Origin: an uncultured Actinomycetes bacterium
Lineage (GTDB): Bacteria > Actinomycetota > Acidimicrobiia > IMCC26256 > DASPTH01
Assembly: GCA_963755855.1 (NCBI GenBank)
Contig: CAVWLR010000009.1
Span: 538,244 to 602,243 of the forward strand
Length of the DNA stretch: 64,000 nt
Direction of reading: 5' to 3'
Of this stretch, positions 1-64,000 are shown one piece after another. Each line of letters begins with the position of its first letter. Position 1 is the first letter of the stretch. The position numbers were made by a program, and so were the translations under genes. The notes below the pieces were generated by a model. That model was not told the origin of the DNA. It did no database searches and was given only the letters and a program-made list of their open reading frames with translations.

Positions 1-315
1 TGCGCACCCGACATCTTCGAGAAGGTCCTCGCCCAGGCCGACGTCGTGATCACCGGCACCGCCGACTGCGGGAGCTGCACCGCGTACAGCGTCTACGACA
101 CCATCGAGCTGGAGAAGGCGGGCCGCCCGTGCGTGGTCGTCACGACCACGCAGTTCGCGCCGATCGCGGCGACGATGGCATCGAGCTTCGGTCTGCCCGA
201 GGCGCGCACGCTCGTGCTCGACCACCCGATCGGTGGCACCGCCCGTGAGACGCTGGAGCAGTGGGCCGACGCTGCGGCCGACCGGCTCGTCACGCTGTTC
301 ACGGGCGGCACCTGA
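1..315 (+). CDS. UGSC-like family protein, 5' partial (continues upstream of the window)
   Basis: Open in frame from base 1 and matches the tail of ORF 46..315. The TGTADCGSCTAY motif resembles the U/C-G-S-C motif of UGSC-family proteins. GC3 is high. Confidence 0.45.
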   Translation, partial: CAPDIFEKVLAQADVVITGTADCGSCTAYSVYDTIELEKAGRPCVVVTTTQFAPIAATMASSFGLPEARTLVLDHPIGGTARETLEQWADAAADRLVTLFTGGT

Positions 316-343
316 CCGACCGGACCCGCCTCTTGGTGCCCGC

Positions 344-1015
344 CTACGAAGCGGACGGAGTCGCCGCCTTGTCCGTCTTGGCGAAGGTGTCCGGCACCGG
401 GTAGTCGCCGAGCACGTAGTTCAGGATCGCCACGTGCTGGGCGTCGATGATCTGGATCGAACCCGCGAGCTGGATCGCGTCCGGGCTCGACAGCTTCGGG
501 ATCGCCGACTGATAGGTCGCCGAGGCGATGGTCTCGAGGTCACGGGCGAGCTCGGCTGCCTTGCCGAAGTCGGTGACCCCGGGCAGTCGCGAGTCGAGGA
601 CACCCTGCAACGTGGGGTCGGGCGAGAGGTTCTCCGACTGACCGCCGGCCACGAGGACGTCGTTCCACTTGCCGAGCTGCAACCGGTGCTGGTCGTACGC
701 GGTCTGTGCGAACTCCGCGCCCGCGGGCGGGACGGCGCCGAGCTTGCCCGCCGTGGCCGCCTCGAGCACGGCCTGGTACGCGTGGAGCGCGACGATCTCG
801 AGGGTCGACGCGAACAGCGCGATCTTGAGGTCGTCGGCCGCCGACTGCGACGGCGCCGCACTCGGAGCTCCGGCGGGCACTGCGACCCGCCCCAACGTGG
901 CGGCACCGGCACTCGAGCCGCTGGTGGTCACGAGGACCCCGGCGGCAGCCGCAGTGGCTCCGGCGGCGGCGAGGAAGCCTCGCCGACTGAACTGGAAGTC
1001 ACGGGGCTCGGTCAT
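344..1015 (-). CDS. Tat-secreted ferritin-like domain protein (DUF4439-like)
   Basis: N-terminus MTEPRDFQFSRRGFLAAAG is a twin-arginine signal. ATG at 1015 is preceded by an AGGAAGG RBS and overlaps the upstream gene by 4 nt (ATGA). The remainder of ORF 344..2014 is antisense shadow. Confidence 0.6.
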   Translation of the reverse strand: MTEPRDFQFSRRGFLAAAGATAAAAGVLVTTSGSSAGAATLGRVAVPAGAPSAAPSQSAADDLKIALFASTLEIVALHAYQAVLEAATAGKLGAVPPAGAEFAQTAYDQHRLQLGKWNDVLVAGGQSENLSPDPTLQGVLDSRLPGVTDFGKAAELARDLETIASATYQSAIPKLSSPDAIQLAGSIQIIDAQHVAILNYVLGDYPVPDTFAKTDKAATPSAS

Positions 1016-1869
1016 TTCACTGCACCTTCCTGCGGAGGACTGGCCATGGTCACGGGTTCGAACGCGTCCGGGAACGCAACGCTGCCCGCGGCTGCGGGGA
1101 GCATGGCCACGTCGGTCGGGATCGCGATCAACGCTTCGCCGCCACCGGCGAGCAGCGCACCCACTGCCCGGAGCGTCGCCAGGTGCTGGCACTCCACTCC
1201 CATGACACTGGCGAAGAGCTCCTTCGACGTGCTGTCGGAGAGCTGCGCGAGGTCGTTGAGGTAGGTCTCGGTCGCCACCGTCTCGAGGGCCGTCGCCAGC
1301 TTGACGACGTCGGCCGGAGTCTTCAGGTTCGGCTTCGTCTGGTTGACGACCGTCAGGTACTTCGGGTTGGGCTTCGTCTGCTTCTTGCCACCCAACGTCT
1401 TCGTCTGGGCCTGGAACGCCTGACGGTGCTCGTCGTGCTGCATGCGCGTCGTCTGCGCGAACTTCTTGACGACGGCGTTGCCGTTCTTGATGAACGGCAG
1501 GGTCAGCGCGGCGCCGTACGTGGCCACCGCGAGGACCTCGAGCGACGATGCCGTCTGCAGCATCTGCACGTCGAGCTTCTTGTCGGCGACCGCCGGAGTC
1601 GCGAGCAGCGCTGCGAGCATCGCACCGATGCCGCCGGCCATCGCACCCTTCTTCAACAGGCCGAAGTCCGTGCTTCCCAGCTCGCTCACGAGCTCGTGAC
1701 GGCTGTCGTCGAGACGCGCGGCGTCCGTCGGATCGACTTCGTCGTTCCTGGTGTCCGAGGCGTGGTCGGCGAGATCCGGCAACGTCGCCTCGTGCACGCG
1801 CATCGCGTCCGCGTGCAGATCCCCGGACTCCTCCAGCAATTCGTGGAGTCCCTGTTCGTCGAGTGACAT
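1012..1869 (-). CDS. ferritin-like domain protein, paralog of the downstream gene
   Basis: Starts MSLDEQGLHELLEE at 1869 with a GAGAGG RBS. The C-terminal ferritin-like region (LEVLAVATYGAAL, VMGVECQHLATL) is similar to the neighbour. It is the lower part of shadow ORF 1012..2712. Confidence 0.55.
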   Translation of the reverse strand: MSLDEQGLHELLEESGDLHADAMRVHEATLPDLADHASDTRNDEVDPTDAARLDDSRHELVSELGSTDFGLLKKGAMAGGIGAMLAALLATPAVADKKLDVQMLQTASSLEVLAVATYGAALTLPFIKNGNAVVKKFAQTTRMQHDEHRQAFQAQTKTLGGKKQTKPNPKYLTVVNQTKPNLKTPADVVKLATALETVATETYLNDLAQLSDSTSKELFASVMGVECQHLATLRAVGALLAGGGEALIAIPTDVAMLPAAAGSVAFPDAFEPVTMASPPQEGAVK

Positions 1870-2028
1870 CCCGGGTACCTCTCTCTGATCGTCGGTGCTC
1901 GTCAACGACGAGCGTGAACGCCAGCCCTCCCGTGCCCCGGTCGTCTTCTGGTTGTCGGGAGGTGTTCGGCACCGGGTGCGCCGTGGATGGACCTGCAGCA
2001 CCGGGGCGGGGCACCGTAGGCTCGCGGC

Positions 2029-2661
2029 GTGGGCTACTGGACGGATCGGGTGGTGCCGCGCGTCACCGACAAGATGCTGTCGAACGACGACGTGATGCAG
2101 CACCGGGCGAAGATCACCGAGGGGCTGCACGGCGACGTCGTCGAGATCGGCTTCGGCTCCGGACTCAACCTGCCGTCGTATCCCGAGTCGGTCACCACGG
2201 TGTACGCGATCGAGCCGTCGCTCGTCGCGCGCGACCTCGCAGCGGCGCGCGTCGACGACTCGCCGGTCGACGTCCGCTTCGTCGGGCTGGACGGCGAGTC
2301 GCTGCCCCTCGACGACGCATCGGTCGACACCGCGTTGAGCACCTTCACCTTGTGCACGATCCCCGACGCGGCGCGCGCACTGCGCGAGGTGCGTCGCGTG
2401 CTCAAGCCCGGCGGCACGTTCCACTTCCTGGAGCACGGCCTGTGCCCGGAGCCGGGCGTCGCGCAGTGGCAGCACCGGCTCAACCCCGTGCAGCGGCGCG
2501 TCTGCGGTGGTTGCCACCTCGACCGTCCGGTCGAGCAGCTCGTGCGCGACGCCGGGTTCGAGATCACCCGGCTCGACCACGACCTGCTCGCGGGACCGAA
2601 GGTGATGCGACCGTGGTCGTACCTCTACGAGGGCGTGGCGACCCGCGAGGAGGCGGCGTGA
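2029..2661 (+). CDS. class I SAM-dependent methyltransferase (Methyltransf_11-like)
   Basis: Motifs VVEIGFGSG and VLKPGGTFHFLEH. GTG start at 2029. Confidence 0.8.
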   Translation: MGYWTDRVVPRVTDKMLSNDDVMQHRAKITEGLHGDVVEIGFGSGLNLPSYPESVTTVYAIEPSLVARDLAAARVDDSPVDVRFVGLDGESLPLDDASVDTALSTFTLCTIPDAARALREVRRVLKPGGTFHFLEHGLCPEPGVAQWQHRLNPVQRRVCGGCHLDRPVEQLVRDAGFEITRLDHDLLAGPKVMRPWSYLYEGVATREEAA

Positions 2662-3221
2662 GCGAGCGCGAACGCGAACGCGAACGCGAGGGCGAGGAAG
2701 CCGCCGGACCACGCTGGCTCGACCCCGACGAGCGTCGCATCTGGCTGGGGTGGGTGTTCACGTCGCGACTGCTGTGGGAGGAGATCGAACGAGACCTGCA
2801 GCGCGACTCCGGGCTGTCGTTCGGTCACTACGAGATCCTGGTGATGCTCTCGGAGAAGCCCGACCGGTCGCGCCGCATGAGCGACCTCGCCGACGCGACG
2901 CAGTCGTCGCGGAGCCGGCTCTCGCACGCGGTCGCGCGACTCGAGGAGCTCGGATGGGTGCGACGTGAGACGTGCCCCACCGATCGGCGCGGCCAGGTCG
3001 CGGTGCTCACCGACGAGGGCTTCGCCGCGCTCGAGGCCGCGGCGCCGATGCACGTGGAGAGCGTTCGCCGCCACTTCTTCGACCTGCTGTCGTCCGAGGA
3101 GCGCACCGAGCTGCACGACGTCCAGATGACGCTCCTCGACCACCTGCTCCCGATGGCCAACGCGCGCGGCGACGTGCGCTCGAAGCTCCTCGAAGAAGCC
3201 CGTGCGCAGCTCGACGGCTGA
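2658..3221 (+). CDS. MarR family transcriptional regulator
   Basis: GTG start overlaps the methyltransferase stop (GTGA). Winged-helix core: HYEILVMLSEKPDRSRRMSDLADATQSSRSRLSHAVARLEELGWVRR. Confidence 0.8.
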   Translation: MSEREREREREGEEAAGPRWLDPDERRIWLGWVFTSRLLWEEIERDLQRDSGLSFGHYEILVMLSEKPDRSRRMSDLADATQSSRSRLSHAVARLEELGWVRRETCPTDRRGQVAVLTDEGFAALEAAAPMHVESVRRHFFDLLSSEERTELHDVQMTLLDHLLPMANARGDVRSKLLEEARAQLDG

Positions 3222-3236
3222 ACCGGCCTGACGCCG

Positions 3237-4457
3237 GTGCGCATTCGGAGCGGGGGGCTGCTCCCCTACTGCATCGTCGCCGGGAGCATGTCGCTCGGGT
3301 ACGGGTCGATCTACACGTTGCTCGCCGACCTGCGCGACCGCTACGGGTTCACCGAGGCCCAGCTCGGTTACATCGTCGCCGCCGGGTTCCTCGCCGGCTT
3401 CGTCACGCAGCTCGCGCTCGCCCGCCTCGCCGACCGCGGCTACGCGCCGCTGCTGGTGCACGGCGGGATCGTGCTCGCCATGGGGGCGATGATCGGCAGC
3501 GCCCTGGCCACCGAGTTCTGGGCGTTCCTCGTGGCGCGGCTCCTGCTCGGTCTCGGCAGCGGCGCGGTCGGACCGGCGATCCGGCGCATCGTCATCACGC
3601 GCGACCCCGACGCAGTGGGGGCCAACCTCGGACGCCTCGCCGCGTTCGACGTCGCCGGCTTCATGCTCGGGCCCCTCGTGGCCGCGGTCGTGGCCGAGGC
3701 GTTCGGCATCCGCGCCCCGTTCCTGTTCCTCGCGGTGGTGTTCGTCGGCGTGCTCGCGCTCGCCGTGCGCCTCGACCTCACCACCGGCGTCGCCGGCGCG
3801 GGCGGCGGCCGGGCGCTGCGATCCCTGCTCGTGCGGCCTGCGATCCAGGCGACGCTCGCGGCGAGCATCGCGTTCTACCTGACCGTCGGGATGTTCGAGG
3901 CGATCTGGGCGGTGTTGCTGCGCGACCACGGCGCCGAGACGTGGCTCATCGGGCTCACCCTGTCGATGTTCACGCTCCCCATGATCTTCCTCGCGCCGAT
4001 CGGCGGACGGAAGGCGCAGTCCCGCGGACCGTTGCGGGTCGTCGCGGTCAGCCTCACCGTGGCGACCGTCTGCACCTTCTCGTACGGCGTGCTGCCGAGC
4101 CTGTGGATGCTGCTGGCGGTGTCGCTGGTGCACGCGGTCGCCGACTCGTTCACCATGCCGAGCAACCAGGTGGCCGCCGCGCTCGGGAGCCCACCCGAGC
4201 ACCTCTCGGCGGCGCAGGGGCTCCTCGGGGCCACCGGACTCGCGGCCGCGGGCCTCACCGGGCTGGTCGCGGGGTTCGTGTACGAAGAGGCGGGCCGCTT
4301 CGCCGTCTGCACCGGCACCGCCGCCCTCATGCTCGTGTTCCTCGGGATCGCGCTCACCCTCGGCCGGCGCGACCTCGCCGACACGCCCGAGATGGTGGGC
4401 ACCGACGCGCCGCTCGCCCCCGACGCCATCGGCAGTGGCGTCCCCGACCTTCCCTGA
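3237..4457 (+). CDS. MFS transporter
   Basis: 406 aa and polytopic, with an MFS-type G-x-LaDRxG motif (LALARLADRGY). Confidence 0.8.
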   Translation: MRIRSGGLLPYCIVAGSMSLGYGSIYTLLADLRDRYGFTEAQLGYIVAAGFLAGFVTQLALARLADRGYAPLLVHGGIVLAMGAMIGSALATEFWAFLVARLLLGLGSGAVGPAIRRIVITRDPDAVGANLGRLAAFDVAGFMLGPLVAAVVAEAFGIRAPFLFLAVVFVGVLALAVRLDLTTGVAGAGGGRALRSLLVRPAIQATLAASIAFYLTVGMFEAIWAVLLRDHGAETWLIGLTLSMFTLPMIFLAPIGGRKAQSRGPLRVVAVSLTVATVCTFSYGVLPSLWMLLAVSLVHAVADSFTMPSNQVAAALGSPPEHLSAAQGLLGATGLAAAGLTGLVAGFVYEEAGRFAVCTGTAALMLVFLGIALTLGRRDLADTPEMVGTDAPLAPDAIGSGVPDLP

Positions 4458-4468
4458 GGAGTCGTCCC

Positions 4469-5635
4469 GTGGCCAACCCCATCGGTCCCCTGCTGCCCGC
4501 CGACGAGCAGTTCACCCACCAGGTGGTCGAGACGTTCGCGACCGTCGGCAGCACCGATCCGTCGTGGACGGAGAAGGTGTGTGCGATGGCCGCGGCGCGC
4601 GACGGCTCGCTGCAACTCGGGTTCGGGCTCGGCAAGTACACGAACCGCAACGTGATGGACGCGTACTCGGGCGTGTCGCGCGGCGTCGAGCAGCTCACGG
4701 TGCGCGCCAGCCGTCGCCTCCAGCCCGACCCCGAGCGCACCGTGATCGGCCCGATCAGCTACGAGGTGCTCGATCCCCTGCGCACGATCCGCTTCTCACT
4801 CGACGCCAACGAGTGCCAGCCCATCGCCTTCGACTGGGTGTTCGACGCGATGGTGCCGCCGCACGTCGAGGAGCGCACGCACACCCGCGACAACTACCGG
4901 GTGTCGGCCGAGCTCGTGCGCTACCACCAGACCGGTGTGGCGCGCGGCTGGGTCGAGATCGACGGCGAGCGCACCGAGGTCACCCCCGAGACGTGGGTGT
5001 CGACGCGCGACCACTCGTGGGGCGTGCGCTACGGCGTCGGGGTTCCGCTCCCCGACCTGGCACCCGGTGGCGCGTCGGCGATCTCCGAGGGCGCGTCGTT
5101 CGAGTTCCTCTGGAGCCCCGTCCTCATGCAGCGCCCCGACGGCTCGCACTACGCGCTGTGGCTCGAGTGGTCACGCGTGCGCGCGCCCGGGTTCTCACGC
5201 GAGGAGGCGCACGGGGCGGTCGAGCATCCCGACGGCCGGATCGAGGCGATCGTGGGCATCGCGCCCGAGATGACGTACGACCCGGCGAACCGGCGACTGC
5301 TCGGCGGGCGCGTCACCGTGACCCTGGCCGACGGCACGACGCGGCCGTTGGGGGTCGAGGTGGTCTCCGACACCGGCTTCCACCTCGGGGCCGGCCTCTA
5401 CTTCGGGTTCGACGGCCACTTCCACGGCGAGTGGCGCGGCGACCTCGTCGTCGACGGTGAGCGCATCGCCGACTGCTCGACCGCCGAGCAGGCGCGCCGC
5501 CTGCACCAGCTCCGCGACACCGTGATCCACGTGACCGACCCGGTCGGCGGCGGCGAGGGCTGGGGCAACATGCAGCCGATCATCACCGGCGACCACCCCG
5601 CGCTCGGACTCGACGGCGCGACGTCGTTCATGTAG
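4469..5635 (+). CDS. hypothetical protein (388 aa), co-operonic with MarR-MFS
   Basis: GTG start 8 nt after a GAGGA RBS and 12 nt after the MFS stop. Long open frame with high GC3. I do not recognise the family. Confidence 0.5.
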   Translation: MANPIGPLLPADEQFTHQVVETFATVGSTDPSWTEKVCAMAAARDGSLQLGFGLGKYTNRNVMDAYSGVSRGVEQLTVRASRRLQPDPERTVIGPISYEVLDPLRTIRFSLDANECQPIAFDWVFDAMVPPHVEERTHTRDNYRVSAELVRYHQTGVARGWVEIDGERTEVTPETWVSTRDHSWGVRYGVGVPLPDLAPGGASAISEGASFEFLWSPVLMQRPDGSHYALWLEWSRVRAPGFSREEAHGAVEHPDGRIEAIVGIAPEMTYDPANRRLLGGRVTVTLADGTTRPLGVEVVSDTGFHLGAGLYFGFDGHFHGEWRGDLVVDGERIADCSTAEQARRLHQLRDTVIHVTDPVGGGEGWGNMQPIITGDHPALGLDGATSFM

Positions 5636-5697
5636 TCCGGCGTCCGTCGAAGCCACGCGGGTCGGAACGTGTGCGTGCCGGACCGCGCGGTTTCGGC

Positions 5698-6618
5698 CTA
5701 CGTCCGTGCAGCGAGCGCGGCGGTGAGGGCGGGGACCTCGGTGAGGCAGCGCAGCATGTCGTTGAGGTGCGTGCACGCCTGGAGCTCGGTGAGCGTGGTC
5801 TGCACGTCGGTGCGGAAGCTGTCGATCGGGCGGCCGACCAGGAGCACCACGTGCTCCGGTGCCCACTGGCACTCGAGGAACGGCAGCACGCGCGGCGTGG
5901 CGCGCACCGCGAGCAACGTGAGGTCGGTGGCGTCGACGGTGGCGACGACGTTGTACTCGTGCAGCGCCATCTCGGTGCCGTCGGGCTCCCAGTAGCTGTC
6001 GCGGAAGAACGAGTCGATCTCGAGGACGCCGTCGACGGGCGTGACGTCGACCCGACGGTGGCGCCGCATGCTCACCACCGGGCGTTCGGGGAACTCGTGC
6101 CACGCCAGTGCGTCGTCGTCGGTGACCAGCGCACCTGCGGTGCGGATCGCGTGCGCCGACTCGGTCTCGCCGGAGAAGGCCTGCTGCGCGGTGCCGCCGG
6201 GTCGCAGTCCGGAGCAGATGATCTTGCCCTTGCGCTGCCCGAAGCCCGACGGGGCCTGCTGCCGCCGGGCGGCGAACTCCGCGGGGTCCATGTGCCGGGT
6301 CCACACGAAGCCGGCGATGAGGCTCGTGCCGGCGATGTCGTCGAGGAGCACGTGCAATGGGGTGGCCGCTTCGCGTTCACCCGGGAGCACCTCGTCGATG
6401 GCACCGCGGAGGTACGTGCCGCCCTGCGCGCCGACGAGGCCCTCGATGCCCGGTCGCGCGGGCGTGGCCTCGATCGCGGTGATGCGGCGCTCCGGGTCGA
6501 CGACCGCGTGCATGGCCGCTTCGTCGACGACGACGGCCGCGCCGGCGTGCGTCGTGACGAGGTCGCGCGAGCGACCGAGGAGGTGGAGCGACGTGCCGAC
6601 GCCGTCGGGCCACACCAT
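5698..6618 (-). CDS. DUF2889 domain protein
   Basis: The C-terminal 307 aa of ORF 5698..7938 resemble DUF2889 (MALHEYNVVATVDATDLTLLAVRATPRVLPFLECQWAPEHVV). The upstream part of that ORF is shadow. Confidence 0.55.
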   Translation of the reverse strand: MVWPDGVGTSLHLLGRSRDLVTTHAGAAVVVDEAAMHAVVDPERRITAIEATPARPGIEGLVGAQGGTYLRGAIDEVLPGEREAATPLHVLLDDIAGTSLIAGFVWTRHMDPAEFAARRQQAPSGFGQRKGKIICSGLRPGGTAQQAFSGETESAHAIRTAGALVTDDDALAWHEFPERPVVSMRRHRRVDVTPVDGVLEIDSFFRDSYWEPDGTEMALHEYNVVATVDATDLTLLAVRATPRVLPFLECQWAPEHVVLLVGRPIDSFRTDVQTTLTELQACTHLNDMLRCLTEVPALTAALAART

Positions 6619-6810
6619 GTCGAGGCTCGACGTGCGCCGCACGGAACCGGGACGACGCGCGGGTGTGCCGCTCTGCGAGTCGTCGAGTGGCTCCGGCAAC
6701 TGGCGGGGCGAGACGCCGATCGAGACGCCGCTCGGGAGGCTGGTGTCGGTCACCGGGTCACTGTACGAGCAGTCCGGCGCGACCGACCACGGCGGCGGTA
6801 CCGTCCGCGC

Positions 6811-7476
6811 ATGGACGACCTGCTCGCGCCGTACCAGCGGACCCGCGCACGCGTGTCGACGTTGCTGCTCGACGCGTCGGCCGACGAGCTCGCCCGCACC
6901 GTGCCCGCGTGCCCGGCGTGGTCGGTGCACGACCTCGCCGCACACCTGGTCGGCATCCCGGCCGCGCTCGCGATCGGTCGACTTCCCGACGGCGATCTCG
7001 GCGGGTGGCTGCAGGCGCTCGTCGACGAACGCCGCGACGACGACATCGCGTCGCAGGTCGCAGAGTGGCGCGCGCTCGACGACGCGCTCGCGCCCATGCT
7101 CGCGGGAGGCGGCGCGCTGCTGTTCGCCGACCTCGCCGTGCACGAGCACGACCTGCGCGGTGCGCTCGACCGCGCCGACCACGACGCGCTCGAGGTCGAC
7201 GTGATGTTGCCGCGCACGTTGGCGGCGTTCTCCCGTCCGCTGCGCGACGCGGAGCTCGGCGCGATCGTGGTGGAGCACGACGGGCGCTCGTGGCGGACTC
7301 ACGACGGCGACGTCGGCTGGACGTGGCGCGTCGATCCGTGGGAAGCGGTGCGCGCGGCGAACAGCCGCCGCACCGCCGACGAGCTGCGCACGCTCCCCGG
7401 TCGGGGCGACGCCGAGCCCTACCTGGCGATCCTCGACGCCCACTTGCCGCTGCCCGCGCACTCTCTCGGCGAGTGA
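6811..7476 (+). CDS. maleylpyruvate isomerase family mycothiol-dependent enzyme (DinB_2-like, TIGR03083-like)
   Basis: MDDLLAPYQRTRARVSTLLLDASADELARTVPACPAWSVHDLAAHLVG is the typical N-terminus of this family. ATG at 6811. Confidence 0.7.
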   Translation: MDDLLAPYQRTRARVSTLLLDASADELARTVPACPAWSVHDLAAHLVGIPAALAIGRLPDGDLGGWLQALVDERRDDDIASQVAEWRALDDALAPMLAGGGALLFADLAVHEHDLRGALDRADHDALEVDVMLPRTLAAFSRPLRDAELGAIVVEHDGRSWRTHDGDVGWTWRVDPWEAVRAANSRRTADELRTLPGRGDAEPYLAILDAHLPLPAHSLGE

Positions 7477-7510
7477 CGGCTCGACGAGTGACGGCTGGGC
7501 GAGGAGAGCC

Positions 7511-8200
7511 TCAGGGCGTGAGCACCCACTCGAGCCCGCCGGAGAGGTGGCGCAGGTAGTCGGGGCTCTCCCACGCACCCGGGAAGTGACCGAGGCTGCT
7601 CGAGAACACCCGGCCCTTGCCTTCGGCGAAGCACCACGAGAGCGGGTAGCCGAACCCCGGCGGGCGCGCCCCGGACACCCCGAGGTCGAGCTCGCCGTCG
7701 CGCACCCGGAGGAGGACCTGCGCGTCGAGACGCAGGTCGCGGAACTGGTACACCTCGTCGTGCCACTCCCATGACGCGCCGAGGTGCGCGCACGCGGGGT
7801 GCGACTTCTCGACCACGTCGGCGGTGAACGACTGCGTCCACGGATGGCCGTCGAAGCGGGCGCCGACGAGCGCGCCGTACTCGTCCCAGCCGTAGCACGC
7901 ATCGGTCGCCGAGTGGATGGCGAGCACCGACAGTGCACCCGCGCGCACCCGCTGCAGGATCAACGCCCGCTGCGAGGCGCTCCACGGTGTCTCGCCGATC
8001 GTGAACAGGGCGAGCACGCGCGCGTTGCGGATGCCGGCGTCGGGAAGCGTGCGCACGTCGGTGACGCGGAGCGGTTCGACCCCGTGGAGATCGGCGATCT
8101 GCGCCACCCCGACCGCGGCCTGGTCGAGCACACCGTGCACGCCGGCGGGACCGTCGGCGTACGGCGCCACCTGGCTCACGAACAGGAGCGAGTCACCCAC
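7511..8200 (-). CDS. ThuA domain protein
   Basis: LLFVSQVAPYADGPAGVHGVL...ARVLALFTIGETPW matches the ThuA N-terminal pattern. GTG start. Confidence 0.7.
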   Translation of the reverse strand: MGDSLLFVSQVAPYADGPAGVHGVLDQAAVGVAQIADLHGVEPLRVTDVRTLPDAGIRNARVLALFTIGETPWSASQRALILQRVRAGALSVLAIHSATDACYGWDEYGALVGARFDGHPWTQSFTADVVEKSHPACAHLGASWEWHDEVYQFRDLRLDAQVLLRVRDGELDLGVSGARPPGFGYPLSWCFAEGKGRVFSSSLGHFPGAWESPDYLRHLSGGLEWVLTP

Positions 8201-8608
8201 GTCGGCAACCTACCGCTCTGCTGCCCGACGGGTCGTCCGTCCGTGGACCGGGAGCAGACCGGGACCAGACCGGGAGACGGCGTCGAGTCCGGGCGACGCT
8301 CCCGAACGGGCAGGGTGTGGATGCGCCACCTGCTCTCGGCGTCCACGAAGGACGGAGCACGCCAGTTGACCGAGGTCACTGCCATCGTTTCGCCTTCCTG
8401 CCTGCCACGGCTCGTCGAGCCTGGAAAGGCGGCAACCGGATGGCTGCGGCTGTCACTGGGGACCGTGTTCCGGTACCCACGTTCCGTGAAGAGGAAACCG
8501 CTCTCCGTGAGCAGATCGCCGGACCGTGGAGCGCCGGGGCCGGTGCCCTCATGCGGAAATGGGCGACGGCTGGAGCGCAGCCGACGAGCGAAGAGGGTCG
8601 GCGCGGAC

Positions 8609-8683
8609 ATCCGGTGACTGGAGGCGGCGGCGGGAATCGAACCCGCGTAAAAGGTTTTGCAGACCTCTGCCTGAGCCACTCGG
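8609..8683 (-). tRNA. tRNA-Cys (anticodon GCA)
   Basis: The reverse complement folds as a cloverleaf: acceptor GGCGGCG/CGCCGCC, anticodon loop CUGCAAA, T-arm GCGGG-TTCGATT-CCCGC, encoded CCA. Coordinates are within about 2 nt. Confidence 0.85.
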
Positions 8684-8767
8684 CTACGCCGCCACGACCG
8701 TGCGTGACACACGGCGGACGCCGAGGTTACCGCTTCACCTGTGCCGCTCCCGCGCCGAAACAGCGTC

Positions 8768-9706
8768 ATGGCACCGGACACCGGCCCTGCCGTCGCGCTC
8801 TCGGGCGTCAGGCGGAGCTTCGGCAACGTCGTCGCGGTCGACGACCTGACCTTCGAGGTCCCGCGCGGCACGGTGACGGTCCTGTTGGGGCCCAACGGCG
8901 CCGGCAAGACGACCGTGGTGCGCCTGGTGACCGGCGCCCTGCACAGCCACGCCGGCGCGGTCCGCACCCTCGGGCTCGATCCTGATCGCGACGACGAGGG
9001 CACCGAGGTCCGCCGCCGCTGCGGAGTCGTTCCCGCCCGTCCGGCGCTCTACGACCGCCTGTCGGGCACCGACAACCTCGCCTACGCGGCGGCGCTGTTC
9101 CAGGTCGAGCCGCGGGCGGTCGACGCGCGCATCGCCGAGGCGGCGGAGCGGTTCGGCATCGCCGACGCCCTCGACCAGAGGGTCGGCGGCTACTCGACCG
9201 GGATGCGCGCCCGGCTGGCGCTGGCCCGGGCGGTGTTGCACGAACCCGACCTCCTGCTCCTCGACGAGCCCACCGCCGGCCTCGACCCGGAGTCGGCCCG
9301 CACCGTGCTCGGCCTCATCGACGAGATGGCCGAGGGCGGCAAGACCGTCCTCATGTGCACGCACCTCCTCCTGGAGGCCGAAGGGCTCGCCGACCAGGTG
9401 ATCGTCATGGATCACGGGCGGGCGATGATCTCCGGCTCACCGCACGAGCTCACCCGTCAGTTCTGGCCCGCGGCGCGCGTCGTGATCGACGCCGACGATC
9501 CCGCGTTGCTCGACAACGCGCAGAGCCTCCCGTTCGTGCGCTCGTACCACCGCAACGGCGTCGCGACCGTCGAGCTCGACAACGAGAGCGACGTCCCCGA
9601 TCTCGTCGACGCCCTCGTCGGCGCCGGGGCGCGCCTCACGCGCGTCGAGCCCCAGGCCCCGAGCCTCGAAGAGCTGTACTTCGCCATCCGCCGGGAGCAC
9701 TCGTGA
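8768..9706 (+). CDS. ABC transporter ATP-binding protein
   Basis: Walker A GPNGAGKTT, signature YSTGMRARL, Walker B LLLDEPTAGLD. Confidence 0.85.
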   Translation: MAPDTGPAVALSGVRRSFGNVVAVDDLTFEVPRGTVTVLLGPNGAGKTTVVRLVTGALHSHAGAVRTLGLDPDRDDEGTEVRRRCGVVPARPALYDRLSGTDNLAYAAALFQVEPRAVDARIAEAAERFGIADALDQRVGGYSTGMRARLALARAVLHEPDLLLLDEPTAGLDPESARTVLGLIDEMAEGGKTVLMCTHLLLEAEGLADQVIVMDHGRAMISGSPHELTRQFWPAARVVIDADDPALLDNAQSLPFVRSYHRNGVATVELDNESDVPDLVDALVGAGARLTRVEPQAPSLEELYFAIRREHS

Positions 9707-10545
9707 GCCGCCGAACGTCGAACCGCCCACCGCGCCCGTCGTGGGTGATCGCGCGCACCGACCTGCGTCAGCTGATGCAGGCACGCGACTTCTGGATGCC
9801 ACTCATGATCGTGGCGCTGCTCTTCTTCGTGATCATCCCGACGTTCCTCCTGCTGATCCTCGGATCGGTGAAGGACGCCAACCTGGCGAAGAAGCTCAGC
9901 GACGTGGTGGGCAGCCTGCCCAAGGACCTGCAGGCGAGGGCGCACGGCAAGGACGGAGCGGTGAGCGCGTCGTACACGCTGGCGGTCTACCTGTTCGCGC
10001 CGCTCGCGATCATCGTTCCGCTGACGGTGTCGTCGGCGGTGGGTGCGCACACGATCGTCGGCGAGCGCGAGCGCGGGAGCGGCGAGTTCCTCTCGCACTC
10101 CCCCGCCACCGAGCGCCAGATCTACCTGGGCAAGCTGATGGCCAGCCTCATCCCCGGCTACTTCACCGCCGCCACCGGGTTCCTCCTCTACTCGCTGGTG
10201 GTGAACCTGATCGTCGGCCCCAAGCTCGGCGGGTGGTTCTTCCCGACGACGAACTGGTGGATCCTGATGTGCTGGGTGCTCCCCCCGTTCATCGCGCTGG
10301 CGCTGGCGGTGATCCTCGCCATCTCGGCCCGGGTGTCGAGCGCGGCCGCCGCGCAACAGGCGTCGGCCCTGGCCACGTTGCCGCTGATCGTGATCGCCTA
10401 CGGGGTGTCGAGCAACACGCTGTTCCGCGGGTCGGGGGTGGCGTTCTTCATCGGTGGGCTCGCCTGGGTGGCGGCGATCTTCGCGTTGTGGCGCGCCTCC
10501 AAGGCCGTCTCCCGTGAGCGCCTGCTCGGCATGGGCGCCGCGTAA
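9703..10545 (+). CDS. ABC-2 type transporter permease
   Basis: GTG start overlaps the ATPase stop. About six TM helices. Confidence 0.75.
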   Translation: MSRRTSNRPPRPSWVIARTDLRQLMQARDFWMPLMIVALLFFVIIPTFLLLILGSVKDANLAKKLSDVVGSLPKDLQARAHGKDGAVSASYTLAVYLFAPLAIIVPLTVSSAVGAHTIVGERERGSGEFLSHSPATERQIYLGKLMASLIPGYFTAATGFLLYSLVVNLIVGPKLGGWFFPTTNWWILMCWVLPPFIALALAVILAISARVSSAAAAQQASALATLPLIVIAYGVSSNTLFRGSGVAFFIGGLAWVAAIFALWRASKAVSRERLLGMGAA

Positions 10546-10634
10546 CCCACTTCTCCAGCCGCCAATTCTCCACCATTGGGCGCTGCTCTGCGTCGCTACG
10601 CCGCACCAGTGACGCCGAAACGTAGAGTCGCCGC

Positions 10635-12254
10635 GTGTACGAGAGCTTCGCGACGGTGTGGGAGCGCGTGGCCGACGCGGTTCCCGATGCGCCGGCAGTC
10701 GTGCAGGGCGACCGACGCGTCACCTACGGCAAGATCGAGCACCGGGCGGCGAAGCTGACGAGCGCGCTCTCGGCGTGGGGTGTGGGTCACGACACCAAGG
10801 TCGCGCTGTTCCTGCACAACTGCCCCGAGTACATGGAGCTGCTGTTCGCGCTGTCGAAGCTGCGGGCGGTGCCGGCCAACGTCAACTTCCGCTACCTCGG
10901 CGACGAGCTCGTGCAGCTGGTCGACAACGCCGACGCCGAGGTGCTCGTCCACCACCGCTCGCTGCGCGACCGGGTCGATGCCGCGCGCGACCGCATGCCC
11001 GGCGTGCGCCACACCATCGAGATCGACGACGACGGCGCGACCGACTCGCGGTACGAGGAGCTCCTGCGCGACCACGAGCCGGCGCCACGGATCGAGCGCT
11101 CGGGCGACGACCTCCTCCTCTGGTACACCGGCGGCACGACCGGCCTGCCGAAGGGCGTGCTCTGGCACCAGGGCACGTTGCTGGGGTACGGCCTCATCGC
11201 CGCGTACGCCTTGCAGGACGAGACGCCCCCGGCCTCCGACGACGCGGACGCGCTCGACGAGCTGATCGCCGACGTGCAGCGCTGGCGGGCCCGCGGCACG
11301 CCGCTCGTCTCGCTCCTCACCACGCCGCTGGTGCACGCCACCGCGGTGCACCAGGCCAACACCGCGTTCGCGGTCGGCGGCACCATCGTGCTGCTCGAGC
11401 GCGGCGGCACCGACGGCGACACCATCTGCACGACCATCGCCCGCGAGCGGCCGAGCGTGCTCGAGATCGTGGGCGACGTCCTCATGCGTCGCGTCGCCGG
11501 CGCGCTCGACGGCGCCGACGAGCGCGGCGAGCCGTACGACCTGTCGTCGCTCCGCCGCATCCACAACTCGGGCGCGATGGTGAGCGCACCGCTGAAGGAC
11601 GCACTGCTGTCGCGCGGCACGATGCACGTGTACGACTCGCTGGGGTCGAGCGAGGCGGTGGGGTTCGGCGTCGCGCTCACCACCGAGGCCGGCGCCGGCG
11701 AGACCGCCCGCTTCCGCATCGGTCCGAACGCGCGCCTGCTCGTCGCCGCCGACGCAGACGAGCAGGTCGAGCCCGGCTCGGGACGGGTGGGCGTGCTCGC
11801 GGTGCACACGTCGTGCGCCACCGGGTACTACAAGGACCCGGCGCGCACCGCCGCCACCTTCCGCATGATCGACGGCCGGCTCCACGCCATCCCCGGCGAC
11901 CAGGCCACCCTCGACGCCGACGGCACGCTCACCCTCCTCGGCCGGGGCTCCAACTGCATCAACTCGGGCGGCGAGAAGATCTGGCCCGAGGAGGTCGAGG
12001 AGGTGCTGAAGGAGCACCCGGCGGTGACCGACGCCGTCGTCCTCGGCGTTGCTGACGACGAGTGGGGTCAGGTCGTTGCCGCGGTCGTCGCCACGACCGG
12101 CGACGACCCCCCCGACGCCGATGCGCTCGGCGACTGGGTCGGCGCGCGCCTCGCGGGCTACAAGCGCCCACGCCGGTTCGTCTTCGCCGACGAGGTCGGC
12201 CGCACCACCGTCGGCAAGCTCGACTACGAGTGGGCCCGTCAGGCCCTCCACTGA
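10635..12254 (+). CDS. acyl-CoA synthetase (AMP-dependent synthetase/ligase)
   Basis: Motifs LWYTGGTTGLPKGV and a C-terminal GKLDY. Confidence 0.85.
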   Translation: MYESFATVWERVADAVPDAPAVVQGDRRVTYGKIEHRAAKLTSALSAWGVGHDTKVALFLHNCPEYMELLFALSKLRAVPANVNFRYLGDELVQLVDNADAEVLVHHRSLRDRVDAARDRMPGVRHTIEIDDDGATDSRYEELLRDHEPAPRIERSGDDLLLWYTGGTTGLPKGVLWHQGTLLGYGLIAAYALQDETPPASDDADALDELIADVQRWRARGTPLVSLLTTPLVHATAVHQANTAFAVGGTIVLLERGGTDGDTICTTIARERPSVLEIVGDVLMRRVAGALDGADERGEPYDLSSLRRIHNSGAMVSAPLKDALLSRGTMHVYDSLGSSEAVGFGVALTTEAGAGETARFRIGPNARLLVAADADEQVEPGSGRVGVLAVHTSCATGYYKDPARTAATFRMIDGRLHAIPGDQATLDADGTLTLLGRGSNCINSGGEKIWPEEVEEVLKEHPAVTDAVVLGVADDEWGQVVAAVVATTGDDPPDADALGDWVGARLAGYKRPRRFVFADEVGRTTVGKLDYEWARQALH

Positions 12255-12295
12255 CGTTTCGGCGCCGCTACGCCGTGACATTCACGCGGTAGGGA

Positions 12296-12313
12296 CGCCA
12301 GAACGTTCTGGCG
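12296..12313. repeat. perfect 18-bp palindrome CGCCAGAACGTTCTGGCG between convergent 3' ends
   Basis: Seen directly. Lies between the ligase stop (12254) and the hydrolase stop (12320). Member of the recurring CAGAACGTTCTGG family. Confidence 0.7.
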
Positions 12314-12319
12314 GGTCGG

Positions 12320-13180
12320 TCAGGCGAGGTGTTGACGCACGAGGGCGGCGGCTCTCGCCGTGTCCTCCTGCACGAAGAAGTGCGTGCCGGACACGGTGAT
12401 GAGCTCGACGCCGGCCCGGTCGGCCTGGGCCGCGAACATGCCTGCGGGGAGGTCGGTGCCGTCGGCGCAGACGATGGTGACGTCGGCGTGGAGCGACGCG
12501 AGATGCTCGAACGACGCGGGTGCGCCGTCGTCGCGCGTGCCGCACTCGAAGAACCACGCCTCGACCTCGGGTGGGCACGCGAGCTCGACCTGGCCGTCGG
12601 GGCGGTCGCGGAACCCCCACTGCACGTAGCCGGCGAGCGCTTCGTGCTCCATCACGTTCATCGGCGGGCGGCTGCCGTACGACGCGAGCACCGTCGCCCG
12701 ATCAGCCCACACCGGGCGGCGCTTCCGCGCCATCGCCGACATGTGGTTCTCGTTGCTCCGACCGGGCAGGCCGTCGATCGCGGCCATGGCGATGGCTTCG
12801 CAGAGCAGCAGCCGGCGGACGCGCCCCGGCTGCAACCGATCGACCAGGATCCCGGTGCCGCCGCCGAGCGATTCGCCCAGGATCACGACCTCGTCGAGGT
12901 CCAGGTGGTCGAGCATCGCCACCACGTCGCCGGCCGCGGCCACGAACCCGCAGTCCTCGAACGTCGTCGGTGCGTCGCTCGTCCCGTGCCCCCGCAGGTC
13001 GACGCCCACCACCCGGTGGTCGGCGGTCAACGCCCGGGCCAATGGGTCGAACACGCCGGCGCAGAAGCCGTTCGGATGGAGCAGGACCAGCGGCGGGCCG
13101 TCGCCGCCCCAGTCGAGCGCGCCGATGATGCGACCGTCGTGCTCGACCGTCCGGCGCTGCGGTTCATCGGCGTTCGGCAC
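12320..13180 (-). CDS. alpha/beta hydrolase
   Basis: Core VLLHPNGFCAGVF...GHGTSD...ILGESLGG. The likely start is GTG at 13180; ATG at 13255 is possible. Confidence 0.7.
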   Translation of the reverse strand: MPNADEPQRRTVEHDGRIIGALDWGGDGPPLVLLHPNGFCAGVFDPLARALTADHRVVGVDLRGHGTSDAPTTFEDCGFVAAAGDVVAMLDHLDLDEVVILGESLGGGTGILVDRLQPGRVRRLLLCEAIAMAAIDGLPGRSNENHMSAMARKRRPVWADRATVLASYGSRPPMNVMEHEALAGYVQWGFRDRPDGQVELACPPEVEAWFFECGTRDDGAPASFEHLASLHADVTIVCADGTDLPAGMFAAQADRAGVELITVSGTHFFVQEDTARAAALVRQHLA

Positions 13181-13253
13181 CCGGGGCAAGCTAGCTCTCG
13201 ATCGGGGCGCTCGACTGGCCCCGCCCACGCGCGCTTTGGGTATCCTGCCGGGC

Positions 13254-13376
13254 ATGCCGACCGCAGCTGGAAGCCGCTTGCGCTGTGAGCAGTGCGAGAC
13301 CGAGATCATCGTGGTGAAGGGCACCGACAACGAGGTGTCGTGTTGTGGGCAGGCGATGGCCGCCCGCGAGGGGTGA
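13254..13376 (+). CDS. desulforedoxin-like miniprotein (Cx2C-x15-CC)
   Basis: MPTAAGSRLRCEQCETEIIVVKGTDNEVSCCGQAMAAREG. Cysteine spacing is identical to the D. gigas desulforedoxin pattern C-x2-C...CCG-x2-M. Confidence 0.5.
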   Translation: MPTAAGSRLRCEQCETEIIVVKGTDNEVSCCGQAMAAREG

Positions 13377-13380
13377 CGAG

Positions 13381-13521
13381 ATGCCGAACCAGATGGGCAA
13401 GCGCTACACGTGCGCCGAGTGCGAGGCCACCGTGCTGGTCACGAAGGCCGGCGACGGCGAGCTGAGCTGCCACGGGGTGATGGAGATCGCCCAGGCGAAG
13501 CCGCTCCCCTCGTCCGACTGA
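13381..13521 (+). CDS. desulforedoxin-like miniprotein paralog (Cx2C-x15-CH variant)
   Basis: MPNQMGKRYTCAECEATVLVTKAGDGELSCHGVMEIAQAKPLPSSD. Starts 4 nt after the first copy. Confidence 0.5.
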   Translation: MPNQMGKRYTCAECEATVLVTKAGDGELSCHGVMEIAQAKPLPSSD

Positions 13522-13528
13522 TCACGTC

Positions 13529-13549
13529 GCGCCAGGACGTTCCTGGCGC
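13529..13549. repeat. 9-3-9 inverted repeat GCGCCAGGA-CGT-TCCTGGCGC
   Basis: Starts 8 nt after the miniprotein stop and ends 19 nt before the next gene start. Variant of the CAGAACGTTCTGG family. Confidence 0.65.
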
Positions 13550-13567
13550 ATTTCCAGGGGGGCCACC

Positions 13568-15011
13568 GTGAACATCGCCATGATCCTCGAGATGGCGGCC
13601 GACGCCCTCGGGGACCGACTCGCCTACGGCACCCGCGCCGACGGCCTCTCGTACGAAGCCCTCCGGGCCGCTGCCCGCGGCATCGCCGACCGGGTCGACG
13701 GCACCGGCGCCGAGCGCCTGGCGCTCATGGAGTCGAACGCGCCGATCGTGCCCGCGACGCTCTTCGGCGCCGCCTGGGCCGGGGTGAGCTACGCGCCGCT
13801 CAACTACCGCCTCCCGGAGGCCCAGCTCGAGGCCTTGTTGGGCCGCATCGAGCCCGCGGTCGTGTCGGCGCCGCACTGGCTCGACAACAAGGGCACCAGC
13901 GAGCGCGCGTTCCCCGACGCACCCGAGGCCCCGGCGGTGCTGCTCTTCACCAGCGGCACGTCGGCCGAGCCCAAGGCCGCGATCCTCGAGCACGACCAGT
14001 TGCTCGCCTACATCTTCAACACGCTCGAGTTCGCGTCGGCCGGCGAGGACGAAGCCGCCATCGTCGTGGTGCCGCCGTTCCACGTTGCCGGCGTCGCCGC
14101 CGTGCTCAGCAACACCTACGTCGGTCGCCGCATCGTGCCCGTGCCCGGCGTGCGCTTCTCGCGCCGAGGACTGGCTCGTCACCGCGCGCGACGAGGGCGT
14201 CACCCACGCCATGCTCGTGCCCACCATGCTCGGCAAGATCGTCGAGGCCATGGAGGGCGACGAGTCGCTGCGGGTCCCGACGCTGCGGGCGCTCTCGTAC
14301 GGGGGCGCCAAGATGCACCCGTCGATCCTGCGGCGCGCGCTCGTGCTCTTCCCCGAGGTCGACTTCGTCAACGCCTACGGGCTCACCGAGACGAGCAGCA
14401 CCGTCGCCATCCTCGGACCCGACGACCACCGCCTCGCCCTCTACAGCGACGAGCCGCTCTTCACCGCCCGCCTCGGGTCGGTGGGCCAGCCGGTCCCGGG
14501 CATCGAGTTCCGCATCGTCGACGGCGAGGGCGCCACGCTCGGTCCCGACGAACCGGGCGAGATCCTCATCAAGGGCGACCAGGTCGGCGGCAAGTACGTG
14601 GGCACCGACTCGAAGGTCGACCCCGACGGGTGGCTCCACACCGGCGACCGCGGCTGGCTCGACATCGAGGGCTACGTGTTCTGCGAGGGACGCGCCGACG
14701 ACACCATCATCCGCGGCGGCGAGAACATCGGCCCCGCCGAGGTGGAGGACGCGCTCCTGCAGCACGACGCGATCTCGGTGGCCGCGGTGGTGGGTCTCGC
14801 CGACGAGCAGTACGGCGAGAAGATCGCGGCGATGATCTCGTTGCGCCCCGGTGTCGACGAGGTCGACCTCGACGCCGTCCGCGACTGGACGCGCGAGCGC
14901 ATCGGCGGTCTGAAGGCCCCGGAGATCATCGTGGTGGTCGAAGAGGTCCCGCAGACCGCCACGGGCAAGCTCCTCCGCCGCGAGGTCAAGCGGCTCCTCG
15001 AGGAGAACTAG
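13568..15011 (+). CDS. fatty-acid--CoA ligase (AMP-binding), single frameshift near 14160
   Basis: The N-terminal part (..PPFHVAGV..) is in the frame of ORF 13568. The C-terminal part (AEDWLVTARDEGVTHAMLVP ... GKLLRREV) is in the frame of ORF 14085. Joining them needs a 1-nt indel. Confidence 0.7.
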
Positions 15012-16135
15012 CGCTCGATCGCGCCGACCGCGGGTTGGGCGACCACCTCGCTGGTCACCGCGTCGAGCCGGTCGGCGCGCCCCTTCAGGGTGCCGTCGAG
15101 GAACGCCACCGTGATCGAGCTGGTGAGCTCGAACGCGGGATCGCCGGGCTGCGTGTACGGCGGCACGTGGCTCGAGTTCAGCGACACCATCCAGCGCGGC
15201 GCGGTGAGGTTGTCGCGGTCCCACTGGATCGAGTGCTCGTAGGGGTCGTACTCGTCGTTGGTCTCCATGATGTGGAGGATCGGCGTTCCGGTGTCGCGCA
15301 CGCTCGGGTTGTTGGCGTTGGCCAGGTCGCCCGCCATCGAGATCACCGACTTGACCCGGGGGTCGCGGCAGCACGCGAGGAACCCGACGCCGAACGACAC
15401 CACCTCGCCGTCGGAGTGTCCGGCGGCGGCGACGCGGTTCGGGTCGATCAGGCCGGCGAGCGGGTCGCCCGGGCCGAGCGCGAGCATCTGCGTGATCACG
15501 AACGACGCGTCACCGAAGGTCTGCTCGTAGTCGACGTGGCTGGCCCCGCCGTCGGAGCCGCTCAGGATGGGGAACACCGGCGCGGCGACGACGTAGCCCG
15601 CCGCCGCCCAACGCTGGAGCAGCGGCGCGTAGAAGTCGGGGGTGACGTCGTAGCCGTGGGCGAAGAGCACCAGCGGGTACGGGCCGTGGGCCGGGTCCGG
15701 TGCGGCGCCGGCCACCGGGTCGCCGCCGGCCGCTCCCGCCGCCGGGTACCACAGCTCGGTGGGCAGCGTGCGGGTGGCGGCGCCGCCGAACGAGCCGTTC
15801 GGTGAGGTGCCGCGCGACGCGTCGACGAACGTGAGGGTGCTGGTGCCCACCGCGTAGCGGCGGTTGGTGTCGAGGCCCGCGGCGGGGGCCGTGGTCGACG
15901 GTCCGGCCGCCGGAGTGCTCGTGGGTGCCGCGGTCGCGGTCGTCGGCGCCACCGTCGTGGTGGTCGACCGCTTCGATCCGCCGGCCGACACCGGAGCGTC
16001 GTCGTCACTACTCCCGAAGCGGGCGAGACCACCGGCGACGAGCACCGCAACCAGCACCAGGACCGCGGCGCCGACCGCGACGACCGTGCGGCGCCGCCGG
16101 ACGGCCTGGCTGCGCGGCGCGCGCGGCGTGGGCAT
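15008..16135 (-). CDS. membrane-anchored alpha/beta hydrolase (lipase / PAF-acetylhydrolase-like)
   Basis: N-terminal TM anchor, Thr/Ala-rich linker, LVLFAHGY...AAAGHSDG nucleophile elbow. Confidence 0.7.
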   Translation of the reverse strand: MPTPRAPRSQAVRRRRTVVAVGAAVLVLVAVLVAGGLARFGSSDDDAPVSAGGSKRSTTTTVAPTTATAAPTSTPAAGPSTTAPAAGLDTNRRYAVGTSTLTFVDASRGTSPNGSFGGAATRTLPTELWYPAAGAAGGDPVAGAAPDPAHGPYPLVLFAHGYDVTPDFYAPLLQRWAAAGYVVAAPVFPILSGSDGGASHVDYEQTFGDASFVITQMLALGPGDPLAGLIDPNRVAAAGHSDGEVVSFGVGFLACCRDPRVKSVISMAGDLANANNPSVRDTGTPILHIMETNDEYDPYEHSIQWDRDNLTAPRWMVSLNSSHVPPYTQPGDPAFELTSSITVAFLDGTLKGRADRLDAVTSEVVAQPAVGAIER

Positions 16136-16213
16136 GGCGGAGCAACCTAGCGGTGCGGGCGGCGCCGTCCGGCGCGGCGCACGTCACCGGTCAGGACGCG
16201 ATGTCGGCGGGGC

Positions 16214-16414
16214 TCAGCCCTCGTCGATGGCGATCGCCTGCTTCGGGCACTGCCGCACGGCCTGGTCGCACTTCTCACGCAGCTCGTCGGGAGGGTTCTC
16301 CTGGAGCACGTAGAGGAAGTTGTCGTCACGGACCTCGAACACTTCGGGGACGATGCCCATGCAGATCGCATTGCTCTCGCAGAGGTCGAAGTCGACCACG
16401 ACCTTCCAGGCCAT
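16214..16414 (-). CDS. ferredoxin (small single-cluster Fdx)
   Basis: 66 aa: MAWKVVVDFDLCESNAICMGIVPEVFEV...CPKQAI. GGAGG RBS. Confidence 0.8.
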   Translation of the reverse strand: MAWKVVVDFDLCESNAICMGIVPEVFEVRDDNFLYVLQENPPDELREKCDQAVRQCPKQAIAIDEG

Positions 16415-16455
16415 TGTGCCTCCAAGACGCGCGTTGGAACGTTGGAACGGCGACT

Positions 16456-16949
16456 CTACTGCGCGACCCTGCGGGGCGCGGACGCCGGTCGGGACCCCTC
16501 CGAGGGGCGCCTCCGAGGGGTGCCTGGGAGAGGCGTGGACGGCGCCGGGCGGGCGATCACGAGCACCGCACCGACGAGGACCGCCGCGATGCCGACGAGC
16601 AGGAACGACGGGGTGTCGGACGAGCCGGTGAAGGCCAGGCCCGACCGGCGTTCCCCGCCCCCGATTTGGTGGCCGTGGCCGTCTTGACCCGCACCACGAC
16701 CTCGCCACCAGGAGTGGCGCAGCTGGCTGCGTAGGCGTTGCCGTCGCCGTCGCCGTCGCCGTCGCCGTAGGTGAAGTTGACCGAGAGGTCGGTGTCGGTG
16801 GTGAGCTCGGCCCGGAGCACAGAGGTGCCGTCGGCGACGTGCTGCGACGCGAGGGCAACGGTGGGGCCGGTGAGGGGCGGCGACTGGCCGGAGAGCGTGA
16901 TGTCGACACCGCTCTCGACCGTGGCGGTGACGGTGACAGGGCTCGGCAC
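16456..16949 (-). pseudogene. remnant of an LAxTG-type sortase substrate carrying a (GD)4 repeat
   Basis: Frame A encodes a beta-rich segment ending ...KSGAGNAG. The third frame continues SGLAFTGSSDTPS-FLLVGIAAVLVGAVLVIA-RP, a classic sorting-signal layout (LAxTG is the class E sortase motif). Joining needs a frameshift at a G-run. No signal peptide found. Confidence 0.3.
16740..16766. repeat. (GCCGTC)4 hexanucleotide tandem repeat encoding GDGDGDGDG on the minus strand
   Basis: Seen directly. Confidence 0.7.
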
Positions 16950-16953
16950 GCCG

Positions 16954-18108
16954 TCAGCGCATCCGTAGCGGTCGGAAGAACTCCCTGATGTCGGCTGCGA
17001 GCAGCTCGGGCTCCTCGAAGGCGGCGAAGTGACCACCACGCGGCATGTCGGTCCAGTGCCGGAGGTCGTAGCGGGTCTCGGCCCACCGTCGCGCGGGTCG
17101 GATGATCTCCGCCGGGAACGCCGCCACCCCCACCGGCACCTCGACCCGGGACCCGGCGACGAACCCGCGGGTCTCCTGGGCCTCGAAGTACAGGCGCCCG
17201 GCCGAGTGCGCGGTGCCGGTGAGCCAGTAGAGCATGACGTTGTCGAGCAGCTGGTCCTTGGTGAAGCGCCGCTCCACGTCGCCGTCGCAGTCGCTCCAGG
17301 TGCGGAACTTCTCGACGATCCAGCCGGCGAGGCCGGCCGGAGAGTCGTCGAGTGCGTACCCGATCGTCTGCGGCTTGGTGCCCTGGATCTTGGCGTACCC
17401 GGAGTCGACCCGGTCGTAGTACTCGTAGGTCGCCAGCGCGATGCGCTCGTCGTCCTGCAGGTGCTCGCGGTCGAGGTCGGGCGGAGGTGGCGCCACCACC
17501 ATGTTGAGGTGCAGCCCCACCAGGTGCTCGGGGTCGGCGAGGCCGAGCTGGGTCGAGATCATCGAGCCCCAGTCGCCACCCTGGGCGCCGTAGCGCTCGT
17601 ACCCGAGGCCGGCCATGAGCGTGGCCCAGGCGTCGGCGATGCGCCGCGGCCCCCACCCCCGCTCCCGGGTCGGGCCCGAGAACGCGTAGCCCGGGATCGA
17701 CGGGCACACGACGTGGAACGCGTCGCCGGGATCGCCGCCGTGCGCCCGGGGGTCGGCGAGCGGACGGATGATCTCCATGAACTCGACCACGGAACCGGGC
17801 CACCCGTGGGTGATCACCAGCGGCAGCGCATCGGGTTCGGGGGAACGGGCGTGGATGAAGTGCACGCGCGCGCCGTCGACCTCGGTGACGAAGTTGTCGA
17901 ACGCGTTGAGCATCGCCTCCGCGCGGCGCCAGTCGTACTCGTCGCGCCAGTAGGCGACGAGCTCGGCGAGGTAGCCACGCTCGGTGCCGTAGTCCCAGCC
18001 GGCGTCGGGCAGCTGCGCCGAGAGCCGCGTGCGCCCGAGTCGGGCGTGCAGGTCGTCGAGGTCGGCGTCGGGGATCGCGATCGTGAACGGCTCGATGGCG
18101 AGCGACAT
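16954..18108 (-). CDS. epoxide hydrolase (microsomal EH-like)
   Basis: EH N-terminal domain plus HGWPGS and GGDWG motifs. Confidence 0.85.
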   Translation of the reverse strand: MSLAIEPFTIAIPDADLDDLHARLGRTRLSAQLPDAGWDYGTERGYLAELVAYWRDEYDWRRAEAMLNAFDNFVTEVDGARVHFIHARSPEPDALPLVITHGWPGSVVEFMEIIRPLADPRAHGGDPGDAFHVVCPSIPGYAFSGPTRERGWGPRRIADAWATLMAGLGYERYGAQGGDWGSMISTQLGLADPEHLVGLHLNMVVAPPPPDLDREHLQDDERIALATYEYYDRVDSGYAKIQGTKPQTIGYALDDSPAGLAGWIVEKFRTWSDCDGDVERRFTKDQLLDNVMLYWLTGTAHSAGRLYFEAQETRGFVAGSRVEVPVGVAAFPAEIIRPARRWAETRYDLRHWTDMPRGGHFAAFEEPELLAADIREFFRPLRMR

Positions 18109-18182
18109 GGGTCGAAGCTATCGTCCCTCTGCCATCCCGTTCCCGGTCCCGGTTGACCGGTCCCGATCATCCGGAGGATCCG

Positions 18183-18392
18183 ATGGATCACACCTACAAG
18201 ATCACCGAGATCGTCGGCTCGTCGGACGAGGGTCTCGACAGCGCGATCCGCAACGGCATCACCCGTGCGTCGAAGACCCTGCGGAACCTCGACTGGTTCG
18301 AGGTCACCGACATCCGCGGCGCCATGAACGACGGCGACATCGCGTGGTTCCAGGTGACGATGAAGGTCGGCTTCCGCCTCGACGACGACTGA
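18183..18392 (+). CDS. dodecin family flavin-binding protein
   Basis: MDHTYKITEIVGSSDEGLDSAIRNGITRASKTLRNLDWFEVTDIRG...FQVTMKVGFRLDDD closely resembles mycobacterial dodecin. Confidence 0.8.
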   Translation: MDHTYKITEIVGSSDEGLDSAIRNGITRASKTLRNLDWFEVTDIRGAMNDGDIAWFQVTMKVGFRLDDD

Positions 18393-18399
18393 CCCGAGC

Positions 18400-19650
18400 T
18401 CAGGGCGTCGTGGAGGTGGTCGTGGACGCGGCCCGCCTCGGGGTCTTGACCACGATGGGTGTGGCGCACGCATAGGGCTCGACCACGAGGTAGCGCGTGC
18501 CGTCGCTCTGCGCGAGCGCGCCGCACGCGACACCCCTCGAGTGCGCGGCCGGCCACGTCGACGCACCGATGGTGTCGGTGACGCGGTACGAGAAGTGACG
18601 GGCGACGGCGAGGAAGCGCTCGCGGGTGAGCTGCTTGCCGGTCTTGGCGAGCATCGACAGGAAGAGGTCCGCGGACCAGTAGCCCGCAGCGATGCCGGGC
18701 GTCAGCGCGGTCCCGGGTGCGAACGCCTCGACGTCGGCCGCCAGGCGGCGGTTCGCCGTGGTGCGCTGCTCGAACGGCGCGTAGGGCACGAGCACGGTGA
18801 GGCCGTTCGCGACCACCGGGGTCGTCGGCTGGTACATCGCCGCGTCGGTGACCACGGTGCCGGTGAACCCGACCGTCGCGAGGAGCGGGGTGAGGCCGGT
18901 CGTGGCAGCAGGCGACGTGAGCAGCACGGTGGCCGCGGGCGCGCCGGTGACGAGCGTGCCCGCCAGGGGCACGAGGTCGGGCAGCGGCGCGGGCGGCGCG
19001 GGCACCGTGACCGACGCCTTGACGCGGAACCCGGCGGCCCGCAACGACGCCCGGGCCTGCGCCTCGCGGGCAGCGCCGAGCTCGCCGTCGTCGACCGCGA
19101 GCGTCACCTGGGAGCCCTGCGCGGTGCCGAGCAGCGAGCGCAGGCTCGCACCCAACGCGGGGCTGACGACCTTGCTCTGCAGCGCGGCCTGCGCGCCGAC
19201 GAACCCGAAGCCATAGGGGTTGGCGTCCCACGCGGTCGTGGTGGCCGAACCGACGAAGGGGATCGTGGCCTGGGCCAGCCCGGCGGCGTCCACCGTGTCG
19301 CCGACCGCGGGGACGACGGCGAACGCGGTCGCGGCGGCCGTCGCCGGATCGGTGGCGTTGCCGCCGTAGGTGACCATGCGCCCGGCCACTCCCCCACGCC
19401 GGTTCGCGCGCGCGAAGCGCGCCTGCGCGCCGACGTCGGCGCCGACCGACACGGGATCAGTGCCGACGAGACCGGCGACGGTGATCGCGGTGCGGGTCAC
19501 GCCCACCGTCGGCGCGGTCGCTCCACCCGCGCTCGGCGCGAGCACGGTCGCCACCGCGGCGACGAGCGCGACGGACGAGACGAGCGCGGTGGACGCACGG
19601 CGTGAAGGGCGTGGACGGCGTGACCGGCGTGGACGGAGTCGGAGGTGCAC
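18400..19650 (-). CDS. ABC transporter substrate-binding protein (Peripla_BP_6, Leu/Ile/Val-type)
   Basis: Lower 417 aa of shadow ORF 18400..20475. Start uncertain. N-region is Arg/Pro-rich, encoded by 9-bp repeats. Confidence 0.7.
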   Translation of the reverse strand: MHLRLRPRRSRRPRPSRRASTALVSSVALVAAVATVLAPSAGGATAPTVGVTRTAITVAGLVGTDPVSVGADVGAQARFARANRRGGVAGRMVTYGGNATDPATAAATAFAVVPAVGDTVDAAGLAQATIPFVGSATTTAWDANPYGFGFVGAQAALQSKVVSPALGASLRSLLGTAQGSQVTLAVDDGELGAAREAQARASLRAAGFRVKASVTVPAPPAPLPDLVPLAGTLVTGAPAATVLLTSPAATTGLTPLLATVGFTGTVVTDAAMYQPTTPVVANGLTVLVPYAPFEQRTTANRRLAADVEAFAPGTALTPGIAAGYWSADLFLSMLAKTGKQLTRERFLAVARHFSYRVTDTIGASTWPAAHSRGVACGALAQSDGTRYLVVEPYACATPIVVKTPRRAASTTTSTTP

Positions 19651-19655
19651 AGGGC

Positions 19656-20921
19656 CTACTTGATCGGGACGACGCGGCCGCACGTGTACGGCACCTTCAC
19701 CGCGTACGCGGTGCCGTTGCTCGACACCAGGGCGCCACACGGCGTGGGCAGTGAGTGCGCGGCGGGGAACGTGGTGGGTCCGACCGTCTTCGCGACCTCG
19801 TACCGGAACTTCGTGTTGGCGGCACGCTCGAGCGATGCGGTCGTGAGCTGCTTCCCCGCCTTCTGCACGGCGGCGAGGAACAGGTCGGCCGACCAGTAGC
19901 CCGCGATCACCGATTGGTCGATCGGCTGGTCGGGGGCGACCTTCTGCACGTCGGTGACGAGCTGCTGCATCGCCGGGTCGTCGGCCGCGCTCTCGACCGG
20001 CGCGGTCTGGGTCAGCACGTACGCACTCACCGCCGGCGCGACCAGGTTGGGCGCGTACTGGATCTGGTTGGTGAAGAGGCCGAGGTACCCGTTGGCGGTG
20101 AGCGCCTGCTGCATGCCGAACACGTTCGACGGACCGCCGACCACGAACACCGCGTCGGGGATGCCGCCGTTGTTGCTCGTGACCACGGCCTTGGCCACCG
20201 CGTCGTAGTCGGGCGTGGCCGGCGTGGCGAGCGCCTGCTTCGCGTAGGCCACCTCGAACCTGACGCTCCGAGCAGCGGCGCTGAGCGCGCCGAGGTCGTA
20301 CTGACCCGACGGCGTGTTCTCGGTGACGATCGCCACCGCGCGCCCGCTGGCACCGTTCGGCAGCAGCTTGCTGATCACCAGCGGCCACACGTTGCTGGTG
20401 GCGTGCTCCGGCACCGGGCACCCGCTGAAGCCGAAGCCGTACGGGTTGCCGCAGAAGTTCGACGACAGCGCCCACCCGAAGTACGGCACCTTCTTGCCCA
20501 CCAGGTACGAGGACGCAGCCAGGTCGGGGGTGACCGTGGGGACGACGGCGAACACGCCGTCCTGCTCCACCAGCTTCGTGGCCGCGGCGGTGCCGGCGTT
20601 CGGATCGCCACCGTCGTCGCTGAACCCGAGGTAGTCGATCGTGCGTCCGTTCACCCCGCCGGCGTCGTTCGCACGCTGGAAGCGCGCCTTCGCGCCGATG
20701 TCGGCACCGCCGTACACCGACGAGTACCCGAGGCCACCCACCCTGATCGAGGTCGCCGTCACCCCACGCCCTGCGCCGCCGCCACCCGACGCGGCCGCGG
20801 GCCGAGTCGTGGGCCGGGTCGTCGTGGTGGTCTGGGCGGCGGCGGTCGCTGCCGCAGCGGTGACGAGCGCGAGCACGAGGACCACCAGTGCGATCCGCCT
20901 CACGCGGCGATGCCGCCTCAC
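19656..20921 (-). CDS. ABC transporter substrate-binding protein (Peripla_BP_6, Leu/Ile/Val-type)
   Basis: 421 aa with a signal peptide. The alternative GTG at 20903 gives MRRIALVVLVLALVTAAAA. Confidence 0.8.
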   Translation of the reverse strand: MRRHRRVRRIALVVLVLALVTAAAATAAAQTTTTTRPTTRPAAASGGGGAGRGVTATSIRVGGLGYSSVYGGADIGAKARFQRANDAGGVNGRTIDYLGFSDDGGDPNAGTAAATKLVEQDGVFAVVPTVTPDLAASSYLVGKKVPYFGWALSSNFCGNPYGFGFSGCPVPEHATSNVWPLVISKLLPNGASGRAVAIVTENTPSGQYDLGALSAAARSVRFEVAYAKQALATPATPDYDAVAKAVVTSNNGGIPDAVFVVGGPSNVFGMQQALTANGYLGLFTNQIQYAPNLVAPAVSAYVLTQTAPVESAADDPAMQQLVTDVQKVAPDQPIDQSVIAGYWSADLFLAAVQKAGKQLTTASLERAANTKFRYEVAKTVGPTTFPAAHSLPTPCGALVSSNGTAYAVKVPYTCGRVVPIK

Positions 20922-20985
20922 GCGGCGATGCCTCTCACGCGGCGATGCCTCACGCCGATGCTCACGCGGCGATGCCTTCCCACAC
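20896..20985 (-). repeat. direct-repeat array of the 15-nt unit GGCATCGCCGCGTGA (minus-strand sense), four perfect copies plus one degenerate
   Basis: Seen directly. The first copy encodes the last residues and stop of the PTP gene (..GIAA*). Later copies run into the SBP start region. Units are spaced 15-18 nt, so the array is not frame-preserving. Confidence 0.7.
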
Positions 20986-21477
20986 GGGACGCAACGTGCT
21001 CAGCAGCTCGTGGATCTCCTGTGCGCACTCGTGGAACACCTCGGGCGTGCCGCCGGCGGGGTCGTCGACGTCCTCCCAGTCCTCGAGCTCCACCTCGTCG
21101 AGACGCAACGACGCCACGCGCTCGGCGAGGGAGCCGGAGGCGCCGGGCAGGTCGCGGGCGAGGCGCTTGAGCGTGCCCGTGCGCGCCGCCGCTTCGGGGT
21201 AGCGGCGACGCACGTACTGGACGTGCTCCCGGGCCATCGCGAGCACGAGGTCGGCGCCGGCGAGGTCGGCCAGCGCGAGCTGGCGACTGCGGTGCCCGTC
21301 GGTCTTGCCGCCCAACGCGACGATCGCGTCGCGGGTGCGCCAGCTCATCGGCATCCCCTCGATGACGTGGGTGCCACGGGTCGCGACGACGACCGCAGGG
21401 ACGTGCTCGGCGAGGATCGCGCCCGCCATCACCGACCGTGCCGCGTTGCCGGTGCACAACGTGACCAGGTGAGGCAT
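20962..21477 (-). CDS. low-molecular-weight protein-tyrosine phosphatase / ArsC-like
   Basis: CTGNAARS P-loop. Confidence 0.8.
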   Translation of the reverse strand: MPHLVTLCTGNAARSVMAGAILAEHVPAVVVATRGTHVIEGMPMSWRTRDAIVALGGKTDGHRSRQLALADLAGADLVLAMAREHVQYVRRRYPEAAARTGTLKRLARDLPGASGSLAERVASLRLDEVELEDWEDVDDPAGGTPEVFHECAQEIHELLSTLRPVWEGIAA

Positions 21478-21544
21478 CGGGCGGAGTCTAGAGACCGTGC
21501 CGCTCGGGCCGGTGTGCACGACGGAGCGCGGACATACTGCACCG

Positions 21545-22246
21545 ATGACCATCGACGTCCGTCCCGCAGCCGGTCGGTTCCACACCGAGCTGGACTGGCT
21601 CGATTCGTGGCACAGCTTCAGCTTCGGGTCGCATCGCGACCCCCGGAACACCGGCCATGGGCTCCTGATCGTGAACAATGACGACATCGTGCGCGGTGGG
21701 GGCGGCTTCGGCACGCATGCGCACCGCGACATGGAGATCGTCACCTGGGTGCTCTCGGGCGAGCTCGCCCACCGCGACAGCATCGGGACCGATGGCGTGA
21801 TCTACCCGGGCCTCGCGCAGCGCATGAGCGCGGGAAGCGGGATCCGCCACTCGGAGATGAACGCGAGCGCGAGCATCGACGTCCACCTGGTGCAGATGTG
21901 GGTGCTCCCCGACACGGAGGGCATCGCGCCCGGCTACGAGCAACGCGACCTGAACGACGCGCTCGACCGCGGAGGACTGGTCGTCGTCGCCTCGGGCCAG
22001 GGCCACGACGGCGCGGTGTCGATCCACCAACGCGACGCGACGTTCGCGGTCGGGCGGCTGGGTGCAGGCGATGCGGTTGCGATCCCCGAGGCGCCGCACG
22101 TGCACGTGTTCGTCGCGATCGGCGATGCCTCGCTCGACGGGCGCGCGCTCCGCACGGGTGACGCCGCCCGGCTCACCGACGCCGGCACGCCCACGCTCAC
22201 CGCCGGCGCCGAGGGCGCCGAGGTGCTCGTCTGGGCCACCTCCTAG
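21545..22246 (+). CDS. pirin family protein
   Basis: Cupin His motifs FGTHAHRDMEIVTWVLSGEL... Confidence 0.8.
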   Translation: MTIDVRPAAGRFHTELDWLDSWHSFSFGSHRDPRNTGHGLLIVNNDDIVRGGGGFGTHAHRDMEIVTWVLSGELAHRDSIGTDGVIYPGLAQRMSAGSGIRHSEMNASASIDVHLVQMWVLPDTEGIAPGYEQRDLNDALDRGGLVVVASGQGHDGAVSIHQRDATFAVGRLGAGDAVAIPEAPHVHVFVAIGDASLDGRALRTGDAARLTDAGTPTLTAGAEGAEVLVWATS

Positions 22247-22257
22247 GCGCGCACCCG

Positions 22258-23049
22258 GTGACCGTGCTCGCCGTCGACTGGTCGGGTCGCCAGAGCGGAG
22301 TGCGACAGCACCTCTGGACGGCGGAGGCGCACGACGGTGCACTGGTGCGGCTCGAAGCCGGCCGCACGCGCGACGAGGTGATCGACTCGCTGGTGGCCCG
22401 GGCTGCGGAGCGCCCGGGCGTGGTGGTGGGGTTCGACTTCTCGTTCTCGCTGCCCGAGTGGTACCTACGTGAACGCGGCCACGAAGGGCCGCGCGCCCTC
22501 TGGGATGCAGCCGCGGTCCACGGGGAGGAGTGGCTGCGCGAGTGCGCGCCGCCGTTCTGGGGCCGGCCGGGACGGCCGCGGCCCGACCTCCCCGAGCACC
22601 TGCGACGGACCGAGGCGGCGACCGGCGCAGTGGGCGGGATCAGCCCCAAGTCGACCTTCCAGGTCGGAGGGGCCGGGAGCGTCGGGACCGGATCGATCCG
22701 CGGCTTCCCCGCCCTCGCCCGGTTGCAGGACGCCGGCTACGCGATCTGGCCCTTCGACGCGCCCCTGGACGGCCCGGTCGCGGTGGAGATCTGGCCCCGG
22801 TCGTTCACGGGCCCGGTGGTGAAGTCGGATCCGGCGGCGCGGGCGGCCCACCTCGCCGCTTCGCTCCCCGACCTCGAACCGTCGCTCGGCGCGCTCGCGG
22901 TCGGCAGCGAGGATGCGTTCGACGCCGCAGTGTCGGCGGTCGTCATGTCGCGGCACGAAGCGGCACTGCGAGCCCTGCCCGTCGTCGACGACCCCACGCT
23001 CCGGCGCGAAGGCAGGGTGTGGGCACCCGCAGGTGGATCAGGCGGCTGA
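22258..23049 (+). CDS. hypothetical protein (possibly DUF429 / RNase H-like)
   Basis: 263 aa in a single frame. Weak resemblance only. Confidence 0.45.
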   Translation: MTVLAVDWSGRQSGVRQHLWTAEAHDGALVRLEAGRTRDEVIDSLVARAAERPGVVVGFDFSFSLPEWYLRERGHEGPRALWDAAAVHGEEWLRECAPPFWGRPGRPRPDLPEHLRRTEAATGAVGGISPKSTFQVGGAGSVGTGSIRGFPALARLQDAGYAIWPFDAPLDGPVAVEIWPRSFTGPVVKSDPAARAAHLAASLPDLEPSLGALAVGSEDAFDAAVSAVVMSRHEAALRALPVVDDPTLRREGRVWAPAGGSGG

Positions 23050-23763
23050 CTGCGCCTTCGCCAGGCGCGCCACCGACTGCACGATGGCGGGTTGCAACGC
23101 CGCCGAGAGGTCGACGTCGGTGGTCCACGAGTAGCCGACCAGCGCGTCGCCGACCCTCGCCGTGACCACACCGATGCCGACGGTCTGCGTGCCGGTCTTC
23201 AGGTTGACGTCGATGGTGCCCTGGTAGGCCACCGCTTCGTCGCCGACGTGCACGTCGGCCACCGGTGAGATCGTCGTGTTCACCGACACCAGCTGCTTGC
23301 GGACGGCGGGCTGCTTCGCGAGCTGCTGCTCGTACACCGAGCTGAACAGCTTCTCGAGGCAGGTGGGGAGATCGCCCTCACCGAACTGGTGGATGGCTGC
23401 CTGCGCCTTCGCGGTCGACGGGTAGACGCTCACGGTGTTGGTGACGTCGGACTGCTCGTGATCGAACGTGGGCGACTTGGCCCGCGGGTTCTTCTTGTTC
23501 GCCGTGCTGAACGCGACGAACGGCTTGCACGACGCGATCTTCGCTCCGGCTGCGAGCTGCGCGGCATCGGAGGTCTGGCCACGCGCGCTCGACGTCCACC
23601 CGGCCGGGAAGTCGGACTGCACGAGCACGCCGGCCTGGGCGATCTCCTTCGCCGACGACGCCGCGGCACCCGGGGTCGCCAGCCCCGCGACCGTGCCTGC
23701 GAGCACGACGCCGACGACGAGAGCACGGGCGACCGCGCCACGGACGCCGACCCACCGCCGCAT
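23038..23763 (-). CDS. secreted hypothetical protein (paralog A, 2 conserved Cys)
   Basis: Signal peptide MRRWVGVRGAVARALVVGVVLAGTVAGLATPGAAAS. Stop and start overlap the upstream paralog (ATGA). Confidence 0.55.
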   Translation of the reverse strand: MRRWVGVRGAVARALVVGVVLAGTVAGLATPGAAASSAKEIAQAGVLVQSDFPAGWTSSARGQTSDAAQLAAGAKIASCKPFVAFSTANKKNPRAKSPTFDHEQSDVTNTVSVYPSTAKAQAAIHQFGEGDLPTCLEKLFSSVYEQQLAKQPAVRKQLVSVNTTISPVADVHVGDEAVAYQGTIDVNLKTGTQTVGIGVVTARVGDALVGYSWTTDVDLSAALQPAIVQSVARLAKAQSAA

Positions 23764-24476
23764 CACGTCGGGGGTCGCACGAGCGCGGTGCGCAGCCGCG
23801 CGACCGACGCGTCGATGGCGGGCGTGAGGACATCGGTGAGCGAGGTCCCGTCGGTGGAGTACGAGACGACGTCGACGGTGCGGCCCACACGCACCGCGGC
23901 GGCCCCGATGCCGAGCTTCGACTGCGTGCCGTCGGTGCCGGTCAGGGCCACGCTGCCCTCGTACACGACGCTCTCGTCGCCGAGCTCGGCGATGTCCTGG
24001 CGGTCGAGGTCGACCGTGACGTCGTCGATCGCCTGCTGCGTGCTCGCACCTTGACGGATCTGCTTCTCGAACAGGTTCTCGAGGCACCCGACCATGCTCG
24101 ACTTGGCGTAGAGCACGAGCGCAGCGCTGGCGGCCTTGTCGGTCGGGAACACGTCGACCTCGTTGCTGATGCTGCGCGACGCGTCGTCGAACTTCGGCGA
24201 CTTCGCCTGCGGCAGGGGGATCAGCGCCTTCTGCAGCGTCACGTAGGGCGCGCATCCGTCGACGCCCTTGGCCAGCTTGACGTTGTCGGCGTGTGAGCTC
24301 CCCGACGCCGCCGACGGCGTGAAGCCGGCGGGAAAGTCGTCGCCGACGAGCACCCCCGTGCGGGCGATCGTGGAGTCACCGCTCGTGGAGGCCGCGGCCG
24401 GCGCAGTCGCCGCGAGCGCGGTGAGGAGCACTGCGACCGCGAGCGCGCGCGACGAATGCCGGAGTCCAGAGCCCAT
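23763..24476 (-). CDS. secreted hypothetical protein (paralog B)
   Basis: Signal peptide MGSGLRHSSRALAVAVLLTALAATAPAAAS. Shares DFPAG(W/F)T and the Cys pattern with paralog A. Confidence 0.55.
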   Translation of the reverse strand: MGSGLRHSSRALAVAVLLTALAATAPAAASTSGDSTIARTGVLVGDDFPAGFTPSAASGSSHADNVKLAKGVDGCAPYVTLQKALIPLPQAKSPKFDDASRSISNEVDVFPTDKAASAALVLYAKSSMVGCLENLFEKQIRQGASTQQAIDDVTVDLDRQDIAELGDESVVYEGSVALTGTDGTQSKLGIGAAAVRVGRTVDVVSYSTDGTSLTDVLTPAIDASVARLRTALVRPPT

Positions 24477-24546
24477 CACCCGCAATGTATGGGCTCGACG
24501 CGCGCATACTTGATCACCTTGGCCTCCCTCGCGCCGCGTCTCGCCC

Positions 24547-26590
24547 GTGCCACTGCCGCGCGGCCGAACGGCGTGCACCTGGGTCGTGGCGACGGTGGCG
24601 TTCCTGCTGCTGGTGCAGGTGCTGTGGGGACCGCCGGCGGGCATCGTCGTGCAGGGCGCGCTGCTCGGGGGCCTCGAGCGCGCTGCTCGCACTCGGCCTC
24701 GCGCTCGTCTACCGCGCCCACCGCATCCTCAACTTCGCCCAGGGCGACCTCGGTGCGGCACCGGCGTCGCTCGCGGTCCTGCTCGTCGTCACCAGCGGCG
24801 CCAGCTGGATCGTCGCCTTCGTCGCCGGGCTCGCGACCGCGGTCGTGCTCGGAGTGGCGGTGGAGATGGTGGTGATCCGGCGGTTCTTCCGGGCGCCGCG
24901 CCTCGTGCTCTCGGTGGCGACGATCGGCCTGGCCCAGGTGCTCGCCGGTCTCGGGCTCCTCCTGCCCGGCTGGTTCGGGGTCGACCTGCCGCCGCAGAGC
25001 TTCCCGGCTCCGTTCGACGTCTCGTTCACCGTCGCGCCGCTGCGCTTCGGCGGCAACGACGTGGTGGCGCTCATCGTGATCCCGCTCGCGTTCGTCGGTC
25101 TCGCCCTGTTCCTGCGCACGCGCTTCGGGTTGGCGATGCGGGCGTGCGCCGACGACGTCGACCGGGCCGCCCTGGTGGGGATCCCGGTGCGGCGCGTGCA
25201 CTCGGTGGTGTGGGCGATCGCCGCGCTCCTCGCGTTCCTGGCCGTGTTCCTGCGGGCCGGGATCGTCGGCCTGTCGCTCGGCACCGTGCTGGGTCCGGCC
25301 CTCCTCCTCCCGGCGCTGGCCGCCGCCGTCATCGGACGGATGGAACGGCTGCCGACCATCGCGGCGGCGGCGATCGCGCTGGGCATCGTCGAGCAGTCGG
25401 TCCTGTGGGGGTGGAACGAGCCGAGCGACGTGTACCCCGTGCTGTTCGTGGTCGTCGTGGTCGCGGTCTGGTTCACCCCGGTCGGCGCCGGTCTGCGGAC
25501 CCGGCTCGAGTCGTCGACCTGGCGCGCGGTGCGCGAGCCCCGACCGATCCCCCGGCAACTCGCCCGACTGCCCGAGGTGCGCATCGCGAGGGCTGCGCTC
25601 GTGACCGCGGTCGTCGTGGCACTCGCGCTCGTCCCGGTGGTGTTCACCGAGAGTCGCACCAACCTCGCCGCGGTCGCAGTGGTGTACGCCGATCATCGCG
25701 CTCTCGCTCGTGGTGCTCACCGGCTGGGCCGGCGAGATCAGCCTGGGTCAGATGGCGTTCGTGGCCGTGGGCGCGGCAGTGGGCGCGTCGCTCACCGCAC
25801 GCCTCGGGTGGGACCTCGCACTCGGACTCCTCGGTGCGGGGGTGGTCGGTGCCGCACTGGCCGCGCTCATCGGGCTCCCCGTGCTCCGGCGACGCGGCCT
25901 CACGCTCGCGGTCGTCACGCTCGCGTTCGGGTTGGCCACGAGCGCCTGGCTGCTGAGTCCCCGGATCTTCGGCGACGGCACCCGCTTCGACTGGCTGCCG
26001 CCGGCACGTGTCGAGCGCCCCGACCTGTTCGGCGTGATCGACGTGCGTTCCGAGTCGAGCTACTACCTCCTCTGCCTGGTCGCGCTCGCGCTCGTGATCG
26101 TCGCCGTCGTCGGGATCCGTCGCAGCCGCACCGGGCGCGCGTTGGTGGCGATCCGCGAGAACGACCGCGCCGCGAGCGCGTTCGGCGTGAACCCGCGCAC
26201 CACCACCCTCGAGGCCTTCGCGATCTCGGGGTTCCTCGCCGCGTTCGCCGGCGCGCTGTTCGTGCACCAGCAGAACGGGCTCCAGATCGACTCGTACAGC
26301 GCGGGCGAGAGCCTCGTGGTGTTCACCATGGTGGTGATCGGTGGACTCGGCTCGGTGCCCGGCGCGCTGCTCGGCGCGCTGTTCGTGCGGGGCGTGACGT
26401 GGTGGCTGCCGGTGGAGTGGCAGATCGTGGCCACCGGCGCCGGCATGCTGCTCGTGCTGCTCGTGTTCCGCGGCGGGCTCGGCGCCGCGCTCGCCGACGC
26501 ACGCGACGCGCTGCTCCGCTCGGTCGCGCGTCGACGCGCGATCGCCGTCCCTGCGCTGCTCGGCACGACGGCGCCGCGTTCCCGGAGCGA
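24547..26590 (+). pseudogene. fused LivH-LivM-type branched-chain amino acid ABC permease, at least 2 frameshifts (about 24670 and 25700)
   Basis: The LivH N-terminus is in the frame of ORF 24547, the body in the frame of ORF 24485. The LivM part continues in the frame of ORF 25710 (VYA|IIALSLVVLTGWAGEISLGQ). Confidence 0.6.
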
Positions 26591-26595
26591 CCCGC

Positions 26596-28195
26596 GTGGA
26601 GGTGGCCGCGGCAGACCTGTGCGACGACGCGCTCCTGCAGGTCACGGGCACTCGACCGTCGAACGCGACGGCGTCCCCGTGCTCGAAGGCGTCGACCTCG
26701 ACGCGCGCGCGGGCGAGATCGTCGCGCTGCTCGGGCACCAACGGCTCGGGCAAGTCGACGCTGCTCGACACCGTCGCCGGCCTGCACCGACCGCGTCGCG
26801 GTCACGTGACCATCGACGGCGTCGACACCACTCGCATCCGGACCGAACGACTCGTCGCGCGCGGTGTCGCCGAGGCGCCGGCCGACCACGGCGTGTTCCC
26901 GTCGCTCACCGTCGCGCGAGCACCTGCGTCTGGCCGTCTGGCAGGTACCCGACCGCGTGGCGTCGCGCGCGGCCTTGGCCGACGCGCTCCTGCTCTTCCC
27001 CCGGCTCGAGGAGCGCGCGGGTCAGCGGGCGGGTGACCTCTCGGGCGGCGAGCAGCACATGCTCACCCTGGCGATGGCGCTCGCGGCCGCGCCCGCGCCT
27101 CCTCCTCGTCGACGAGCTGTCGCTCGGCCTCTCGCCCGAGGCCACCCGCAGGGTCCACGAACGGCTGCGAGCGCAGCGCGAGGCCGGGGTCGCGGTGGTG
27201 GTGGTCGAGCAGTCGATCGACCGCGCGATCGAGCTGGCCGACCGTGCCGTCTTCCTCGACCGGGGCGCCGTCCGCTACTCGGGGCCGCCCGCCGGGCTGC
27301 TCGAGCGCACCGATCTCGTGCGCGCGACCTTCCTCGGCGCGGCGGCGGCACCGGCCGCCCCGACCGCGGACGTGACGACCGCGACCTCTGGCACCGCGGA
27401 CCAACGGTCCGCACGCACTCCGCGCTCGAGCTGCGCGACGTCGGCGTGCGCTTCGGCGGCGTCGACGCCCTCGCCGGGGTGTCGCTCGACGTCGCGCGCG
27501 GCGAGATCGTCGGCATCATCGGGCCGAACGGCGCGGGCAAGACCACGCTCTTCGACGTCGTGTCCGGCTTCGTGCGGCCCGACCGCGGCACGATCGGGCT
27601 CCGAGTCGATCCCGAACGCCCTGCGCGCGACGTGACCCACCTCGCACCCCACGCGCGCGCGTCGCTCGGTCTCGGGCGGTCGTTCCAGGACGGGCGACTC
27701 TTCCCCGCGCTGACGGTGCGCGAGACCATCGCGGTCGCGTGCGAGCGAGCGGTGCGCGTGCGCAACCCGGTCGCCGCCGCGCTGCACCTCCCCGCGGTCG
27801 CGCGGTCGGAGCGCGCGGTCCGCGCCCGCGTCGACGAGCTCGTGGAACGGCTGCACCTCGAGCCCTACGCCGATCGCTTCGGCCACGAGCTCTCGACCGG
27901 CACCCGGCGGATCGTCGACCTCGCGTGCGTGCTCGCGCACGCGCCGACCGTGCTCCTCCTCGACGAGCCTGCCGCCGGGGTCGCGCAGCGCGACGCCGAG
28001 GCGCTGGGCCCGTTGCTCACCGAGCTCCGCGACCAGCTCGGCGCCGCGATCCTGGTGGTCGAGCACGACCTCGGGGTCCTCGGCGCGGTCGCCGACCGTC
28101 TGGTGGTCCTCGACCGCGGCCGGGTCGTGGCCGACGGGCTGCCGGCAACGGTGCTCGGCGATCCCGTCGTCGTCCGCTCCTATCTGGGCAGCTGA
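26596..28195 (+). pseudogene. tandem or fused LivG/LivF-type ABC ATPases, at least 5 frameshifts
   Basis: ATPase segments alternate between the frames of ORFs 26596, 25710, 26596, 26864 and 25710. The second ATPase (GPNGAGKTT...LLLDEPAAG) reads 27410..28195 in the frame of ORF 26864. Confidence 0.6.
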
Positions 28196-28232
28196 CTCCG
28201 GTCGGGCCGTCCCACGCGCGACGATCGGCCCC

Positions 28233-29880
28233 GTGCGTCCCCTCCCCCGCCTCGCCGGAGTGCTCGCCGCGCTCGTGATCACCGGCACACTCGCCGGCTC
28301 CCTGGGGGCCACCGCCGGTCCCGCGGGCGGCCGCCACCGGCGCGCCCGCCGGCCCGCTGACCTTCGACCAGGCCAAGGCCCAGGGCAAGACCGTCGACTG
28401 GGGTCCCAACTGCGACACCACCACGGGGAAGGTGAAGGTCCCGAGCGGCTACGCGCCCCCGTGCGTGGCGCCGTGGACCGGCGGCGACAATGGCGGCGCG
28501 ACCGCACCGGGCGTCACCGCCGACACGATCACCGTCGCCCTCTACCAGGCGCAGCCCGACCTCCTGCAGCAGGCGTTCTTCGAGAACAGCGGGAGCGACG
28601 AGAGCCTGGGCAAGGAGCGCGACACCGTCCAGGACTACGTCGACTACTTCTCCGCGCACTACGAGCTCTCCGGGCGCAAGGTCAAGGTCGTCACCGATCA
28701 AGGCGAGCGGCGCGCCCGACGACGCGGTCGCGGCGAAGGCCGACGCGATCAAGGTCGCCACCGAGCTGCACGCGTTCGCGTCGTTCGGCGGGCCGGGGCA
28801 GACCACCGCGTACGCCGACGAGCTGGCCGCCCGCAAGGTGCTCTGCGTGGGCGACTGCGTGATCGCGGAGCCGCAGTCGTTCCTCGTACGGCACGCGCCC
28901 TACGTGTGGCCGACGACCGCGTCGCCCGAACAGGCGAGCGAGCACTGGGCGGCGTTCGTCGGCAAGCAGCTCGCCGCGGGCAAGGCCACGTACGCGGGCG
29001 ACGACCTGAAGTCGCAGCGACGCGTGTTCGGCGTCGTGCACTACGACGACGACGCCGGGCACGTTCGCCAAGAGCGTGAAGCACTTCGAGCAGCTGCTCG
29101 TCGACCTACGGCGTGAAGCCCGCCACCACCGTGCCGTACTCCCTCGACCTCGCGACCGCGCAGCAGGACGCGCGCACGATCATCGCCAAGCTGAAGAGCG
29201 CAGGCGTGACCAGCGTGATCCTCGCCGGCGATCCGGTGTTCCCCACCTACCTCACCAAGGAGGCGACCGCGCAGGGCTGGTTCCCGGAGTGGATCGTGCT
29301 CGGCTACGCGTTCACCGACACCGCGGTGTTCGGCCGTCAGTACGACCAGCAGCAGTGGAAGCACGCGTTCGGCGTCTCGCTCCTCCCCGCGCGCACCACC
29401 GACGACGTCGACGAGCTGGGCAACCTCATCACGTGGCAGACCGGGCACCCGCCGCCGGCCAAGACGTTCCGCGAGCTGGTGCAGGCACCGCTCGTGTTCT
29501 TCACCGGCGTGCACCTCGCGGGTCCGAAGCTGACGGCCGCGACGTTCGCAGCCGGGCTCGACCGGTTCCCGCCCGCGGCGACGACCACTCCGACGCGCCT
29601 GCACCTGTCGTGGGGGAAGCACGACATCTGGAAGGGCGTCGACCTCACCGGCGGCGACGACGCCACGGTCATCTGGTGGGACCCCGACGCCAAGGGCGCC
29701 GACGAGGTCGGGCGCGACGGCACCGGGCTCTACCGCTACGCCGACGAGGGCAAGCGCTACCTGCCCGGGCAGTGGCCGAAGGCGCACATCACGCTGTTCG
29801 ACCCGAAGACGTCGAGCGCGGTGCTCGCCACCCTCCCGGCTGCGGACCAGCCGCCGAGCTACCCGTCGCCCGCGGGCTGA
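28233..29880 (+). pseudogene. ABC substrate-binding protein (large Peripla_BP_6-like), 4 frameshifts (about 28320, 28700, 29055, 29105)
   Basis: The signal peptide is in the frame of ORF 28233. The body is spread over the frames of ORFs 28432, 28490, 29076 and 29113. Confidence 0.6.
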
Positions 29881-30599
29881 GCCGGCGCCGGCTCGGGCGT
29901 GTGCTCGGGCGTGAGTTCGGCAGGTGATTCCGCGGTGACGCGCACCCAGCCCTCGCCGTCGACGAACCGACGGATCACCCGCGCCGGGTTGCCGACCGCC
30001 ACGCTGAAGTCGGGCAACACGCCGGTCACCACCGAGCCCGCGCCGACGGCGACGTTGCGCCCGATGTCGGCGCCCGGCAGCACCACGGTGCCGTGCCCGA
30101 GCCACGAGCCGCTGCCGATGCGGACCGCTCGGGTCGGCGCGAACTGCTTGCCGATCGGGAGCGAGCGGTCCTCGTAGCCGTGGTTGGCGTCGGTGATGTA
30201 CACGTGGTGCCCGGTGAACACGTCGTCGCCGATCTCGACCGACTGGTGGCCGACGATGCCGCTCCCCTTCCCGATGAGCACGCGGTCGCCGATGGTGACG
30301 ACGGGTGAGTGGTCGATCACCTGGCCGGGCATGACGCCGGCCGACAGCGAGGAGTAGGGACCGATGATGCAGCCCTCGCCGAGCTCGATGTACTCCTCGC
30401 CGTAGAGGGCGGCGACGGGGAAGCAGATCGCCGACCCGTCACCGAACCGGTGGAACGCGCGGGCGCGACGGCTGCGCGGTCCCATGGTGCCCAGGCGCTC
30501 GATGCGCTGCCATCCGGCGCGGATGGCGTCGCCGGCGACGACCTGCGCGGTCTCGAGCCAGCGTTCCAGGGACCGTGACTGGCCCGGGCCGTCAGCCAT
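29859..30599 (-). CDS. hexapeptide-repeat acetyltransferase (maltose/galactoside O-acetyltransferase-like)
   Basis: Left-handed beta-helix repeats. ATG with a GGAGG RBS. Confidence 0.8.
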   Translation of the reverse strand: MADGPGQSRSLERWLETAQVVAGDAIRAGWQRIERLGTMGPRSRRARAFHRFGDGSAICFPVAALYGEEYIELGEGCIIGPYSSLSAGVMPGQVIDHSPVVTIGDRVLIGKGSGIVGHQSVEIGDDVFTGHHVYITDANHGYEDRSLPIGKQFAPTRAVRIGSGSWLGHGTVVLPGADIGRNVAVGAGSVVTGVLPDFSVAVGNPARVIRRFVDGEGWVRVTAESPAELTPEHTPEPAPAQPAGDG

Positions 30600-30849
30600 C
30601 GAGCCCACCTCCTCCGGTTCGGGTGGCCTCCCGCGCCTGGCGGAGGAACACGATCGCCGCGAACAGCGCGCCGAGTGCCACCACGACCACGCAGAACACG
30701 AGGACCGGTGGCCAGCTCGGATCGTGCGCGTTCGGCCGGATCCGGACGAGCTCGGTGATCTGGGGCCCCGTCGTCGCCGTCGCGGTGCCCGTCGCCGCCG
30801 CCGTCGCCGTGCCGACCGCGAAGAAGCCAGCAGCCTGCGAGTGATGCAT
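30592..30849 (-). CDS. small membrane protein (85 aa)
   Basis: MHHSQAAGFFAVGTATAAATG...VLVFCVVVVALGALFAAIVFL. High GC3. The stop overlaps the acetyltransferase start. Confidence 0.4.
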   Translation of the reverse strand: MHHSQAAGFFAVGTATAAATGTATATTGPQITELVRIRPNAHDPSWPPVLVFCVVVVALGALFAAIVFLRQAREATRTGGGGLDG

Positions 30850-30887
30850 CGGCGTCACTGTACGATCCGAAGGAGACAACCGCGGAG

Positions 30888-33104
30888 GTGCGGGACATGC
30901 TCATCGTCGCACTCGTCGTGATCGCGTTGCTCGTGATCGTGGCCTGGAAGTCGTTCCACTCCGTCGGCGCCACCGAGGTCGGACTCCTGTCGAAGCGCTT
31001 CGCGCTGCGCAAGCTCGACGAGGACAACCCGGTCGCGTTCAACGGCGAAGCGGGATACCAGGCCAAGCTGCTGATGCCGGGACTGCGCTTCAAGCTCTGG
31101 CCGCTCTACGGCGTGAAGAAGTTCCCCTGGGTGCAGGTGCCCGCGGGCGAGATCGGCGTCGTCATCGCGCAGGTCGGCGACCCGCTGCCCATCGGCGCCA
31201 AGAGCGCGGTGTACAAGCCGGAGCTGGCGAACTTCTCCAACCTGCACACGTTCGTCGAGGCGCAGGGCCAGAAGGGCGTCCAGCGCCCGGTGCTCCCCCC
31301 GGGGACGCTGGTGCCCGTCCATCCCGTCGCGTTCCTCGTGCTCACCGCGCAGAACGTGTACGGCCAACCCGTCTCGCCCGAGCTCGCGGGCCAGTCGAAG
31401 GGCGGCCGGCTCACCCCCGAGTCGTTCGGGCTCTCGCCCGATCAGCTGCGCGTCGTGGTCATCGCGCCCGACGAAGGCGTCGACCTCGTCGGTGTGGTCA
31501 CCGCGCTCGAGGGCGAGCCGTTGCCCTCGGGTGACATCGCCAGCCGGCTGGGCGGCTTCGCCGACGTCTCCGCGATCGAGGCGTCCAACGCGGGCGGCAG
31601 CACCACCACCACCGACGCCGAGCTCATCGACCTGCTGCTCGGCAGCAAGAACACGCTGCACAACAACTACCAGGACTTCCAGGCGTTCCTCGACCACGGC
31701 GGCAAGATCGGACTGCAGCACGACCCGCTGCTCTACGGCGCCTACCTGTTGAACCCGTTCCTCGTGCGCGTCGACCTCGTGCCGATGCTGGTCGTGAACC
31801 AGGGCGAGGTCGCGGTCATCAAGGGCTTCGTGGGACTGCCGACTGCCGACACGTCGGGAGCCGAGTTCAAGTTCGGGTCGATCGTGCGCCCCGGTCACCG
31901 CGGCATCTGGCAGGAACCACTGCGCACCGGCAAGTACGCGATCAACCCGCGGGTGTACGCGGCGGAGATCGTGCCGACCTTCATCCTCACGCTCAACTGG
32001 GCCGACGCCACGTCGGAGGCCCACGACCTCGACGCGCAGCTGTCGTCGATCGTCGGCAAGAGCCGCGAGGGATTCATCTTCCAGATCGACCTGCAGGTGC
32101 AGATCCACGTGCCCGACACCAAGGCACCCAAGGTCATCTCGATGGTCGGCACGATGCGCAACCTCGTCAGCGAGGTGCTGCAGAGCGCGGTCGGCAACCA
32201 CTTCCGCAACACTCTCCAGGCGCTCGAGGCGGTCAAGTTCATCGAGACCCGGCGCGAGGTGCAGGCCGCCGCGTTCGAGGCGATCACGCGCTACCTCGGC
32301 CAGTACGAGGTGGAGACGAAGGGCGTCTACATCCAGGACGTCACGTTCCCGCCCGAGCTGGTCGCGGTGCTCACCCAGCGCGAGATCGCCAACCAGGAGA
32401 AGGCGACGTTCGAGGAGCAGCAGCGCGCCGAGACGTCGCGCATCGAGATGGAGAAGGCCAAGGGCACGGCCAACATGCAGTCGCAGCTGGCGTCGGCCCA
32501 GGTCGGCGTGCAGATCCAGTCGAGCCAGGCGCAGGCCCGGGAGGCCGAGGCCAGGGGCGAGGCGGCGTACGTGCAGCTCACCGGTGAGGCGGAGGCGGCG
32601 CGCCGTCAGGCCATCGGCCTCGCCGAGGCCAAGGCCACCGAGGCGCTCGGCCTGGCGCGCGCGACCGGCTTCGAGGCGCAGAAGGACGCCCTCGGCGGGC
32701 CGGCCACCGCGCTGGTGGCGGTCGCCAACGCCGTGGCCGACGGCCACATCACGGTCGTGCCCGAGGTGCTGGTCACCGGCGGGGGCGGCGGCGGTTCGAT
32801 CGAGGGCCTCGCGGCCACGCTGATGCGCACGTTCGCGTCGGGCCCGTCGACCAACGGCAACGGCACGAGCAACGGCCGGAGCGGCCCCACGGCGCCCGAC
32901 GTCACGGGCGCGCCGGCGGAAGTGGGAGCACCGGCGTTGTCGACGTCACCGGCGGCGGCGGACCCTCCGGCCGGCGGTGACGGTCGGTCGGATCCGAGCG
33001 ACCCGGCCGATCGGCTCACGGCACCCGCCGACGTCGAGGCCGCGGAGCTGGCCGAGGTGGAGAGCCGCCCCGACGGCACCGCCGGGGGCCTCGTCACGCC
33101 GTGA
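30888..33104 (+). CDS. SPFH/band-7 (flotillin-like) protein, 738 aa
   Basis: N-terminal TM helix, SPFH domain, long coiled-coil and an Ala/Gly/Pro-rich tail. Confidence 0.85.
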   Translation: MRDMLIVALVVIALLVIVAWKSFHSVGATEVGLLSKRFALRKLDEDNPVAFNGEAGYQAKLLMPGLRFKLWPLYGVKKFPWVQVPAGEIGVVIAQVGDPLPIGAKSAVYKPELANFSNLHTFVEAQGQKGVQRPVLPPGTLVPVHPVAFLVLTAQNVYGQPVSPELAGQSKGGRLTPESFGLSPDQLRVVVIAPDEGVDLVGVVTALEGEPLPSGDIASRLGGFADVSAIEASNAGGSTTTTDAELIDLLLGSKNTLHNNYQDFQAFLDHGGKIGLQHDPLLYGAYLLNPFLVRVDLVPMLVVNQGEVAVIKGFVGLPTADTSGAEFKFGSIVRPGHRGIWQEPLRTGKYAINPRVYAAEIVPTFILTLNWADATSEAHDLDAQLSSIVGKSREGFIFQIDLQVQIHVPDTKAPKVISMVGTMRNLVSEVLQSAVGNHFRNTLQALEAVKFIETRREVQAAAFEAITRYLGQYEVETKGVYIQDVTFPPELVAVLTQREIANQEKATFEEQQRAETSRIEMEKAKGTANMQSQLASAQVGVQIQSSQAQAREAEARGEAAYVQLTGEAEAARRQAIGLAEAKATEALGLARATGFEAQKDALGGPATALVAVANAVADGHITVVPEVLVTGGGGGGSIEGLAATLMRTFASGPSTNGNGTSNGRSGPTAPDVTGAPAEVGAPALSTSPAAADPPAGGDGRSDPSDPADRLTAPADVEAAELAEVESRPDGTAGGLVTP

Positions 33105-34128
33105 CGTAGTCGAGCAGCTCGCGACCGTGGTCGGACGCGAGCTCGATGTCGCTGGTGTCGAGGGTGACGCGGTCGAGGTACTGGTAGCGCAACACGTCGC
33201 AGTCGTGGTGACGGTTGGGGAAGATCCCGCCGAACGAGAAGCCCAGCTCGTGGAGCCCGTCGCCGTGGTGCTGCGTGCCCGGATCGGCGAGCGGGAGGTC
33301 GACGTACACGCAGTCGGCGCCGCGCTGCAGCGCGACGTCGCGGGCGGCGCCGATCTCGTCGAGCAGATCGCGACCGACGACGCGCGCGGTGACGATGCGG
33401 TCGCCGTGGTCGGCGCGGTCCTCGATGTGGAGATCGCTGCGCGCGACCGATGCCGACTCGTCGCCCGCGTCGTGCACGCGCCCGCGCAGTCCGGCCCGGT
33501 GCACGATCTGCTCCACCATGGCGCGGTCGCGGCGCGGCGCGTACACCGCGCGGGTGTGTCCGTCGTTGGTCTTCAGGTAGTAGAGGACGACCGACTGCCG
33601 GTGACGGCGCGCGTCGATCGCCGCGTACTCGACCGTCGCCGGGATGTAGCCGAGCAGCAGCCCGGTCTCGACCGCGCCGAGCGCGACGTTCGCCCGTTGG
33701 CTGTACGGGTGCGCGGCCGTGGCCTCGCTGTAGAGGCCGAAGAGCCCGCGCTCGGCCGCCTGCGCCGCGGCGCGCTGCTTGAGCAGCGTGAACAGGTGAC
33801 GACCGCGGTACTCGGGCGCGACGACGGCCTGCCCCGACTCGGCGACGTCGTCGTCGGTCCGCTCGCGGGCGAGGCCGACGTGTGCGACCACTTCGCCGTC
33901 GTCGGCGATGCCGACGGTCGACCACAGGGTGCCGCGGCGCAGGCGGTCGGCGACCTGCTCGGGGTCGTACACCCAGGCGGCGTCGTACGAGTCGCCGTAG
34001 CACCGGCGCACCAAGCGGGTGAATCCGCCGGCCGCGTCGGGGGTGAGGAAGCGCACCTCGACCCCGGTCTCGTCCCGCTGCTCGTCGTGCTGTCCGTCGT
34101 GGTGCCCGTGCGCGTCCATGAGTGTCAT
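33094..34128 (-). CDS. GNAT family acetyltransferase domain protein
   Basis: VVAPEYRGRHLFTLL acetyl-CoA motif. ATG at 34128. Confidence 0.55.
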   Translation of the reverse strand: MTLMDAHGHHDGQHDEQRDETGVEVRFLTPDAAGGFTRLVRRCYGDSYDAAWVYDPEQVADRLRRGTLWSTVGIADDGEVVAHVGLARERTDDDVAESGQAVVAPEYRGRHLFTLLKQRAAAQAAERGLFGLYSEATAAHPYSQRANVALGAVETGLLLGYIPATVEYAAIDARRHRQSVVLYYLKTNDGHTRAVYAPRRDRAMVEQIVHRAGLRGRVHDAGDESASVARSDLHIEDRADHGDRIVTARVVGRDLLDEIGAARDVALQRGADCVYVDLPLADPGTQHHGDGLHELGFSFGGIFPNRHHDCDVLRYQYLDRVTLDTSDIELASDHGRELLDYVTA

Positions 34129-34168
34129 ACCTCGGCGCGAAGGTGCGACACATGTACAGTTGCCCCTC

Positions 34169-34188
34169 GAATCACACGGCTGTGATTC
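34169..34188. promoter_or_regulatory. 8-4-8 palindrome GAATCACA-CGGC-TGTGATTC in a divergent promoter region
   Basis: Seen directly. Lies in a locally AT-richer stretch between the GNAT start (34128) and the small ORF at 34250. Confidence 0.4.
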
Positions 34189-34249
34189 ACGGCTCGATCG
34201 CAGCCAGGTCGGTGCCGGGGCGGGCACACCACGCAGGAGGCCACCCCAC

Positions 34250-34492
34250 ATGAGCTCACAACTGGTCCGACTCGACGCCCTCGTGTTCCGCGCCGACTCC
34301 GTGCGGTTCGAGGCGTGCGTCACCTTCCGGGCCGCCGCCTCCGCGGGCGACGGCGACGCCGAGCTCTGCGAGTGCGGTTGGCTCGAGGCCGACCACGCCG
34401 GCCCTCCCGTGAACGCCGTCGTCAGTCGGCGGCAGTTCCAGGCCCGTCGTCCCCGGCGTCGGCAGCCGGTGGCGGCCCGTCAGACGGCGTAG
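34250..34492 (+). CDS. small hypothetical protein (80 aa)
   Basis: AGGAGG RBS 9 nt upstream of the ATG. High GC3. Confidence 0.3.
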   Translation: MSSQLVRLDALVFRADSVRFEACVTFRAAASAGDGDAELCECGWLEADHAGPPVNAVVSRRQFQARRPRRRQPVAARQTA

Positions 34493-34545
34493 CCGAGTGT
34501 GACGGCGTAGCCGAGTGTGACGGCGTAGCCGAGTGTGACGGCGTC
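34487..34545. repeat. 18-bp tandem repeat GACGGCGTAGCCGAGTGT, 3 copies plus a degenerate fourth
   Basis: Seen directly. It fills the gap between two convergent small ORFs; the first copy contains the TAG stop. Confidence 0.7.
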
Positions 34546-34921
34546 AGCGACGGCGGCAGCGGGCGAACGCGGCCACGAGCCCCTCGGGGTCTTCGACCGA
34601 CACCCGCAGCACGCGCACACGCAGCGGCACGGGGCCCATCCGGGCCGGCACCGTCGGCTCGAACGTGAGCCTCACCACCCCCGTCGCCGAGCCGTTCACC
34701 AACCACCGGCCCCGCCAGCCGTGCACGCCCCAGCCCGTGACCCGGTCGTCGTCGAGCTCGGCGGTGTGCACCGCGGCACGCTCGGCATCGAGCGCGAACC
34801 AGACGCTCATGCGCACGCGGAGGTGCTGCACGTCGACGTCGACGGAGCAGTGTGACGGCGTCATGCCGACCACGCCCATCCACCGGGTGGCGTCGCTGAA
34901 CCGGACCGGGAAGCGGGCCAC
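34544..34921 (-). CDS. hypothetical protein (about 110-125 aa)
   Basis: The open frame reads like protein (VRLTFEPTVPARMGPVPLRVRVLRVSVEDPEGLVAAF). No recognisable family. Confidence 0.3.
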   Translation of the reverse strand: MARFPVRFSDATRWMGVVGMTPSHCSVDVDVQHLRVRMSVWFALDAERAAVHTAELDDDRVTGWGVHGWRGRWLVNGSATGVVRLTFEPTVPARMGPVPLRVRVLRVSVEDPEGLVAAFARCRRR

Positions 34922-34973
34922 GACCGGTGTGCAGTGCGGAGAGCGGTGTGGAGAGTGGCCGGTGGGTCGGTGA

Positions 34974-35909
34974 CTAGGCCGACTTGCGGGTGCGCTTGGC
35001 CGCGCCGGTCGCCTTCTTCGCCGGTGAGCGCTTCGCCGTCGACTTCTTCACCGGCGCCTTCTTGGCTGCAGCCTTCTTCGCCGCCGACTTCTTGGCCGCG
35101 GTCGCGCCGGCACTGCTCTGCGTGGCGCCCGTCTGCTTGGCGCCGGTGCGGGCCAGGCTCGCCTCGAGCGCGGCCATCAGGTCGAGGACCTTCGCCGGCT
35201 CCTCGGGTGCGGCGGGCGCCACGATGTCCTCACCGGCAGCCTTGCGCTCGATGAGCGACAGCACCTCTTCGCGGTACTCGTCGTGGTACTTCTCGGGATC
35301 GAAGCTCCCGGCCAGCGTGTCGACGAGCTGCTTCGCCATCTCGAGCTCGCGCTCGGTCGGCTCGGGCTGGGAGTCGACGAGCTCGCGGTCGACCGCGAGC
35401 ACCTCGTCGGCGTAGCGCATCGTCTCGAGGCAGAGCATCCCGTCGATGGGACGGATGGCGACCAGCGCCTCCTTCGAGCGCAGCACGAACCGCCCGACCG
35501 CCACCTTGCCTTCGTCCTCCATGACGCGCGACAGCAGGCGGTACGCCTTGGCCGCGTCCTTGTCGGGCACGAGGTAGTAGGGCGTCTCGAAGTAGACGGG
35601 ATCGATCTCGGACAGGTCGACGAAGTCCTCGATCTCGATCATGCGGTTGGCGGTGGGCTTCAGCGCCGCCAGCTCGTCGTTGTCGAGCACGACGTAGTGA
35701 CCGTTCTCGAGCTCGTAGCCCTTCACGATCTGGTCGTTCGCGACCTCCTCACCGGTCTGCTCCGACACCCTGCGGTAGCGGATGCGGCTGCCGGTGGCGG
35801 CCTCGAGCTGGTTGAAGCGCACGTCCTGCGACCGGGTGGCCGACACCAGGCGCACCGGTACCGTCACCAGCCCGAAGCTGATCGAACCCGTCCAGATGGC
35901 TTGCGGCAC
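34974..35909 (-). CDS. ku: Ku protein (non-homologous end joining)
   Basis: VPQAIWTGSISFGLVTVPVRL Ku N-terminus and a Lys/Ala-rich C-terminal tail. GTG at 35909. Confidence 0.9.
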   Translation of the reverse strand: MPQAIWTGSISFGLVTVPVRLVSATRSQDVRFNQLEAATGSRIRYRRVSEQTGEEVANDQIVKGYELENGHYVVLDNDELAALKPTANRMIEIEDFVDLSEIDPVYFETPYYLVPDKDAAKAYRLLSRVMEDEGKVAVGRFVLRSKEALVAIRPIDGMLCLETMRYADEVLAVDRELVDSQPEPTERELEMAKQLVDTLAGSFDPEKYHDEYREEVLSLIERKAAGEDIVAPAAPEEPAKVLDLMAALEASLARTGAKQTGATQSSAGATAAKKSAAKKAAAKKAPVKKSTAKRSPAKKATGAAKRTRKSA

Positions 35910-35964
35910 GCTGGTCTCCCCGTTCTCGACCCCAGGGCAATGGGGCCTACTACCTTCGCAGGTC

Positions 35965-36897
35965 GTGGCCCCTTCTTCCAAGAAGCGCCCGGGCGCCGCG
36001 CCCGCGACCGCAGTGGAAGTCGACGGCCGGCGCCTGCGCCTGAGCAACCTCGACAAGGTGCTCTACCCCGCGACCGGGTTCACCAAAGGCCAGGTGATCG
36101 ACTACTACGCCCGGATCGGGCCGGTGATGCTCCCCCACCTGGACGACCGCCCGGTCACGATGGTGCGCCTGCCCGACGGCGTGGCCGGCGAGCGGTTCTT
36201 CGAGAAGCGCTGCCCGGGGCACCGGCCGGAGTGGCTCGAGACCGTGCCCCTCGACGCCGACTCGGAGATCGCGGCGTGCTCGCTCGACAGCGTCCCCGCC
36301 CTGGTGTGGACGGCCAACCTGGCAGCACTCGAGCTGCACACTCCCCAGGCCCGGGCCGCCGAGCCGTGGCTGCCGTCGGCGATCGTGTTCGACCTCGATC
36401 CCGGCCCCGACACCGACCTCGGCGACTGCGCGCGCGTCGCGCTCGAGCTGCACGACCTGCTGGACCAGCTCGGGATGCGTGCGGTCGCCAAGACGTCGGG
36501 GTCGAAGGGACTGCACCTGTCGGTCGGGATCCGGCCGGCGGTCGACGCCGAGACCACCAAGGCGTTCGCACTCGCGCTCGGGAAGGTGCTCGAGTCGCGC
36601 GACCCGAAACGGGTCACGGTGACGATGGCCAAGGAGCAGCGCGGCGGGCGGGTGTTCGTCGACTGGAGCCAGAACGACCGGCACAAGACCACGGTGTGCG
36701 CGTACTCGCTGCGCGCCACCGACGTGCCCGGCGTGTCGACGCCGGTGACGTGGGAGGAGGTCGACCACCTCGCCGACGGCGGCGACGCGCGCGAGTTCGC
36801 GTTCACGCCCGCCGACGTGCTCGAGCGCGTCGCCGAGCTCGGCGACCTCTACGCCGACAGCCTGGGCGGCGACCAGGAGCTCCCCGAGCTGGGATGA
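35965..36897 (+). CDS. LigD polymerase/primase domain protein (stand-alone PolDom)
   Basis: RLRLSNLDKVLYPATGFTKGQVIDYYARIGPVMLPHL...KTSGSKGLHLSV...VFVDWSQN. Confidence 0.85.
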   Translation: MAPSSKKRPGAAPATAVEVDGRRLRLSNLDKVLYPATGFTKGQVIDYYARIGPVMLPHLDDRPVTMVRLPDGVAGERFFEKRCPGHRPEWLETVPLDADSEIAACSLDSVPALVWTANLAALELHTPQARAAEPWLPSAIVFDLDPGPDTDLGDCARVALELHDLLDQLGMRAVAKTSGSKGLHLSVGIRPAVDAETTKAFALALGKVLESRDPKRVTVTMAKEQRGGRVFVDWSQNDRHKTTVCAYSLRATDVPGVSTPVTWEEVDHLADGGDAREFAFTPADVLERVAELGDLYADSLGGDQELPELG

Positions 36898-37035
36898 CGG
36901 CCTCGGCGGAGCGCCACGACCCGAACGGGTGATCATGACTGGCCGCCCGGAATGGTCGGAGACGACCCGGAACGCGGTTATCCTCACGCCGGTCTCACCG
37001 CCGCACCCCACGCGGCGGACCGGAAGGAGCACGTC

Positions 37036-37989
37036 GTGAGCACTCGTCGTCGTAGCCGGCTGGCCTGCGTCACCGCAGTCTGCGGTCTCGCCCTGGGCAC
37101 CTGGGCCCTCGCCGCACCGGCCGGTGCCGACACCGCACCGGTCGACTACGTCTTCACCGGCGCTGCGCAGCAGTACACGGTGCCCGCCGACGGCAGCGTG
37201 TGCGCCGTCTCCCTCGACCTCGCCGGCGCCAACGGCGGCCAAGCGGGTGCGGCGGGCACGCCGGGCACCGGTGGTTCGGCGGTGGGCACGGTGATCGTCA
37301 CCGCGGGCGACGTCCTGCAGATCTCGGTGGGCGGTGCCGGCACCGCGACCTCGGGCAGCGACACGGTGGGCGGCGCCGGTGGCTTCGGCGGCGGCGGACG
37401 CGGCGGTGACGCACCGGGTGTGGCCGGCGCCGGCGGTGGTGGCGCCACGACCGTCAGCGTGAACGGCACCGTGCTGCTGGTGGCAGCGGGTGGTGGCGGC
37501 GGCGGCGGCCAGGTCGGAGCCGGTGGCAACGGCGCGAGCAACGTCGGCGCGGGCGGCAACGGGCAGACGAACGTCGGCAACGGTGGTGCCGGCGGCACCA
37601 CCTCGACCGGCGGCGTCGGGGGCGCGGCCAACGGTGCCGGGACCTCGGCGGGCGCCGACGGGTCCTCCCTCACCGGCGGACCTGGAGGCCCGACGACCAA
37701 CGCGTTCGCCGGTGGTGGCGGTGGCGGTGGCGGCGGCTGGTTCGGTGGCGGCGGGGGCGGCGGTGCGCCGAGCCCGTCGAGCGGCGGTGGCGGCGGTGGC
37801 GGCTCGACCTTCGCCGACCCGCAGGTCAGCGGGGTGTCGGCGGGCACGGTGACCCAGGACGGCGCCGGCAATGGTGCCGCGCGCCTCACCGGGCTCACGG
37901 GCTCGGGTTCGTGCCTCCCCCTGACACCGCTCGTGCCGACGACTCCGGTCCCGGCGCCGCTCGTCGTGGTGCCTCACTTCACCGGCTGA
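37036..37989 (+). CDS. glycine-rich secreted protein
   Basis: Signal peptide ending ALAAPAGA. GGAAGGAG RBS. Long GGxGG low-complexity region. Confidence 0.7.
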   Translation: MSTRRRSRLACVTAVCGLALGTWALAAPAGADTAPVDYVFTGAAQQYTVPADGSVCAVSLDLAGANGGQAGAAGTPGTGGSAVGTVIVTAGDVLQISVGGAGTATSGSDTVGGAGGFGGGGRGGDAPGVAGAGGGGATTVSVNGTVLLVAAGGGGGGGQVGAGGNGASNVGAGGNGQTNVGNGGAGGTTSTGGVGGAANGAGTSAGADGSSLTGGPGGPTTNAFAGGGGGGGGGWFGGGGGGGAPSPSSGGGGGGGSTFADPQVSGVSAGTVTQDGAGNGAARLTGLTGSGSCLPLTPLVPTTPVPAPLVVVPHFTG

Positions 37990-38014
37990 CACCGGTCTCG
38001 TCGCGAGCCGTAGG

Positions 38015-38428
38015 GTGCCCGGCGTGATCGACGCCACGCACCCCTACCGGCCCCGGTACATGAGCAACACGACGATGGCCGACGGTCACAGCGAGGTCAC
38101 GTGGACGCCGCCCGACGACTGGGGCAACCCAGTGGGCAACGTGCACGGTGGCTACATCGCGCTGCTGATCGACGACGTCGCCGGCATGGCGCTGCTGTCG
38201 GTGATCGGCACCGGCGCGCCCACGGTGAGCCTGCAGGTCGACTACCTGCACGGCATGCCCCTCGGTCGCGAGTACACCGGGCGGGGCGAGGTCGTGCGGG
38301 TGGGCAAGGCGACCGCCATCGTCGACGTCCACGTGTACGACGCCGACGAGGTGATGACGGCGCGCGGGAAGTGCTACTTCCAGCTGCCGAGCTCGTGGCG
38401 CGACCGGGACGCGACGAAGGCGCCGTAG
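38015..38428 (+). CDS. PaaI family (hotdog) thioesterase
   Basis: NVHGGYIALLIDDVAG. Confidence 0.75.
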   Translation: MPGVIDATHPYRPRYMSNTTMADGHSEVTWTPPDDWGNPVGNVHGGYIALLIDDVAGMALLSVIGTGAPTVSLQVDYLHGMPLGREYTGRGEVVRVGKATAIVDVHVYDADEVMTARGKCYFQLPSSWRDRDATKAP

Positions 38429-38487
38429 CAGCCGGGTCGGAGGCGGTGCGCCGACGACTTCGATCGAGGGAGCGCGAGTTGCTCGAC

Positions 38488-39672
38488 GTGAGGAACCAGG
38501 CCGCCATCGTCGGCATCGGCGCGGTGCCGTTCGGGCGGCGGGGCGAGTTCGCGGAGCAGGGCCTCGTGCGCCTCGCGGTCGAGGCCATCACCGCGGCGTG
38601 CGACGACGCCGGGATCCGCCCGAAGGACGTCGACGGCTACTCCTCGTACTACAGCTCGGTCGAGCCGGCCGAGCTGATGACCGCGTTCGGAGCCGAGCGG
38701 CTGCGCTACGCGTCGCAGACCTGGGGTGGCGGCGGCGCATCGATGTGCGGCGCGTTCCAGAACGCGGCGATGGCGGTCGCCACCGACCAGGCCGACTTCG
38801 TGGTGGTGCACAAGGTCGCGACCATGGAGGCGACCAAGCGCTACGGCCAGGCCTTCGGGCAGCTCGGCCAGGGCGTCCCCGCGGTCGGCGGCCCCATGGC
38901 GTTCTCGGTGCCCTACGGCCTGCAGTCGCCGGGGCAGATGTTCGCCCTCGCGGTCCGTCGGCACATGCACCTCTACGGCACGACGAGCGAGCAGATGGCA
39001 CACGTCGCCATCAACGCACGTGAGATGGCGCGCACCAACCCGCACGCGCGGTTCCGCGAGCCCATCACCGTCGACGACCACCAGGCCAGCGCGATGATCG
39101 CCGACCCCCTGCGCCTCTTCGACTTCTGCATGGAGTCCGACTACGGGTGCGCAGTCGTGATCGCGTCGGCGGAACGCGCTCGCGACCTGCGCCACCAGCC
39201 CGCCTACATCGCCGCGGCCTCGGCCGGCGCACCGTTCCGCTTCGGGAACGCGCTCATGAGCTTCTACAACCAGCCCGATGTCGACTTCGCGTCGAGTGGG
39301 CACCGCGTCGTCGCCGAGGAGCTGTACCGGCTGTCGGGCATGTCGATCACCGACATGGACGCGGCCATGGTCTACGACCACTTCACCGGAATGGTGCTCA
39401 TGGCGCTCGAGGACTTCGGGTTCTGCGCCAAGGGCGAGGGCGGTCCCTACGCCGCCGCCGGCAACCTCGGGCTCGACGGCCCGCTCCCGGTGAACACCCA
39501 CGGCGGGAACCTGGCCGAGGCCTACACCCACGGGATGACGCACGTGAACGAGGCCGTGCGCCAGATCCGCGGCACGGCCATCAACCAGGTCGACGGTGCC
39601 ACCAACGTCCTGGTCGTCGGTGGTGCCGGTCCCGCACCCACCAGCGGCATGATCCTGACCGGAGCCCGATGA
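38488..39672 (+). CDS. thiolase-like protein (SCP-x / lipid-transfer type)
   Basis: AIVGIGAVPFGRR...; C-terminal NTHGGNLAE. TTG at 38479 is an alternative start. Confidence 0.8.
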   Translation: MRNQAAIVGIGAVPFGRRGEFAEQGLVRLAVEAITAACDDAGIRPKDVDGYSSYYSSVEPAELMTAFGAERLRYASQTWGGGGASMCGAFQNAAMAVATDQADFVVVHKVATMEATKRYGQAFGQLGQGVPAVGGPMAFSVPYGLQSPGQMFALAVRRHMHLYGTTSEQMAHVAINAREMARTNPHARFREPITVDDHQASAMIADPLRLFDFCMESDYGCAVVIASAERARDLRHQPAYIAAASAGAPFRFGNALMSFYNQPDVDFASSGHRVVAEELYRLSGMSITDMDAAMVYDHFTGMVLMALEDFGFCAKGEGGPYAAAGNLGLDGPLPVNTHGGNLAEAYTHGMTHVNEAVRQIRGTAINQVDGATNVLVVGGAGPAPTSGMILTGAR

Positions 39673-40118
39673 GCGACCACCTGCTGCCCGGTCTCCCGGG
39701 ACCGGCGCCCGATCCCACCACCGAGGGCTACTGGCTCGCCGCCGGTCGCGGTGAGCTCGTCGTGCAGGTCTGCAGCGCGTGCGGCACGCACCGTCACCCT
39801 CCGACCGAGGCCTGCTACGTGTGCAACTCGCTCGACTGGGCGTGGGATCCGCACGACGGGCGCGGCACCGTCTACACGTACACGTGGACCGACCGGCCCG
39901 TCGTCCCCGCGCTCGCGCACCTCGGTGTCTACAACGTGTCGGTGATCGAGCTCGACGGCACCACCGGCGTCGTGCGCATCCTGTCGCAGGTCACCGACGT
40001 CGAGCGCGACGACCTCGTGGTCGGCATGCCCGTGGAGGTGCACTTCGACCCCGCCGGCGCCACCCCCGATGGTGATGTCGTCGCGATCCCGGTCTTCCGC
40101 CCGGGCGTCAGCGACTGA
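39669..40118 (+). CDS. Zn-ribbon OB-fold protein (DUF35), thiolase partner
   Basis: ATGA overlap with the thiolase. CSACGTHRHPPTEACYVCNS. Confidence 0.8.
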   Translation: MSDHLLPGLPGPAPDPTTEGYWLAAGRGELVVQVCSACGTHRHPPTEACYVCNSLDWAWDPHDGRGTVYTYTWTDRPVVPALAHLGVYNVSVIELDGTTGVVRILSQVTDVERDDLVVGMPVEVHFDPAGATPDGDVVAIPVFRPGVSD

Positions 40119-40932
40119 CGGGGAACTGGAGCTCGATCAGGTCCTGACCGGGGTCTTCGGGATCCCAGTGCAGCGTCACCTCGCGACCGCGCTCGGCGAT
40201 CGCGTAGCCGTTGTCGTCGATCCACCGCATCGCGGCCTCGTAGGTGTCGCTGATGTCGCGCGGTGACCCCCGGTGCAGCGCTGACGCGACCTCGAGCGCG
40301 GGGAGCTCGACGACGCGCACCTCGTCGTCGTCCGTCAGCGGTGCGTCGCCGATGTCGAACCCGAGGTGGACCACCACGGTGCCGTCGTCGTCGGGCCAGT
40401 CGTAGTACGCGAGCACCGGGCCCGGTTCGATGCCCGCTTCGACCACGCGTGCCCACACGACCGGAAGTCTCGTCTCGAAGACCGGACCGATGTTGTGATG
40501 ACCGGAGCCGGGCGCGATCCCGGTGGCCTCGGCCATCCGGACGCCGTCGATCTGCTTCACGACCATGTCGATGGTGCGCATGACCTCTCCCCGCTCGAGT
40601 GCGTCGAGATGGTGCACGACCCGCTGCAGGCGCTCCTGCTCGTCGGCGATCGACGCCGAGAGCTCCGACCGGCGCAAGCGCAACATGCCCCGGAGCTCGT
40701 CGACCGAGACGTCTCGGTCGGCACCGACCAGCTCGCGGATCTGCTCGAGCCCCAGGCCGAGCTCGCGCAATGCGAGGATGCGCCGGAGGTCGGCGAGCTG
40801 ACGGAGCTCGTAGGACCGGTAGCCGTTCGCCGGATCGACGTGGGCCGGTTCCAGGATCCCGACGTCGCCGTAGTGGCGAAGGGTCCTCGGGGACACCTGC
40901 CCGAGCGCTGCGAACTCACCGATGCTCAACAT
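40108..40932 (-). CDS. MerR family regulator with GyrI-like effector domain (TipAL/BmrR-like)
   Basis: MLSIGEFAALGQVSPRTLRHYGDVGIL. Confidence 0.85.
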   Translation of the reverse strand: MLSIGEFAALGQVSPRTLRHYGDVGILEPAHVDPANGYRSYELRQLADLRRILALRELGLGLEQIRELVGADRDVSVDELRGMLRLRRSELSASIADEQERLQRVVHHLDALERGEVMRTIDMVVKQIDGVRMAEATGIAPGSGHHNIGPVFETRLPVVWARVVEAGIEPGPVLAYYDWPDDDGTVVVHLGFDIGDAPLTDDDEVRVVELPALEVASALHRGSPRDISDTYEAAMRWIDDNGYAIAERGREVTLHWDPEDPGQDLIELQFPVSR

Positions 40933-40950
40933 GACGCTGTGAGTTGTACG

Positions 40951-40969
40951 CCTTGACGCGACGTCAAGG
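40951..40969 (-). promoter_or_regulatory. MerR-type promoter dyad CCTTGACG-CGA-CGTCAAGG
   Basis: On the minus strand the region reads TTGACC, a 19-bp spacer containing the dyad, then TACAAC, 12 nt upstream of the MerR ATG. Confidence 0.45.
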
Positions 40970-40983
40970 TCAAGCGATTCGTG

Positions 40984-41627
40984 TCACCGGGGGTCGACGC
41001 GGTCGAGGTTCCAGTGCCGGATGACGCTCACGATCCAACTGCTCGGGTCGTCGTCGTCGCCGAAGTGCACCACCGAGAACCGGGAGATGGTGCGCTGTCC
41101 CCCTCGAGGTCGCCGTAGAGCACCTCGACGGTGAACGGCTCGCGCCGGGCGATGAGGTCGCCGAACGCCGCCCGCTCCTCGGGGTCGTTCTCGCGGAACG
41201 CGCCCTGCCAGAAGCTGCTGTCGCTCGGTGGCACGTAGAGGTCGCGCGACTGCGGCCGGAACGTCTCGACCGGCGCGTGGTCGTCGACTCCCACGTGCAG
41301 CTCGGGGTCGGCGTGCCACCCGTGGATCACCGCCATGCCCGCACCCACGTTCCGCACCGACATGGCCAGGTAGACCGCGTCGTCGCCCGCCTCGACCCAC
41401 GCCTGTCCGCCGGGGACGCGCGACCAGTGGCGGTCACCCCACATGATCTTCTCGACCGGGTCCTCGCGGCGTGACTGCACGAGCACCGGCCGCAGCCGCG
41501 CCTCGAACGCGCGCTCGGCGGTGCGGGCGGCGCGGTTGGCCGAACGGGTCGCTCCGAACGTGGCGATGGCGAGCACGAGGGTGCCGGCCGCGGTCGCCAG
41601 CTCGGCTGCCGTCGTCCAATCGCTCAA
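40984..41627 (-). CDS. membrane-anchored hypothetical protein, single frameshift near 41095 (G-run)
   Basis: TTG start overlaps the permease stop (TTGA). The body is in the frame of ORF 41028; the C-terminus GQRTISRFSVVHFGDDDDPSSWIV... is in the frame of ORF 40984. Confidence 0.4.
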
Positions 41628-42445
41628 CTCTTGATGTCCTTCCGGCGGAACCACCACAGTCCGATGAAGAAGAACACGATGACATACGCGAGCTGCAGGA
41701 GCACGCCCCGCCAGAGGTCGGAGTGGAACTCGCCGCGTGTGAGGAGGTCGACCCAGGTGTCGAAGTAGTGCGTCGGCAGCACGTAGCGGATGTTGCCGAG
41801 CGACGTGATCGAGTCGAGGATCAGCGACGTGAAGTAGAGACCGACGCCGGCGAAGATCGCACCGAACGGCGCGTCGGTCATGCACGACACCATGAACGAG
41901 AACGCGACGACGCCGGTCAGGCTCCACGACACGTACGCGGTCGACACGACCAGGTGGTAGAGGATGTCGCCGGTCGACTGGCCGTTGGTGAAGAGCGTCA
42001 ACGGGAATGCGATCGGGTCGGTGCCGAACACGATCGAGCCCACGATCAACGCGGTGACCACCACGATCACCACCGCGACCCACGCGCAGAAGACCGCGAC
42101 CACGAACTTCGAGAACACGAGTCGTCCGCGTCCGACCGGCCGCATGAGCAGGTACCGCAGGTTGCCCCAGCTCGCCTCGCCGGAGATGGCGTCGCCGCCG
42201 AACAGGGCGACGATGATCACGAGCATGAACGCGCTGGTGATGCGGAGCGCGAAGCCGGGGAGCAGGAGGCCGGTCTGCGACGCGAGGTAGATGAGGCGAC
42301 CGTCGCCGCGCGGGTCGGGCGGGTTGAGGTTGATCGCCACCGCCATGATGACGGGGATCAGCACCAGGATGCCGTAGGCCACGTAGGTGCGCGTGCGCCG
42401 CAGGCTCTTGACCAGCTCGGTGCGGATGACGGCGAGGGTGAGCAT
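41624..42445 (-). CDS. ABC-2 type permease
   Basis: MLTLAVIRTELVKSLRRTRTYVAYGILVLIP. ATGA overlap with the ATPase stop. Confidence 0.7.
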   Translation of the reverse strand: MLTLAVIRTELVKSLRRTRTYVAYGILVLIPVIMAVAINLNPPDPRGDGRLIYLASQTGLLLPGFALRITSAFMLVIIVALFGGDAISGEASWGNLRYLLMRPVGRGRLVFSKFVVAVFCAWVAVVIVVVTALIVGSIVFGTDPIAFPLTLFTNGQSTGDILYHLVVSTAYVSWSLTGVVAFSFMVSCMTDAPFGAIFAGVGLYFTSLILDSITSLGNIRYVLPTHYFDTWVDLLTRGEFHSDLWRGVLLQLAYVIVFFFIGLWWFRRKDIKS

Positions 42446-43359
42446 CACATGCCCTCGACCAGGCCGAGGAACGCGTCTTCGAGGCGGCGGCGGGCGGTCA
42501 CGGTCTCGACCGCGATCCCCGCGGCCACCAGCGCGGCGACGAGGTCGGAGCGGGGGCCGCCGTCGATGGTCACCGCGAGACCGGGCATCTCGTCGTCGAT
42601 GCGCTGCACCGACGGGATCGCCTCGAGCACCCGACGGGCGGCGATGGTGTCGTCGACCTCGATGTAGACGGTGCCGGCGGTGCCGATGAGGTCGGCCACC
42701 GAGCCGGTCGCGACCAGCTTGCCCTTGTCCATGACGACCGCGTGCGTGCAGATCTGCTCGACCTCGGCCAGCACGTGGCTGGAGATCAGCACCGTGGAAC
42801 CCGCCTCGGCCACCCGCCGCACCAGTTGGCGGACCTCGCGCATCTCGCCCGGGTCGAGCCCGTTGGTCGGTTCGTCGAGCACGAGGATCTCGGGCTTGCC
42901 CAGCAGCACGCGGGCGAGGCCGAGGCGCTGGCGCATCCCCTGCGAGTAGGTCTTCACCTTGCGCTCGATGGCGGTGCCGAGGTCGGCGATCGCGAGCGCG
43001 GTCTCGAGGTCGGCGTCGGCCCACTTGCCGCCGCCCGCCTCCCACCAGAGCTTGAGGTTGCGCGTGCCCGAGAGGTGGGGCACGAAGGCCGACGTCTCGA
43101 TCAGCGCACCGAGCCGGCGCAGCTCGTCGGTCCCGGGCGTGACCCGCGTCCCGAACAGGCGCGTCTCACCGGCGCTCGGACGGATCAGGCCGAGCAACAT
43201 GCGGAGGCACGTGGTCTTGCCGGCGCCGTTCGGTCCGAGCAACCCGCACACCTGCCCACGCTCCACCGCGAAGGTCAGGTCGTCGACCGCGAGCACACCC
43301 GCGCCGAAGCGCTTCGACAAGCCGATGATCTCGACGACGGGTTCGGTCATTGACGACGG
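42445..43359 (-). CDS. ABC transporter ATP-binding protein
   Basis: [32 protein letters not shown]. Confidence 0.85.
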   Translation of the reverse strand, partial: PSSMTEPVVEIIGLSKRFGAGVLAVDDLTFAVERGQVCGLLGPNGAGKTTCLRMLLGLIRPSAGETRLFGTRVTPGTDELRRLGALIETSAFVPHLSGTRNLKLWWEAGGGKWADADLETALAIADLGTAIERKVKTYSQGMRQRLGLARVLLGKPEILVLDEPTNGLDPGEMREVRQLVRRVAEAGSTVLISSHVLAEVEQICTHAVVMDKGKLVATGSVADLIGTAGTVYIEVDDTIAARRVLEAIPSVQRIDDEMPGLAVTIDGGPRSDLVAALVAAGIAVETVTARRRLEDAFLGLVEGM

Positions 43360-43419
43360 CCGCGACGAGGGCCGGTTGAGCGCGGAGAATGCACTGCGGC
43401 GAGCGTAGCGTGGCCCCTC

Positions 43420-44109
43420 ATGGCAACGACCCCCGGCCGCCGGCCCCGCGACGCGCAACGGCGCCGCGTGTACCTGGCCGAGACGCCCCTGCCGTCGAGT
43501 CCGCTCCCCGGGCTCGACGCGTGCGCGCGCTTCGCCGACCGCGTCGTCGGCACGCTCTGGTGGCACGAGCGGTTCCCGGAGCGCGACCTCGGGCACGTCC
43601 CCCGGATGCGCCCGGGCAACGGCGCCCGCCAGGCCTTCTACCGCGAGGAGGAGACCGGGCCCACGATCACCCTGCCCCGTCGCTACCGCACCAAGGGCGT
43701 GGTGCTGCACGAGCTCACGCACTGGGCACTCGGCATCGACTCCGGTCTCCCCCACCACGGCCGCACCTTCGCCCGCGTGCTGCTCGACGCGTTCGAGGAG
43801 TTCTGCGGCGCCGACCACGCCAAGCTGCTGGCCGTGTCGTACGCCGAGCAGGGCGTGCACGTCGGCCGTCCACCACGACGCGGCCCCGACGGTCAGCTCC
43901 ACTACGGCTGGGACGAGCGCCTGCGCGTCAACAAGGGAGCGACCGGCGTCGTGAAGATCAACTGGAACGTCGACGGCGAGGAGCACGAGCTCCAGGGCTG
44001 CTTCGACGGCTACGAGCGCGGCTCGTCGATCCTGCGGTGCTGGGGCGTCGACGGTCAGACCGTGCGCATCCCCACGAAGACGGTGTGGGCGGTGCGCGAT
44101 GTCGGCTGA
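43420..44109 (+). CDS. putative HExxH metallohydrolase
   Basis: VVLHELTHWALG zinc motif. Confidence 0.55.
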   Translation: MATTPGRRPRDAQRRRVYLAETPLPSSPLPGLDACARFADRVVGTLWWHERFPERDLGHVPRMRPGNGARQAFYREEETGPTITLPRRYRTKGVVLHELTHWALGIDSGLPHHGRTFARVLLDAFEEFCGADHAKLLAVSYAEQGVHVGRPPRRGPDGQLHYGWDERLRVNKGATGVVKINWNVDGEEHELQGCFDGYERGSSILRCWGVDGQTVRIPTKTVWAVRDVG

Positions 44110-45415
44110 AGGAACCCGCAAGGCGATCGTCGCCGCGTTCCTCGCCAACCTCGGCGTCGCGCTCTCGAAGTTCGCCGCCTTCCTGCTCACCGGATCGGCG
44201 TCGATGCTGGCGGAGGCGATCCACTCGGTCGCCGACACCGGCAACCAGGGTCTGCTGTTCCTCGGTGGGAAGCGCGCACGCAAGGCGCCGACCGAGGAGC
44301 ACCCCTTCGGCTACGGCGCCGAGCGCTACTTCTGGGCGTTCGTCGTCGCCCTCGTGCTCTTCACCCTCGGTGGCCTCTTCGCCATGTACGAGGGCATCGA
44401 GAAGCTCATCACCCCGCACGAGCTCGAGTCGCCGATCTGGGCCTTCGGCGTGCTCGGCATCGCCATCGCGCTCGAGGGCTGGTCGCTGCACACGGCGCGC
44501 CGCGAGGCCACGCCGTCGCGCGGACGGCGGACGTGGTGGCAGTTCATCCGCACGACCAAGAGCCCCGAGCTGCCGGTGGTGCTGCTCGAGGACAGCGGCG
44601 CGCTGGTGGGCCTCCTGTTCGCGCTGATCGGCATCAGCCTGGCGGAGATCACCGGCAACCCGCGTTGGGACGCGCTCGGCAGCATCGGCATCGGCCTGCT
44701 GCTCTGCGTGATCGCGGTCGTGCTGGCGATCGAGATGAAGAGCCTGCTGATCGGCGAGGCCGTCGCTCCGCAGGTGGACGACGAGATCCGCAGCGCGATC
44801 CTCGCCGGACCGGAGGTCTCCCGCATCATCCACCTGCGCACCCAGCACCTCGGACCCGACGACGTGCTGCTCACCGCCAAGCTCGAGTTCACGTGCGACA
44901 CGATCCCGGCACTGGCGCGTGCCATCGACACCGCCGAGGCGCGCGTGCGCGCGTCGACACCGATGGTCAGACTGATCTTCTTCGAACCCGACCTCTACGA
45001 CGCGGCGCGGGCCGTGTCACCGGAGGACGGTTCGGCCGGCGCACCCGAGGAGGGTCCGATGATCGACACCGCCGCCGCGGTCGAGGCATTCAACGAGGCG
45101 TTCAACGCGCACGACGTCGACGCGGTGATGGCGACGATGACCGCCGACTGCGTGTTCGAGAACACGTCGCCGCCGAACGGTCGGCGCTACGAGGGCCAGG
45201 ACCAGGTGCGGGCGGCATGGGAGGAGTTCTTCGCCGCGTCGCCCGACGCGCACTTCGAGGGCGAGGACGTCATCGTCGCCGGTGACCGCTGCGTCGTGCA
45301 GTGGGTGTACACCTGGACCAACGAGGACGGCACCACGAGCTCCCTGCGCGGCGTCGACGTGTTGCGCGTGCGCGACGGCAAGGTCGCCGAGAAGTTCGCG
45401 TACGTGAAGGGCTAG
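44099..45415 (+). CDS. cation diffusion facilitator transporter fused to a C-terminal SnoaL/NTF2-like domain
   Basis: CDF TM core. No stop before MIDTAAAVEAFNEAFNAHDVDAVM... Confidence 0.8.
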   Translation: MSAEGTRKAIVAAFLANLGVALSKFAAFLLTGSASMLAEAIHSVADTGNQGLLFLGGKRARKAPTEEHPFGYGAERYFWAFVVALVLFTLGGLFAMYEGIEKLITPHELESPIWAFGVLGIAIALEGWSLHTARREATPSRGRRTWWQFIRTTKSPELPVVLLEDSGALVGLLFALIGISLAEITGNPRWDALGSIGIGLLLCVIAVVLAIEMKSLLIGEAVAPQVDDEIRSAILAGPEVSRIIHLRTQHLGPDDVLLTAKLEFTCDTIPALARAIDTAEARVRASTPMVRLIFFEPDLYDAARAVSPEDGSAGAPEEGPMIDTAAAVEAFNEAFNAHDVDAVMATMTADCVFENTSPPNGRRYEGQDQVRAAWEEFFAASPDAHFEGEDVIVAGDRCVVQWVYTWTNEDGTTSSLRGVDVLRVRDGKVAEKFAYVKG

Positions 45416-45422
45416 CGACCCG

Positions 45423-45941
45423 TCAGTCGATGCGACGGAGCTCGCGGCGGTAGCGCTCACCGTTGCGGACGTACTCGGCCGCGTTGCGCAGCGTGTCGGC
45501 GGTGTCGACGGAGTCGGGCCGGATCTTCGCGGGGACGCCGAGCGCCATCGCACCCGACGGCACGACCATGCCGTTCGGCACGACCGCGCCCGCACCGACG
45601 AGCGCGCCGGCCTCGATCACCGCCCGGTGGAGCACGATCGATCCGGTCCCGATCAACGCCCCGTCGTGCACGGTGCAGCACTCGAGGTGCGCGAGGTGCC
45701 CGATCACGACGTCGTCGCCCACGACCGTCGGCGTGATCGGCGTGGTGTGCAGCACGGCGCCGTCCTGCACCGAGGTGCGGGCGCCGACGCGGATCACGCC
45801 GTAGTCGCCGCGGAGCACGGCCTGCGGCCAGACCGTCGTTCCCGGGCCGAGGGTGACGTCGCCGATCACCGTGGCCTCGGGGTGGACGTAGGCGCTGGGA
45901 TCGATCGTCGGCTCGACGTCGCCGAGCGCGTAGATCGGCAT
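45423..45941 (-). CDS. gamma-class carbonic anhydrase family protein (hexapeptide, PaaY/CaiE-like)
   Basis: MPIYALGDVEPTIDPSAYVHPEATVIGDVTLG. Confidence 0.85.
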   Translation of the reverse strand: MPIYALGDVEPTIDPSAYVHPEATVIGDVTLGPGTTVWPQAVLRGDYGVIRVGARTSVQDGAVLHTTPITPTVVGDDVVIGHLAHLECCTVHDGALIGTGSIVLHRAVIEAGALVGAGAVVPNGMVVPSGAMALGVPAKIRPDSVDTADTLRNAAEYVRNGERYRRELRRID

Positions 45942-45987
45942 GAGCTGACCCTACAGGCGGGCCGTGGGGCGGCCGATACCACGGGAC

Positions 45988-48900
45988 ATGGCCGAGGCGA
46001 CGACCACCGAGATCACCGTCACGCCGAAGCAGCTCGGCAAGCACCTGCGCTCGATTCGTCGCAAGAAGGGGCTGTCGCTGTCGGAGGTGGCGCGAGGCGC
46101 AGGACTGAGCCGACGCGAGCTCGTCGCGTACGAGCGCGGCAAGCTGCCCGTGCCGGAGAGCGACCTCTGGGTGCTCGCCGGTTCGTGCGGCGTCGACGTG
46201 TCCGAGCTGATGCCGACCACGTCGTCGATGGAGCTGACCGCAGCCGCGAGCACGACCAGCGTCGGTGACACCGTCAGCCAGCTGCGCCGCAACCAGGAGG
46301 ACGCCGGCATCACGCCGTACCTCCACACGCTGCACAAGCTCCAGGCGCTCCCGGCCGGCAAGCGCATCCCGGTGAAGGACCGCGATCTCGAGCAGATGGC
46401 CACCGCGCTCGGCGCGACCCCGCGCTCGATCGAGCAGAAGCTCCAGGAGGTGCTCAACGTCTCGCCCGACGAGGCCGAGCGGCTCCGGGCCATGATCCTC
46501 GTGCCGCCGAACGGTCGCGGCAAGCCCCGCGCCCTCGCGGCGTCACCCTCGGCCATGGCCGCAGCCGCGGCCGCCGAAGCCGCCGCGGCGGCTGCCGCCC
46601 AGGCCGCGCTCCCCGCCCCCGCGCCCGCCCCTGTGCCCGCGCCGGTCGAGGCACCGCTGTCGGCCGTGCCGACCCCGACGCCGTTCGCCGCCCCCGCACC
46701 GACGCCGTTCGACACCACCACCGAGCTGCCGCTCCCCGCGCCCGCGATCCCGTACGCGGCCGCTGCCCCGGCGGCACCGCCCGCGCCGGCGCCCGCGCCC
46801 TCCGCCGCGGAGCCGGTGCAGACCTTCCCGGTCGCGCCCGCCGCCTTCCTCGACACTCCGCTCGACGCACCGATCGACGCGCAGTACGGCAACAACGTCG
46901 ACGTCTTCGCCGAGCTCGCCCGTCTGCCCGAGCCCGTCCCGCTGGGTGACCCGTCGGCGCCGATGCCCGACCTCCTCGCGCCGCCCGCCGCCTTCACCGA
47001 GCCGCTCGTGGGCGTTCCCGCGATCGGCCCGCCCGAGGGTGCGGTCGAGCTGGTCGACAGCACGATGCCCAGCTCGTCCGGAACCACGACCGCCACCGGC
47101 GCTCCCGCATGGGGTGCCGCCGATGCCCCCCCGATCGACGTGGCCATGCGCCAGGGCTCCTCCACGTGGGACCTCGGTGAGCCGCCGCTCGTCGCCAAGT
47201 CGGCCCCCGCGACCCCGCCCGGCGCCTGGGAGACCGGCAACTGGCAGCCCCCCGCGCCCGAGGGCGCCGAGGCGACCCCCGGAGGCTTCTGGGAGGGCAC
47301 CGACGACTGGGCCCCGCCCGTGGCACCGCCGTCCGACCCGGCTTCTGCGGGGGCGCCGGCCGCCGCTCCGACCCAGGCGTTCACCGACACGACCGGGAGC
47401 CCGTTCGCCGAGCCCGTCGCAGCACCTCGCACCGAACCGGCCGTCGACGGGCCGGCCGCCCCGATGGCGTTGGGCGAGGACACCTGGGCGGGCGCCGCCT
47501 GGGACCCGCAGCCGTGGGCCGCATCCGCCGCCGCCGACACCGGCGTGGTCGGAGGCGTGACCGGTGGCAGCAACGGCGCCGACGACGGCACGCTCGACGT
47601 CAACCCGTGGGCCGGCGACGAGTGGGTGCGCGAGCCCGCCGAGCAGGGCGCGTGGGACCACCGTCCCGATCCGGCGGCGACCGACAGTGGCTTCTACGTC
47701 GACTGGGGCACGCCCGAGACCGAGAAGTCTCCGGTGTGGGAGCACCACACCGACGCGGCCGCCCCACCGGTGCCCGCCGTGGACGAGCCCGCCATCACCG
47801 CCGAGCCCGCCGCTTCCCTCGAGGCCGCCTTCGCCACCACGCCCGTCGAGCACGAGCACGACGACCCGTTCGCCGCCTTCACACCCACCGCGCCCGTCAT
47901 CGAGACCGAGCCGCTCACGACTCCCTACGAGTCGTACGTGCCCGCAGACGTGTCCACCGACGAGCCCGCCGACGTCGAAGTGGTCGCCGAGTCAGTCGAT
48001 GCACCGCCGGCATGGGACACCTGGTCGCAGCCCGCCGAGGCCTTCGTGCCGACGCCCGAGCTGGTCGAGGAGCACACCCCGGTCTACGAGACGAGCTACG
48101 AGTCGACCGCCGCGCCGACCGAGTCGGTGTACGAGTCCACCGACGCCGTCGAGGCCCCGGTCGACCACGAGCTCGCCCCCGCATGGGACACGTGGTCGCC
48201 GCCGGAGGAAGCCTTGGTCGTGCCTGCGTTCGAGCCGGCCGACGACGACGCCGTCGACGCGGTGACGCTCGACGTGACCGTCACCGAGACCAGCGCCGAC
48301 TCGGTCGTGGACGAGCCGATCGTCGACCCCGAACCGGTGGCTGCCCTCGCACCGATCAGCTGGCGCGCCGACGGCCCCGACGCCGACGCAACCGTCGTCG
48401 CCGACCCCGAGCCCGCGCTCGCTCCGGTCGAGGAGACCCCCGAGTCTCCCTGGACCTCTGAGTTCGCCACCGCGACAGGCACGACCGAGCCGGAGCCCGA
48501 GCCCCGGTCCGCAGCCGAGGAGTTCGTCGCGGCCGGTCCCGACTGGGAGCTCGGCAACGCCCTGCCCCTCGTCGAGGTCCGCGGCCAGGGTGGCCTCGTG
48601 ATGCGCCGCGCCGACGAGCGGTGGGCGCTCGCCGACATCACCACCACGTCCGACTTCGTCGCCGAGGTCGAGGTCGACTTCCGCTCCGGTCCCGGTCTGG
48701 GCGTGCTCTTCCGGGCGTCGACCGACGAGGAGGGCCGCATGTCGGGATACTCCTTCGACATCGACCCGATCTACGACGGTGGCGGCTACCTCGTGCGCCA
48801 GTGGCAGTCCGACCGTGAGCTGTGGAACCCGATCGCACGCGTGAGCGGCGACGACCCCAGCTCGATGTACGGCGTGCTCCTGGTGCGCCTCGAGCTGATC

Positions 48901-49071
48901 GGTGGGCGCCTCAGCGCCCAGGTCAACGGGCTCGAGGTGCTGTCGGTGGACGACCTCGAGCAGGCATCGTCCGAGCGGGGCCGTGACGCCGCCACGGGCA
49001 ACCGCGTCGGGGTGCAGGCGTGGTCGTCGACCGACCTGGTCATCGACACCGTGCGCGTCGCCGCCCGCTGA
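45988..49071 (+). CDS. XRE-type HTH protein with a roughly 750-aa Pro/Ala/Glu-rich disordered region and a C-terminal DUF1080-like (ConA-like) domain
   Basis: HTH: LGKHLRSIRRKKGLSLSEVARGAGLSRRELVAYERGK. C-terminus: DFVAEVEVDFRSGPGLGVLFRAS...GYSFDIDP...RVGVQAWSSTDLVIDTVRV. No TM segment. Confidence 0.7.
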   Translation: MAEATTTEITVTPKQLGKHLRSIRRKKGLSLSEVARGAGLSRRELVAYERGKLPVPESDLWVLAGSCGVDVSELMPTTSSMELTAAASTTSVGDTVSQLRRNQEDAGITPYLHTLHKLQALPAGKRIPVKDRDLEQMATALGATPRSIEQKLQEVLNVSPDEAERLRAMILVPPNGRGKPRALAASPSAMAAAAAAEAAAAAAAQAALPAPAPAPVPAPVEAPLSAVPTPTPFAAPAPTPFDTTTELPLPAPAIPYAAAAPAAPPAPAPAPSAAEPVQTFPVAPAAFLDTPLDAPIDAQYGNNVDVFAELARLPEPVPLGDPSAPMPDLLAPPAAFTEPLVGVPAIGPPEGAVELVDSTMPSSSGTTTATGAPAWGAADAPPIDVAMRQGSSTWDLGEPPLVAKSAPATPPGAWETGNWQPPAPEGAEATPGGFWEGTDDWAPPVAPPSDPASAGAPAAAPTQAFTDTTGSPFAEPVAAPRTEPAVDGPAAPMALGEDTWAGAAWDPQPWAASAAADTGVVGGVTGGSNGADDGTLDVNPWAGDEWVREPAEQGAWDHRPDPAATDSGFYVDWGTPETEKSPVWEHHTDAAAPPVPAVDEPAITAEPAASLEAAFATTPVEHEHDDPFAAFTPTAPVIETEPLTTPYESYVPADVSTDEPADVEVVAESVDAPPAWDTWSQPAEAFVPTPELVEEHTPVYETSYESTAAPTESVYESTDAVEAPVDHELAPAWDTWSPPEEALVVPAFEPADDDAVDAVTLDVTVTETSADSVVDEPIVDPEPVAALAPISWRADGPDADATVVADPEPALAPVEETPESPWTSEFATATGTTEPEPEPRSAAEEFVAAGPDWELGNALPLVEVRGQGGLVMRRADERWALADITTTSDFVAEVEVDFRSGPGLGVLFRASTDEEGRMSGYSFDIDPIYDGGGYLVRQWQSDRELWNPIARVSGDDPSSMYGVLLVRLELIGGRLSAQVNGLEVLSVDDLEQASSERGRDAATGNRVGVQAWSSTDLVIDTVRVAAR

Positions 49072-49108
49072 CCCCACCCTCCCGGTCCTCCCGGTACCCT
49101 CACCGCCC

Positions 49109-49835
49109 GTGGAGGTCGAGGAGTACGCGCGCATCGCCGCGGTCGAGGACGACCACTGGTGGTACCGCAACACGCGAGCGCTGGCCGCCGACCTGCTCGC
49201 TCCCTGGCTGCACCGCACGGAGCGCATCCTCGACGCCGGGTGCGGTCCCGGCGGGAACGGTGCGTGGCTCGCCGAGCACGGCGCAGTGGTCGGTGTCGAC
49301 CTGTCGCCCGACGCGCTCGCATTCGTGCGCGCCCGGCGGCCCGCGACGGCACCGGTGAGAGCCAGCCTCGAGGCGCTCCCCTTCGCCGACGGCACCTACG
49401 ACGCAGTCGTGGGGCTGACCGTGCTGTACACGGTGCCCGACGACGCGCGCGCCGTCCGAGAGCTCGGCTCGCGTCACGAAGCCGGGCGGCGCGGTGCTGC
49501 TGGTGGAGCCCGCGTTCGAGTTCCTCGGTCGCACCCACGACGCCACCGTCCACGGGCGGCGTCGCTACCGACGCGCCGGCATCGCGGCCCTGGCGACCGA
49601 TGCCGGCCTCACCGTGCGGCGGAGCACGTACGCCTACTCGTTCCTCGCCCCGCCGGCGGCCACGCTCGGCGTGGTCGACCGGCTCCGCGGCCGGCGCGAC
49701 GAGCCCGCGGGCTCCGACGTCGACAAGCGCTCGCTCGACCGCGCCTTCGCGCCGCTCGCGACGCGAGAACGGAAGTGGCTCGCCCACCACGACCTGCCGG
49801 TGGGCACGTCGGTCGTCCTGCTGGCTACCCGCTGA
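49109..49835 (+). CDS. class I SAM-dependent methyltransferase, single frameshift near 49475
   Basis: ILDAGCGPGGNGAWL is in the frame of ORF 48902. RVTKPGGAVLLVEPAFEF is in the frame of ORF 49494. Confidence 0.6.
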
Positions 49836-50562
49836 CCGACCGGCGACCCCGGCGCAGCACGACCATCTGCACCCACAACGCGGCCAGGTCGCGGAGCGTC
49901 CGCGCGATGGCGCCGACCCGGAAGAACTCCGAGGTGCCGTGGATGCGGCGGTAGTGGTGCACGCCCACCTCGGTGAAGCGGGCGCCGGCGTCCTGCAGCT
50001 TGCGCACGAGCTCCACGCAGATGACGCCGGTGGTGTGCACGAGCGTGACCCGATCGAGCGCGCTCCGCCGGATCAGGCGGAAGTCGCAGTCGGTGTCGCG
50101 GATGTGCAGCCCGAACATGAGCTTGACGAACCGGTGGTACACGCGTCCGATGACCGTGCGCAGCACGCCGTCGGCCCGCCGGATCTTGTAGCCCTGCACG
50201 ACGTCGACGTCGTCGGTCGCGCGCTGCACGAGGAGCTCGAGCTCGGCGGGGTCGAACTGCCCGTCGCCGTCGGTGTAGAAGACCCACTGCTTCCTCGACG
50301 CCGCGAACCCCGAGAGGAGCGCGCCGCCGTACCCGCGGTTGTGCTCGTGGGTGACCACCCGCAGCAGCGGCTCCCGCGTCGAGAGCTCCGCGAGGATCTC
50401 GGCCGAGCGGTCGGTCGAACCGTCGTTCACGACGATCACCTCGGCGTCGCGCACCTGCACCCGCGCGAGGGTCGCGACCGCGACCTCCACCATGCGGGCG
50501 ATCGTCGCCTCGTCGTTGTAACAGGGGAAGAAGACCGAGACGGCCTCGACCGCCCGATTCAC
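49825..50562 (-). CDS. GT2 polyprenol-phosphate glycosyltransferase (Ppm1/ArnC/GtrB-like)
   Basis: VSVFFPCYNDEATI...VIVVNDGSTDRS...YTDGDGQFD. GTGA overlap with the DegT stop. Confidence 0.75.
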   Translation of the reverse strand: MNRAVEAVSVFFPCYNDEATIARMVEVAVATLARVQVRDAEVIVVNDGSTDRSAEILAELSTREPLLRVVTHEHNRGYGGALLSGFAASRKQWVFYTDGDGQFDPAELELLVQRATDDVDVVQGYKIRRADGVLRTVIGRVYHRFVKLMFGLHIRDTDCDFRLIRRSALDRVTLVHTTGVICVELVRKLQDAGARFTEVGVHHYRRIHGTSEFFRVGAIARTLRDLAALWVQMVVLRRGRRSVSG

Positions 50563-51611
50563 CGGATCGCTCGACACACCGCCTCGATCTCGTCGTCGGT
50601 CATCTCGGGAAAGCAGGGGAACGATACGCACTCGGCCGCCCAGCGCTCCGCTTCCGGGCACGGTGCGCGCAGGAACTGCTCGTACGCAGGCTGCTGCGTG
50701 AGCGCACGCGGGTAGTGCACACCCGTGTCGAACGGGAGGCGGCGGCGGAGCTCGTCGCGATCGGGCACCCTCGCGACGCACAGGTGGTGCACGTGACGGG
50801 CGTGCTCGGCCTGCCAGCGGAGCCCGGGAGCGGCGGCGCGGTAGCTCGCGGCGATGTGCCGGCGGCGGGCGTTGTCGGCCTCGACCCGAGGCAGCCCGAT
50901 CCGCAGCGCGGCCGCGGCGACGTCGGACAGGCGCGCGTTGGTCGACACCACCGTGTGCACGTAGCCCCCTGCATGCCCGTGGGCGCGCAGGAGCCGCAGC
51001 GAGTCGGCGAGCTCGTCGTCGTCGGTGAGCACGGCACCGCCGTCGGTGATCCCGCCCAGGTTCTTGGTCGGATAGAAGCTGCAGGCGACGGCCGCCGAGC
51101 CGCTCCCCGGGTCGAGCGCACCGAAGGCCTGGGCGGCGTCTTCGACCACCGGGACGCCGAGCCCGGGCAGCACGGCTGGGCGCCCGTAGAGGTGCACCGG
51201 GATCACGGCGCGGGTGCGATCGGTGAGCGCGGCGCGCGCCGCCGCCTCGTCGAGCGTCGCGGTGTCGGCCTCGACGTCGGCGAACACGGGGACCGCGCCG
51301 GTGGCGCACACCGCCGCCGCGGTCGGCACGGCGGTGAGCGCGGGCACGATCACCTCGTCGCCCGGCCCGACGCCGAGCGCCACGAGCGCAAGCCGGAGCG
51401 CATCGGTGCCCGACGACACCCCGATCGCGTGACGACGTCCCGTCGCGCGCGCGAGCTCGGACTCGAAGGCGTCGAGCTCGGGACCGAAGAGGTACGCACC
51501 CGAGCGCACCACGCGCGTGACCGCGTCGGTGAGCGCGGGTTCGAGCGCGGCAGCACGGCGGGCGAGGTCGACGACCGGGATGCGCGTCGAGGCCGGTTCG
51601 TCGGACGTCAC
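50559..51611 (-). CDS. DegT/DnrJ/EryC1/StrS family aminotransferase
   Basis: Full-length PLP-dependent fold-I sugar aminotransferase pattern. Confidence 0.9.
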   Translation of the reverse strand: MTSDEPASTRIPVVDLARRAAALEPALTDAVTRVVRSGAYLFGPELDAFESELARATGRRHAIGVSSGTDALRLALVALGVGPGDEVIVPALTAVPTAAAVCATGAVPVFADVEADTATLDEAAARAALTDRTRAVIPVHLYGRPAVLPGLGVPVVEDAAQAFGALDPGSGSAAVACSFYPTKNLGGITDGGAVLTDDDELADSLRLLRAHGHAGGYVHTVVSTNARLSDVAAAALRIGLPRVEADNARRRHIAASYRAAAPGLRWQAEHARHVHHLCVARVPDRDELRRRLPFDTGVHYPRALTQQPAYEQFLRAPCPEAERWAAECVSFPCFPEMTDDEIEAVCRAIR

Positions 51612-52684
51612 AGGTACCAGGCCGCGCGCGCCCGGTAGAACGCGAGCGTCCGCGCGATTCCCGCCGCGAACGCGGTGCGGGGCTCCCAGCCGAGCAGCCG
51701 CTTGGCCTTCGACGAGTCACCGAAGTACGAGCCGATGTCGATGGAGTCGCGGTCGGGAGGCCACGGCACGTGCTCCACCCGCCCGGTCCCGGCCGCGTCG
51801 ACGACCGCGTCGGCGATGGCACCGAGCGAGAGCCGCTCGTCGTTCCCGACGTTGAAGATCTGCCCGGGCGCGTCGACGGCGGTGGCGGCCAGCAACAGGC
51901 ACTCGACGACGTCGTCGACGTACAGGCAGTCGCGCTGCTGCTCCCCGTCACCGAACACGGTGATGGCGTCGTCGGCCAGCACGCGGCGCACGAAGATCGG
52001 GAGGAAGCCCTGCAGGTCGTCGCGCAGGCGCTGGCGGGGCCCGAACACGTTGGTCAGCCGCACTGCGGTCGCCGGCAGTCCGTAGACCTCGTGGTAGAGG
52101 AGGTGGAGCTGCTCGGTGGCGTACTTCGTGATGCCGTTGACGTCGACCGGCGCCACCGGGTGGTCCTCGTCGACCGGCAGGTACCGCGGCTTCCCGAAGA
52201 TCTGGCGGGTCGACGTGTAGACGACGGTCGCGGTCGGGTTCTCACGGCGCAGCAGCTCCAGGAAGCGGAACTGGCTGGTGGTGTTCACGTCGAGGTCGAA
52301 GAGCGGGTCGTCCATCGAGTCGACGTGGCTCACCTGCCCGGCGAGGTTGAACACCACGTCGGCACCGAGCGTCGCGGCGCGGACGTCGGGCCGGGTCGTG
52401 TCACCGATGTCGGCCTCCACCACCGTGATCCGGGCATCGGCCTCGGTGTGATCGCCGTCGGGGATCAGGTTGTGCGAGTCGGCGCCGTGGCGCTCGACGC
52501 GCGAATCGATCACGGTGACGTCGGCACCACCTGCGCTCAGGGCCAGCGCGAGGTTGGATCCGATGAAGCCGAGTCCACCGGTGACGAGGCACCGGCGCCC
52601 GGCAACGGCGTCGACAGGTGAGGGGCCCAGAGCGCGGTCAGTGTAGGAGGCCGCGCCGTCAGATCCCGCGACCCCGACCCGCAA
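51608..52684 (-). CDS. NAD-dependent NDP-sugar epimerase/dehydratase (SDR-extended)
   Basis: CLVTGGLGFIGSNL Rossmann motif. Start uncertain. Confidence 0.8.
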   Translation of the reverse strand: MRVGVAGSDGAASYTDRALGPSPVDAVAGRRCLVTGGLGFIGSNLALALSAGGADVTVIDSRVERHGADSHNLIPDGDHTEADARITVVEADIGDTTRPDVRAATLGADVVFNLAGQVSHVDSMDDPLFDLDVNTTSQFRFLELLRRENPTATVVYTSTRQIFGKPRYLPVDEDHPVAPVDVNGITKYATEQLHLLYHEVYGLPATAVRLTNVFGPRQRLRDDLQGFLPIFVRRVLADDAITVFGDGEQQRDCLYVDDVVECLLLAATAVDAPGQIFNVGNDERLSLGAIADAVVDAAGTGRVEHVPWPPDRDSIDIGSYFGDSSKAKRLLGWEPRTAFAAGIARTLAFYRARAAWYL

Positions 52685-53550
52685 CGGTCACGGTCGCCGA
52701 GACCCGCACCTCGTCCTCCACCGCCAGCCAGACCGCGAGCCGGTCACCGTCCTCCACGGGGCCCTCGCCGACACCTTCGACGGCGCCGTTCCCGGCGGGG
52801 GTCACCGTGCTGGCGACGGCGACGTCGTCGTGGCGCTCGAGGCTCCCCCGGTACTCGAAGCGGGCACGCCGCACGTGGCGATCCGCGAGGCGCCGCACGA
52901 GCTCGTCCTCCACCGCTTCGAGGGACCGCGCGTTGTTGACGTGGTCGAGGATGTCGAAGTCGCCGGCGCGCAGCGACCACGGGCGCCAGGACACGTCGGG
53001 CGGCGGCGCTGCGTGGACCAGCGGGCCGCGCACGCGGCGTCCCGCAGCCGATGCTCCGTAGCGCTGGTGGAAGTCGTCGTCGAGGGCGAGCGGGCGACCG
53101 GTGTCGCGATCGACGAACACCCAGAGCGCGGCGGCGTCGACCCGCGCACCGCCGTCGCCGACCAGCTGCGTCCGGCGCTCCGCCCAGCGCGGACCGATGC
53201 CGCTGCAGAACGTGGAGAGCTCGACCACTTCCTGGTACACCGGCGTGGTCACGACCTCGAGGTCGCTCGACCGCAGCACCCACACGCCTCGCGCGTCCGA
53301 GAGCCCGGCGTCGTCGGCGTCGTCGGTGGCGACGTCCTGCAGGAAGCGCGCCGATCGCGTCGAGCCGCAGCAGGCCGCGAGCGTCGACGTCGCCGAGGCG
53401 CACCCGCCGGTCGGCACGGAACACGCGGCCGCTCGCAGGCAGGTCCACGAATTCCGTCGTCACGCCCGCATCGTCCCACGGGCCCTCGGCGAGTTGCGTA
53501 TCAAGCGGTTGCGACGGGTGCGCCGAAACACTGGGGAACGGTGTCAGCAT
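52659..53550 (-). CDS. acyl-ACP thioesterase-like protein, single frameshift near 53340
   Basis: The N-terminal half is in the frame of ORF 52744, the C-terminal half (RFLQDVATDDADDAGL...) in the frame of ORF 52659. Confidence 0.5.
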
Positions 53551-53573
53551 GGGCGCCGACAGAGGGGCGTTCG

Positions 53574-55829
53574 GTGTCGGGATTCCTAGACCGCCTGGGG
53601 CGACGTGCAGTTCGTCACCGGTGGTGGTTCATCAGCGTGTGGATCGTGGCCGCGGTCGGGATCGTCGCGCTCGCGGGCGCCCTCGACGGCCAGTTCAGCG
53701 ACAACTTCCGCATCCCGAACACGCAGTCGCAGGAGGCACTCGACCTCCTGGAGCGTGACTTCCCGAGCGCCGCCGGCGACAGCGCACTCGTCGTGTTCGA
53801 CACGAAGGACGGCATCACCGACCCGTCGGCGGAGCCCGCCATCAGCGCGAGCGTGACCGCGCTCGGCAAGATCCCCCACGTCACGACCGTGACGAACCCC
53901 TACGGCCCGGTGGGGAGCGCGTTCATCTCGAAGAGCGGCGACATCGCCATCGTCACCGTGCAGTTCGACACCAAGGCCCAGAACCTGCCGAAGGACGTCT
54001 TCCAGCAACTGGAGGACGCGACCGCGCCCGCGACCAAGGCCGGGGTCGACGTCGCGTACGGCGGTGCGGTCACCGACTACGCCGACCAACCGCCCTCGGG
54101 CAACGCCGACCTCATCGGACTGCTCGCGGCCGTCATCATCCTGTTGTTCGCGTTCGGCTCCGTCGTCGCGATGGGGCTCCCCATCCTCACCGCGCTCTTC
54201 GGCCTCGGCGTCGGCATCTCGCTGGTGCACGTGATCGCGTCGTTCACCGAGATCGGCACCGTCGCCCCGGTGCTCGCGACGATGATCGGACTCGGCGTCG
54301 GCATCGACTACTCCCTGTTCATCGTCACCCGCTACCGCGAGAACCTCGCGACGGGCCTCGACGTCGAGGCCGCGGTCGGGCGCTCCGTCGCCACCGCCGG
54401 TTCCGCGGTGCTCTTCGCCGGCACCACCGTCGTGATCGCGATCTGCGGGCTCCTGGTCTCCGGCATCCCGTACGTCGCGCGCCTCGGCTACATGGCCGGG
54501 CTGGTCGTCGCGGTGATGATGCTCGCGGCGCTCACGTTCCTCCCCGCCATCATCGGCGCGGTCGGTCACGGCATCGACCGTTGGAAGGTGCCGAGCCTCC
54601 TCCACCACCCCGACCGCGCGGTCAGGGAGGGTCGTGACCCCGAGCCGCCCGCAGGCTCGGTCTGGGAGCGCTGGGCCACGCTCGTGGCGCGCCACGCGTG
54701 GCCGTTCGCAATCTTCGCGGTGGTGATCCTCCTCGTCATCGCGATGCCGGTGCTGTCGATGCGTCTCGGCGAGTCCGACGACGGCAACCTGCCGAAGTCC
54801 ACCACCCAGCGTCAGGCCTACGACCTCGTGGCGAAGGGCTTCGGTCCCGGCACCAACGGGCCGCTCGTCGTCGTCGTGCAACTGCCCTCCTCCGGTGACG
54901 CCGCCGTGCTCGCCGACGTGTCGAGCGCGCTCGAGAAGACCCCCGGCGTGCAGGCGGTGCTGCCCGCGCAGACCAGCCCGAACGGCGCGGTCGCCCAGAT
55001 CGCCGTGCTGCCGACCACCGCGCCCGACAGCGCGCAGACCGCCGATCTCGTGGGGACGCTGCGCAGCTCCGTGCTGCCCGCCGCCGTCGGCACCAGCGGC
55101 GCCCAGGCCTACGTGGGCGGGGTCACGGCCTCGTTCATCGACATCGGTGACCGCATCAGCAGCCGACTGCCCTACTTCATCGGCGCGGTCGTGCTGCTCT
55201 CGTTCATCCTGCTGCTGCTCGTGTTCCACTCGGTCCTGGTGCCGCTCACCGCCGCGGTGATGAACCTGCTGTCGGTGGCGGCGGCGTACGGCGCCACGGT
55301 CGCGGTGTTCCAGTGGGGCTGGGCGAAGGGGCTCGTCGGACTCGAGTCGACGGTGCCCATCGTGCCGTTCGTGCCCATGATGATGTTCGCCGTCCTCTTC
55401 GGCCTGTCGATGGACTACCAGGTGTTCCTGCTCACACGTGTGCGCGAGGAGTACGACAAGTCCGGCGACACGCGCCAGGGTGTGGTGCAGGGGCTGGCAC
55501 GCACTGCGCGCGTCATCACGTCGGCGGCGCTGATCATGATCTTCGTGTTCGGCGCGTTCGTGCTGAACCCGACGCCCGAGGTGAAGATGTTCGGGCTCGG
55601 GCTCGCGTTCGCGGTGCTCGTCGACGCGACCATCGTGCGCATGATGCTGGTGCCGTCGATCATGGAGATCCTCGGCGACGCCAACTGGTGGTTCCCGAAG
55701 TGGCTCGGCTTCCTCCCCCGCCTCGACATCGAGGGCGGCACCGACGAGCAGCCGGAGCCCGCCGCGCCTGACTCGCCTGACGCGCCCGACGCGCCGGACT
55801 CGCCCGACCGCGTCCCCGCCGAGGTCTAG
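53574..55829 (+). CDS. MMPL family RND-type transporter
   Basis: 751 aa with two TM bundles and MMPL motifs. GTG start. Confidence 0.85.
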   Translation: MSGFLDRLGRRAVRHRWWFISVWIVAAVGIVALAGALDGQFSDNFRIPNTQSQEALDLLERDFPSAAGDSALVVFDTKDGITDPSAEPAISASVTALGKIPHVTTVTNPYGPVGSAFISKSGDIAIVTVQFDTKAQNLPKDVFQQLEDATAPATKAGVDVAYGGAVTDYADQPPSGNADLIGLLAAVIILLFAFGSVVAMGLPILTALFGLGVGISLVHVIASFTEIGTVAPVLATMIGLGVGIDYSLFIVTRYRENLATGLDVEAAVGRSVATAGSAVLFAGTTVVIAICGLLVSGIPYVARLGYMAGLVVAVMMLAALTFLPAIIGAVGHGIDRWKVPSLLHHPDRAVREGRDPEPPAGSVWERWATLVARHAWPFAIFAVVILLVIAMPVLSMRLGESDDGNLPKSTTQRQAYDLVAKGFGPGTNGPLVVVVQLPSSGDAAVLADVSSALEKTPGVQAVLPAQTSPNGAVAQIAVLPTTAPDSAQTADLVGTLRSSVLPAAVGTSGAQAYVGGVTASFIDIGDRISSRLPYFIGAVVLLSFILLLLVFHSVLVPLTAAVMNLLSVAAAYGATVAVFQWGWAKGLVGLESTVPIVPFVPMMMFAVLFGLSMDYQVFLLTRVREEYDKSGDTRQGVVQGLARTARVITSAALIMIFVFGAFVLNPTPEVKMFGLGLAFAVLVDATIVRMMLVPSIMEILGDANWWFPKWLGFLPRLDIEGGTDEQPEPAAPDSPDAPDAPDSPDRVPAEV

Positions 55830-55874
55830 CCCGCTCGTCGCGACGAGAACTCCGAACCGTCGAAGGGAGGCGTC

Positions 55875-56105
55875 GTGGCTCGATGCAAGGTCTACGAGAT
55901 CCGAGGCCCGGACGCGAAGCGCACCGGTGGCGCGGAGCGCTGCGTCCGTGAAGCGGGCGACGAGGTCGTCCTCGAGGGTCGTCGCTTCCGGACCTGTGAG
56001 CACCACCGGAAGAAGCGCTGGGATCTCTTCGTCGACGGCGGCTGGCTCTACACGGTCGACCCGAAGGCCGAGCCGGTCAAGAAGCACAAGAAGCGCAAGC
56101 GCTGA
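55875..56105 (+). CDS. small basic Cys/His-containing protein (76 aa) with a Lys-rich tail
   Basis: AAGGGAGG RBS. High GC3. C4, C23, C42, HH then KKHKKRKR. Confidence 0.45.
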   Translation: MARCKVYEIRGPDAKRTGGAERCVREAGDEVVLEGRRFRTCEHHRKKRWDLFVDGGWLYTVDPKAEPVKKHKKRKR

Positions 56106-56176
56106 CCGGCCCGGCGGCGCTCGACCGTGTGACAGGGTCGCGGTGCTGATGGACGACGAGGACGAGGGGACGAAGC

Positions 56177-56665
56177 ATGCGACGGGTGGTCACGGGGCTC
56201 GGCGACGACGGTCGTTCGAAGGTCTGCTCCGACGGGCACGCCCCGGTCGCGTTCGCGCCGCGGCGCGACGGCGCGGGCCTGGACCGGATCGCGGGCGGCG
56301 TCGAGCCCGATTCCGGGTCGTCGGTGGTCAACGAGCTGTGGGCGCTCACCGGCGAGCCGTCGGTGACGACGGACGATCCCACGCTCGGGCTCGAGGCGTT
56401 CAGCGTCGACGTCCCCCCGGGCGAGACCCGGTGGATCATCACCCAGATGGGTCCCGGGCTCACCGCGCCGATGCACAGCACCCCGACCATCGACTACGGC
56501 CTCGTGGTGGCGGGTGACGTCGAGCTCGGCCTCGAGGACGGCTCGGTGCACCTGCACGCGGGCGACTCCGTGGTGGTGAACGGCGTCCAGCACTCGTGGC
56601 TCGCAGGCCCCGAGGGTTGCCTGATCGCCACCGTCCTCGTCGGGCTGCGCGACGCCGAGCGCTGA
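56177..56665 (+). CDS. cupin domain protein
   Basis: A C-terminal cupin-like beta-barrel reading (domain assignment is tentative). Confidence 0.65.
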   Translation: MRRVVTGLGDDGRSKVCSDGHAPVAFAPRRDGAGLDRIAGGVEPDSGSSVVNELWALTGEPSVTTDDPTLGLEAFSVDVPPGETRWIITQMGPGLTAPMHSTPTIDYGLVVAGDVELGLEDGSVHLHAGDSVVVNGVQHSWLAGPEGCLIATVLVGLRDAER

Positions 56666-56667
56666 CT

Positions 56668-57027
56668 TCAGTCGAGCAGCTCGTTCACGCGCTCGCTCGG
56701 TCGGGCGATCACCGCTCGGTCACCGACGAACACCACCGGACGCTCCATGAGCTCGGGGTGCTCGAGCAGCACCGCCACGACCTCGTCGCGCGTCGTGTAG
56801 TCGGCCGCGTCGAGCTGCAGCTCCTTGAACCGCTTGTCCTTGCGCACCAGCGCGGCGGGCTCGTCGGAGATCGCGTCGACGATGCGCTCGAGGTCGGCTC
56901 GGCTCGGGTTGGTCTTGAGGTACTCGATGACCTCGGCGTCGACGTTGCGCTCGCCGAGGATCTCGAGCGCGCCACGCGACTTGCTGCACACCGGGTTGTG
57001 GTACACGACCACGTTGTCGTCAGTCAT
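56668..57027 (-). CDS. ArsC/Spx family arsenate-reductase-like protein
   Basis: VVVYHNPVCSKSRGALEIL. Confidence 0.85.
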   Translation of the reverse strand: MTDDNVVVYHNPVCSKSRGALEILGERNVDAEVIEYLKTNPSRADLERIVDAISDEPAALVRKDKRFKELQLDAADYTTRDEVVAVLLEHPELMERPVVFVGDRAVIARPSERVNELLD

Positions 57028-57051
57028 GACGCGGAGGCTACCGCTCTCCCG

Positions 57052-57763
57052 TCACCGATCATCGGGGTCGGGCAACGTCGTCATCGGCGGACCCGACACC
57101 GCGCGCGCGACGCGCTCCAGGTACTCGGCGCGCGGCACGTCGACGGCACCGAGCGACGCGAGGTGTGGCGTCGTCCACTGCACGTCGAGCAGCGTGCCGC
57201 CACCCGTGCGCATCAGCTCGACCAGCGCGACGACCGCGACCTTCGACGCGTCGGTCACGCGATGGAACTTCGACTCGGCTGCGAACAGGCCACCGATGGC
57301 GATGCCGTAGAGACCGCCGACCAGCGCGTCGCGTCCGTCGTCGTCGACCATCCACGTCTCCACGCTGTGCGCCCAACCGAGTTCGTGCAGCGCGCTGTAC
57401 GCGGCGATGAACTTCTTGTCGATCCACCCGTGCGGACGCTTCGGATCGGCGCAGCCGCGCATCACGTCCTGGAACGCGGTGTCGACGCGGATCTCGAAGC
57501 GTCGCTGCGAGCGGCGCAAGCGAGCGGCTGACGTGCACGCCGTCGAGCGGGATGATCCCCCGCGGGTCGGGCGACCACCATCCGAGCGGTCCCGGTCCGA
57601 GCGGACCGCGACCGTGCAGACGCATCGGGAACAAGCCCTGGCGGTACGCGGCGAGGAGCGTGCCGGGAGCGAGATCGGCCCCCACGCCGGCGATCTCCGC
57701 GCCGTCGACCATCTGTGCCGGCGATGGCAGCTCCCAGCGGGTCGGGGGTGGCTCGAACGGCAC
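57052..57763 (-). CDS. aat: leucyl/phenylalanyl-tRNA--protein transferase, single frameshift near 57525
   Basis: GLFPM...WWSPDPRGIIPLDGVHVSRSL is in the frame of ORF 57059. RRSQRRFEIRVDTAFQDVM... is in the frame of ORF 57052. There is one extra G. Confidence 0.7.
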
Positions 57764-57850
57764 CGCACGCACGCTACCGAACCGCTCTGACCTGCGGCTT
57801 CGCGCCTCCCGGGGCCCGATTTGTGACAGGCGGCACCGACCCTTACTAGC

Positions 57851-58850
57851 TTGGCGGGATGCCGCAGGTCCGTCGAATCGGGTTCGCGCGCGCTTGTTGC
57901 CGGGCTGCTCGTGGTGCTCTGCACCACTGCTGGCGCCGTGCTCGCACCGTTCGCACACGCGCAGAGCGCGTCGAGCAACGCAACCGATCTGCGCCGCGCA
58001 AGCCGACGCGTTGTCGAGCAGGTACTTCTCCGCGCTCGACCGCGTGCAGTCGCTCGACGACGACATCGCGGCCAGCGAACAGCTGCGCGACGAGCTCGCC
58101 GACAAGGCCAAGGAAGCGCGTGACGCAGCGCGCGCACGCGCGCTCGTCGCGTACACGACGTCGGGGACGCAGCTCTCGACACTGGTCGACGGCGACGACA
58201 CGCTCGACACCGCGCGACGCGCACACCTGATCGATCGCGTCAACGCGCACGACCAGGACGTGTACGCGAAGTTGGAGAAGGCGACGCGCGCGCTGCACAA
58301 GCAGCAACAGGAGCTGAAGGCCACGCGCGCACGCGCAGGCCGACGCGCTCGACGAGCTCAAGTCGCAGGGCGCGGCGATCGACGCCAAGCTCGCCCAGGC
58401 CGAGGCGCAGGAGCAGGCGCAGACCGCGGCAGCCGCGGTCGCGGCGTCGAAGGCCGCCGAGACCACGACGACGGCAGCACCCGCGGGCGCACCCGCCGCC
58501 GCGGCCGCGCCCACGACCACCACCACGCTGGCTCCGGCACCGGCCGCGCCGGCGCCTCCGGCCGACTACTCGGGCACGCCCGGCTCGAGCCCGCACCACG
58601 ACGACCCGTTCCTCGCCTGCGTCCGCCAGCGCGAGAGCGGCGGCAACTACAGCGTCGTGAACCCGTCGGGTCCGTACCTCGGCGCCTACCAGTTCCTCCA
58701 GGCCACCTGGAACGTCACCGCCTCCCATGCCGGCCGCGGCGACCTCGTGGGCGTCCCGCCCAACGCCGGCGTCGCCGTACGACCAGGACGAGATGGCATG
58801 GACGCTCTACCAGTGGCAGGGCACCGGCCCCTGGGGCGGGGGCTGCTAGC
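57851..58850 (+). pseudogene. secreted coiled-coil protein with C-terminal Rpf-type transglycosylase-like domain (PF06737-like), 3 frameshifts
   Basis: The signal peptide, coiled-coil, CVRQRESGGNYSVVNPSGPYLGAYQFLQATWN and [26 protein letters not shown] segments lie in three different frames. Confidence 0.55.
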
Positions 58851-60521
58851 TCAGCTCGCAGGTCGATCTCCTCACCCGTGGCCGAGACGGCCCGGGTGAG
58901 CTCGAGCGCCTCGAGCAGGCGCCGGTCGTGGGTGACCACGAGCAGGGTGCCGTCGTAGCCGCCCAGCGCCTGCTCCAGCTGCTCGATCGCCTCGAGGTCG
59001 AGGTGGTTGGTGGGCTCGTCGAGCACCAGGCAGTTCACGCCCTGGGCGGCGAAGCCCGGCGAGCACCGCCCGGGTGCGCTCCCCCGGGGAGAGCGTGGAC
59101 GCGGTCCGCACCACGTGCTCGGCCCCGAGCCCGAACTTGGCGAGCAGCGACCGCGCCTCGGCGAGGTGCAGCCCGGTGGCGGCGATGAACGCGTCACCGA
59201 GCGGCTGGTCGACGGCGAACGCAGCGCGAGCCTGGTCCATCTCGCCCACCACCACGCTCGTGCCCAGCCACCGCTCACCGGCGGTGAGCGGGAGCCGGCC
59301 GAGCAGCGCGAGCAGGAGCGTCGTCTTGCCCGAACCGTTGGGCCCGACGATCGCCACCCGCTCGCTCCACCCGATCTCGAGGTCGACCGGACCGAGGGTG
59401 AACTCGCCGCGCTCGACGACCGCGCCGCGCAGGCGCATCACCACGTCGCCGCTGCGCGGCGCGCTCGCCACCTGGAAGCGCAGGTCCCAGCCCTCCCAGG
59501 GCTTGTCGACCACGTCGAGGCGGTCGATCGCGTCGCGCGTGGCGCGCGCCTTCGCCGCCTGCTTCTCCGACGTCGCGACCTTGAAGTGCCGGATGAACTT
59601 GTCGCTGCTCCGACGTGTCCTTCTTCGCCGTACGCGTGCCCTGCACCGACCACTCGCGTTGCGTGCGCGCGCGCTGTTCCAGCCGCGAACGCTCCGACCG
59701 GTACGTCGCGTAGTCCTCCTCCGCGTGACGTCGCGCCGTGGCGCGCGCGTCGAGGTATCCCGTCCAGCCGCCACCGAACTCGGTGCCCGAGTGCGAGTGC
59801 TCGTCGAGCTCGAGCACACGGGTCACGGTCCGCTCGAGGAAGGCGCGGTCGTGGCTCACGAGCACCACGCCGCCGGGCAGACCGTCGACGAAGGCCTCGA
59901 GGCGCTCCAGTCCCGCGAAGTCGAGATCGTTCGTGGGTTCGTCGAGGAGCAGCACGTCGTAGCGACTCAGGAGGATCGCCGCCAACGAGGCGCGGGCCGC
60001 TTCGCCACCCGAGAGCACGCGCATCGACGCGTCGAGCAGACGGGCCGCGAGGCCCAGGTCGTCGCACACGGCGCGGGCGCGCGCGTCGAGATCGGGCCCG
60101 CCGGCGGCGAGGTAGGCGTCGAGCGCTTCGGTGTAGGCGTCGGCGTTCTCGTCGGGCGCGTCGGCCAGCGCGGCGGCAGCGCGCTCGAGCTCGGCCTCCG
60201 CTGCGGTCACACCGGTGCGCCGCGCGAGGAACGCGAGCAGCGTCTCGTCGCGACGCTCCGGCTCCTGCGCGAGGTAGCCGACCCGCAGCGACGGTGGCGT
60301 GGCGGTGACCGAGCCGCATCGGGCGGTTCCTGCCCGGCGAGGATGCGGAGCAACGTGGTCTTGCCCACGCCGTTGGGGCCGACGACGCCGAGGCGGGTGC
60401 GCGGCCCGACCGACACGTCGACGTGGTCGAGCACGGTGTGCGCGCCGCGCTCGCGCGCGAGGTCGCGAGCGACGAGCGAGAAGGAGGACGGAGCGGTCGA
60501 GGGGTTCCGGGAGGACGGCAT
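58850..60521 (-). pseudogene. ABC-F family ATPase (two ABC domains), at least 3 frameshifts
   Basis: Pieces lie in ORFs 60207, 59275, 58872 and 58715. [40 protein letters not shown]. Confidence 0.65.
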
Positions 60522-60664
60522 GCTGATCCCAGGGTCGCGGAGAGCGGACGGCGAGCGGGGGATCAGGCGGTCACATGCGGAACACGGTAGCGCCGCGCCC
60601 ACGACGCGCTCGGCCCCATTTCGGATCGGTGGAGGGCCACCGGAGGCGCGCCGCGAGTCGTCGC

Positions 60665-61296
<632 letters not shown>

Positions 61297-61328
61297 CGTA
61301 GCCGGGACCGGCCGGTAGCCTCGCCCCC

Positions 61329-62127
61329 GTGCTGCGCCGGTTCACGTCGTTCGTCGTCTGCCTGTTCGCCCTCGCGCTCGTGCTCGCCGGGTGCGGCGGC
61401 GGTGGTGGCGACGCCACCCTCGGCAAGGAAGCCGCGTCCACGATCGCGCCGGCCACGACGGCCGCTCGCCGGCACGTCGTACATCGCCACGGTGAAGCCC
61501 GAGATCACGAAGGTCGAACGTCTACGACACGCCCGACGCCGGCGCGCCGACCCGCCAGTTCGACAACCCGTGGCTCTACGACCCGACGGTGCCCACGTCG
61601 AAGGTGCCCCAGGTGTTCCTCGTCAAGGAGCAGCGCGGACGGCTGGGTGCAGGTGCTCCTGCCGGTGCGTCCCAACGGCAGCACCGGATGGGTCAAGACC
61701 GACGACGTCACCCTGCAGGCCAACCCGTACCGCATCGACGTCCAGCTCGCCGCCCACACCATCACGGTCAACAAGGGCAACGACGTCGTGTACACCGGGC
61801 CCGGTCGCGGTCGGAGCCACCGATCCGCCGCTGCCCGACGTCGGCAAGCCCACGCCGACGCCCACCGGCGAGTACTACCTCCGCGTGCTGCTGCAGGCCC
61901 CCGATCCGAACACGGTCTACGGGCCGTACGCCTACGGCCTGTCGAGCCACTCCGACGCGCTCGACACGTTCGCCGGTGGTGACGCCGAGGTCGGCATCCA
62001 CGGCAACGACGACGCGTCGGTGCTGGGCCAGAACGTCACGCACGGCTGCATCCGCATGGACAACGCCGCCATCACGATGCTGGCCAAGCAGCTGCCCCTC
62101 GGCACGCCGGTCTCCGTCAACGCCTGA
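61329..62127 (+). pseudogene. L,D-transpeptidase (YkuD) lipoprotein, at least 4 frameshifts
   Basis: LAGC lipobox. Segments alternate across three frames. C-terminus HGNDDASVLGQNVTHGCIRMDN. Confidence 0.6.
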
Positions 62128-62326
62128 TCGATGCGCGCGCGCCTCGGCTCGCGCCGCGGCCCGGTACGGCCCGGCGCGGGCAGCAGGCCGTCGACTGGAA
62201 GACCGTCGACGTCGCGACCATGATCCGCACGTCACGACACGAGGCGAGAGGAGGCGGGCACGGCCGCCCCCACCACGCCGGCGACACCCACCGTGCGCGA
62301 CCACGGCCGAGCAGAGGGGCGAACAC

Positions 62327-63115
62327 GTGCAGATCGAGGGTGCGAACATCATCGTCACCGGGGCCTCGTCGGGGATCGGCGCCGCGCTCGGCCCGATGCT
62401 GGCGGCACGGGGCGCGAACGTGGGCCTGGTGGCCCGGCGCGCCGACCGGCTCGAGGAGGTGCTGACCGAATGCCGCGAGCACACGCCCGAGTCGCGCGCG
62501 TGGCCGGTCGACCTCGGCAACCTCGATGCCGCCGTGGAGCTCGTGCACCAGGCGGCGCGCGAGTGGGGACGGGTCGACTGCCTGGTCAACAACGCCGGCA
62601 TCCCCGCCCGCATCCCGGTGCGGCACCTCACCGGCGCCGACGTCGCGCACGTGATGGACGTGAACTTCCACGCCCCGGTGCGCATGTCGCTGGCGCTCCT
62701 CCCCGACTGGCTGACCCGCGGCGGCGGCTGCGTGGTCAACGTGTCGAGCCTCGGCGGCCGCCTGCCGATCGCCAACGAGGCCGCGTACTGCGCCAGCAAG
62801 TTCGCGCTGTGCGGGTGGACCGAGGGGATGGCCGTCGACCTCTACGGCACCGGCGTCGAGGTGAAGCTGGTGCTGCCCGGCCCCATCGACACCGAGATCT
62901 GGGACCAGCCGGGCAACGAGCCTGCCGCGTACCAGGGTCCGTTCGTGCCCGCGGCCGACGCCGCGCAGTCGGTGGTCGACGCCATCGAGGGCGAAGGCTT
63001 CGAGTGGTACGCACCGCCCGAGTTCCCCGGTGGTGGCCCGCAGCACGCGATCGTCGTCGGCAAGAGCAACGATCCGGGCGCATTCGTCGCCGCCATGGGA
63101 TCCATGAGAGCGTGA
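62327..63115 (+). CDS. SDR family oxidoreductase
   Basis: TGASSGIG...YCASK. Confidence 0.85.
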   Translation: MQIEGANIIVTGASSGIGAALGPMLAARGANVGLVARRADRLEEVLTECREHTPESRAWPVDLGNLDAAVELVHQAAREWGRVDCLVNNAGIPARIPVRHLTGADVAHVMDVNFHAPVRMSLALLPDWLTRGGGCVVNVSSLGGRLPIANEAAYCASKFALCGWTEGMAVDLYGTGVEVKLVLPGPIDTEIWDQPGNEPAAYQGPFVPAADAAQSVVDAIEGEGFEWYAPPEFPGGGPQHAIVVGKSNDPGAFVAAMGSMRA

Positions 63116-63139
63116 TGATGCCCACGTGATGGAGGAACT

Positions 63140-63876
63140 GTGAGCTGGAACGAGACCGAGGACCGTCTCTACTTCCGTCAGCTGCTGTCGGGCATCGACT
63201 TCGCTCGCGACGACGCGATGGCGCGCCAGATGGTCAACTTCGTGTACCTGGTCGGTGACCGCGAGACCGGCGAGGCCGTCGTGATCGATCCCGCGTACGG
63301 CGTCGGCGAGTTGGTCGACCTGCTCGCCGCCGACGGCCTGCGCCTCACCGGCGCGCTCGTCACCCACTACCACGCCGACCACTGCGGCGGCGACATCATG
63401 GGGTACTCGATCGAGGGTCTGCGCGAGCTCCTCGCCCTCGACGACGGCGGCGTGCCGGTGCACGTGCAGCGCGCCGAGGCCGAATGGGTGAAGCGGTCGA
63501 CCGGCGCTCTCCGACTCCGACCTCGCGCTGCACGACAGCGGCGACGTCGTGCACGCCGGCGGCATCCCGATCGAGCTCATGCACACGCCCGGGCACACGC
63601 CGGGCAGCCAGTGCTTCGTGGTCGACGGCCGGCTCGTCGCCGGCGACACGCTGTTCCTCGAGGGCTGCGGTCGCACCGACCTCCCCGGCTCCGATCCCGA
63701 CGCGATGTACGAGAGCCTCACGCGCCGGCTCGCCACCCTGCCCGACTCGACCGTGCTCTACCCCGGCCACCGCTACTCCCCCGCGGCCTCCGCGACCATG
63801 GGCGACACGCGCGCCACCAACTACGTGTTCCGCATCCCCACCCTGGAGCAGTGGCACGCCCTCATGGGCGGCTGAC
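63140..63876 (+). CDS. MBL-fold metallo-hydrolase (glyoxalase II-like), single frameshift near 63505
   Basis: THYHADHCGG is in frame 2. HTPGHTPGS... is in the frame of ORF 63549. Confidence 0.65.
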
Positions 63877-63882
63877 CCTCCT

Positions 63883-63894
63883 CAGAACGTTCTG
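63883..63894. repeat. 12-bp palindrome CAGAACGTTCTG, with CAGAACGTTCTGGCG shared with 12296
   Basis: Starts 7 nt after the MBL stop. Confidence 0.65.
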
Positions 63895-64000
63895 GCGCCA
63901 CCACTGTGTGACATGGACACCATTGCGGCGCCACATCGCTGCGAAGGGCGCTACGGGACCAGCTCGTAGCGCGCGGCGACGACCGCGAACAGCACGAGGC

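Follow-up and report, generated by a model that had tools for sequence, protein, structure and literature searches.

Paired desulforedoxin-like miniproteins with a conserved C-terminal tail on one partner, encoded beside a clade of acyl-CoA ligases

The window analysed here is a stretch of 64,000 nt from an uncultured Actinomycetes bacterium (assembly GCA_963755855.1, contig CAVWLR010000009.1). It carries two adjacent genes for miniproteins on the plus strand. ORF1 (13254-13376) encodes an untailed desulforedoxin-like protein of 40 aa (MPTAAGSRLRCEQCETEIIVVKGTDNEVSCCGQAMAAREG) with a predicted Cys4 site, and ORF2 (13381-13521) encodes a tailed desulforedoxin-like protein of 46 aa (MPNQMGKRYTCAECEATVLVTKAGDGELSCHGVMEIAQAKPLPSSD) with a predicted Cys3His site. 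Read from the sequence, the ligand pattern of ORF1 is C11-x2-C14-x15-C30-C31-G (plus-strand codons 13284-13286, 13293-13295, 13341-13343, and 13344-13346) and that of ORF2 is C11-x2-C14-x15-C30-H31-G (plus-strand codons 13411-13413, 13420-13422, 13468-13470, and 13471-13473). The genes lie in different frames, separated by 4 nt (13377-13380). A previous reading of this DNA, made from the sequence only, had described the two proteins with this Cys spacing and this gap, and its coordinates and sequences were confirmed. A Shine-Dalgarno-like GAGGGG for ORF2 (13368-13373, plus strand) falls within the final codons of ORF1 (..R-E-G-stop), 7 nt 5' of the ORF2 ATG, and the conserved ORF1 C-terminus ..AREG coincides with it. 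The pair is flanked, as that reading had stated, by a hydrolase and a CoA ligase: a divergent alpha/beta hydrolase on the minus strand (12320-13180) and an adenylate-forming (AMP-binding, acyl-CoA ligase) gene on the plus strand (13568-15011), the conserved partner gene adjoining the pair, which is split over two frames by an apparent 1-nt insertion near 14160-14165. The real start of the hydrolase lies near 13180 and not at 13330, the start of the longest ORF, the 5' extension having a GC3 of 0.78 and a GC2 of 0.68, unlike the coding body. Further upstream lies a second AMP-binding ligase paralogue (10635-12254, plus strand).

Between ORF2 and the ligase gene, the perfect hairpin noticed earlier, with a 9-bp stem and a 3-nt loop (gcgccagga-cgt-tcctggcgc, 13529-13549, plus strand), is present and folds inside a structure of -27.3 kcal/mol. 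We rejected the idea that it acts as a conserved terminator or attenuator, as the closest relatives do not share its sequence and as it has no T-run, was not called by terminator prediction, and matches no Rfam family.

ORF1 and ORF2 are genuine genes under purifying selection. In homologous loci, nucleotide diversity at codon positions 1/2/3 was 0.15/0.14/0.36 for ORF2 and 0.20/0.19/0.40 for ORF1; the roughly two-fold higher diversity at the third position fits purifying selection in both frames. Their GC3 values (0.83 for ORF1 and 0.98 for ORF2, in a window of 72% GC) are typical for coding sequence. High-GC DNA does yield many spurious ORFs, several of which overlap the ORF1/ORF2 region, and the pair could in principle be chance, non-coding frames with accidental Cys patterns in GC-rich intergenic DNA. 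However, the motif C-x2-C-x15-C-[CH] is found three times when the window is translated in six frames (ORF1, ORF2, and one Arg/Pro-rich junk frame at 54949), against an expectation of 0.065 from residue-shuffled translations. Hundreds of conserved homologues with synonymous-biased substitutions exist over several phyla, family genes are annotated in cultured genomes, and the fold prediction for ORF2 is confident. The conservation data already refute an origin by chance, to which we assign a negligible probability. The homologues of ORF2 form 197-262 protein clusters at 90% identity, and those of ORF1 form 26 clusters. The sequence-only reading expected such miniproteins to be missed by gene callers; this holds for ORF1, which is found in 26 clusters against 262 for ORF2 and yet is present at every locus, and which is thus under-annotated approximately ten-fold relative to its partner. 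For instance, the ORF1 gene is uncalled in three of the homologous loci (L001, L002, and L004).

Both proteins have desulforedoxin (Dx) homology and the Dx fold, the structural comparison covering the ORF2 model and the assignment of ORF1 being made by sequence. The best Pfam match for both is Desulfoferrod_N (PF06397), with 19.1 bits for ORF1 and 17.1 bits for ORF2, under the gathering cut-off of 23; a search with the desulforedoxin-domain HMM had been proposed in the sequence-only reading, and it thus returned the expected family first, at sub-threshold scores. TIGR00319 likewise gave 16.5 bits against a cut-off of 36.05. Orthologues from sediment bacteria score above the PF06397 cut-off of 23 (37.9 and 39.6 bits), as do fused forms (42.7 and 46.3 bits), and many close homologues carry a precomputed PF06397 match. 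Single-sequence searches of the PDB gave only insignificant matches (ribosomal protein S27e and a designed repeat protein). A profile built from the ORF2 family had desulfoferrodoxin (Dfx) 2JI2 (E=0.0035) and Dx 1CFW/1DXG (E=0.018) as its four best matches in the PDB, and the Cys residues align in register with those of both proteins. The AlphaFold model of ORF2 (pLDDT 90.7) adopts the Dx fold, with its short beta-hairpins around the metal, and superposes on Dx 1DXG_A in Foldseek with an rmsd of 0.8 Å over 36 residues, a target-normalised TM of 0.90, and a probability of 1.0; the top six matches are all Dfx or Dx. The Dx-type Cys spacing proposed from the sequence is supported by the profile and model comparisons and, below the cut-off, by the Pfam matches, with the full four-Cys pattern C-x2-C-x15-C-C found in ORF1 and not in ORF2, where H31 takes the last position. 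The ORF1 family aligns on the ORF2 domain in MAFFT, and the two are paralogues. A superoxide-reductase domain (His4Cys Fe) was not found in the ORFs or in neighbouring genes (TIGR00320, 14.4 and 15.6 bits against 146.9), and the rubredoxin family was absent from Pfam matches at E<=10, the spacing C-x2-C-x15-C[C/H] also being different.

The pair is highly conserved as a unit. A four-Cys ORF1 lies upstream of ORF2 in 79 of the 84 actinobacterial loci, which amounts to 79/79 testable loci, the remaining five being two loci at contig edges and three Frankia fusions. The co-occurrence of CC and CH copies, a check put forward in the sequence-only reading, was thus observed in all 79, and conservation of the paired ORFs in relatives, on which that reading made its proposal depend, was found in the same loci. 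In sediment and wetland bacteria, the pair occurs with both copies of the CC type. Fusions in the order ORF1-ORF2 make up 54 of the 143 representative clusters, and fusions are found in cultured Rhodococcus, Mycobacterium, Streptomyces, Sphingomonas, and Frankia, with a length of about 100 aa in the first three genera and in sphingomonads. Judged from these arrangements, the pair is obligatory, either as separate genes or as a fusion. Two joined sequences stand apart: in P0003 (81 aa), from a single 3.8-kb metagenome contig, both reading frames are joined in frame, and its AlphaFold model was uninformative (pLDDT 59.6); in P0001, the ORF1 frame is joined to an upstream extension of the ORF2 frame, which looks like a frameshift artefact. 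Across homologous loci, the ORF1 stop and the ORF2 start are separated by -20 to +40 nt, most often by +4, which suggests that ORF1 and ORF2 are translationally coupled.

The substitution of the fourth Cys by His in ORF2 is a fixed, conserved feature of the lineage, as H31 is invariant in 112/112 close homologues, and all eight ligands of the pair are invariant in the window's own lineage. An effect of His31 on the metal site of ORF2, as had been supposed, is plausible. Over the wider family, however, the tailed domain varies: the ligand sets in 111 representative clusters are CCCC (44), CCCH (34), CCCD (4), and ligand-poor (about 29). The approximately 29 clusters without Cys ligands in the tailed domain retain both the tail and a basic G-K-R-Y motif that is conserved ahead of the first ligand in the ORF2 family, and none of the four Cys is left in the fused ORF1 domain of Frankia. 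The C-terminal tail of ORF2, which was not mentioned in the earlier reading, ends the protein in the window as K-P-L-P-S-S-D-COOH (plus-strand codons 13498-13518, followed by the stop codon at 13519-13521). Its consensus is [A/P]-[K/R]-x-L-P-S-S-D-COOH. Of 111 representative clusters, all have the terminal D, 103 have P at -4, and 95 have L at -5; the residues before the terminal Asp are small (S/A/G-S/A/G-D). In the ORF2 model, residues 41-46 have a mean pLDDT of 75 and no secondary structure. This invariant tail, retained even where every metal ligand is gone, is the hallmark of ORF2. The G-K-R-Y motif could be read as a sign that the proteins are small metal- or redox-sensing regulators of the catabolic operon, such as an anti-activator or a zinc-ribbon nucleic-acid binder, given that zinc ribbons are often nucleic-acid or protein binders and that zinc ribbons of RNA polymerase and MCM appear as weak fold matches in Foldseek from rank 7 downwards (probability <0.4). 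However, the nucleic-acid-binding ribbon matches are insignificant, the tail bears no sign of DNA or RNA binding, and the operons already have their own TetR, GntR, or MarR regulators, which makes this role very improbable.

The most conserved feature of the neighbourhood is the adjacency to the CoA ligase. This position, in which the sequence-only reading saw no recognisable redox operon, is not incidental: a ligase on the same strand within 2.5 kb recurs in 51/67 loci of actinobacteria, 11/12 loci from sediment, and 7/7 annotated loci on plasmids, with pair-ligase gaps as short as 2-16 nt. In a neighbour-joining tree with a single outgroup clade, the pair-adjacent ligases of the window, Rhodococcus, Mycobacterium, Streptomyces, sphingomonads, and sediment bacteria form one clade, apart from the non-adjacent paralogue of the same loci; the upstream ligase of the window falls outside it. 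The usual company in the operons consists of enoyl-CoA hydratase, CaiB/BaiF CoA-transferase, and short-chain dehydrogenase (SDR) genes, and nitronate-monooxygenase (FMN), acyl-CoA dehydrogenase, thiolase, and P450 genes are also found; ferredoxin genes are common near the pair. The 16 of 67 actinobacterial loci without a ligase within 2.5 kb have an enoyl-CoA hydratase or APH-type kinase as neighbour, and a family-I CoA-transferase stands where the ligase would be in some operons from sediment; these cases imply that the partner of the pair could be another pathway enzyme. An APH kinase within 2.5 kb was found in 25/67 actinobacterial, 0/12 sediment, and 0/7 plasmid loci and is absent near the pair in the window; it was rejected as a universal partner on the sediment and plasmid counts. 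Cysteine-protease-like/TPR and HDAC-like proteins, considered as universal receptors of the tail, were rejected because they are absent from all actinobacterial loci.

Taken with the conservation of the tail, this context leads us to favour, tentatively and at somewhat less than an even chance, the reading that the pair is a metal-stabilised heterodimeric accessory of an acyl-CoA ligase module, docked through its tail and holding metal mainly for structure. The two proteins would be co-translated and would pair in a heterodimer resembling the Dx homodimer in shape, with ORF1 probably holding metal by four Cys and ORF2 by three Cys and one His; for ORF2, Zn or a tuned Fe site seems more likely than a classical Fe(Cys)4 centre. 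Together they would serve as a small accessory component of a module for acyl-CoA catabolism that centres on one clade of adenylate-forming (CoA) ligases. The flexible, invariant tail of ORF2 (..KPLPSSD-COOH) may be the functional handle that docks into an operon partner enzyme, for which the adjacent ligase is the most probable candidate. The metal sites would mainly keep the tiny domains folded, with a structural or regulatory role rather than one primarily of electron carriage. This reading draws support from the terminal D in all 111 clusters together with the loss of ligands where the tail is kept, from which we propose that the tail is essential and the metal dispensable in the family.

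The main rival is redox electron transfer. The pair could be a heterodimeric desulforedoxin redox carrier with one Fe(Cys)4 and one Fe(Cys)3His site, passing electrons to or from an operon oxidoreductase such as a nitronate-monooxygenase-like flavoenzyme, an acyl-CoA dehydrogenase, or a P450, with the tail docking the redox partner and the His tuning the potential. The closest matches in sequence and fold, Dx and domain I of Dfx, are Fe(Cys)4 redox centres, and to our knowledge every characterised Dx-domain protein is redox-active. The versions in sediment and wetland metagenomes retain all eight Cys and score above the Pfam cut-off, the invariance of the ligands in the window's lineage fits such a carrier, and the operons include nitronate-monooxygenase (FMN), acyl-CoA dehydrogenase, SDR, and P450 genes. 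A ligand-less Rhodococcus fusion shares its operon with a ferredoxin (fdxA-ligase-fusion), which could be a functional replacement. However, many orthologues lack some or all ligands with the tail and operon position unchanged, which means that a redox metal cannot be essential to what the family does as a whole. The ligase, as the most constant and closest neighbour, is a non-redox enzyme. Cys3His is also generally commoner for structural Zn than for mononuclear Fe. We consider redox transfer less likely than a role as an accessory of the ligase module, though with an appreciable probability of its own.

The constant presence of an adenylating enzyme also admits a different role for the tail, in which ORF2 would be a LysW-like or ubiquitin-like carrier. 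Its C-terminal Asp, activated by the adjacent adenylate-forming enzyme, would be linked covalently to a pathway intermediate or CoA, or an acyl group would be loaded on the tail; operon hydrolases would release the product, and ORF1 would be an obligate structural partner. A small metal-ribbon domain with a flexible tail, in which small residues precede an invariant acidic end, has a layout like that of LysW as generally described. Hydrolases are at hand as well: the alpha/beta hydrolase adjoins the pair in the window and has homologues in some sediment operons, where HDAC-like, metallo-beta-lactamase, alpha/beta hydrolase, amidohydrolase, and cysteine-protease-like/TPR genes are found beside ORF2. 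However, we know of no adenylate-forming enzyme of the acyl-CoA-synthetase superfamily that activates a protein C-terminus, the ligase retains the standard C-terminal ..T-G-K.. catalytic motif, and the other operon enzymes (enoyl-CoA hydratase, CoA-transferases, SDR, acyl-CoA dehydrogenase, and thiolase) use free CoA esters. An ATP-grasp (LysX/ArgX) or E1-like enzyme was not found among the recurrent neighbours. A carrier is therefore quite improbable; if real, it would be without precedent as a carrier or "tag" system run by the acyl-CoA-synthetase superfamily and not by an ATP-grasp, E1-like, or glutamine-synthetase-like ligase.

Desulforedoxin is usually regarded as an oddity of sulfate reducers and is otherwise known from 2Fe superoxide reductases, where it makes up the first domain. 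The family described here forms a large unnamed branch of this fold that always occurs as a hetero-pair or fusion, with an invariant C-terminal peptide and an association with one clade of acyl-CoA ligases lying in beta-oxidation-like catabolic operons of several bacterial phyla. It comprises at least 966 clusters at 50% identity, with hosts among Acidimicrobiia, Frankia, Nocardia, Rhodococcus, Mycobacterium, Streptomyces, sphingomonads, Chloroflexi, and many sediment and wetland bacteria without assigned taxonomy. Literature searches on desulforedoxin-like proteins, on desulforedoxin and small proteins in Actinobacteria, and on the PLPSSD tail found nothing on the pair, and no curated family describes it. 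If the pair is an obligatory accessory of the ligase, the low activity of such ligases in heterologous hosts could be due to the absence of a small subunit, and a new protein-peptide docking motif would be defined. The natural series from Cys4 through Cys3His and Cys3Asp to ligand-free forms offers a system in which to study the loss of a metal site with function kept.

Several known systems resemble the pair in part. The levulinate operon lvaABCDE of Pseudomonas putida, as described in PMC6692424 (citing Rand et al. 2017), encodes LvaB, a hypothetical protein of about 12 kDa that binds the kinase LvaA and is needed for growth on levulinic acid, alongside an APH-type kinase, an acyl-CoA-dehydrogenase-like enzyme, an SDR, and an acyl-CoA synthetase. 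By that description and by gene order, the likeness lies in the many loci here that run from an APH kinase to the pair and in the fused form of about 100 aa, whereas the kinase is missing near the pair of the window and from sediment and most plasmid loci. MbtH-like proteins, as commonly understood, are small accessories encoded beside adenylate-forming enzymes, which they bind and activate, and are thus a functional analogy. However, they have no relation in sequence or fold to the pair (ORF1 and ORF2 gave no match to PF03621 in Pfam or NCBIfam), lack a metal site and tail motif, and serve NRPS adenylation domains. LysW and related amino-group carrier proteins, another functional analogy from general knowledge, are metal-ribbon miniproteins of about 50 aa with a flexible tail and a conserved acidic end, encoded in a pathway operon. 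They differ in fold family, in their EDWGE tail, where ORF2 has KPLPSSD, and in their ATP-grasp partner LysX, and the enzymes of the LysW pathway were not found here. The tandem rubredoxins rubA/rubB of actinobacterial alkane hydroxylase clusters are, as generally known, also two small adjacent genes for mononuclear Cys-metal proteins in a catabolic cluster. Rubredoxin has another fold, with two C-x2-C knuckles about 29 residues apart, and no tail motif or ligase coupling, and the pair has no alkB. Closer in structure is the N-terminal domain (centre I) of desulfoferrodoxin and 2Fe superoxide reductase (2JI1, 1DFX, and 1VZG), which gives the best profile and Foldseek matches in the same ligand register and, like the Dx domains of the fused forms, is one module of a larger polypeptide, although the pair has no superoxide-reductase catalytic domain in or beside its genes. 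The other nearest relative of solved structure is Desulfovibrio gigas Dx (1DXG; PF06397), which is of the same size class, has the C-x2-C-x15-CC spacing of ORF1, and shares the flanking residues G-x-x-Y-x-C..C...V.V...G.G.L.C[C/H]G..M with the pair; as Dx is a dimer of two such chains, it fits a two-gene or fused two-domain arrangement. Dx, however, is a homodimer from one gene, whereas here two diverged paralogues are always encoded together. We know of no conserved C-terminal tail on Dx; in the pair, only the second protein carries the invariant KPLPSSD tail and has His as the fourth ligand, and some orthologues are ligand-free. The setting of the pair is acyl-CoA metabolism, in hosts that include actinobacteria of cultured genera such as Rhodococcus and Mycobacterium and are not only sulfate reducers.

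Two adjacent short genes on the forward strand were re-read in the window, with the coordinates, CC and CH cysteine spacing, 4-nt gap and hairpin all as the sequence-only reading had claimed. ORF1 (13254-13376, +) encodes the untailed 40-aa product MPTAAGSRLRCEQCETEIIVVKGTDNEVSCCGQAMAAREG, with C-x2-C, 15 residues and CC, and ORF2 (13381-13521, +) encodes the tailed 46-aa product MPNQMGKRYTCAECEATVLVTKAGDGELSCHGVMEIAQAKPLPSSD, with C-x2-C, 15 residues and CH. They occupy separate frames, and the final ORF1 codons contain a Shine-Dalgarno-like GAGGGG for ORF2. Translated in six frames, the 64-kb window holds three instances of the pattern C-x2-C-x15-C[CH], where shuffles predict 0.065; two of the three are ORF1 and ORF2 (GC3 of 0.83 and 0.98, respectively, at a window GC of 72%).

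Both ORFs are real genes. Homologous clusters numbered 197 at 90% identity for ORF2 (262 with the fused query) and 26 for ORF1. Residues N3, G6, R8, Y9, C11, C14, T21, G24, C30, H31, M35, P44, S46, and D47 are invariant among 112 full-length ORF2 homologues, and K7, K22, G26, P42, L43, and S45 are kept in 111 of the 112. Nucleotide diversity at codon positions 1/2/3, taken over 84 loci, was 0.15/0.14/0.36 in ORF2 and 0.20/0.19/0.40 in ORF1, the third position being about twice as diverse as the other two in both. The ORF2 of the window is one residue below the 47-aa norm (CHGV-MEIA versus CHGVAMEIA at residues 31-35, 13471-13485), a variant also found in the independent database entry P0275. 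Three family entries are probable assembly or gene-call artefacts: P0001 joins the ORF1 and ORF2 frames via a frameshift, P0028 carries an internal duplication of LVTKAG, and P0283 joins an ORF2 tail to an ORF1 N-terminus. The start codon of ORF1 lies inside a GCATGC palindrome, which places an ATG on the minus strand too. The longest ORF of the minus-strand alpha/beta hydrolase overruns this start; its 5' extension (13181-13330) has a non-coding-like composition (GC3 0.78, GC2 0.68), and homologues of the hydrolase begin near 13180.

The identity of the products as a conserved pair of desulforedoxin-fold miniproteins, one Cys4 and one Cys3His, is secure. The proposed relationship to desulforedoxin (Dx) was borne out in rank, PF06397 (Desulfoferrod_N) being the top Pfam match of both, although the scores of ORF1 and ORF2, 19.1 and 17.1 bits, lie below the threshold of 23; sediment-lineage orthologues exceed this cut-off (37.9 and 39.6 bits). 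The four best PDB matches of the ORF2-family profile were desulfoferrodoxin (Dfx) 2JI2 (E=0.0035) and Dx 1CFW/1DXG (E=0.018), with the ligands in register, so that the cysteine pattern does align to Dx domains. An AlphaFold2 model of ORF2 built from a 52-sequence alignment had a pLDDT of 90.7, and the top six Foldseek matches to it in the PDB were Dfx and Dx, including 1DXG_A (rmsd 0.8 Å over 36 columns, target-normalised TM 0.90, probability 1.0); the tail was modelled with reduced confidence and without secondary structure. In a MAFFT alignment the ORF1 family falls on the ORF2 domain, identifying the two as paralogues.

Among GTDB species representatives a scan returned 128 relatives; the 80 loci retained from these come almost entirely from Acidimicrobiia MAGs, with the others from Frankia/Pseudofrankia, Gordonia, Nocardia, and one Chloroflexi MAG. 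The pair is conserved in these relatives, a 4-Cys ORF1 standing immediately 5' of ORF2 at 79 of 84 loci; the exceptions comprise three Frankia genomes and two loci at contig edges. The ORF1 stop and the ORF2 start are separated by -20 to +40 nt, most often by +4. The Frankia/Pseudofrankia loci L083-L085 (~5890-6141) carry an in-frame fusion of ORF1 to ORF2, in which the ORF1 domain has lost all four Cys (GARLRDDATGTEAVVVRISAESSLELRAGG) and the ORF2 part retains Cys3His and tail. The Chloroflexi ORF2 has CC in place of CH and retains the tail, and the tandem pair also exists among metagenome relatives, where an untailed, classical Dx-like ORF1 (MANQVGKRYVCKKCGAEFIVTRGGNGTLHCCGQPMELKK) precedes a CC-type ORF2 that bears the tail. 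Two-domain fusions, ORF1-like then ORF2-like, account for 54 of 143 representatives. From the obligatory pairing, the natural fusions in gene order and the dimeric nature of Dx itself, we infer that ORF1 and ORF2 form a heterodimer.

The 9-3-9 hairpin that follows ORF2 (13529-13549) exists but is lineage-specific, as spacer sequence and structure vary even in the closest relatives; it has no U-tract, was not called as a terminator and matches no Rfam family. Conservation is confined to the GGGGG ribosome-binding site and the ligase gene start. A strong GC-rich hairpin lies 3' of the fused gene in L083-L085, and a canonical intrinsic terminator (GC stem and T-run) follows the pair in the Chloroflexi locus L086 (~3740-4020), which has no adjoining ligase and carries a PaaI-type thioesterase ~2 kb upstream.

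The hallmark of the large ORF2 family is its tail. When 1.84 billion representatives were searched exhaustively with a profile, 966 clusters passed E<=1e-3, of which 158 also passed E<=1e-10, and at least 582 relatives came from a metagenome scan that used CC-type members as queries. The tail follows the consensus [A/P]-[K/R]-x-L-P-S-S-D-COOH, with the terminal Asp present in 111 of 111 tail-bearing representatives, whose ligand sets are CCCC (44), CCCH (34), CCCD (4 clusters), and ligand-poor (~29). The fourth position forms a Cys, His, Asp series. In many fusions, the tailed domain is devoid of Cys and keeps the GKRY motif, beta-hairpin residues, and tail. Ligand-poor domains often have Asp at both positions 1 and 4 (DGVD, DTVD, DLVD, and similar), a pattern that suggests carboxylate replacement or a salt bridge rather than random decay. 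In a third architecture (P0216, P0228, P0231, P0239, P0241, P0253, P0255, P0267, and P0289; 104-118 aa), ORF1 is replaced by an unrelated ~60-aa N-terminal domain with the pattern ..L..RP..F.W.. and no Pfam match, followed by a tailed domain that is CC-type, or CH-type in P0216.

The gene neighbourhood links the pair to an adenylate-forming (AMP-binding, acyl-CoA) ligase. The order in the window and close relatives is ligase paralogue (+), alpha/beta hydrolase (-), ORF1-ORF2 (+), ligase (+; 13568-15011 in the window), chlorophyllase-like hydrolase (-), and ferredoxin (-). The window ligase shifts frame at ~14160-14165, within 14137-14170, where ..GTGCGCTTCTCGCGCCGAGGACTGG.. against ..RFSA(E/K)DW.. 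of intact orthologues points to a 1-nt insertion; as split ligase genes also occur in the close relatives L001 and L002, of the same assembly kind, this may be an assembly indel rather than a pseudogene. In other Acidimicrobiia, thiolase, 4HBT thioesterase, CaiB-type CoA-transferase, and APH kinase genes precede the pair, and enoyl-CoA hydratase or ligase genes, then short-chain dehydrogenases (SDRs), follow it. In Nocardia/Gordonia, the order is SDR (Nocardia), pair, double CaiB-family CoA-transferase, and two ORFs that look, by sequence, like putative acyl-CoA dehydrogenases. Sediment loci read hydratase-hydratase-ligase-[ORF1-ORF2]-variable genes-CaiB-CaiB on one strand, the variable genes including at least one of HDAC-like, cysteine-protease-like/TPR, nitronate monooxygenase, metallo-beta-lactamase, and alpha/beta hydrolase genes. 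Seven annotated megaplasmid regions (three Rhodococcus, Mycobacterium branderi, Streptomyces, Sphingomonas, and Sphingobium) all carry the fused gene under the label 'hypothetical protein', directly adjoining a gene named 'class I adenylate-forming', 'fatty acid--CoA ligase' or 'AMP-binding', with gaps down to 2-16 nt, amid CaiB/BaiF, crotonase, SDR, acyl-CoA dehydrogenase, and thiolase/OB-fold genes. A same-strand ligase of this type lies within 2.5 kb at 51/67 of the actinobacterial loci, 11/12 of the sediment loci, and 7/7 of the plasmid loci. A neighbour-joining tree unites pair-adjacent ligases from all of these groups in one clade; the non-adjacent paralogue that the window and its relatives also carry falls outside it.

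Two Rhodococcus loci in which the fusion has decayed ligands, L169 (Rhodococcus sp. DK17 pDK3, 5049-11099) and L175 (R. rhodochrous, 4085-9475), have an operon headed by the ferredoxin gene fdxA (fdxA, ligase, fusion, CaiB, (CaiB), crotonase, SDR), and nearby 3-hydroxyphenylpropionate hydroxylase and extradiol dioxygenase genes hint at an aromatic-acid side-chain pathway. Directly 3' of ORF2 in sediment metagenome loci (L095, L108, L112, L122, L138, L150, L154, L166, and others), a ~219-aa protein recurs whose C-terminus has TPR repeats (Pfam) and whose N-terminus has a G-N-C-L-G motif, read by eye as transglutaminase/cysteine-protease-like; an HDAC-family deacylase also recurs 3' of ORF2 in sediment loci. 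C-terminal peptides can be clamped by TPR domains, and these two proteins, neither of which occurs in the actinobacterial loci, could thus be lineage-specific tail receptors.

Electron transfer by the pair is a serious, if less likely, alternative: the metal ligands are invariant in the lineage of the window, the characterised relatives are all redox proteins, and ferredoxins and oxidoreductases are encoded nearby. Across the family, the ligands can be lost, but neither the tail nor the GKRY motif nor the ligase-side position is. This pattern weighs most for the mechanism and argues for protein-protein docking via the tail. We tentatively favour a conserved function in which the tail would dock most likely onto the ligase module and the metals would mainly serve to fold the tiny domains. 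By analogy, ORF2 might instead be a LysW-like carrier whose C-terminal Asp is activated by the neighbouring adenylating enzyme, which we consider very improbable.

The fold is known; no description exists of the architecture of the subfamily, its tail motif, its series of ligands or its linkage to the operon. Public databases label the proteins 'hypothetical', with 'desulfoferrodoxin-like iron-binding protein' as the most informative name, Pfam and NCBIfam hold no model specific to the ORF1/ORF2 family, and full-text literature searches returned nothing on the tail motif or on Dx-like proteins in such a context. The closest likenesses, to MbtH-like proteins, LysW and LvaB of the levulinate operon (PMC6692424), are taken as functional analogies only; the products proved to be members of neither the MbtH-like nor the LysW family.

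Follow-up and report, generated by a model that had tools for sequence, protein, structure and literature searches.

Frame breaks clustered across six neighbouring genes of an Acidimicrobiia-like metagenome contig are probably a consensus artefact rather than gene decay

Results

Do the frame breaks that crowd one end of the window, the 64,000-nucleotide stretch of DNA analysed here, record the decay of a gene cluster or a defect of the deposited sequence? Between positions 57052 and 63876 we counted 15 in-gene frame breaks spread over six neighbouring genes: one in aat, four in an Rpf-like gene, three in an ABC-F gene, two in an HhH-GPD/AlkA-like glycosylase gene, four in an L,D-transpeptidase gene and one in an MBL-fold hydrolase gene. 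Breaks were located by Pfam domains divided across frames, by tblastn with the intact orthologs of relatives and by DNA alignments, and the count agrees with a preliminary description, which had put at least 14 breaks in less than 7 kb. Eleven are clear window-private 1-bp insertions, one is a –1 and one a –2 change; the remaining two lie at ~61800 (+1 by alignment) and in a linker, where the frame change is counted apart. The spacers within the block carry indels as well (57811/57824, 60558 and 61326), and the changes at 60558 and 61326 sit at G5/C5 runs. The features are as follows.

57052–57772, minus strand: aat (Leu/Phe-tRNA protein transferase), one frame break (Pfam, tblastn)
57518–57520: 1-bp insertion in aat, window-private (alignments)
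57860–58849, plus strand: Rpf-like secreted protein gene, four frame breaks (ATG at 57860 read directly; tblastn frame changes)
57876: 1-bp insertion (A) in codon 6 of the Rpf-like gene (alignments, direct reading)
57994: 1-bp insertion (C) in the Rpf-like gene (alignments)
58329–58330: 1-bp insertion in the Rpf-like gene (alignments)
58765: 1-bp insertion (G) in the Rpf-like gene (alignments)
58856–60521, minus strand: ABC-F ATPase gene, three frame breaks, without a stop codon at the orthologous position (Pfam, tblastn)
59055–59057: 1-bp insertion in the ABC-F gene (alignments)
59604–59607: 1-bp insertion in the ABC-F gene (~59605), placement ambiguous within 4 nt (alignments)
60317–60318: 1-bp deletion in the ABC-F gene (alignments)
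60665–61296, minus strand: HhH-GPD (AlkA-like) DNA glycosylase gene, two frame breaks (tblastn, Pfam)
60896: 1-bp insertion in the glycosylase gene (alignments)
60997: 1-bp insertion in the glycosylase gene (alignments)
61329–62127, plus strand: L,D-transpeptidase (YkuD) lipoprotein gene, four frame breaks (codon HMM, alignment with short-read-named relatives)
61463–61475: frame change in a length-variable linker of the L,D-transpeptidase (frame bookkeeping; –23 nt versus L161, the closest relative)
61517: 1-bp insertion (A) in the L,D-transpeptidase gene (alignments)
61634–61637: 2-bp deletion in the L,D-transpeptidase gene, at ~61635 (alignments)
61795–61800: 1-bp insertion in the L,D-transpeptidase gene, CCGGGCCCGG versus CCGGGCCGG (alignments)
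62128–62326: spacer with weak remnants of a 218-aa gene found in some relatives (tblastn)
62327–63115, plus strand: SDR oxidoreductase gene, intact (adh_short 2–188/195 in one frame; one tblastn HSP)
63140–63875, plus strand: MBL-fold hydrolase gene, one frame break (two tblastn HSPs, frames 2/3, joining at 63505/63507)
63506: 1-bp insertion (G) in the MBL hydrolase gene (alignments)

The coding content on either side of the breaks is well preserved. Pfam Leu_Phe_trans is divided 2–46 / 42–170 across two frames of aat, with the switch placed at 57518–57519 by tblastn with the L161 and L002 orthologs as queries. ABC_tran pieces are spread over three frames of the ABC-F gene, which gives four tblastn HSPs (frames –3/–2/–3/–1); the glycosylase gives three (–2/–3/–1), and a codon HMM divides the L,D-transpeptidase into five coding-frame segments. 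Frames were anchored on hand-chosen intact orthologs as references; choosing instead the relative whose stop-free frame was longest failed, because wrong frames stay open at 72% GC and some relatives have frameshifts of their own. Once the indels are removed, six full-length proteins with complete Pfam domains result, 67–89% identical to the reference orthologs: Aat (Leu_Phe_trans 2–170/171, 200 bits), the Rpf-like protein with its signal peptide, coiled coil and transglycosylase-like domain (Transglycosylas 10–75/77), ABC-F (2x ABC_tran), the glycosylase (HhH-GPD 1–106/108), the L,D-transpeptidase (YkuD 1–146/146) and the hydrolase (Lactamase_B 6–196/196). All six gene identities that the preliminary description had assigned were thus right. 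The ~1,800 corrected codons of the six genes hold no internal stop, and the Walker A/B, ABC signature, HxHxDH and HGC motifs are intact. The corrected ABC-F protein (554 aa) aligns along its entire length (100%) with P0001 (553 aa) at 90% identity, and also with more than 100 related protein clusters, mostly of 540–567 aa and 67–90% identical.

The SDR gene within the block had been described as intact, and so it proved, with 95% identity to L161 in its single tblastn HSP. This is unremarkable, since the probability of no break in 789 bp is ~0.11 at 2.7 breaks per kb. The L,D-transpeptidase and SDR genes flank an apparent ‘deletion’ of ~460 bp, which was considered as a sign of decay and rejected as a natural presence/absence polymorphism common to relatives: the 218-aa gene is absent in L007 and L084, and the spacer of L081 and L161 there is much shorter than the ~570–690 bp of gene-bearing relatives. 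Real structural variation among relatives also includes a cupin gene insertion at 55.8–56.7 kb and the presence or absence of DUF6624, as of the 218-aa gene.

We saw no sign of relaxed selection in the window lineage in NG86 dN/dS or in relative-rate tests. The dN/dS of the window against relatives (for example, 0.16–0.18 for ABC-F) matches that of relative against relative (0.15), and a Tajima-type relative-rate test over 1,810 block codons found 91 amino-acid changes unique to the window and 93 unique to L003, with p>0.3 in all eight block-gene comparisons and p>0.1 in all sixteen when controls are included. These results bear on the possibility of a genuine, extremely recent pseudogene island, in which a burst of single-base insertions (e.g., local error-prone repair or a mutagenic event) inactivated six adjacent genes before substitutions accrued. 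The breaks are present in the deposited sequence and locally clustered, in a region that is truly variable among relatives (cupin insertion, DUF6624, 218-aa gene, ABC-F stop loss). However, we consider such an island very unlikely, given the absence of nonsense codons after correction and the fact that dN/dS, lineage-specific amino-acid change and private substitutions are not raised.

The spectrum of the indels argues in the same direction. Bacterial pseudogenes have a known deletion bias, and the in-gene changes here are the opposite: ~12 +1 insertions against 2 small deletions, rather than deletions of varied lengths. Block density is ~2.8 events per kb versus ~0.3 per kb in a comparable 6 kb to the left, and a codon model applied ab initio to the entire window places clusters at 24.6–29.1 kb and 58.3–63.5 kb, along with six isolated candidates. 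The indels in spacers, the second dense cluster and the isolated frameshifts fit a process that is blind to gene function.

Comparing the indel positions with homopolymers, as the preliminary description had suggested, gave no association. Runs that include the inserted base are 1–3 long, homopolymers of 4 or more contain no in-gene break, and the block has 10 runs of 5, all of them clear of in-gene breaks; with run lengths of only 1–3, this is not the classical homopolymer error. A shared motif at the break sites was sought and none was found. Programmed recoding, by ribosomal frameshifting or transcriptional slippage that restores the frames in vivo, would explain why the genes are otherwise intact on either side of each break, but no site has a homopolymer of at least 4 or a shared motif, up to four breaks fall in one gene, and no site is present in any ortholog, although conservation is expected of programmed sites. 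That every ortholog lacks the sites effectively refutes recoding.

Three technical sources were also examined and rejected. The merging of two strain alleles at SNP sites does not fit, as private substitutions are not enriched beside insertions (0/13 for the window, 2/23 for the sister locus L004, ~3% expected). Nor is the block of generally low quality with substitution errors included: at otherwise invariant columns private substitutions are not in excess (61/3099 in block genes, 47/2599 in control genes). Repeats or paralogous copies that might confuse polishing amount to just two chance matches of 38–40 nt.

Relatives provide a control for sequencing technology. L161, a contig of 19.3 kb whose k141 name follows the MEGAHIT style, is 86–88% identical at the nucleotide level, has all nine syntenic genes called intact and, when aligned, points to the same window-specific insertions. 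Searches brought up no sequence of the same species: look-ups of identical proteins for the SDR, ArsC and the cupin ORF gave no hit, the best SDR match in scans of genome and metagenome contigs was 94–96% identical in amino acids, and the best match of the corrected ABC-F was 90% in a set of 5.8 billion proteins. In eighteen contigs whose names are of short-read style (JGI Ga*, MEGAHIT k141), ~33 kb of orthologous CDS contains no private frame-disrupting indel, and twelve Nanopore-only loci from Microflora Danica (MFD) MAGs contain 0.1–2.5 per kb, or 81 events in ~105 kb pooled, where ‘short-read’ refers to contig naming and ‘Nanopore’ to naming together with the MFD paper rather than to per-record metadata. 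At the pooled Nanopore rate, the probability of none in 33 kb is ~8e-12. The sister-MAG indels are mostly 1-bp insertions, clustered in genes that differ between MAGs: 18 in the MMPL gene of L004, 7 in ldt and 4 in alkA of L014, and 4 in abcf and 4 in sdr of L013. The identical signature at other loci of Nanopore-only sister MAGs, and its absence from short-read-style-named contigs, is further evidence against a pseudogene island, as is the fact that the lost functions would include clade-conserved intact genes such as ABC-F (more than 100 near-full-length clusters). MFD MAGs were assembled with Flye (--meta --nano-hq) and one Medaka round, without short-read polishing, and their authors acknowledge Nanopore-associated errors in lower-coverage MAGs (PMC12313526).

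Discussion

Evolutionary and cross-assembly evidence makes it very likely that the frame breaks are a consensus or polishing artefact and not gene decay. A local quality or coverage problem had been favoured over decay from the outset, and the present data support that view: six proteins are restored with no internal stop once the indels are removed, dN/dS equals that of relatives, unique amino-acid changes are balanced (91 versus 93), and the almost purely +1 spectrum recurs in Nanopore-only sister MAGs and never in ~33 kb of short-read-named contigs. We infer that the window itself comes from a long-read assembly. The block would then be a local patch of poor consensus in a metagenome contig of an Acidimicrobiia-like actinobacterium, assembled from long reads and most probably from Nanopore reads only. 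Scattered single-base indels, the great majority of them +1 and placed regardless of homopolymers, may have been introduced or left uncorrected by the consensus or polishing step; these would land in coding and non-coding DNA alike, each one inside a gene breaking its frame. Low depth, strain heterogeneity or polisher failure could have made the block worse than neighbouring sequence. In the organism all six genes are very probably intact and under selection.

Two observations count against a purely artefactual origin. The signature is unlike the classical long-read profile, being independent of homopolymers, almost restricted to insertions, free of substitutions and clustered across several kb. 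If the insertions were real, they would represent a localized, insertion-only burst (e.g., an error-prone repair patch of several kb) that the sampled population underwent no more than a few generations ago, at the cost of six conserved genes in a free-living soil Acidimicrobiia, a scenario that we regard as very unlikely; were it true, the same process would act at other loci in sister lineages. The second observation is the missing ABC-F stop codon, where a 10-bp gap at 58858 versus L161 leaves the corrected frame open for 47 further codons, to a stop at 58715–58717. Such a gap is atypical of consensus errors and could be real. A mixed origin, with most +1 insertions being artefacts and the ABC-F stop loss, the L,D-transpeptidase linker change and the spacer changes next to homopolymers (60558 and 61326) being real strain differences, draws on the fact that the 10-bp and 23-bp differences and the G5/C5-run changes are unlike the +1 insertions in kind and fall in regions of variable length among relatives. 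Nothing specific speaks against this mixture, to which we nevertheless assign only a very slight probability; it is compatible with a consensus artefact and alters only the number of artefacts.

With a consensus artefact as the preferred explanation, the biological weight of the block is nil: its genes are ordinary and conserved, and the organism almost certainly carries them intact. A false pseudogene island will appear in automated annotation of the contig, and statistics of coding density or of the CheckM type will be affected; 57052–63876 should be flagged or re-polished rather than interpreted. The error mode, in which +1 insertions almost alone form clusters that are independent of homopolymers and unaccompanied by substitutions, is also present in several public Nanopore-only MAGs of this clade and would be missed by homopolymer-aware correctors; a technical note to catalogue producers may be deserved.

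Three known systems resemble this locus in part. The reductive evolution of Mycobacterium leprae has left pseudogene-rich regions, and genomes of this type share with our block frame disruptions in many adjacent, functionally unrelated housekeeping genes. Real decay, however, combines frameshifts with nonsense and missense substitutions, a deletion bias and raised dN/dS, and the block shows none of that substitution load, that bias or that rise. Programmed frameshifting, as in prfB (+1) and dnaX (–1), is alike in that the frame changes within an otherwise functional coding sequence, but here slippery sequences and ortholog conservation are lacking and single genes have several sites. The closest likeness is to the gene-fragmenting indel errors of long reads (Nanopore/PacBio), in which single-base indels in the consensus split intact genes and are found through intact orthologs; these errors are commoner in low-coverage genomes, are the target of reference-based correctors such as Kastor (PMC12007338) and are acknowledged for the MFD-LR MAG catalogue (PMC12313526). 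In the published profile homopolymer deletions dominate (PMC12007338), whereas the errors proposed here are nearly all insertions, at run lengths of 1–3, without accompanying substitutions and gathered in kb-scale blocks.

Results

Between 57.5 and 63.9 kb the coding frame switches every 50–700 nt in GC3 frame plots and with two codon-model HMMs, and Pfam domains are divided among frames (Leu_Phe_trans positions 2–46 and 42–170; ABC_tran in pieces in three frames). We mapped the switches by tblastn with intact orthologs and placed the events by aligning the DNA with that of up to 26 relatives. Together with the Pfam splits, these comparisons gave 15 breaks in six genes of the block (window 57052–63876), in agreement with the "at least 14" of the preliminary description, whose coordinates and gene names for the block were all right.

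Frame breaks by gene in the block
aat: 1
Rpf-like gene: 4; its ATG is at 57860, and codon 6 holds the first break
ABC-F: 3
HhH-GPD (AlkA-like) glycosylase: 2
L,D-transpeptidase: 4
MBL-fold hydrolase: 1

The ArsC-family gene at 56671–57027 and the SDR gene are intact. The SDR had been described as intact inside the block, which our data bear out, and its state requires no special explanation: at the local rate the probability of no event in 789 bp is ~0.11.

Of the 15 breaks, eleven are unambiguous insertions of one base that none of the relatives has. The deletions are a 1-bp loss at 60317 and a 2-bp loss at ~61635, the break at ~61800 has an extra base within CCGGGCCCGG, and one break sits in a length-variable linker where the alignment gives no event type. 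Counting the inserted base, the affected runs are 1 nt (seven cases), 2 nt (four) or 3 nt (two) long, a distribution that agrees with the proportions of bases lying in runs of these lengths (0.62, 0.28 and 0.08). A comparison of the indels with homopolymers, proposed earlier as a check, revealed no association: the runs hit are 1–3 nt long, and in-gene breaks fall at 0 of the block's ten 5-nt homopolymers. No motif common to the break sites is visible. Similar small differences occur in the spacers of the block too (57811/57824, 60558 and 61326).

When the window frames were anchored on intact orthologs from the syntenic loci of four relatives (L002, L003, L006 and L009), all six genes gave full-length translations free of internal stop codons. 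The corrected proteins are 67–89% identical to reference orthologs, with intact catalytic motifs and complete Pfam domains. For ABC-F, the corrected protein aligns over its whole length with its best homologue, P0001 (553 aa), and over 100 clusters of related proteins, mostly of 540–567 aa, also match it. In every gene, NG86 dN/dS is the same for window-versus-relative as for relative-versus-relative pairs. Relative-rate tests over ~1,810 block codons counted 83–96 unique amino-acid changes in the window versus 76–99 in L002 or L003, with p > 0.3 in 8/8 block-gene comparisons and p > 0.1 in 16/16 when control genes are included, and there is no excess of private substitutions at otherwise invariant columns (61/3099 in block genes, 47/2599 in control genes). 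Neutral bacterial sequence gathers several substitutions for each indel, so 15 real indels predict 50 or more additional amino-acid changes along with a few nonsense codons. Since the data permit an excess of at most ~25 changes and contain no nonsense codon, gradual decay of the block genes is excluded. The sole biological reading that would fit is a very recent burst made up of indels alone.

The GC content is 72% over the entire window. With the intact SDR protein (62327–63112) as query, all syntenic loci found were in uncultured Acidimicrobiia/Actinomycetes MAGs, the best of them with an SDR 93–94% identical and DNA 82–89% identical across window 51.8–64 kb. Among the long relatives, most are "MFD..." MAGs from the long-read catalogue of Microflora Danica, which are Nanopore-only and were assembled with Flye (--meta --nano-hq) and one Medaka round (PMC12313526); other relatives are JGI Ga* records and MEGAHIT-style k141 contigs, whose short-read status was read from their names. 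The closest relative found, L161, is a k141-named contig of 19.3 kb that was reached via the best ABC-F homologue; it is 86–88% identical to the window in DNA, and 9/9 of its syntenic genes were called intact.

As a technology control, we counted the frame-disrupting indels private to each sequence in nine orthologous genes. The 18 contigs with short-read-style names (~33 kb in total) have none, an outcome with a probability of ~8e-12 at the pooled Nanopore rate. The 12 Nanopore-only MFD loci have 0.1–2.5 per kb (81 events in 105 kb), mostly 1-bp insertions and outside homopolymers as well, and the clusters fall in differing genes from MAG to MAG.

Clusters of private events in MFD loci
L004 (MFD00031.bin.2.112, contig_27197): MMPL gene (823–3994), 18 private 1-bp non-homopolymer insertions
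L014: 7 events in the L,D-transpeptidase gene (ldt), 4 in the glycosylase gene (alkA)
L013: 4 events in ABC-F, 4 in the SDR

The insertion-dense MMPL gene of L004 has no substitution excess, which points to an error mode of pure +1 insertions, like that in the window.

The left flank of the block is cleaner, though not free of indels, and an ab initio map placed ten frameshift candidates at 24.6–29.1 kb, 11 at 58.3–63.5 kb and six elsewhere.

Frameshifts, frameshift candidates and a spacer insertion in the window outside the block
13562–15008, +, AMP-binding enzyme: confirmed at ~14161, one of the six elsewhere and far from the dense blocks; the AMP-binding Pfam domain is split into positions 155–240 and, in a different frame, 248–383 plus the C-terminal domain
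24600–29100, liv-type branched-chain amino-acid ABC transporter genes (two BPD_transp_2 permeases; one ATPase gene with ABC_tran cut to positions 18–76 of 137): the frame switches ten times on the same strand with no stop codon
52668–53487, −, acyl-ACP thioesterase gene: one 1-bp insertion near 53351–53355, resulting in two frames
53515, spacer ahead of the MMPL gene: 1-bp insertion

Further isolated candidates lie at 16518, 16644, 41096 and 49471.

The frameshift-dense stretch at 24.6–29.1 kb is probably the same artefact as the block. With two dense stretches over a background of isolated frameshifts, the pattern along the contig is consistent with a process that depends on local assembly quality and is unrelated to gene function.

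Three structural differences lie outside the artefact; they are natural variation that some relatives share.

Natural structural variation in and beside the block
62128–62326, short spacer from the L,D-transpeptidase to the SDR: a 218-aa gene in L002, L003, L004, L006, L010 and L016, absent in L007 and L084; spacers short in L081 and L161; weak remnants retained in the window
60522–60664, between ABC-F and the glycosylase: a DUF6624 gene (161–181 aa) in L003, L006, L161 and L162, absent in the window, L002 and L004
55830–56667, left edge of the block: window-specific segment with no counterpart in relatives and a cupin-domain ORF of 162 aa (56177–56665)

No Pfam match was found for the 218-aa gene. 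In gene content, the segment at 55830–56667 marks a difference at the strain or species level: L161 carries DUF3159 and a fatty-acid desaturase at this position, and in L002–L004 ArsC comes almost directly after the MMPL gene.

The missing stop codon of ABC-F may be real or an error. A 10-bp gap relative to L161 at 58858, in the stop region 58850–58860, takes away the TAG together with the final codon before it. The corrected frame therefore runs on for another 47 codons, into the Rpf-like gene in antisense, until a stop at 58715–58717. The GCTAGC at 58845–58850 carries TAG on both strands, out of frame for ABC-F.

Discussion

The frameshift block is very probably not a real biological feature. 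The preliminary description had taken the pile-up of breaks to favour a quality or coverage problem over decay, and frame restoration, the selection tests and the technology control support this interpretation. The most likely mechanism is that the window comes from a long-read metagenome contig whose consensus is locally poor. Likely causes are read depth that is low or uneven, strains that were assembled together, or a polisher that failed or over-corrected in this stretch, with spurious inserted bases left behind. Most of the probability left beside the artefact falls to a genuine event of very recent date.

Clustered 1-bp insertions in public Nanopore-only MAGs of this clade represent an error mode that recurs in assemblies of this type and is apparently undocumented. 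The profile published for long-read assemblies is one of homopolymer deletions (PMC12007338), from which the profile of the window differs.
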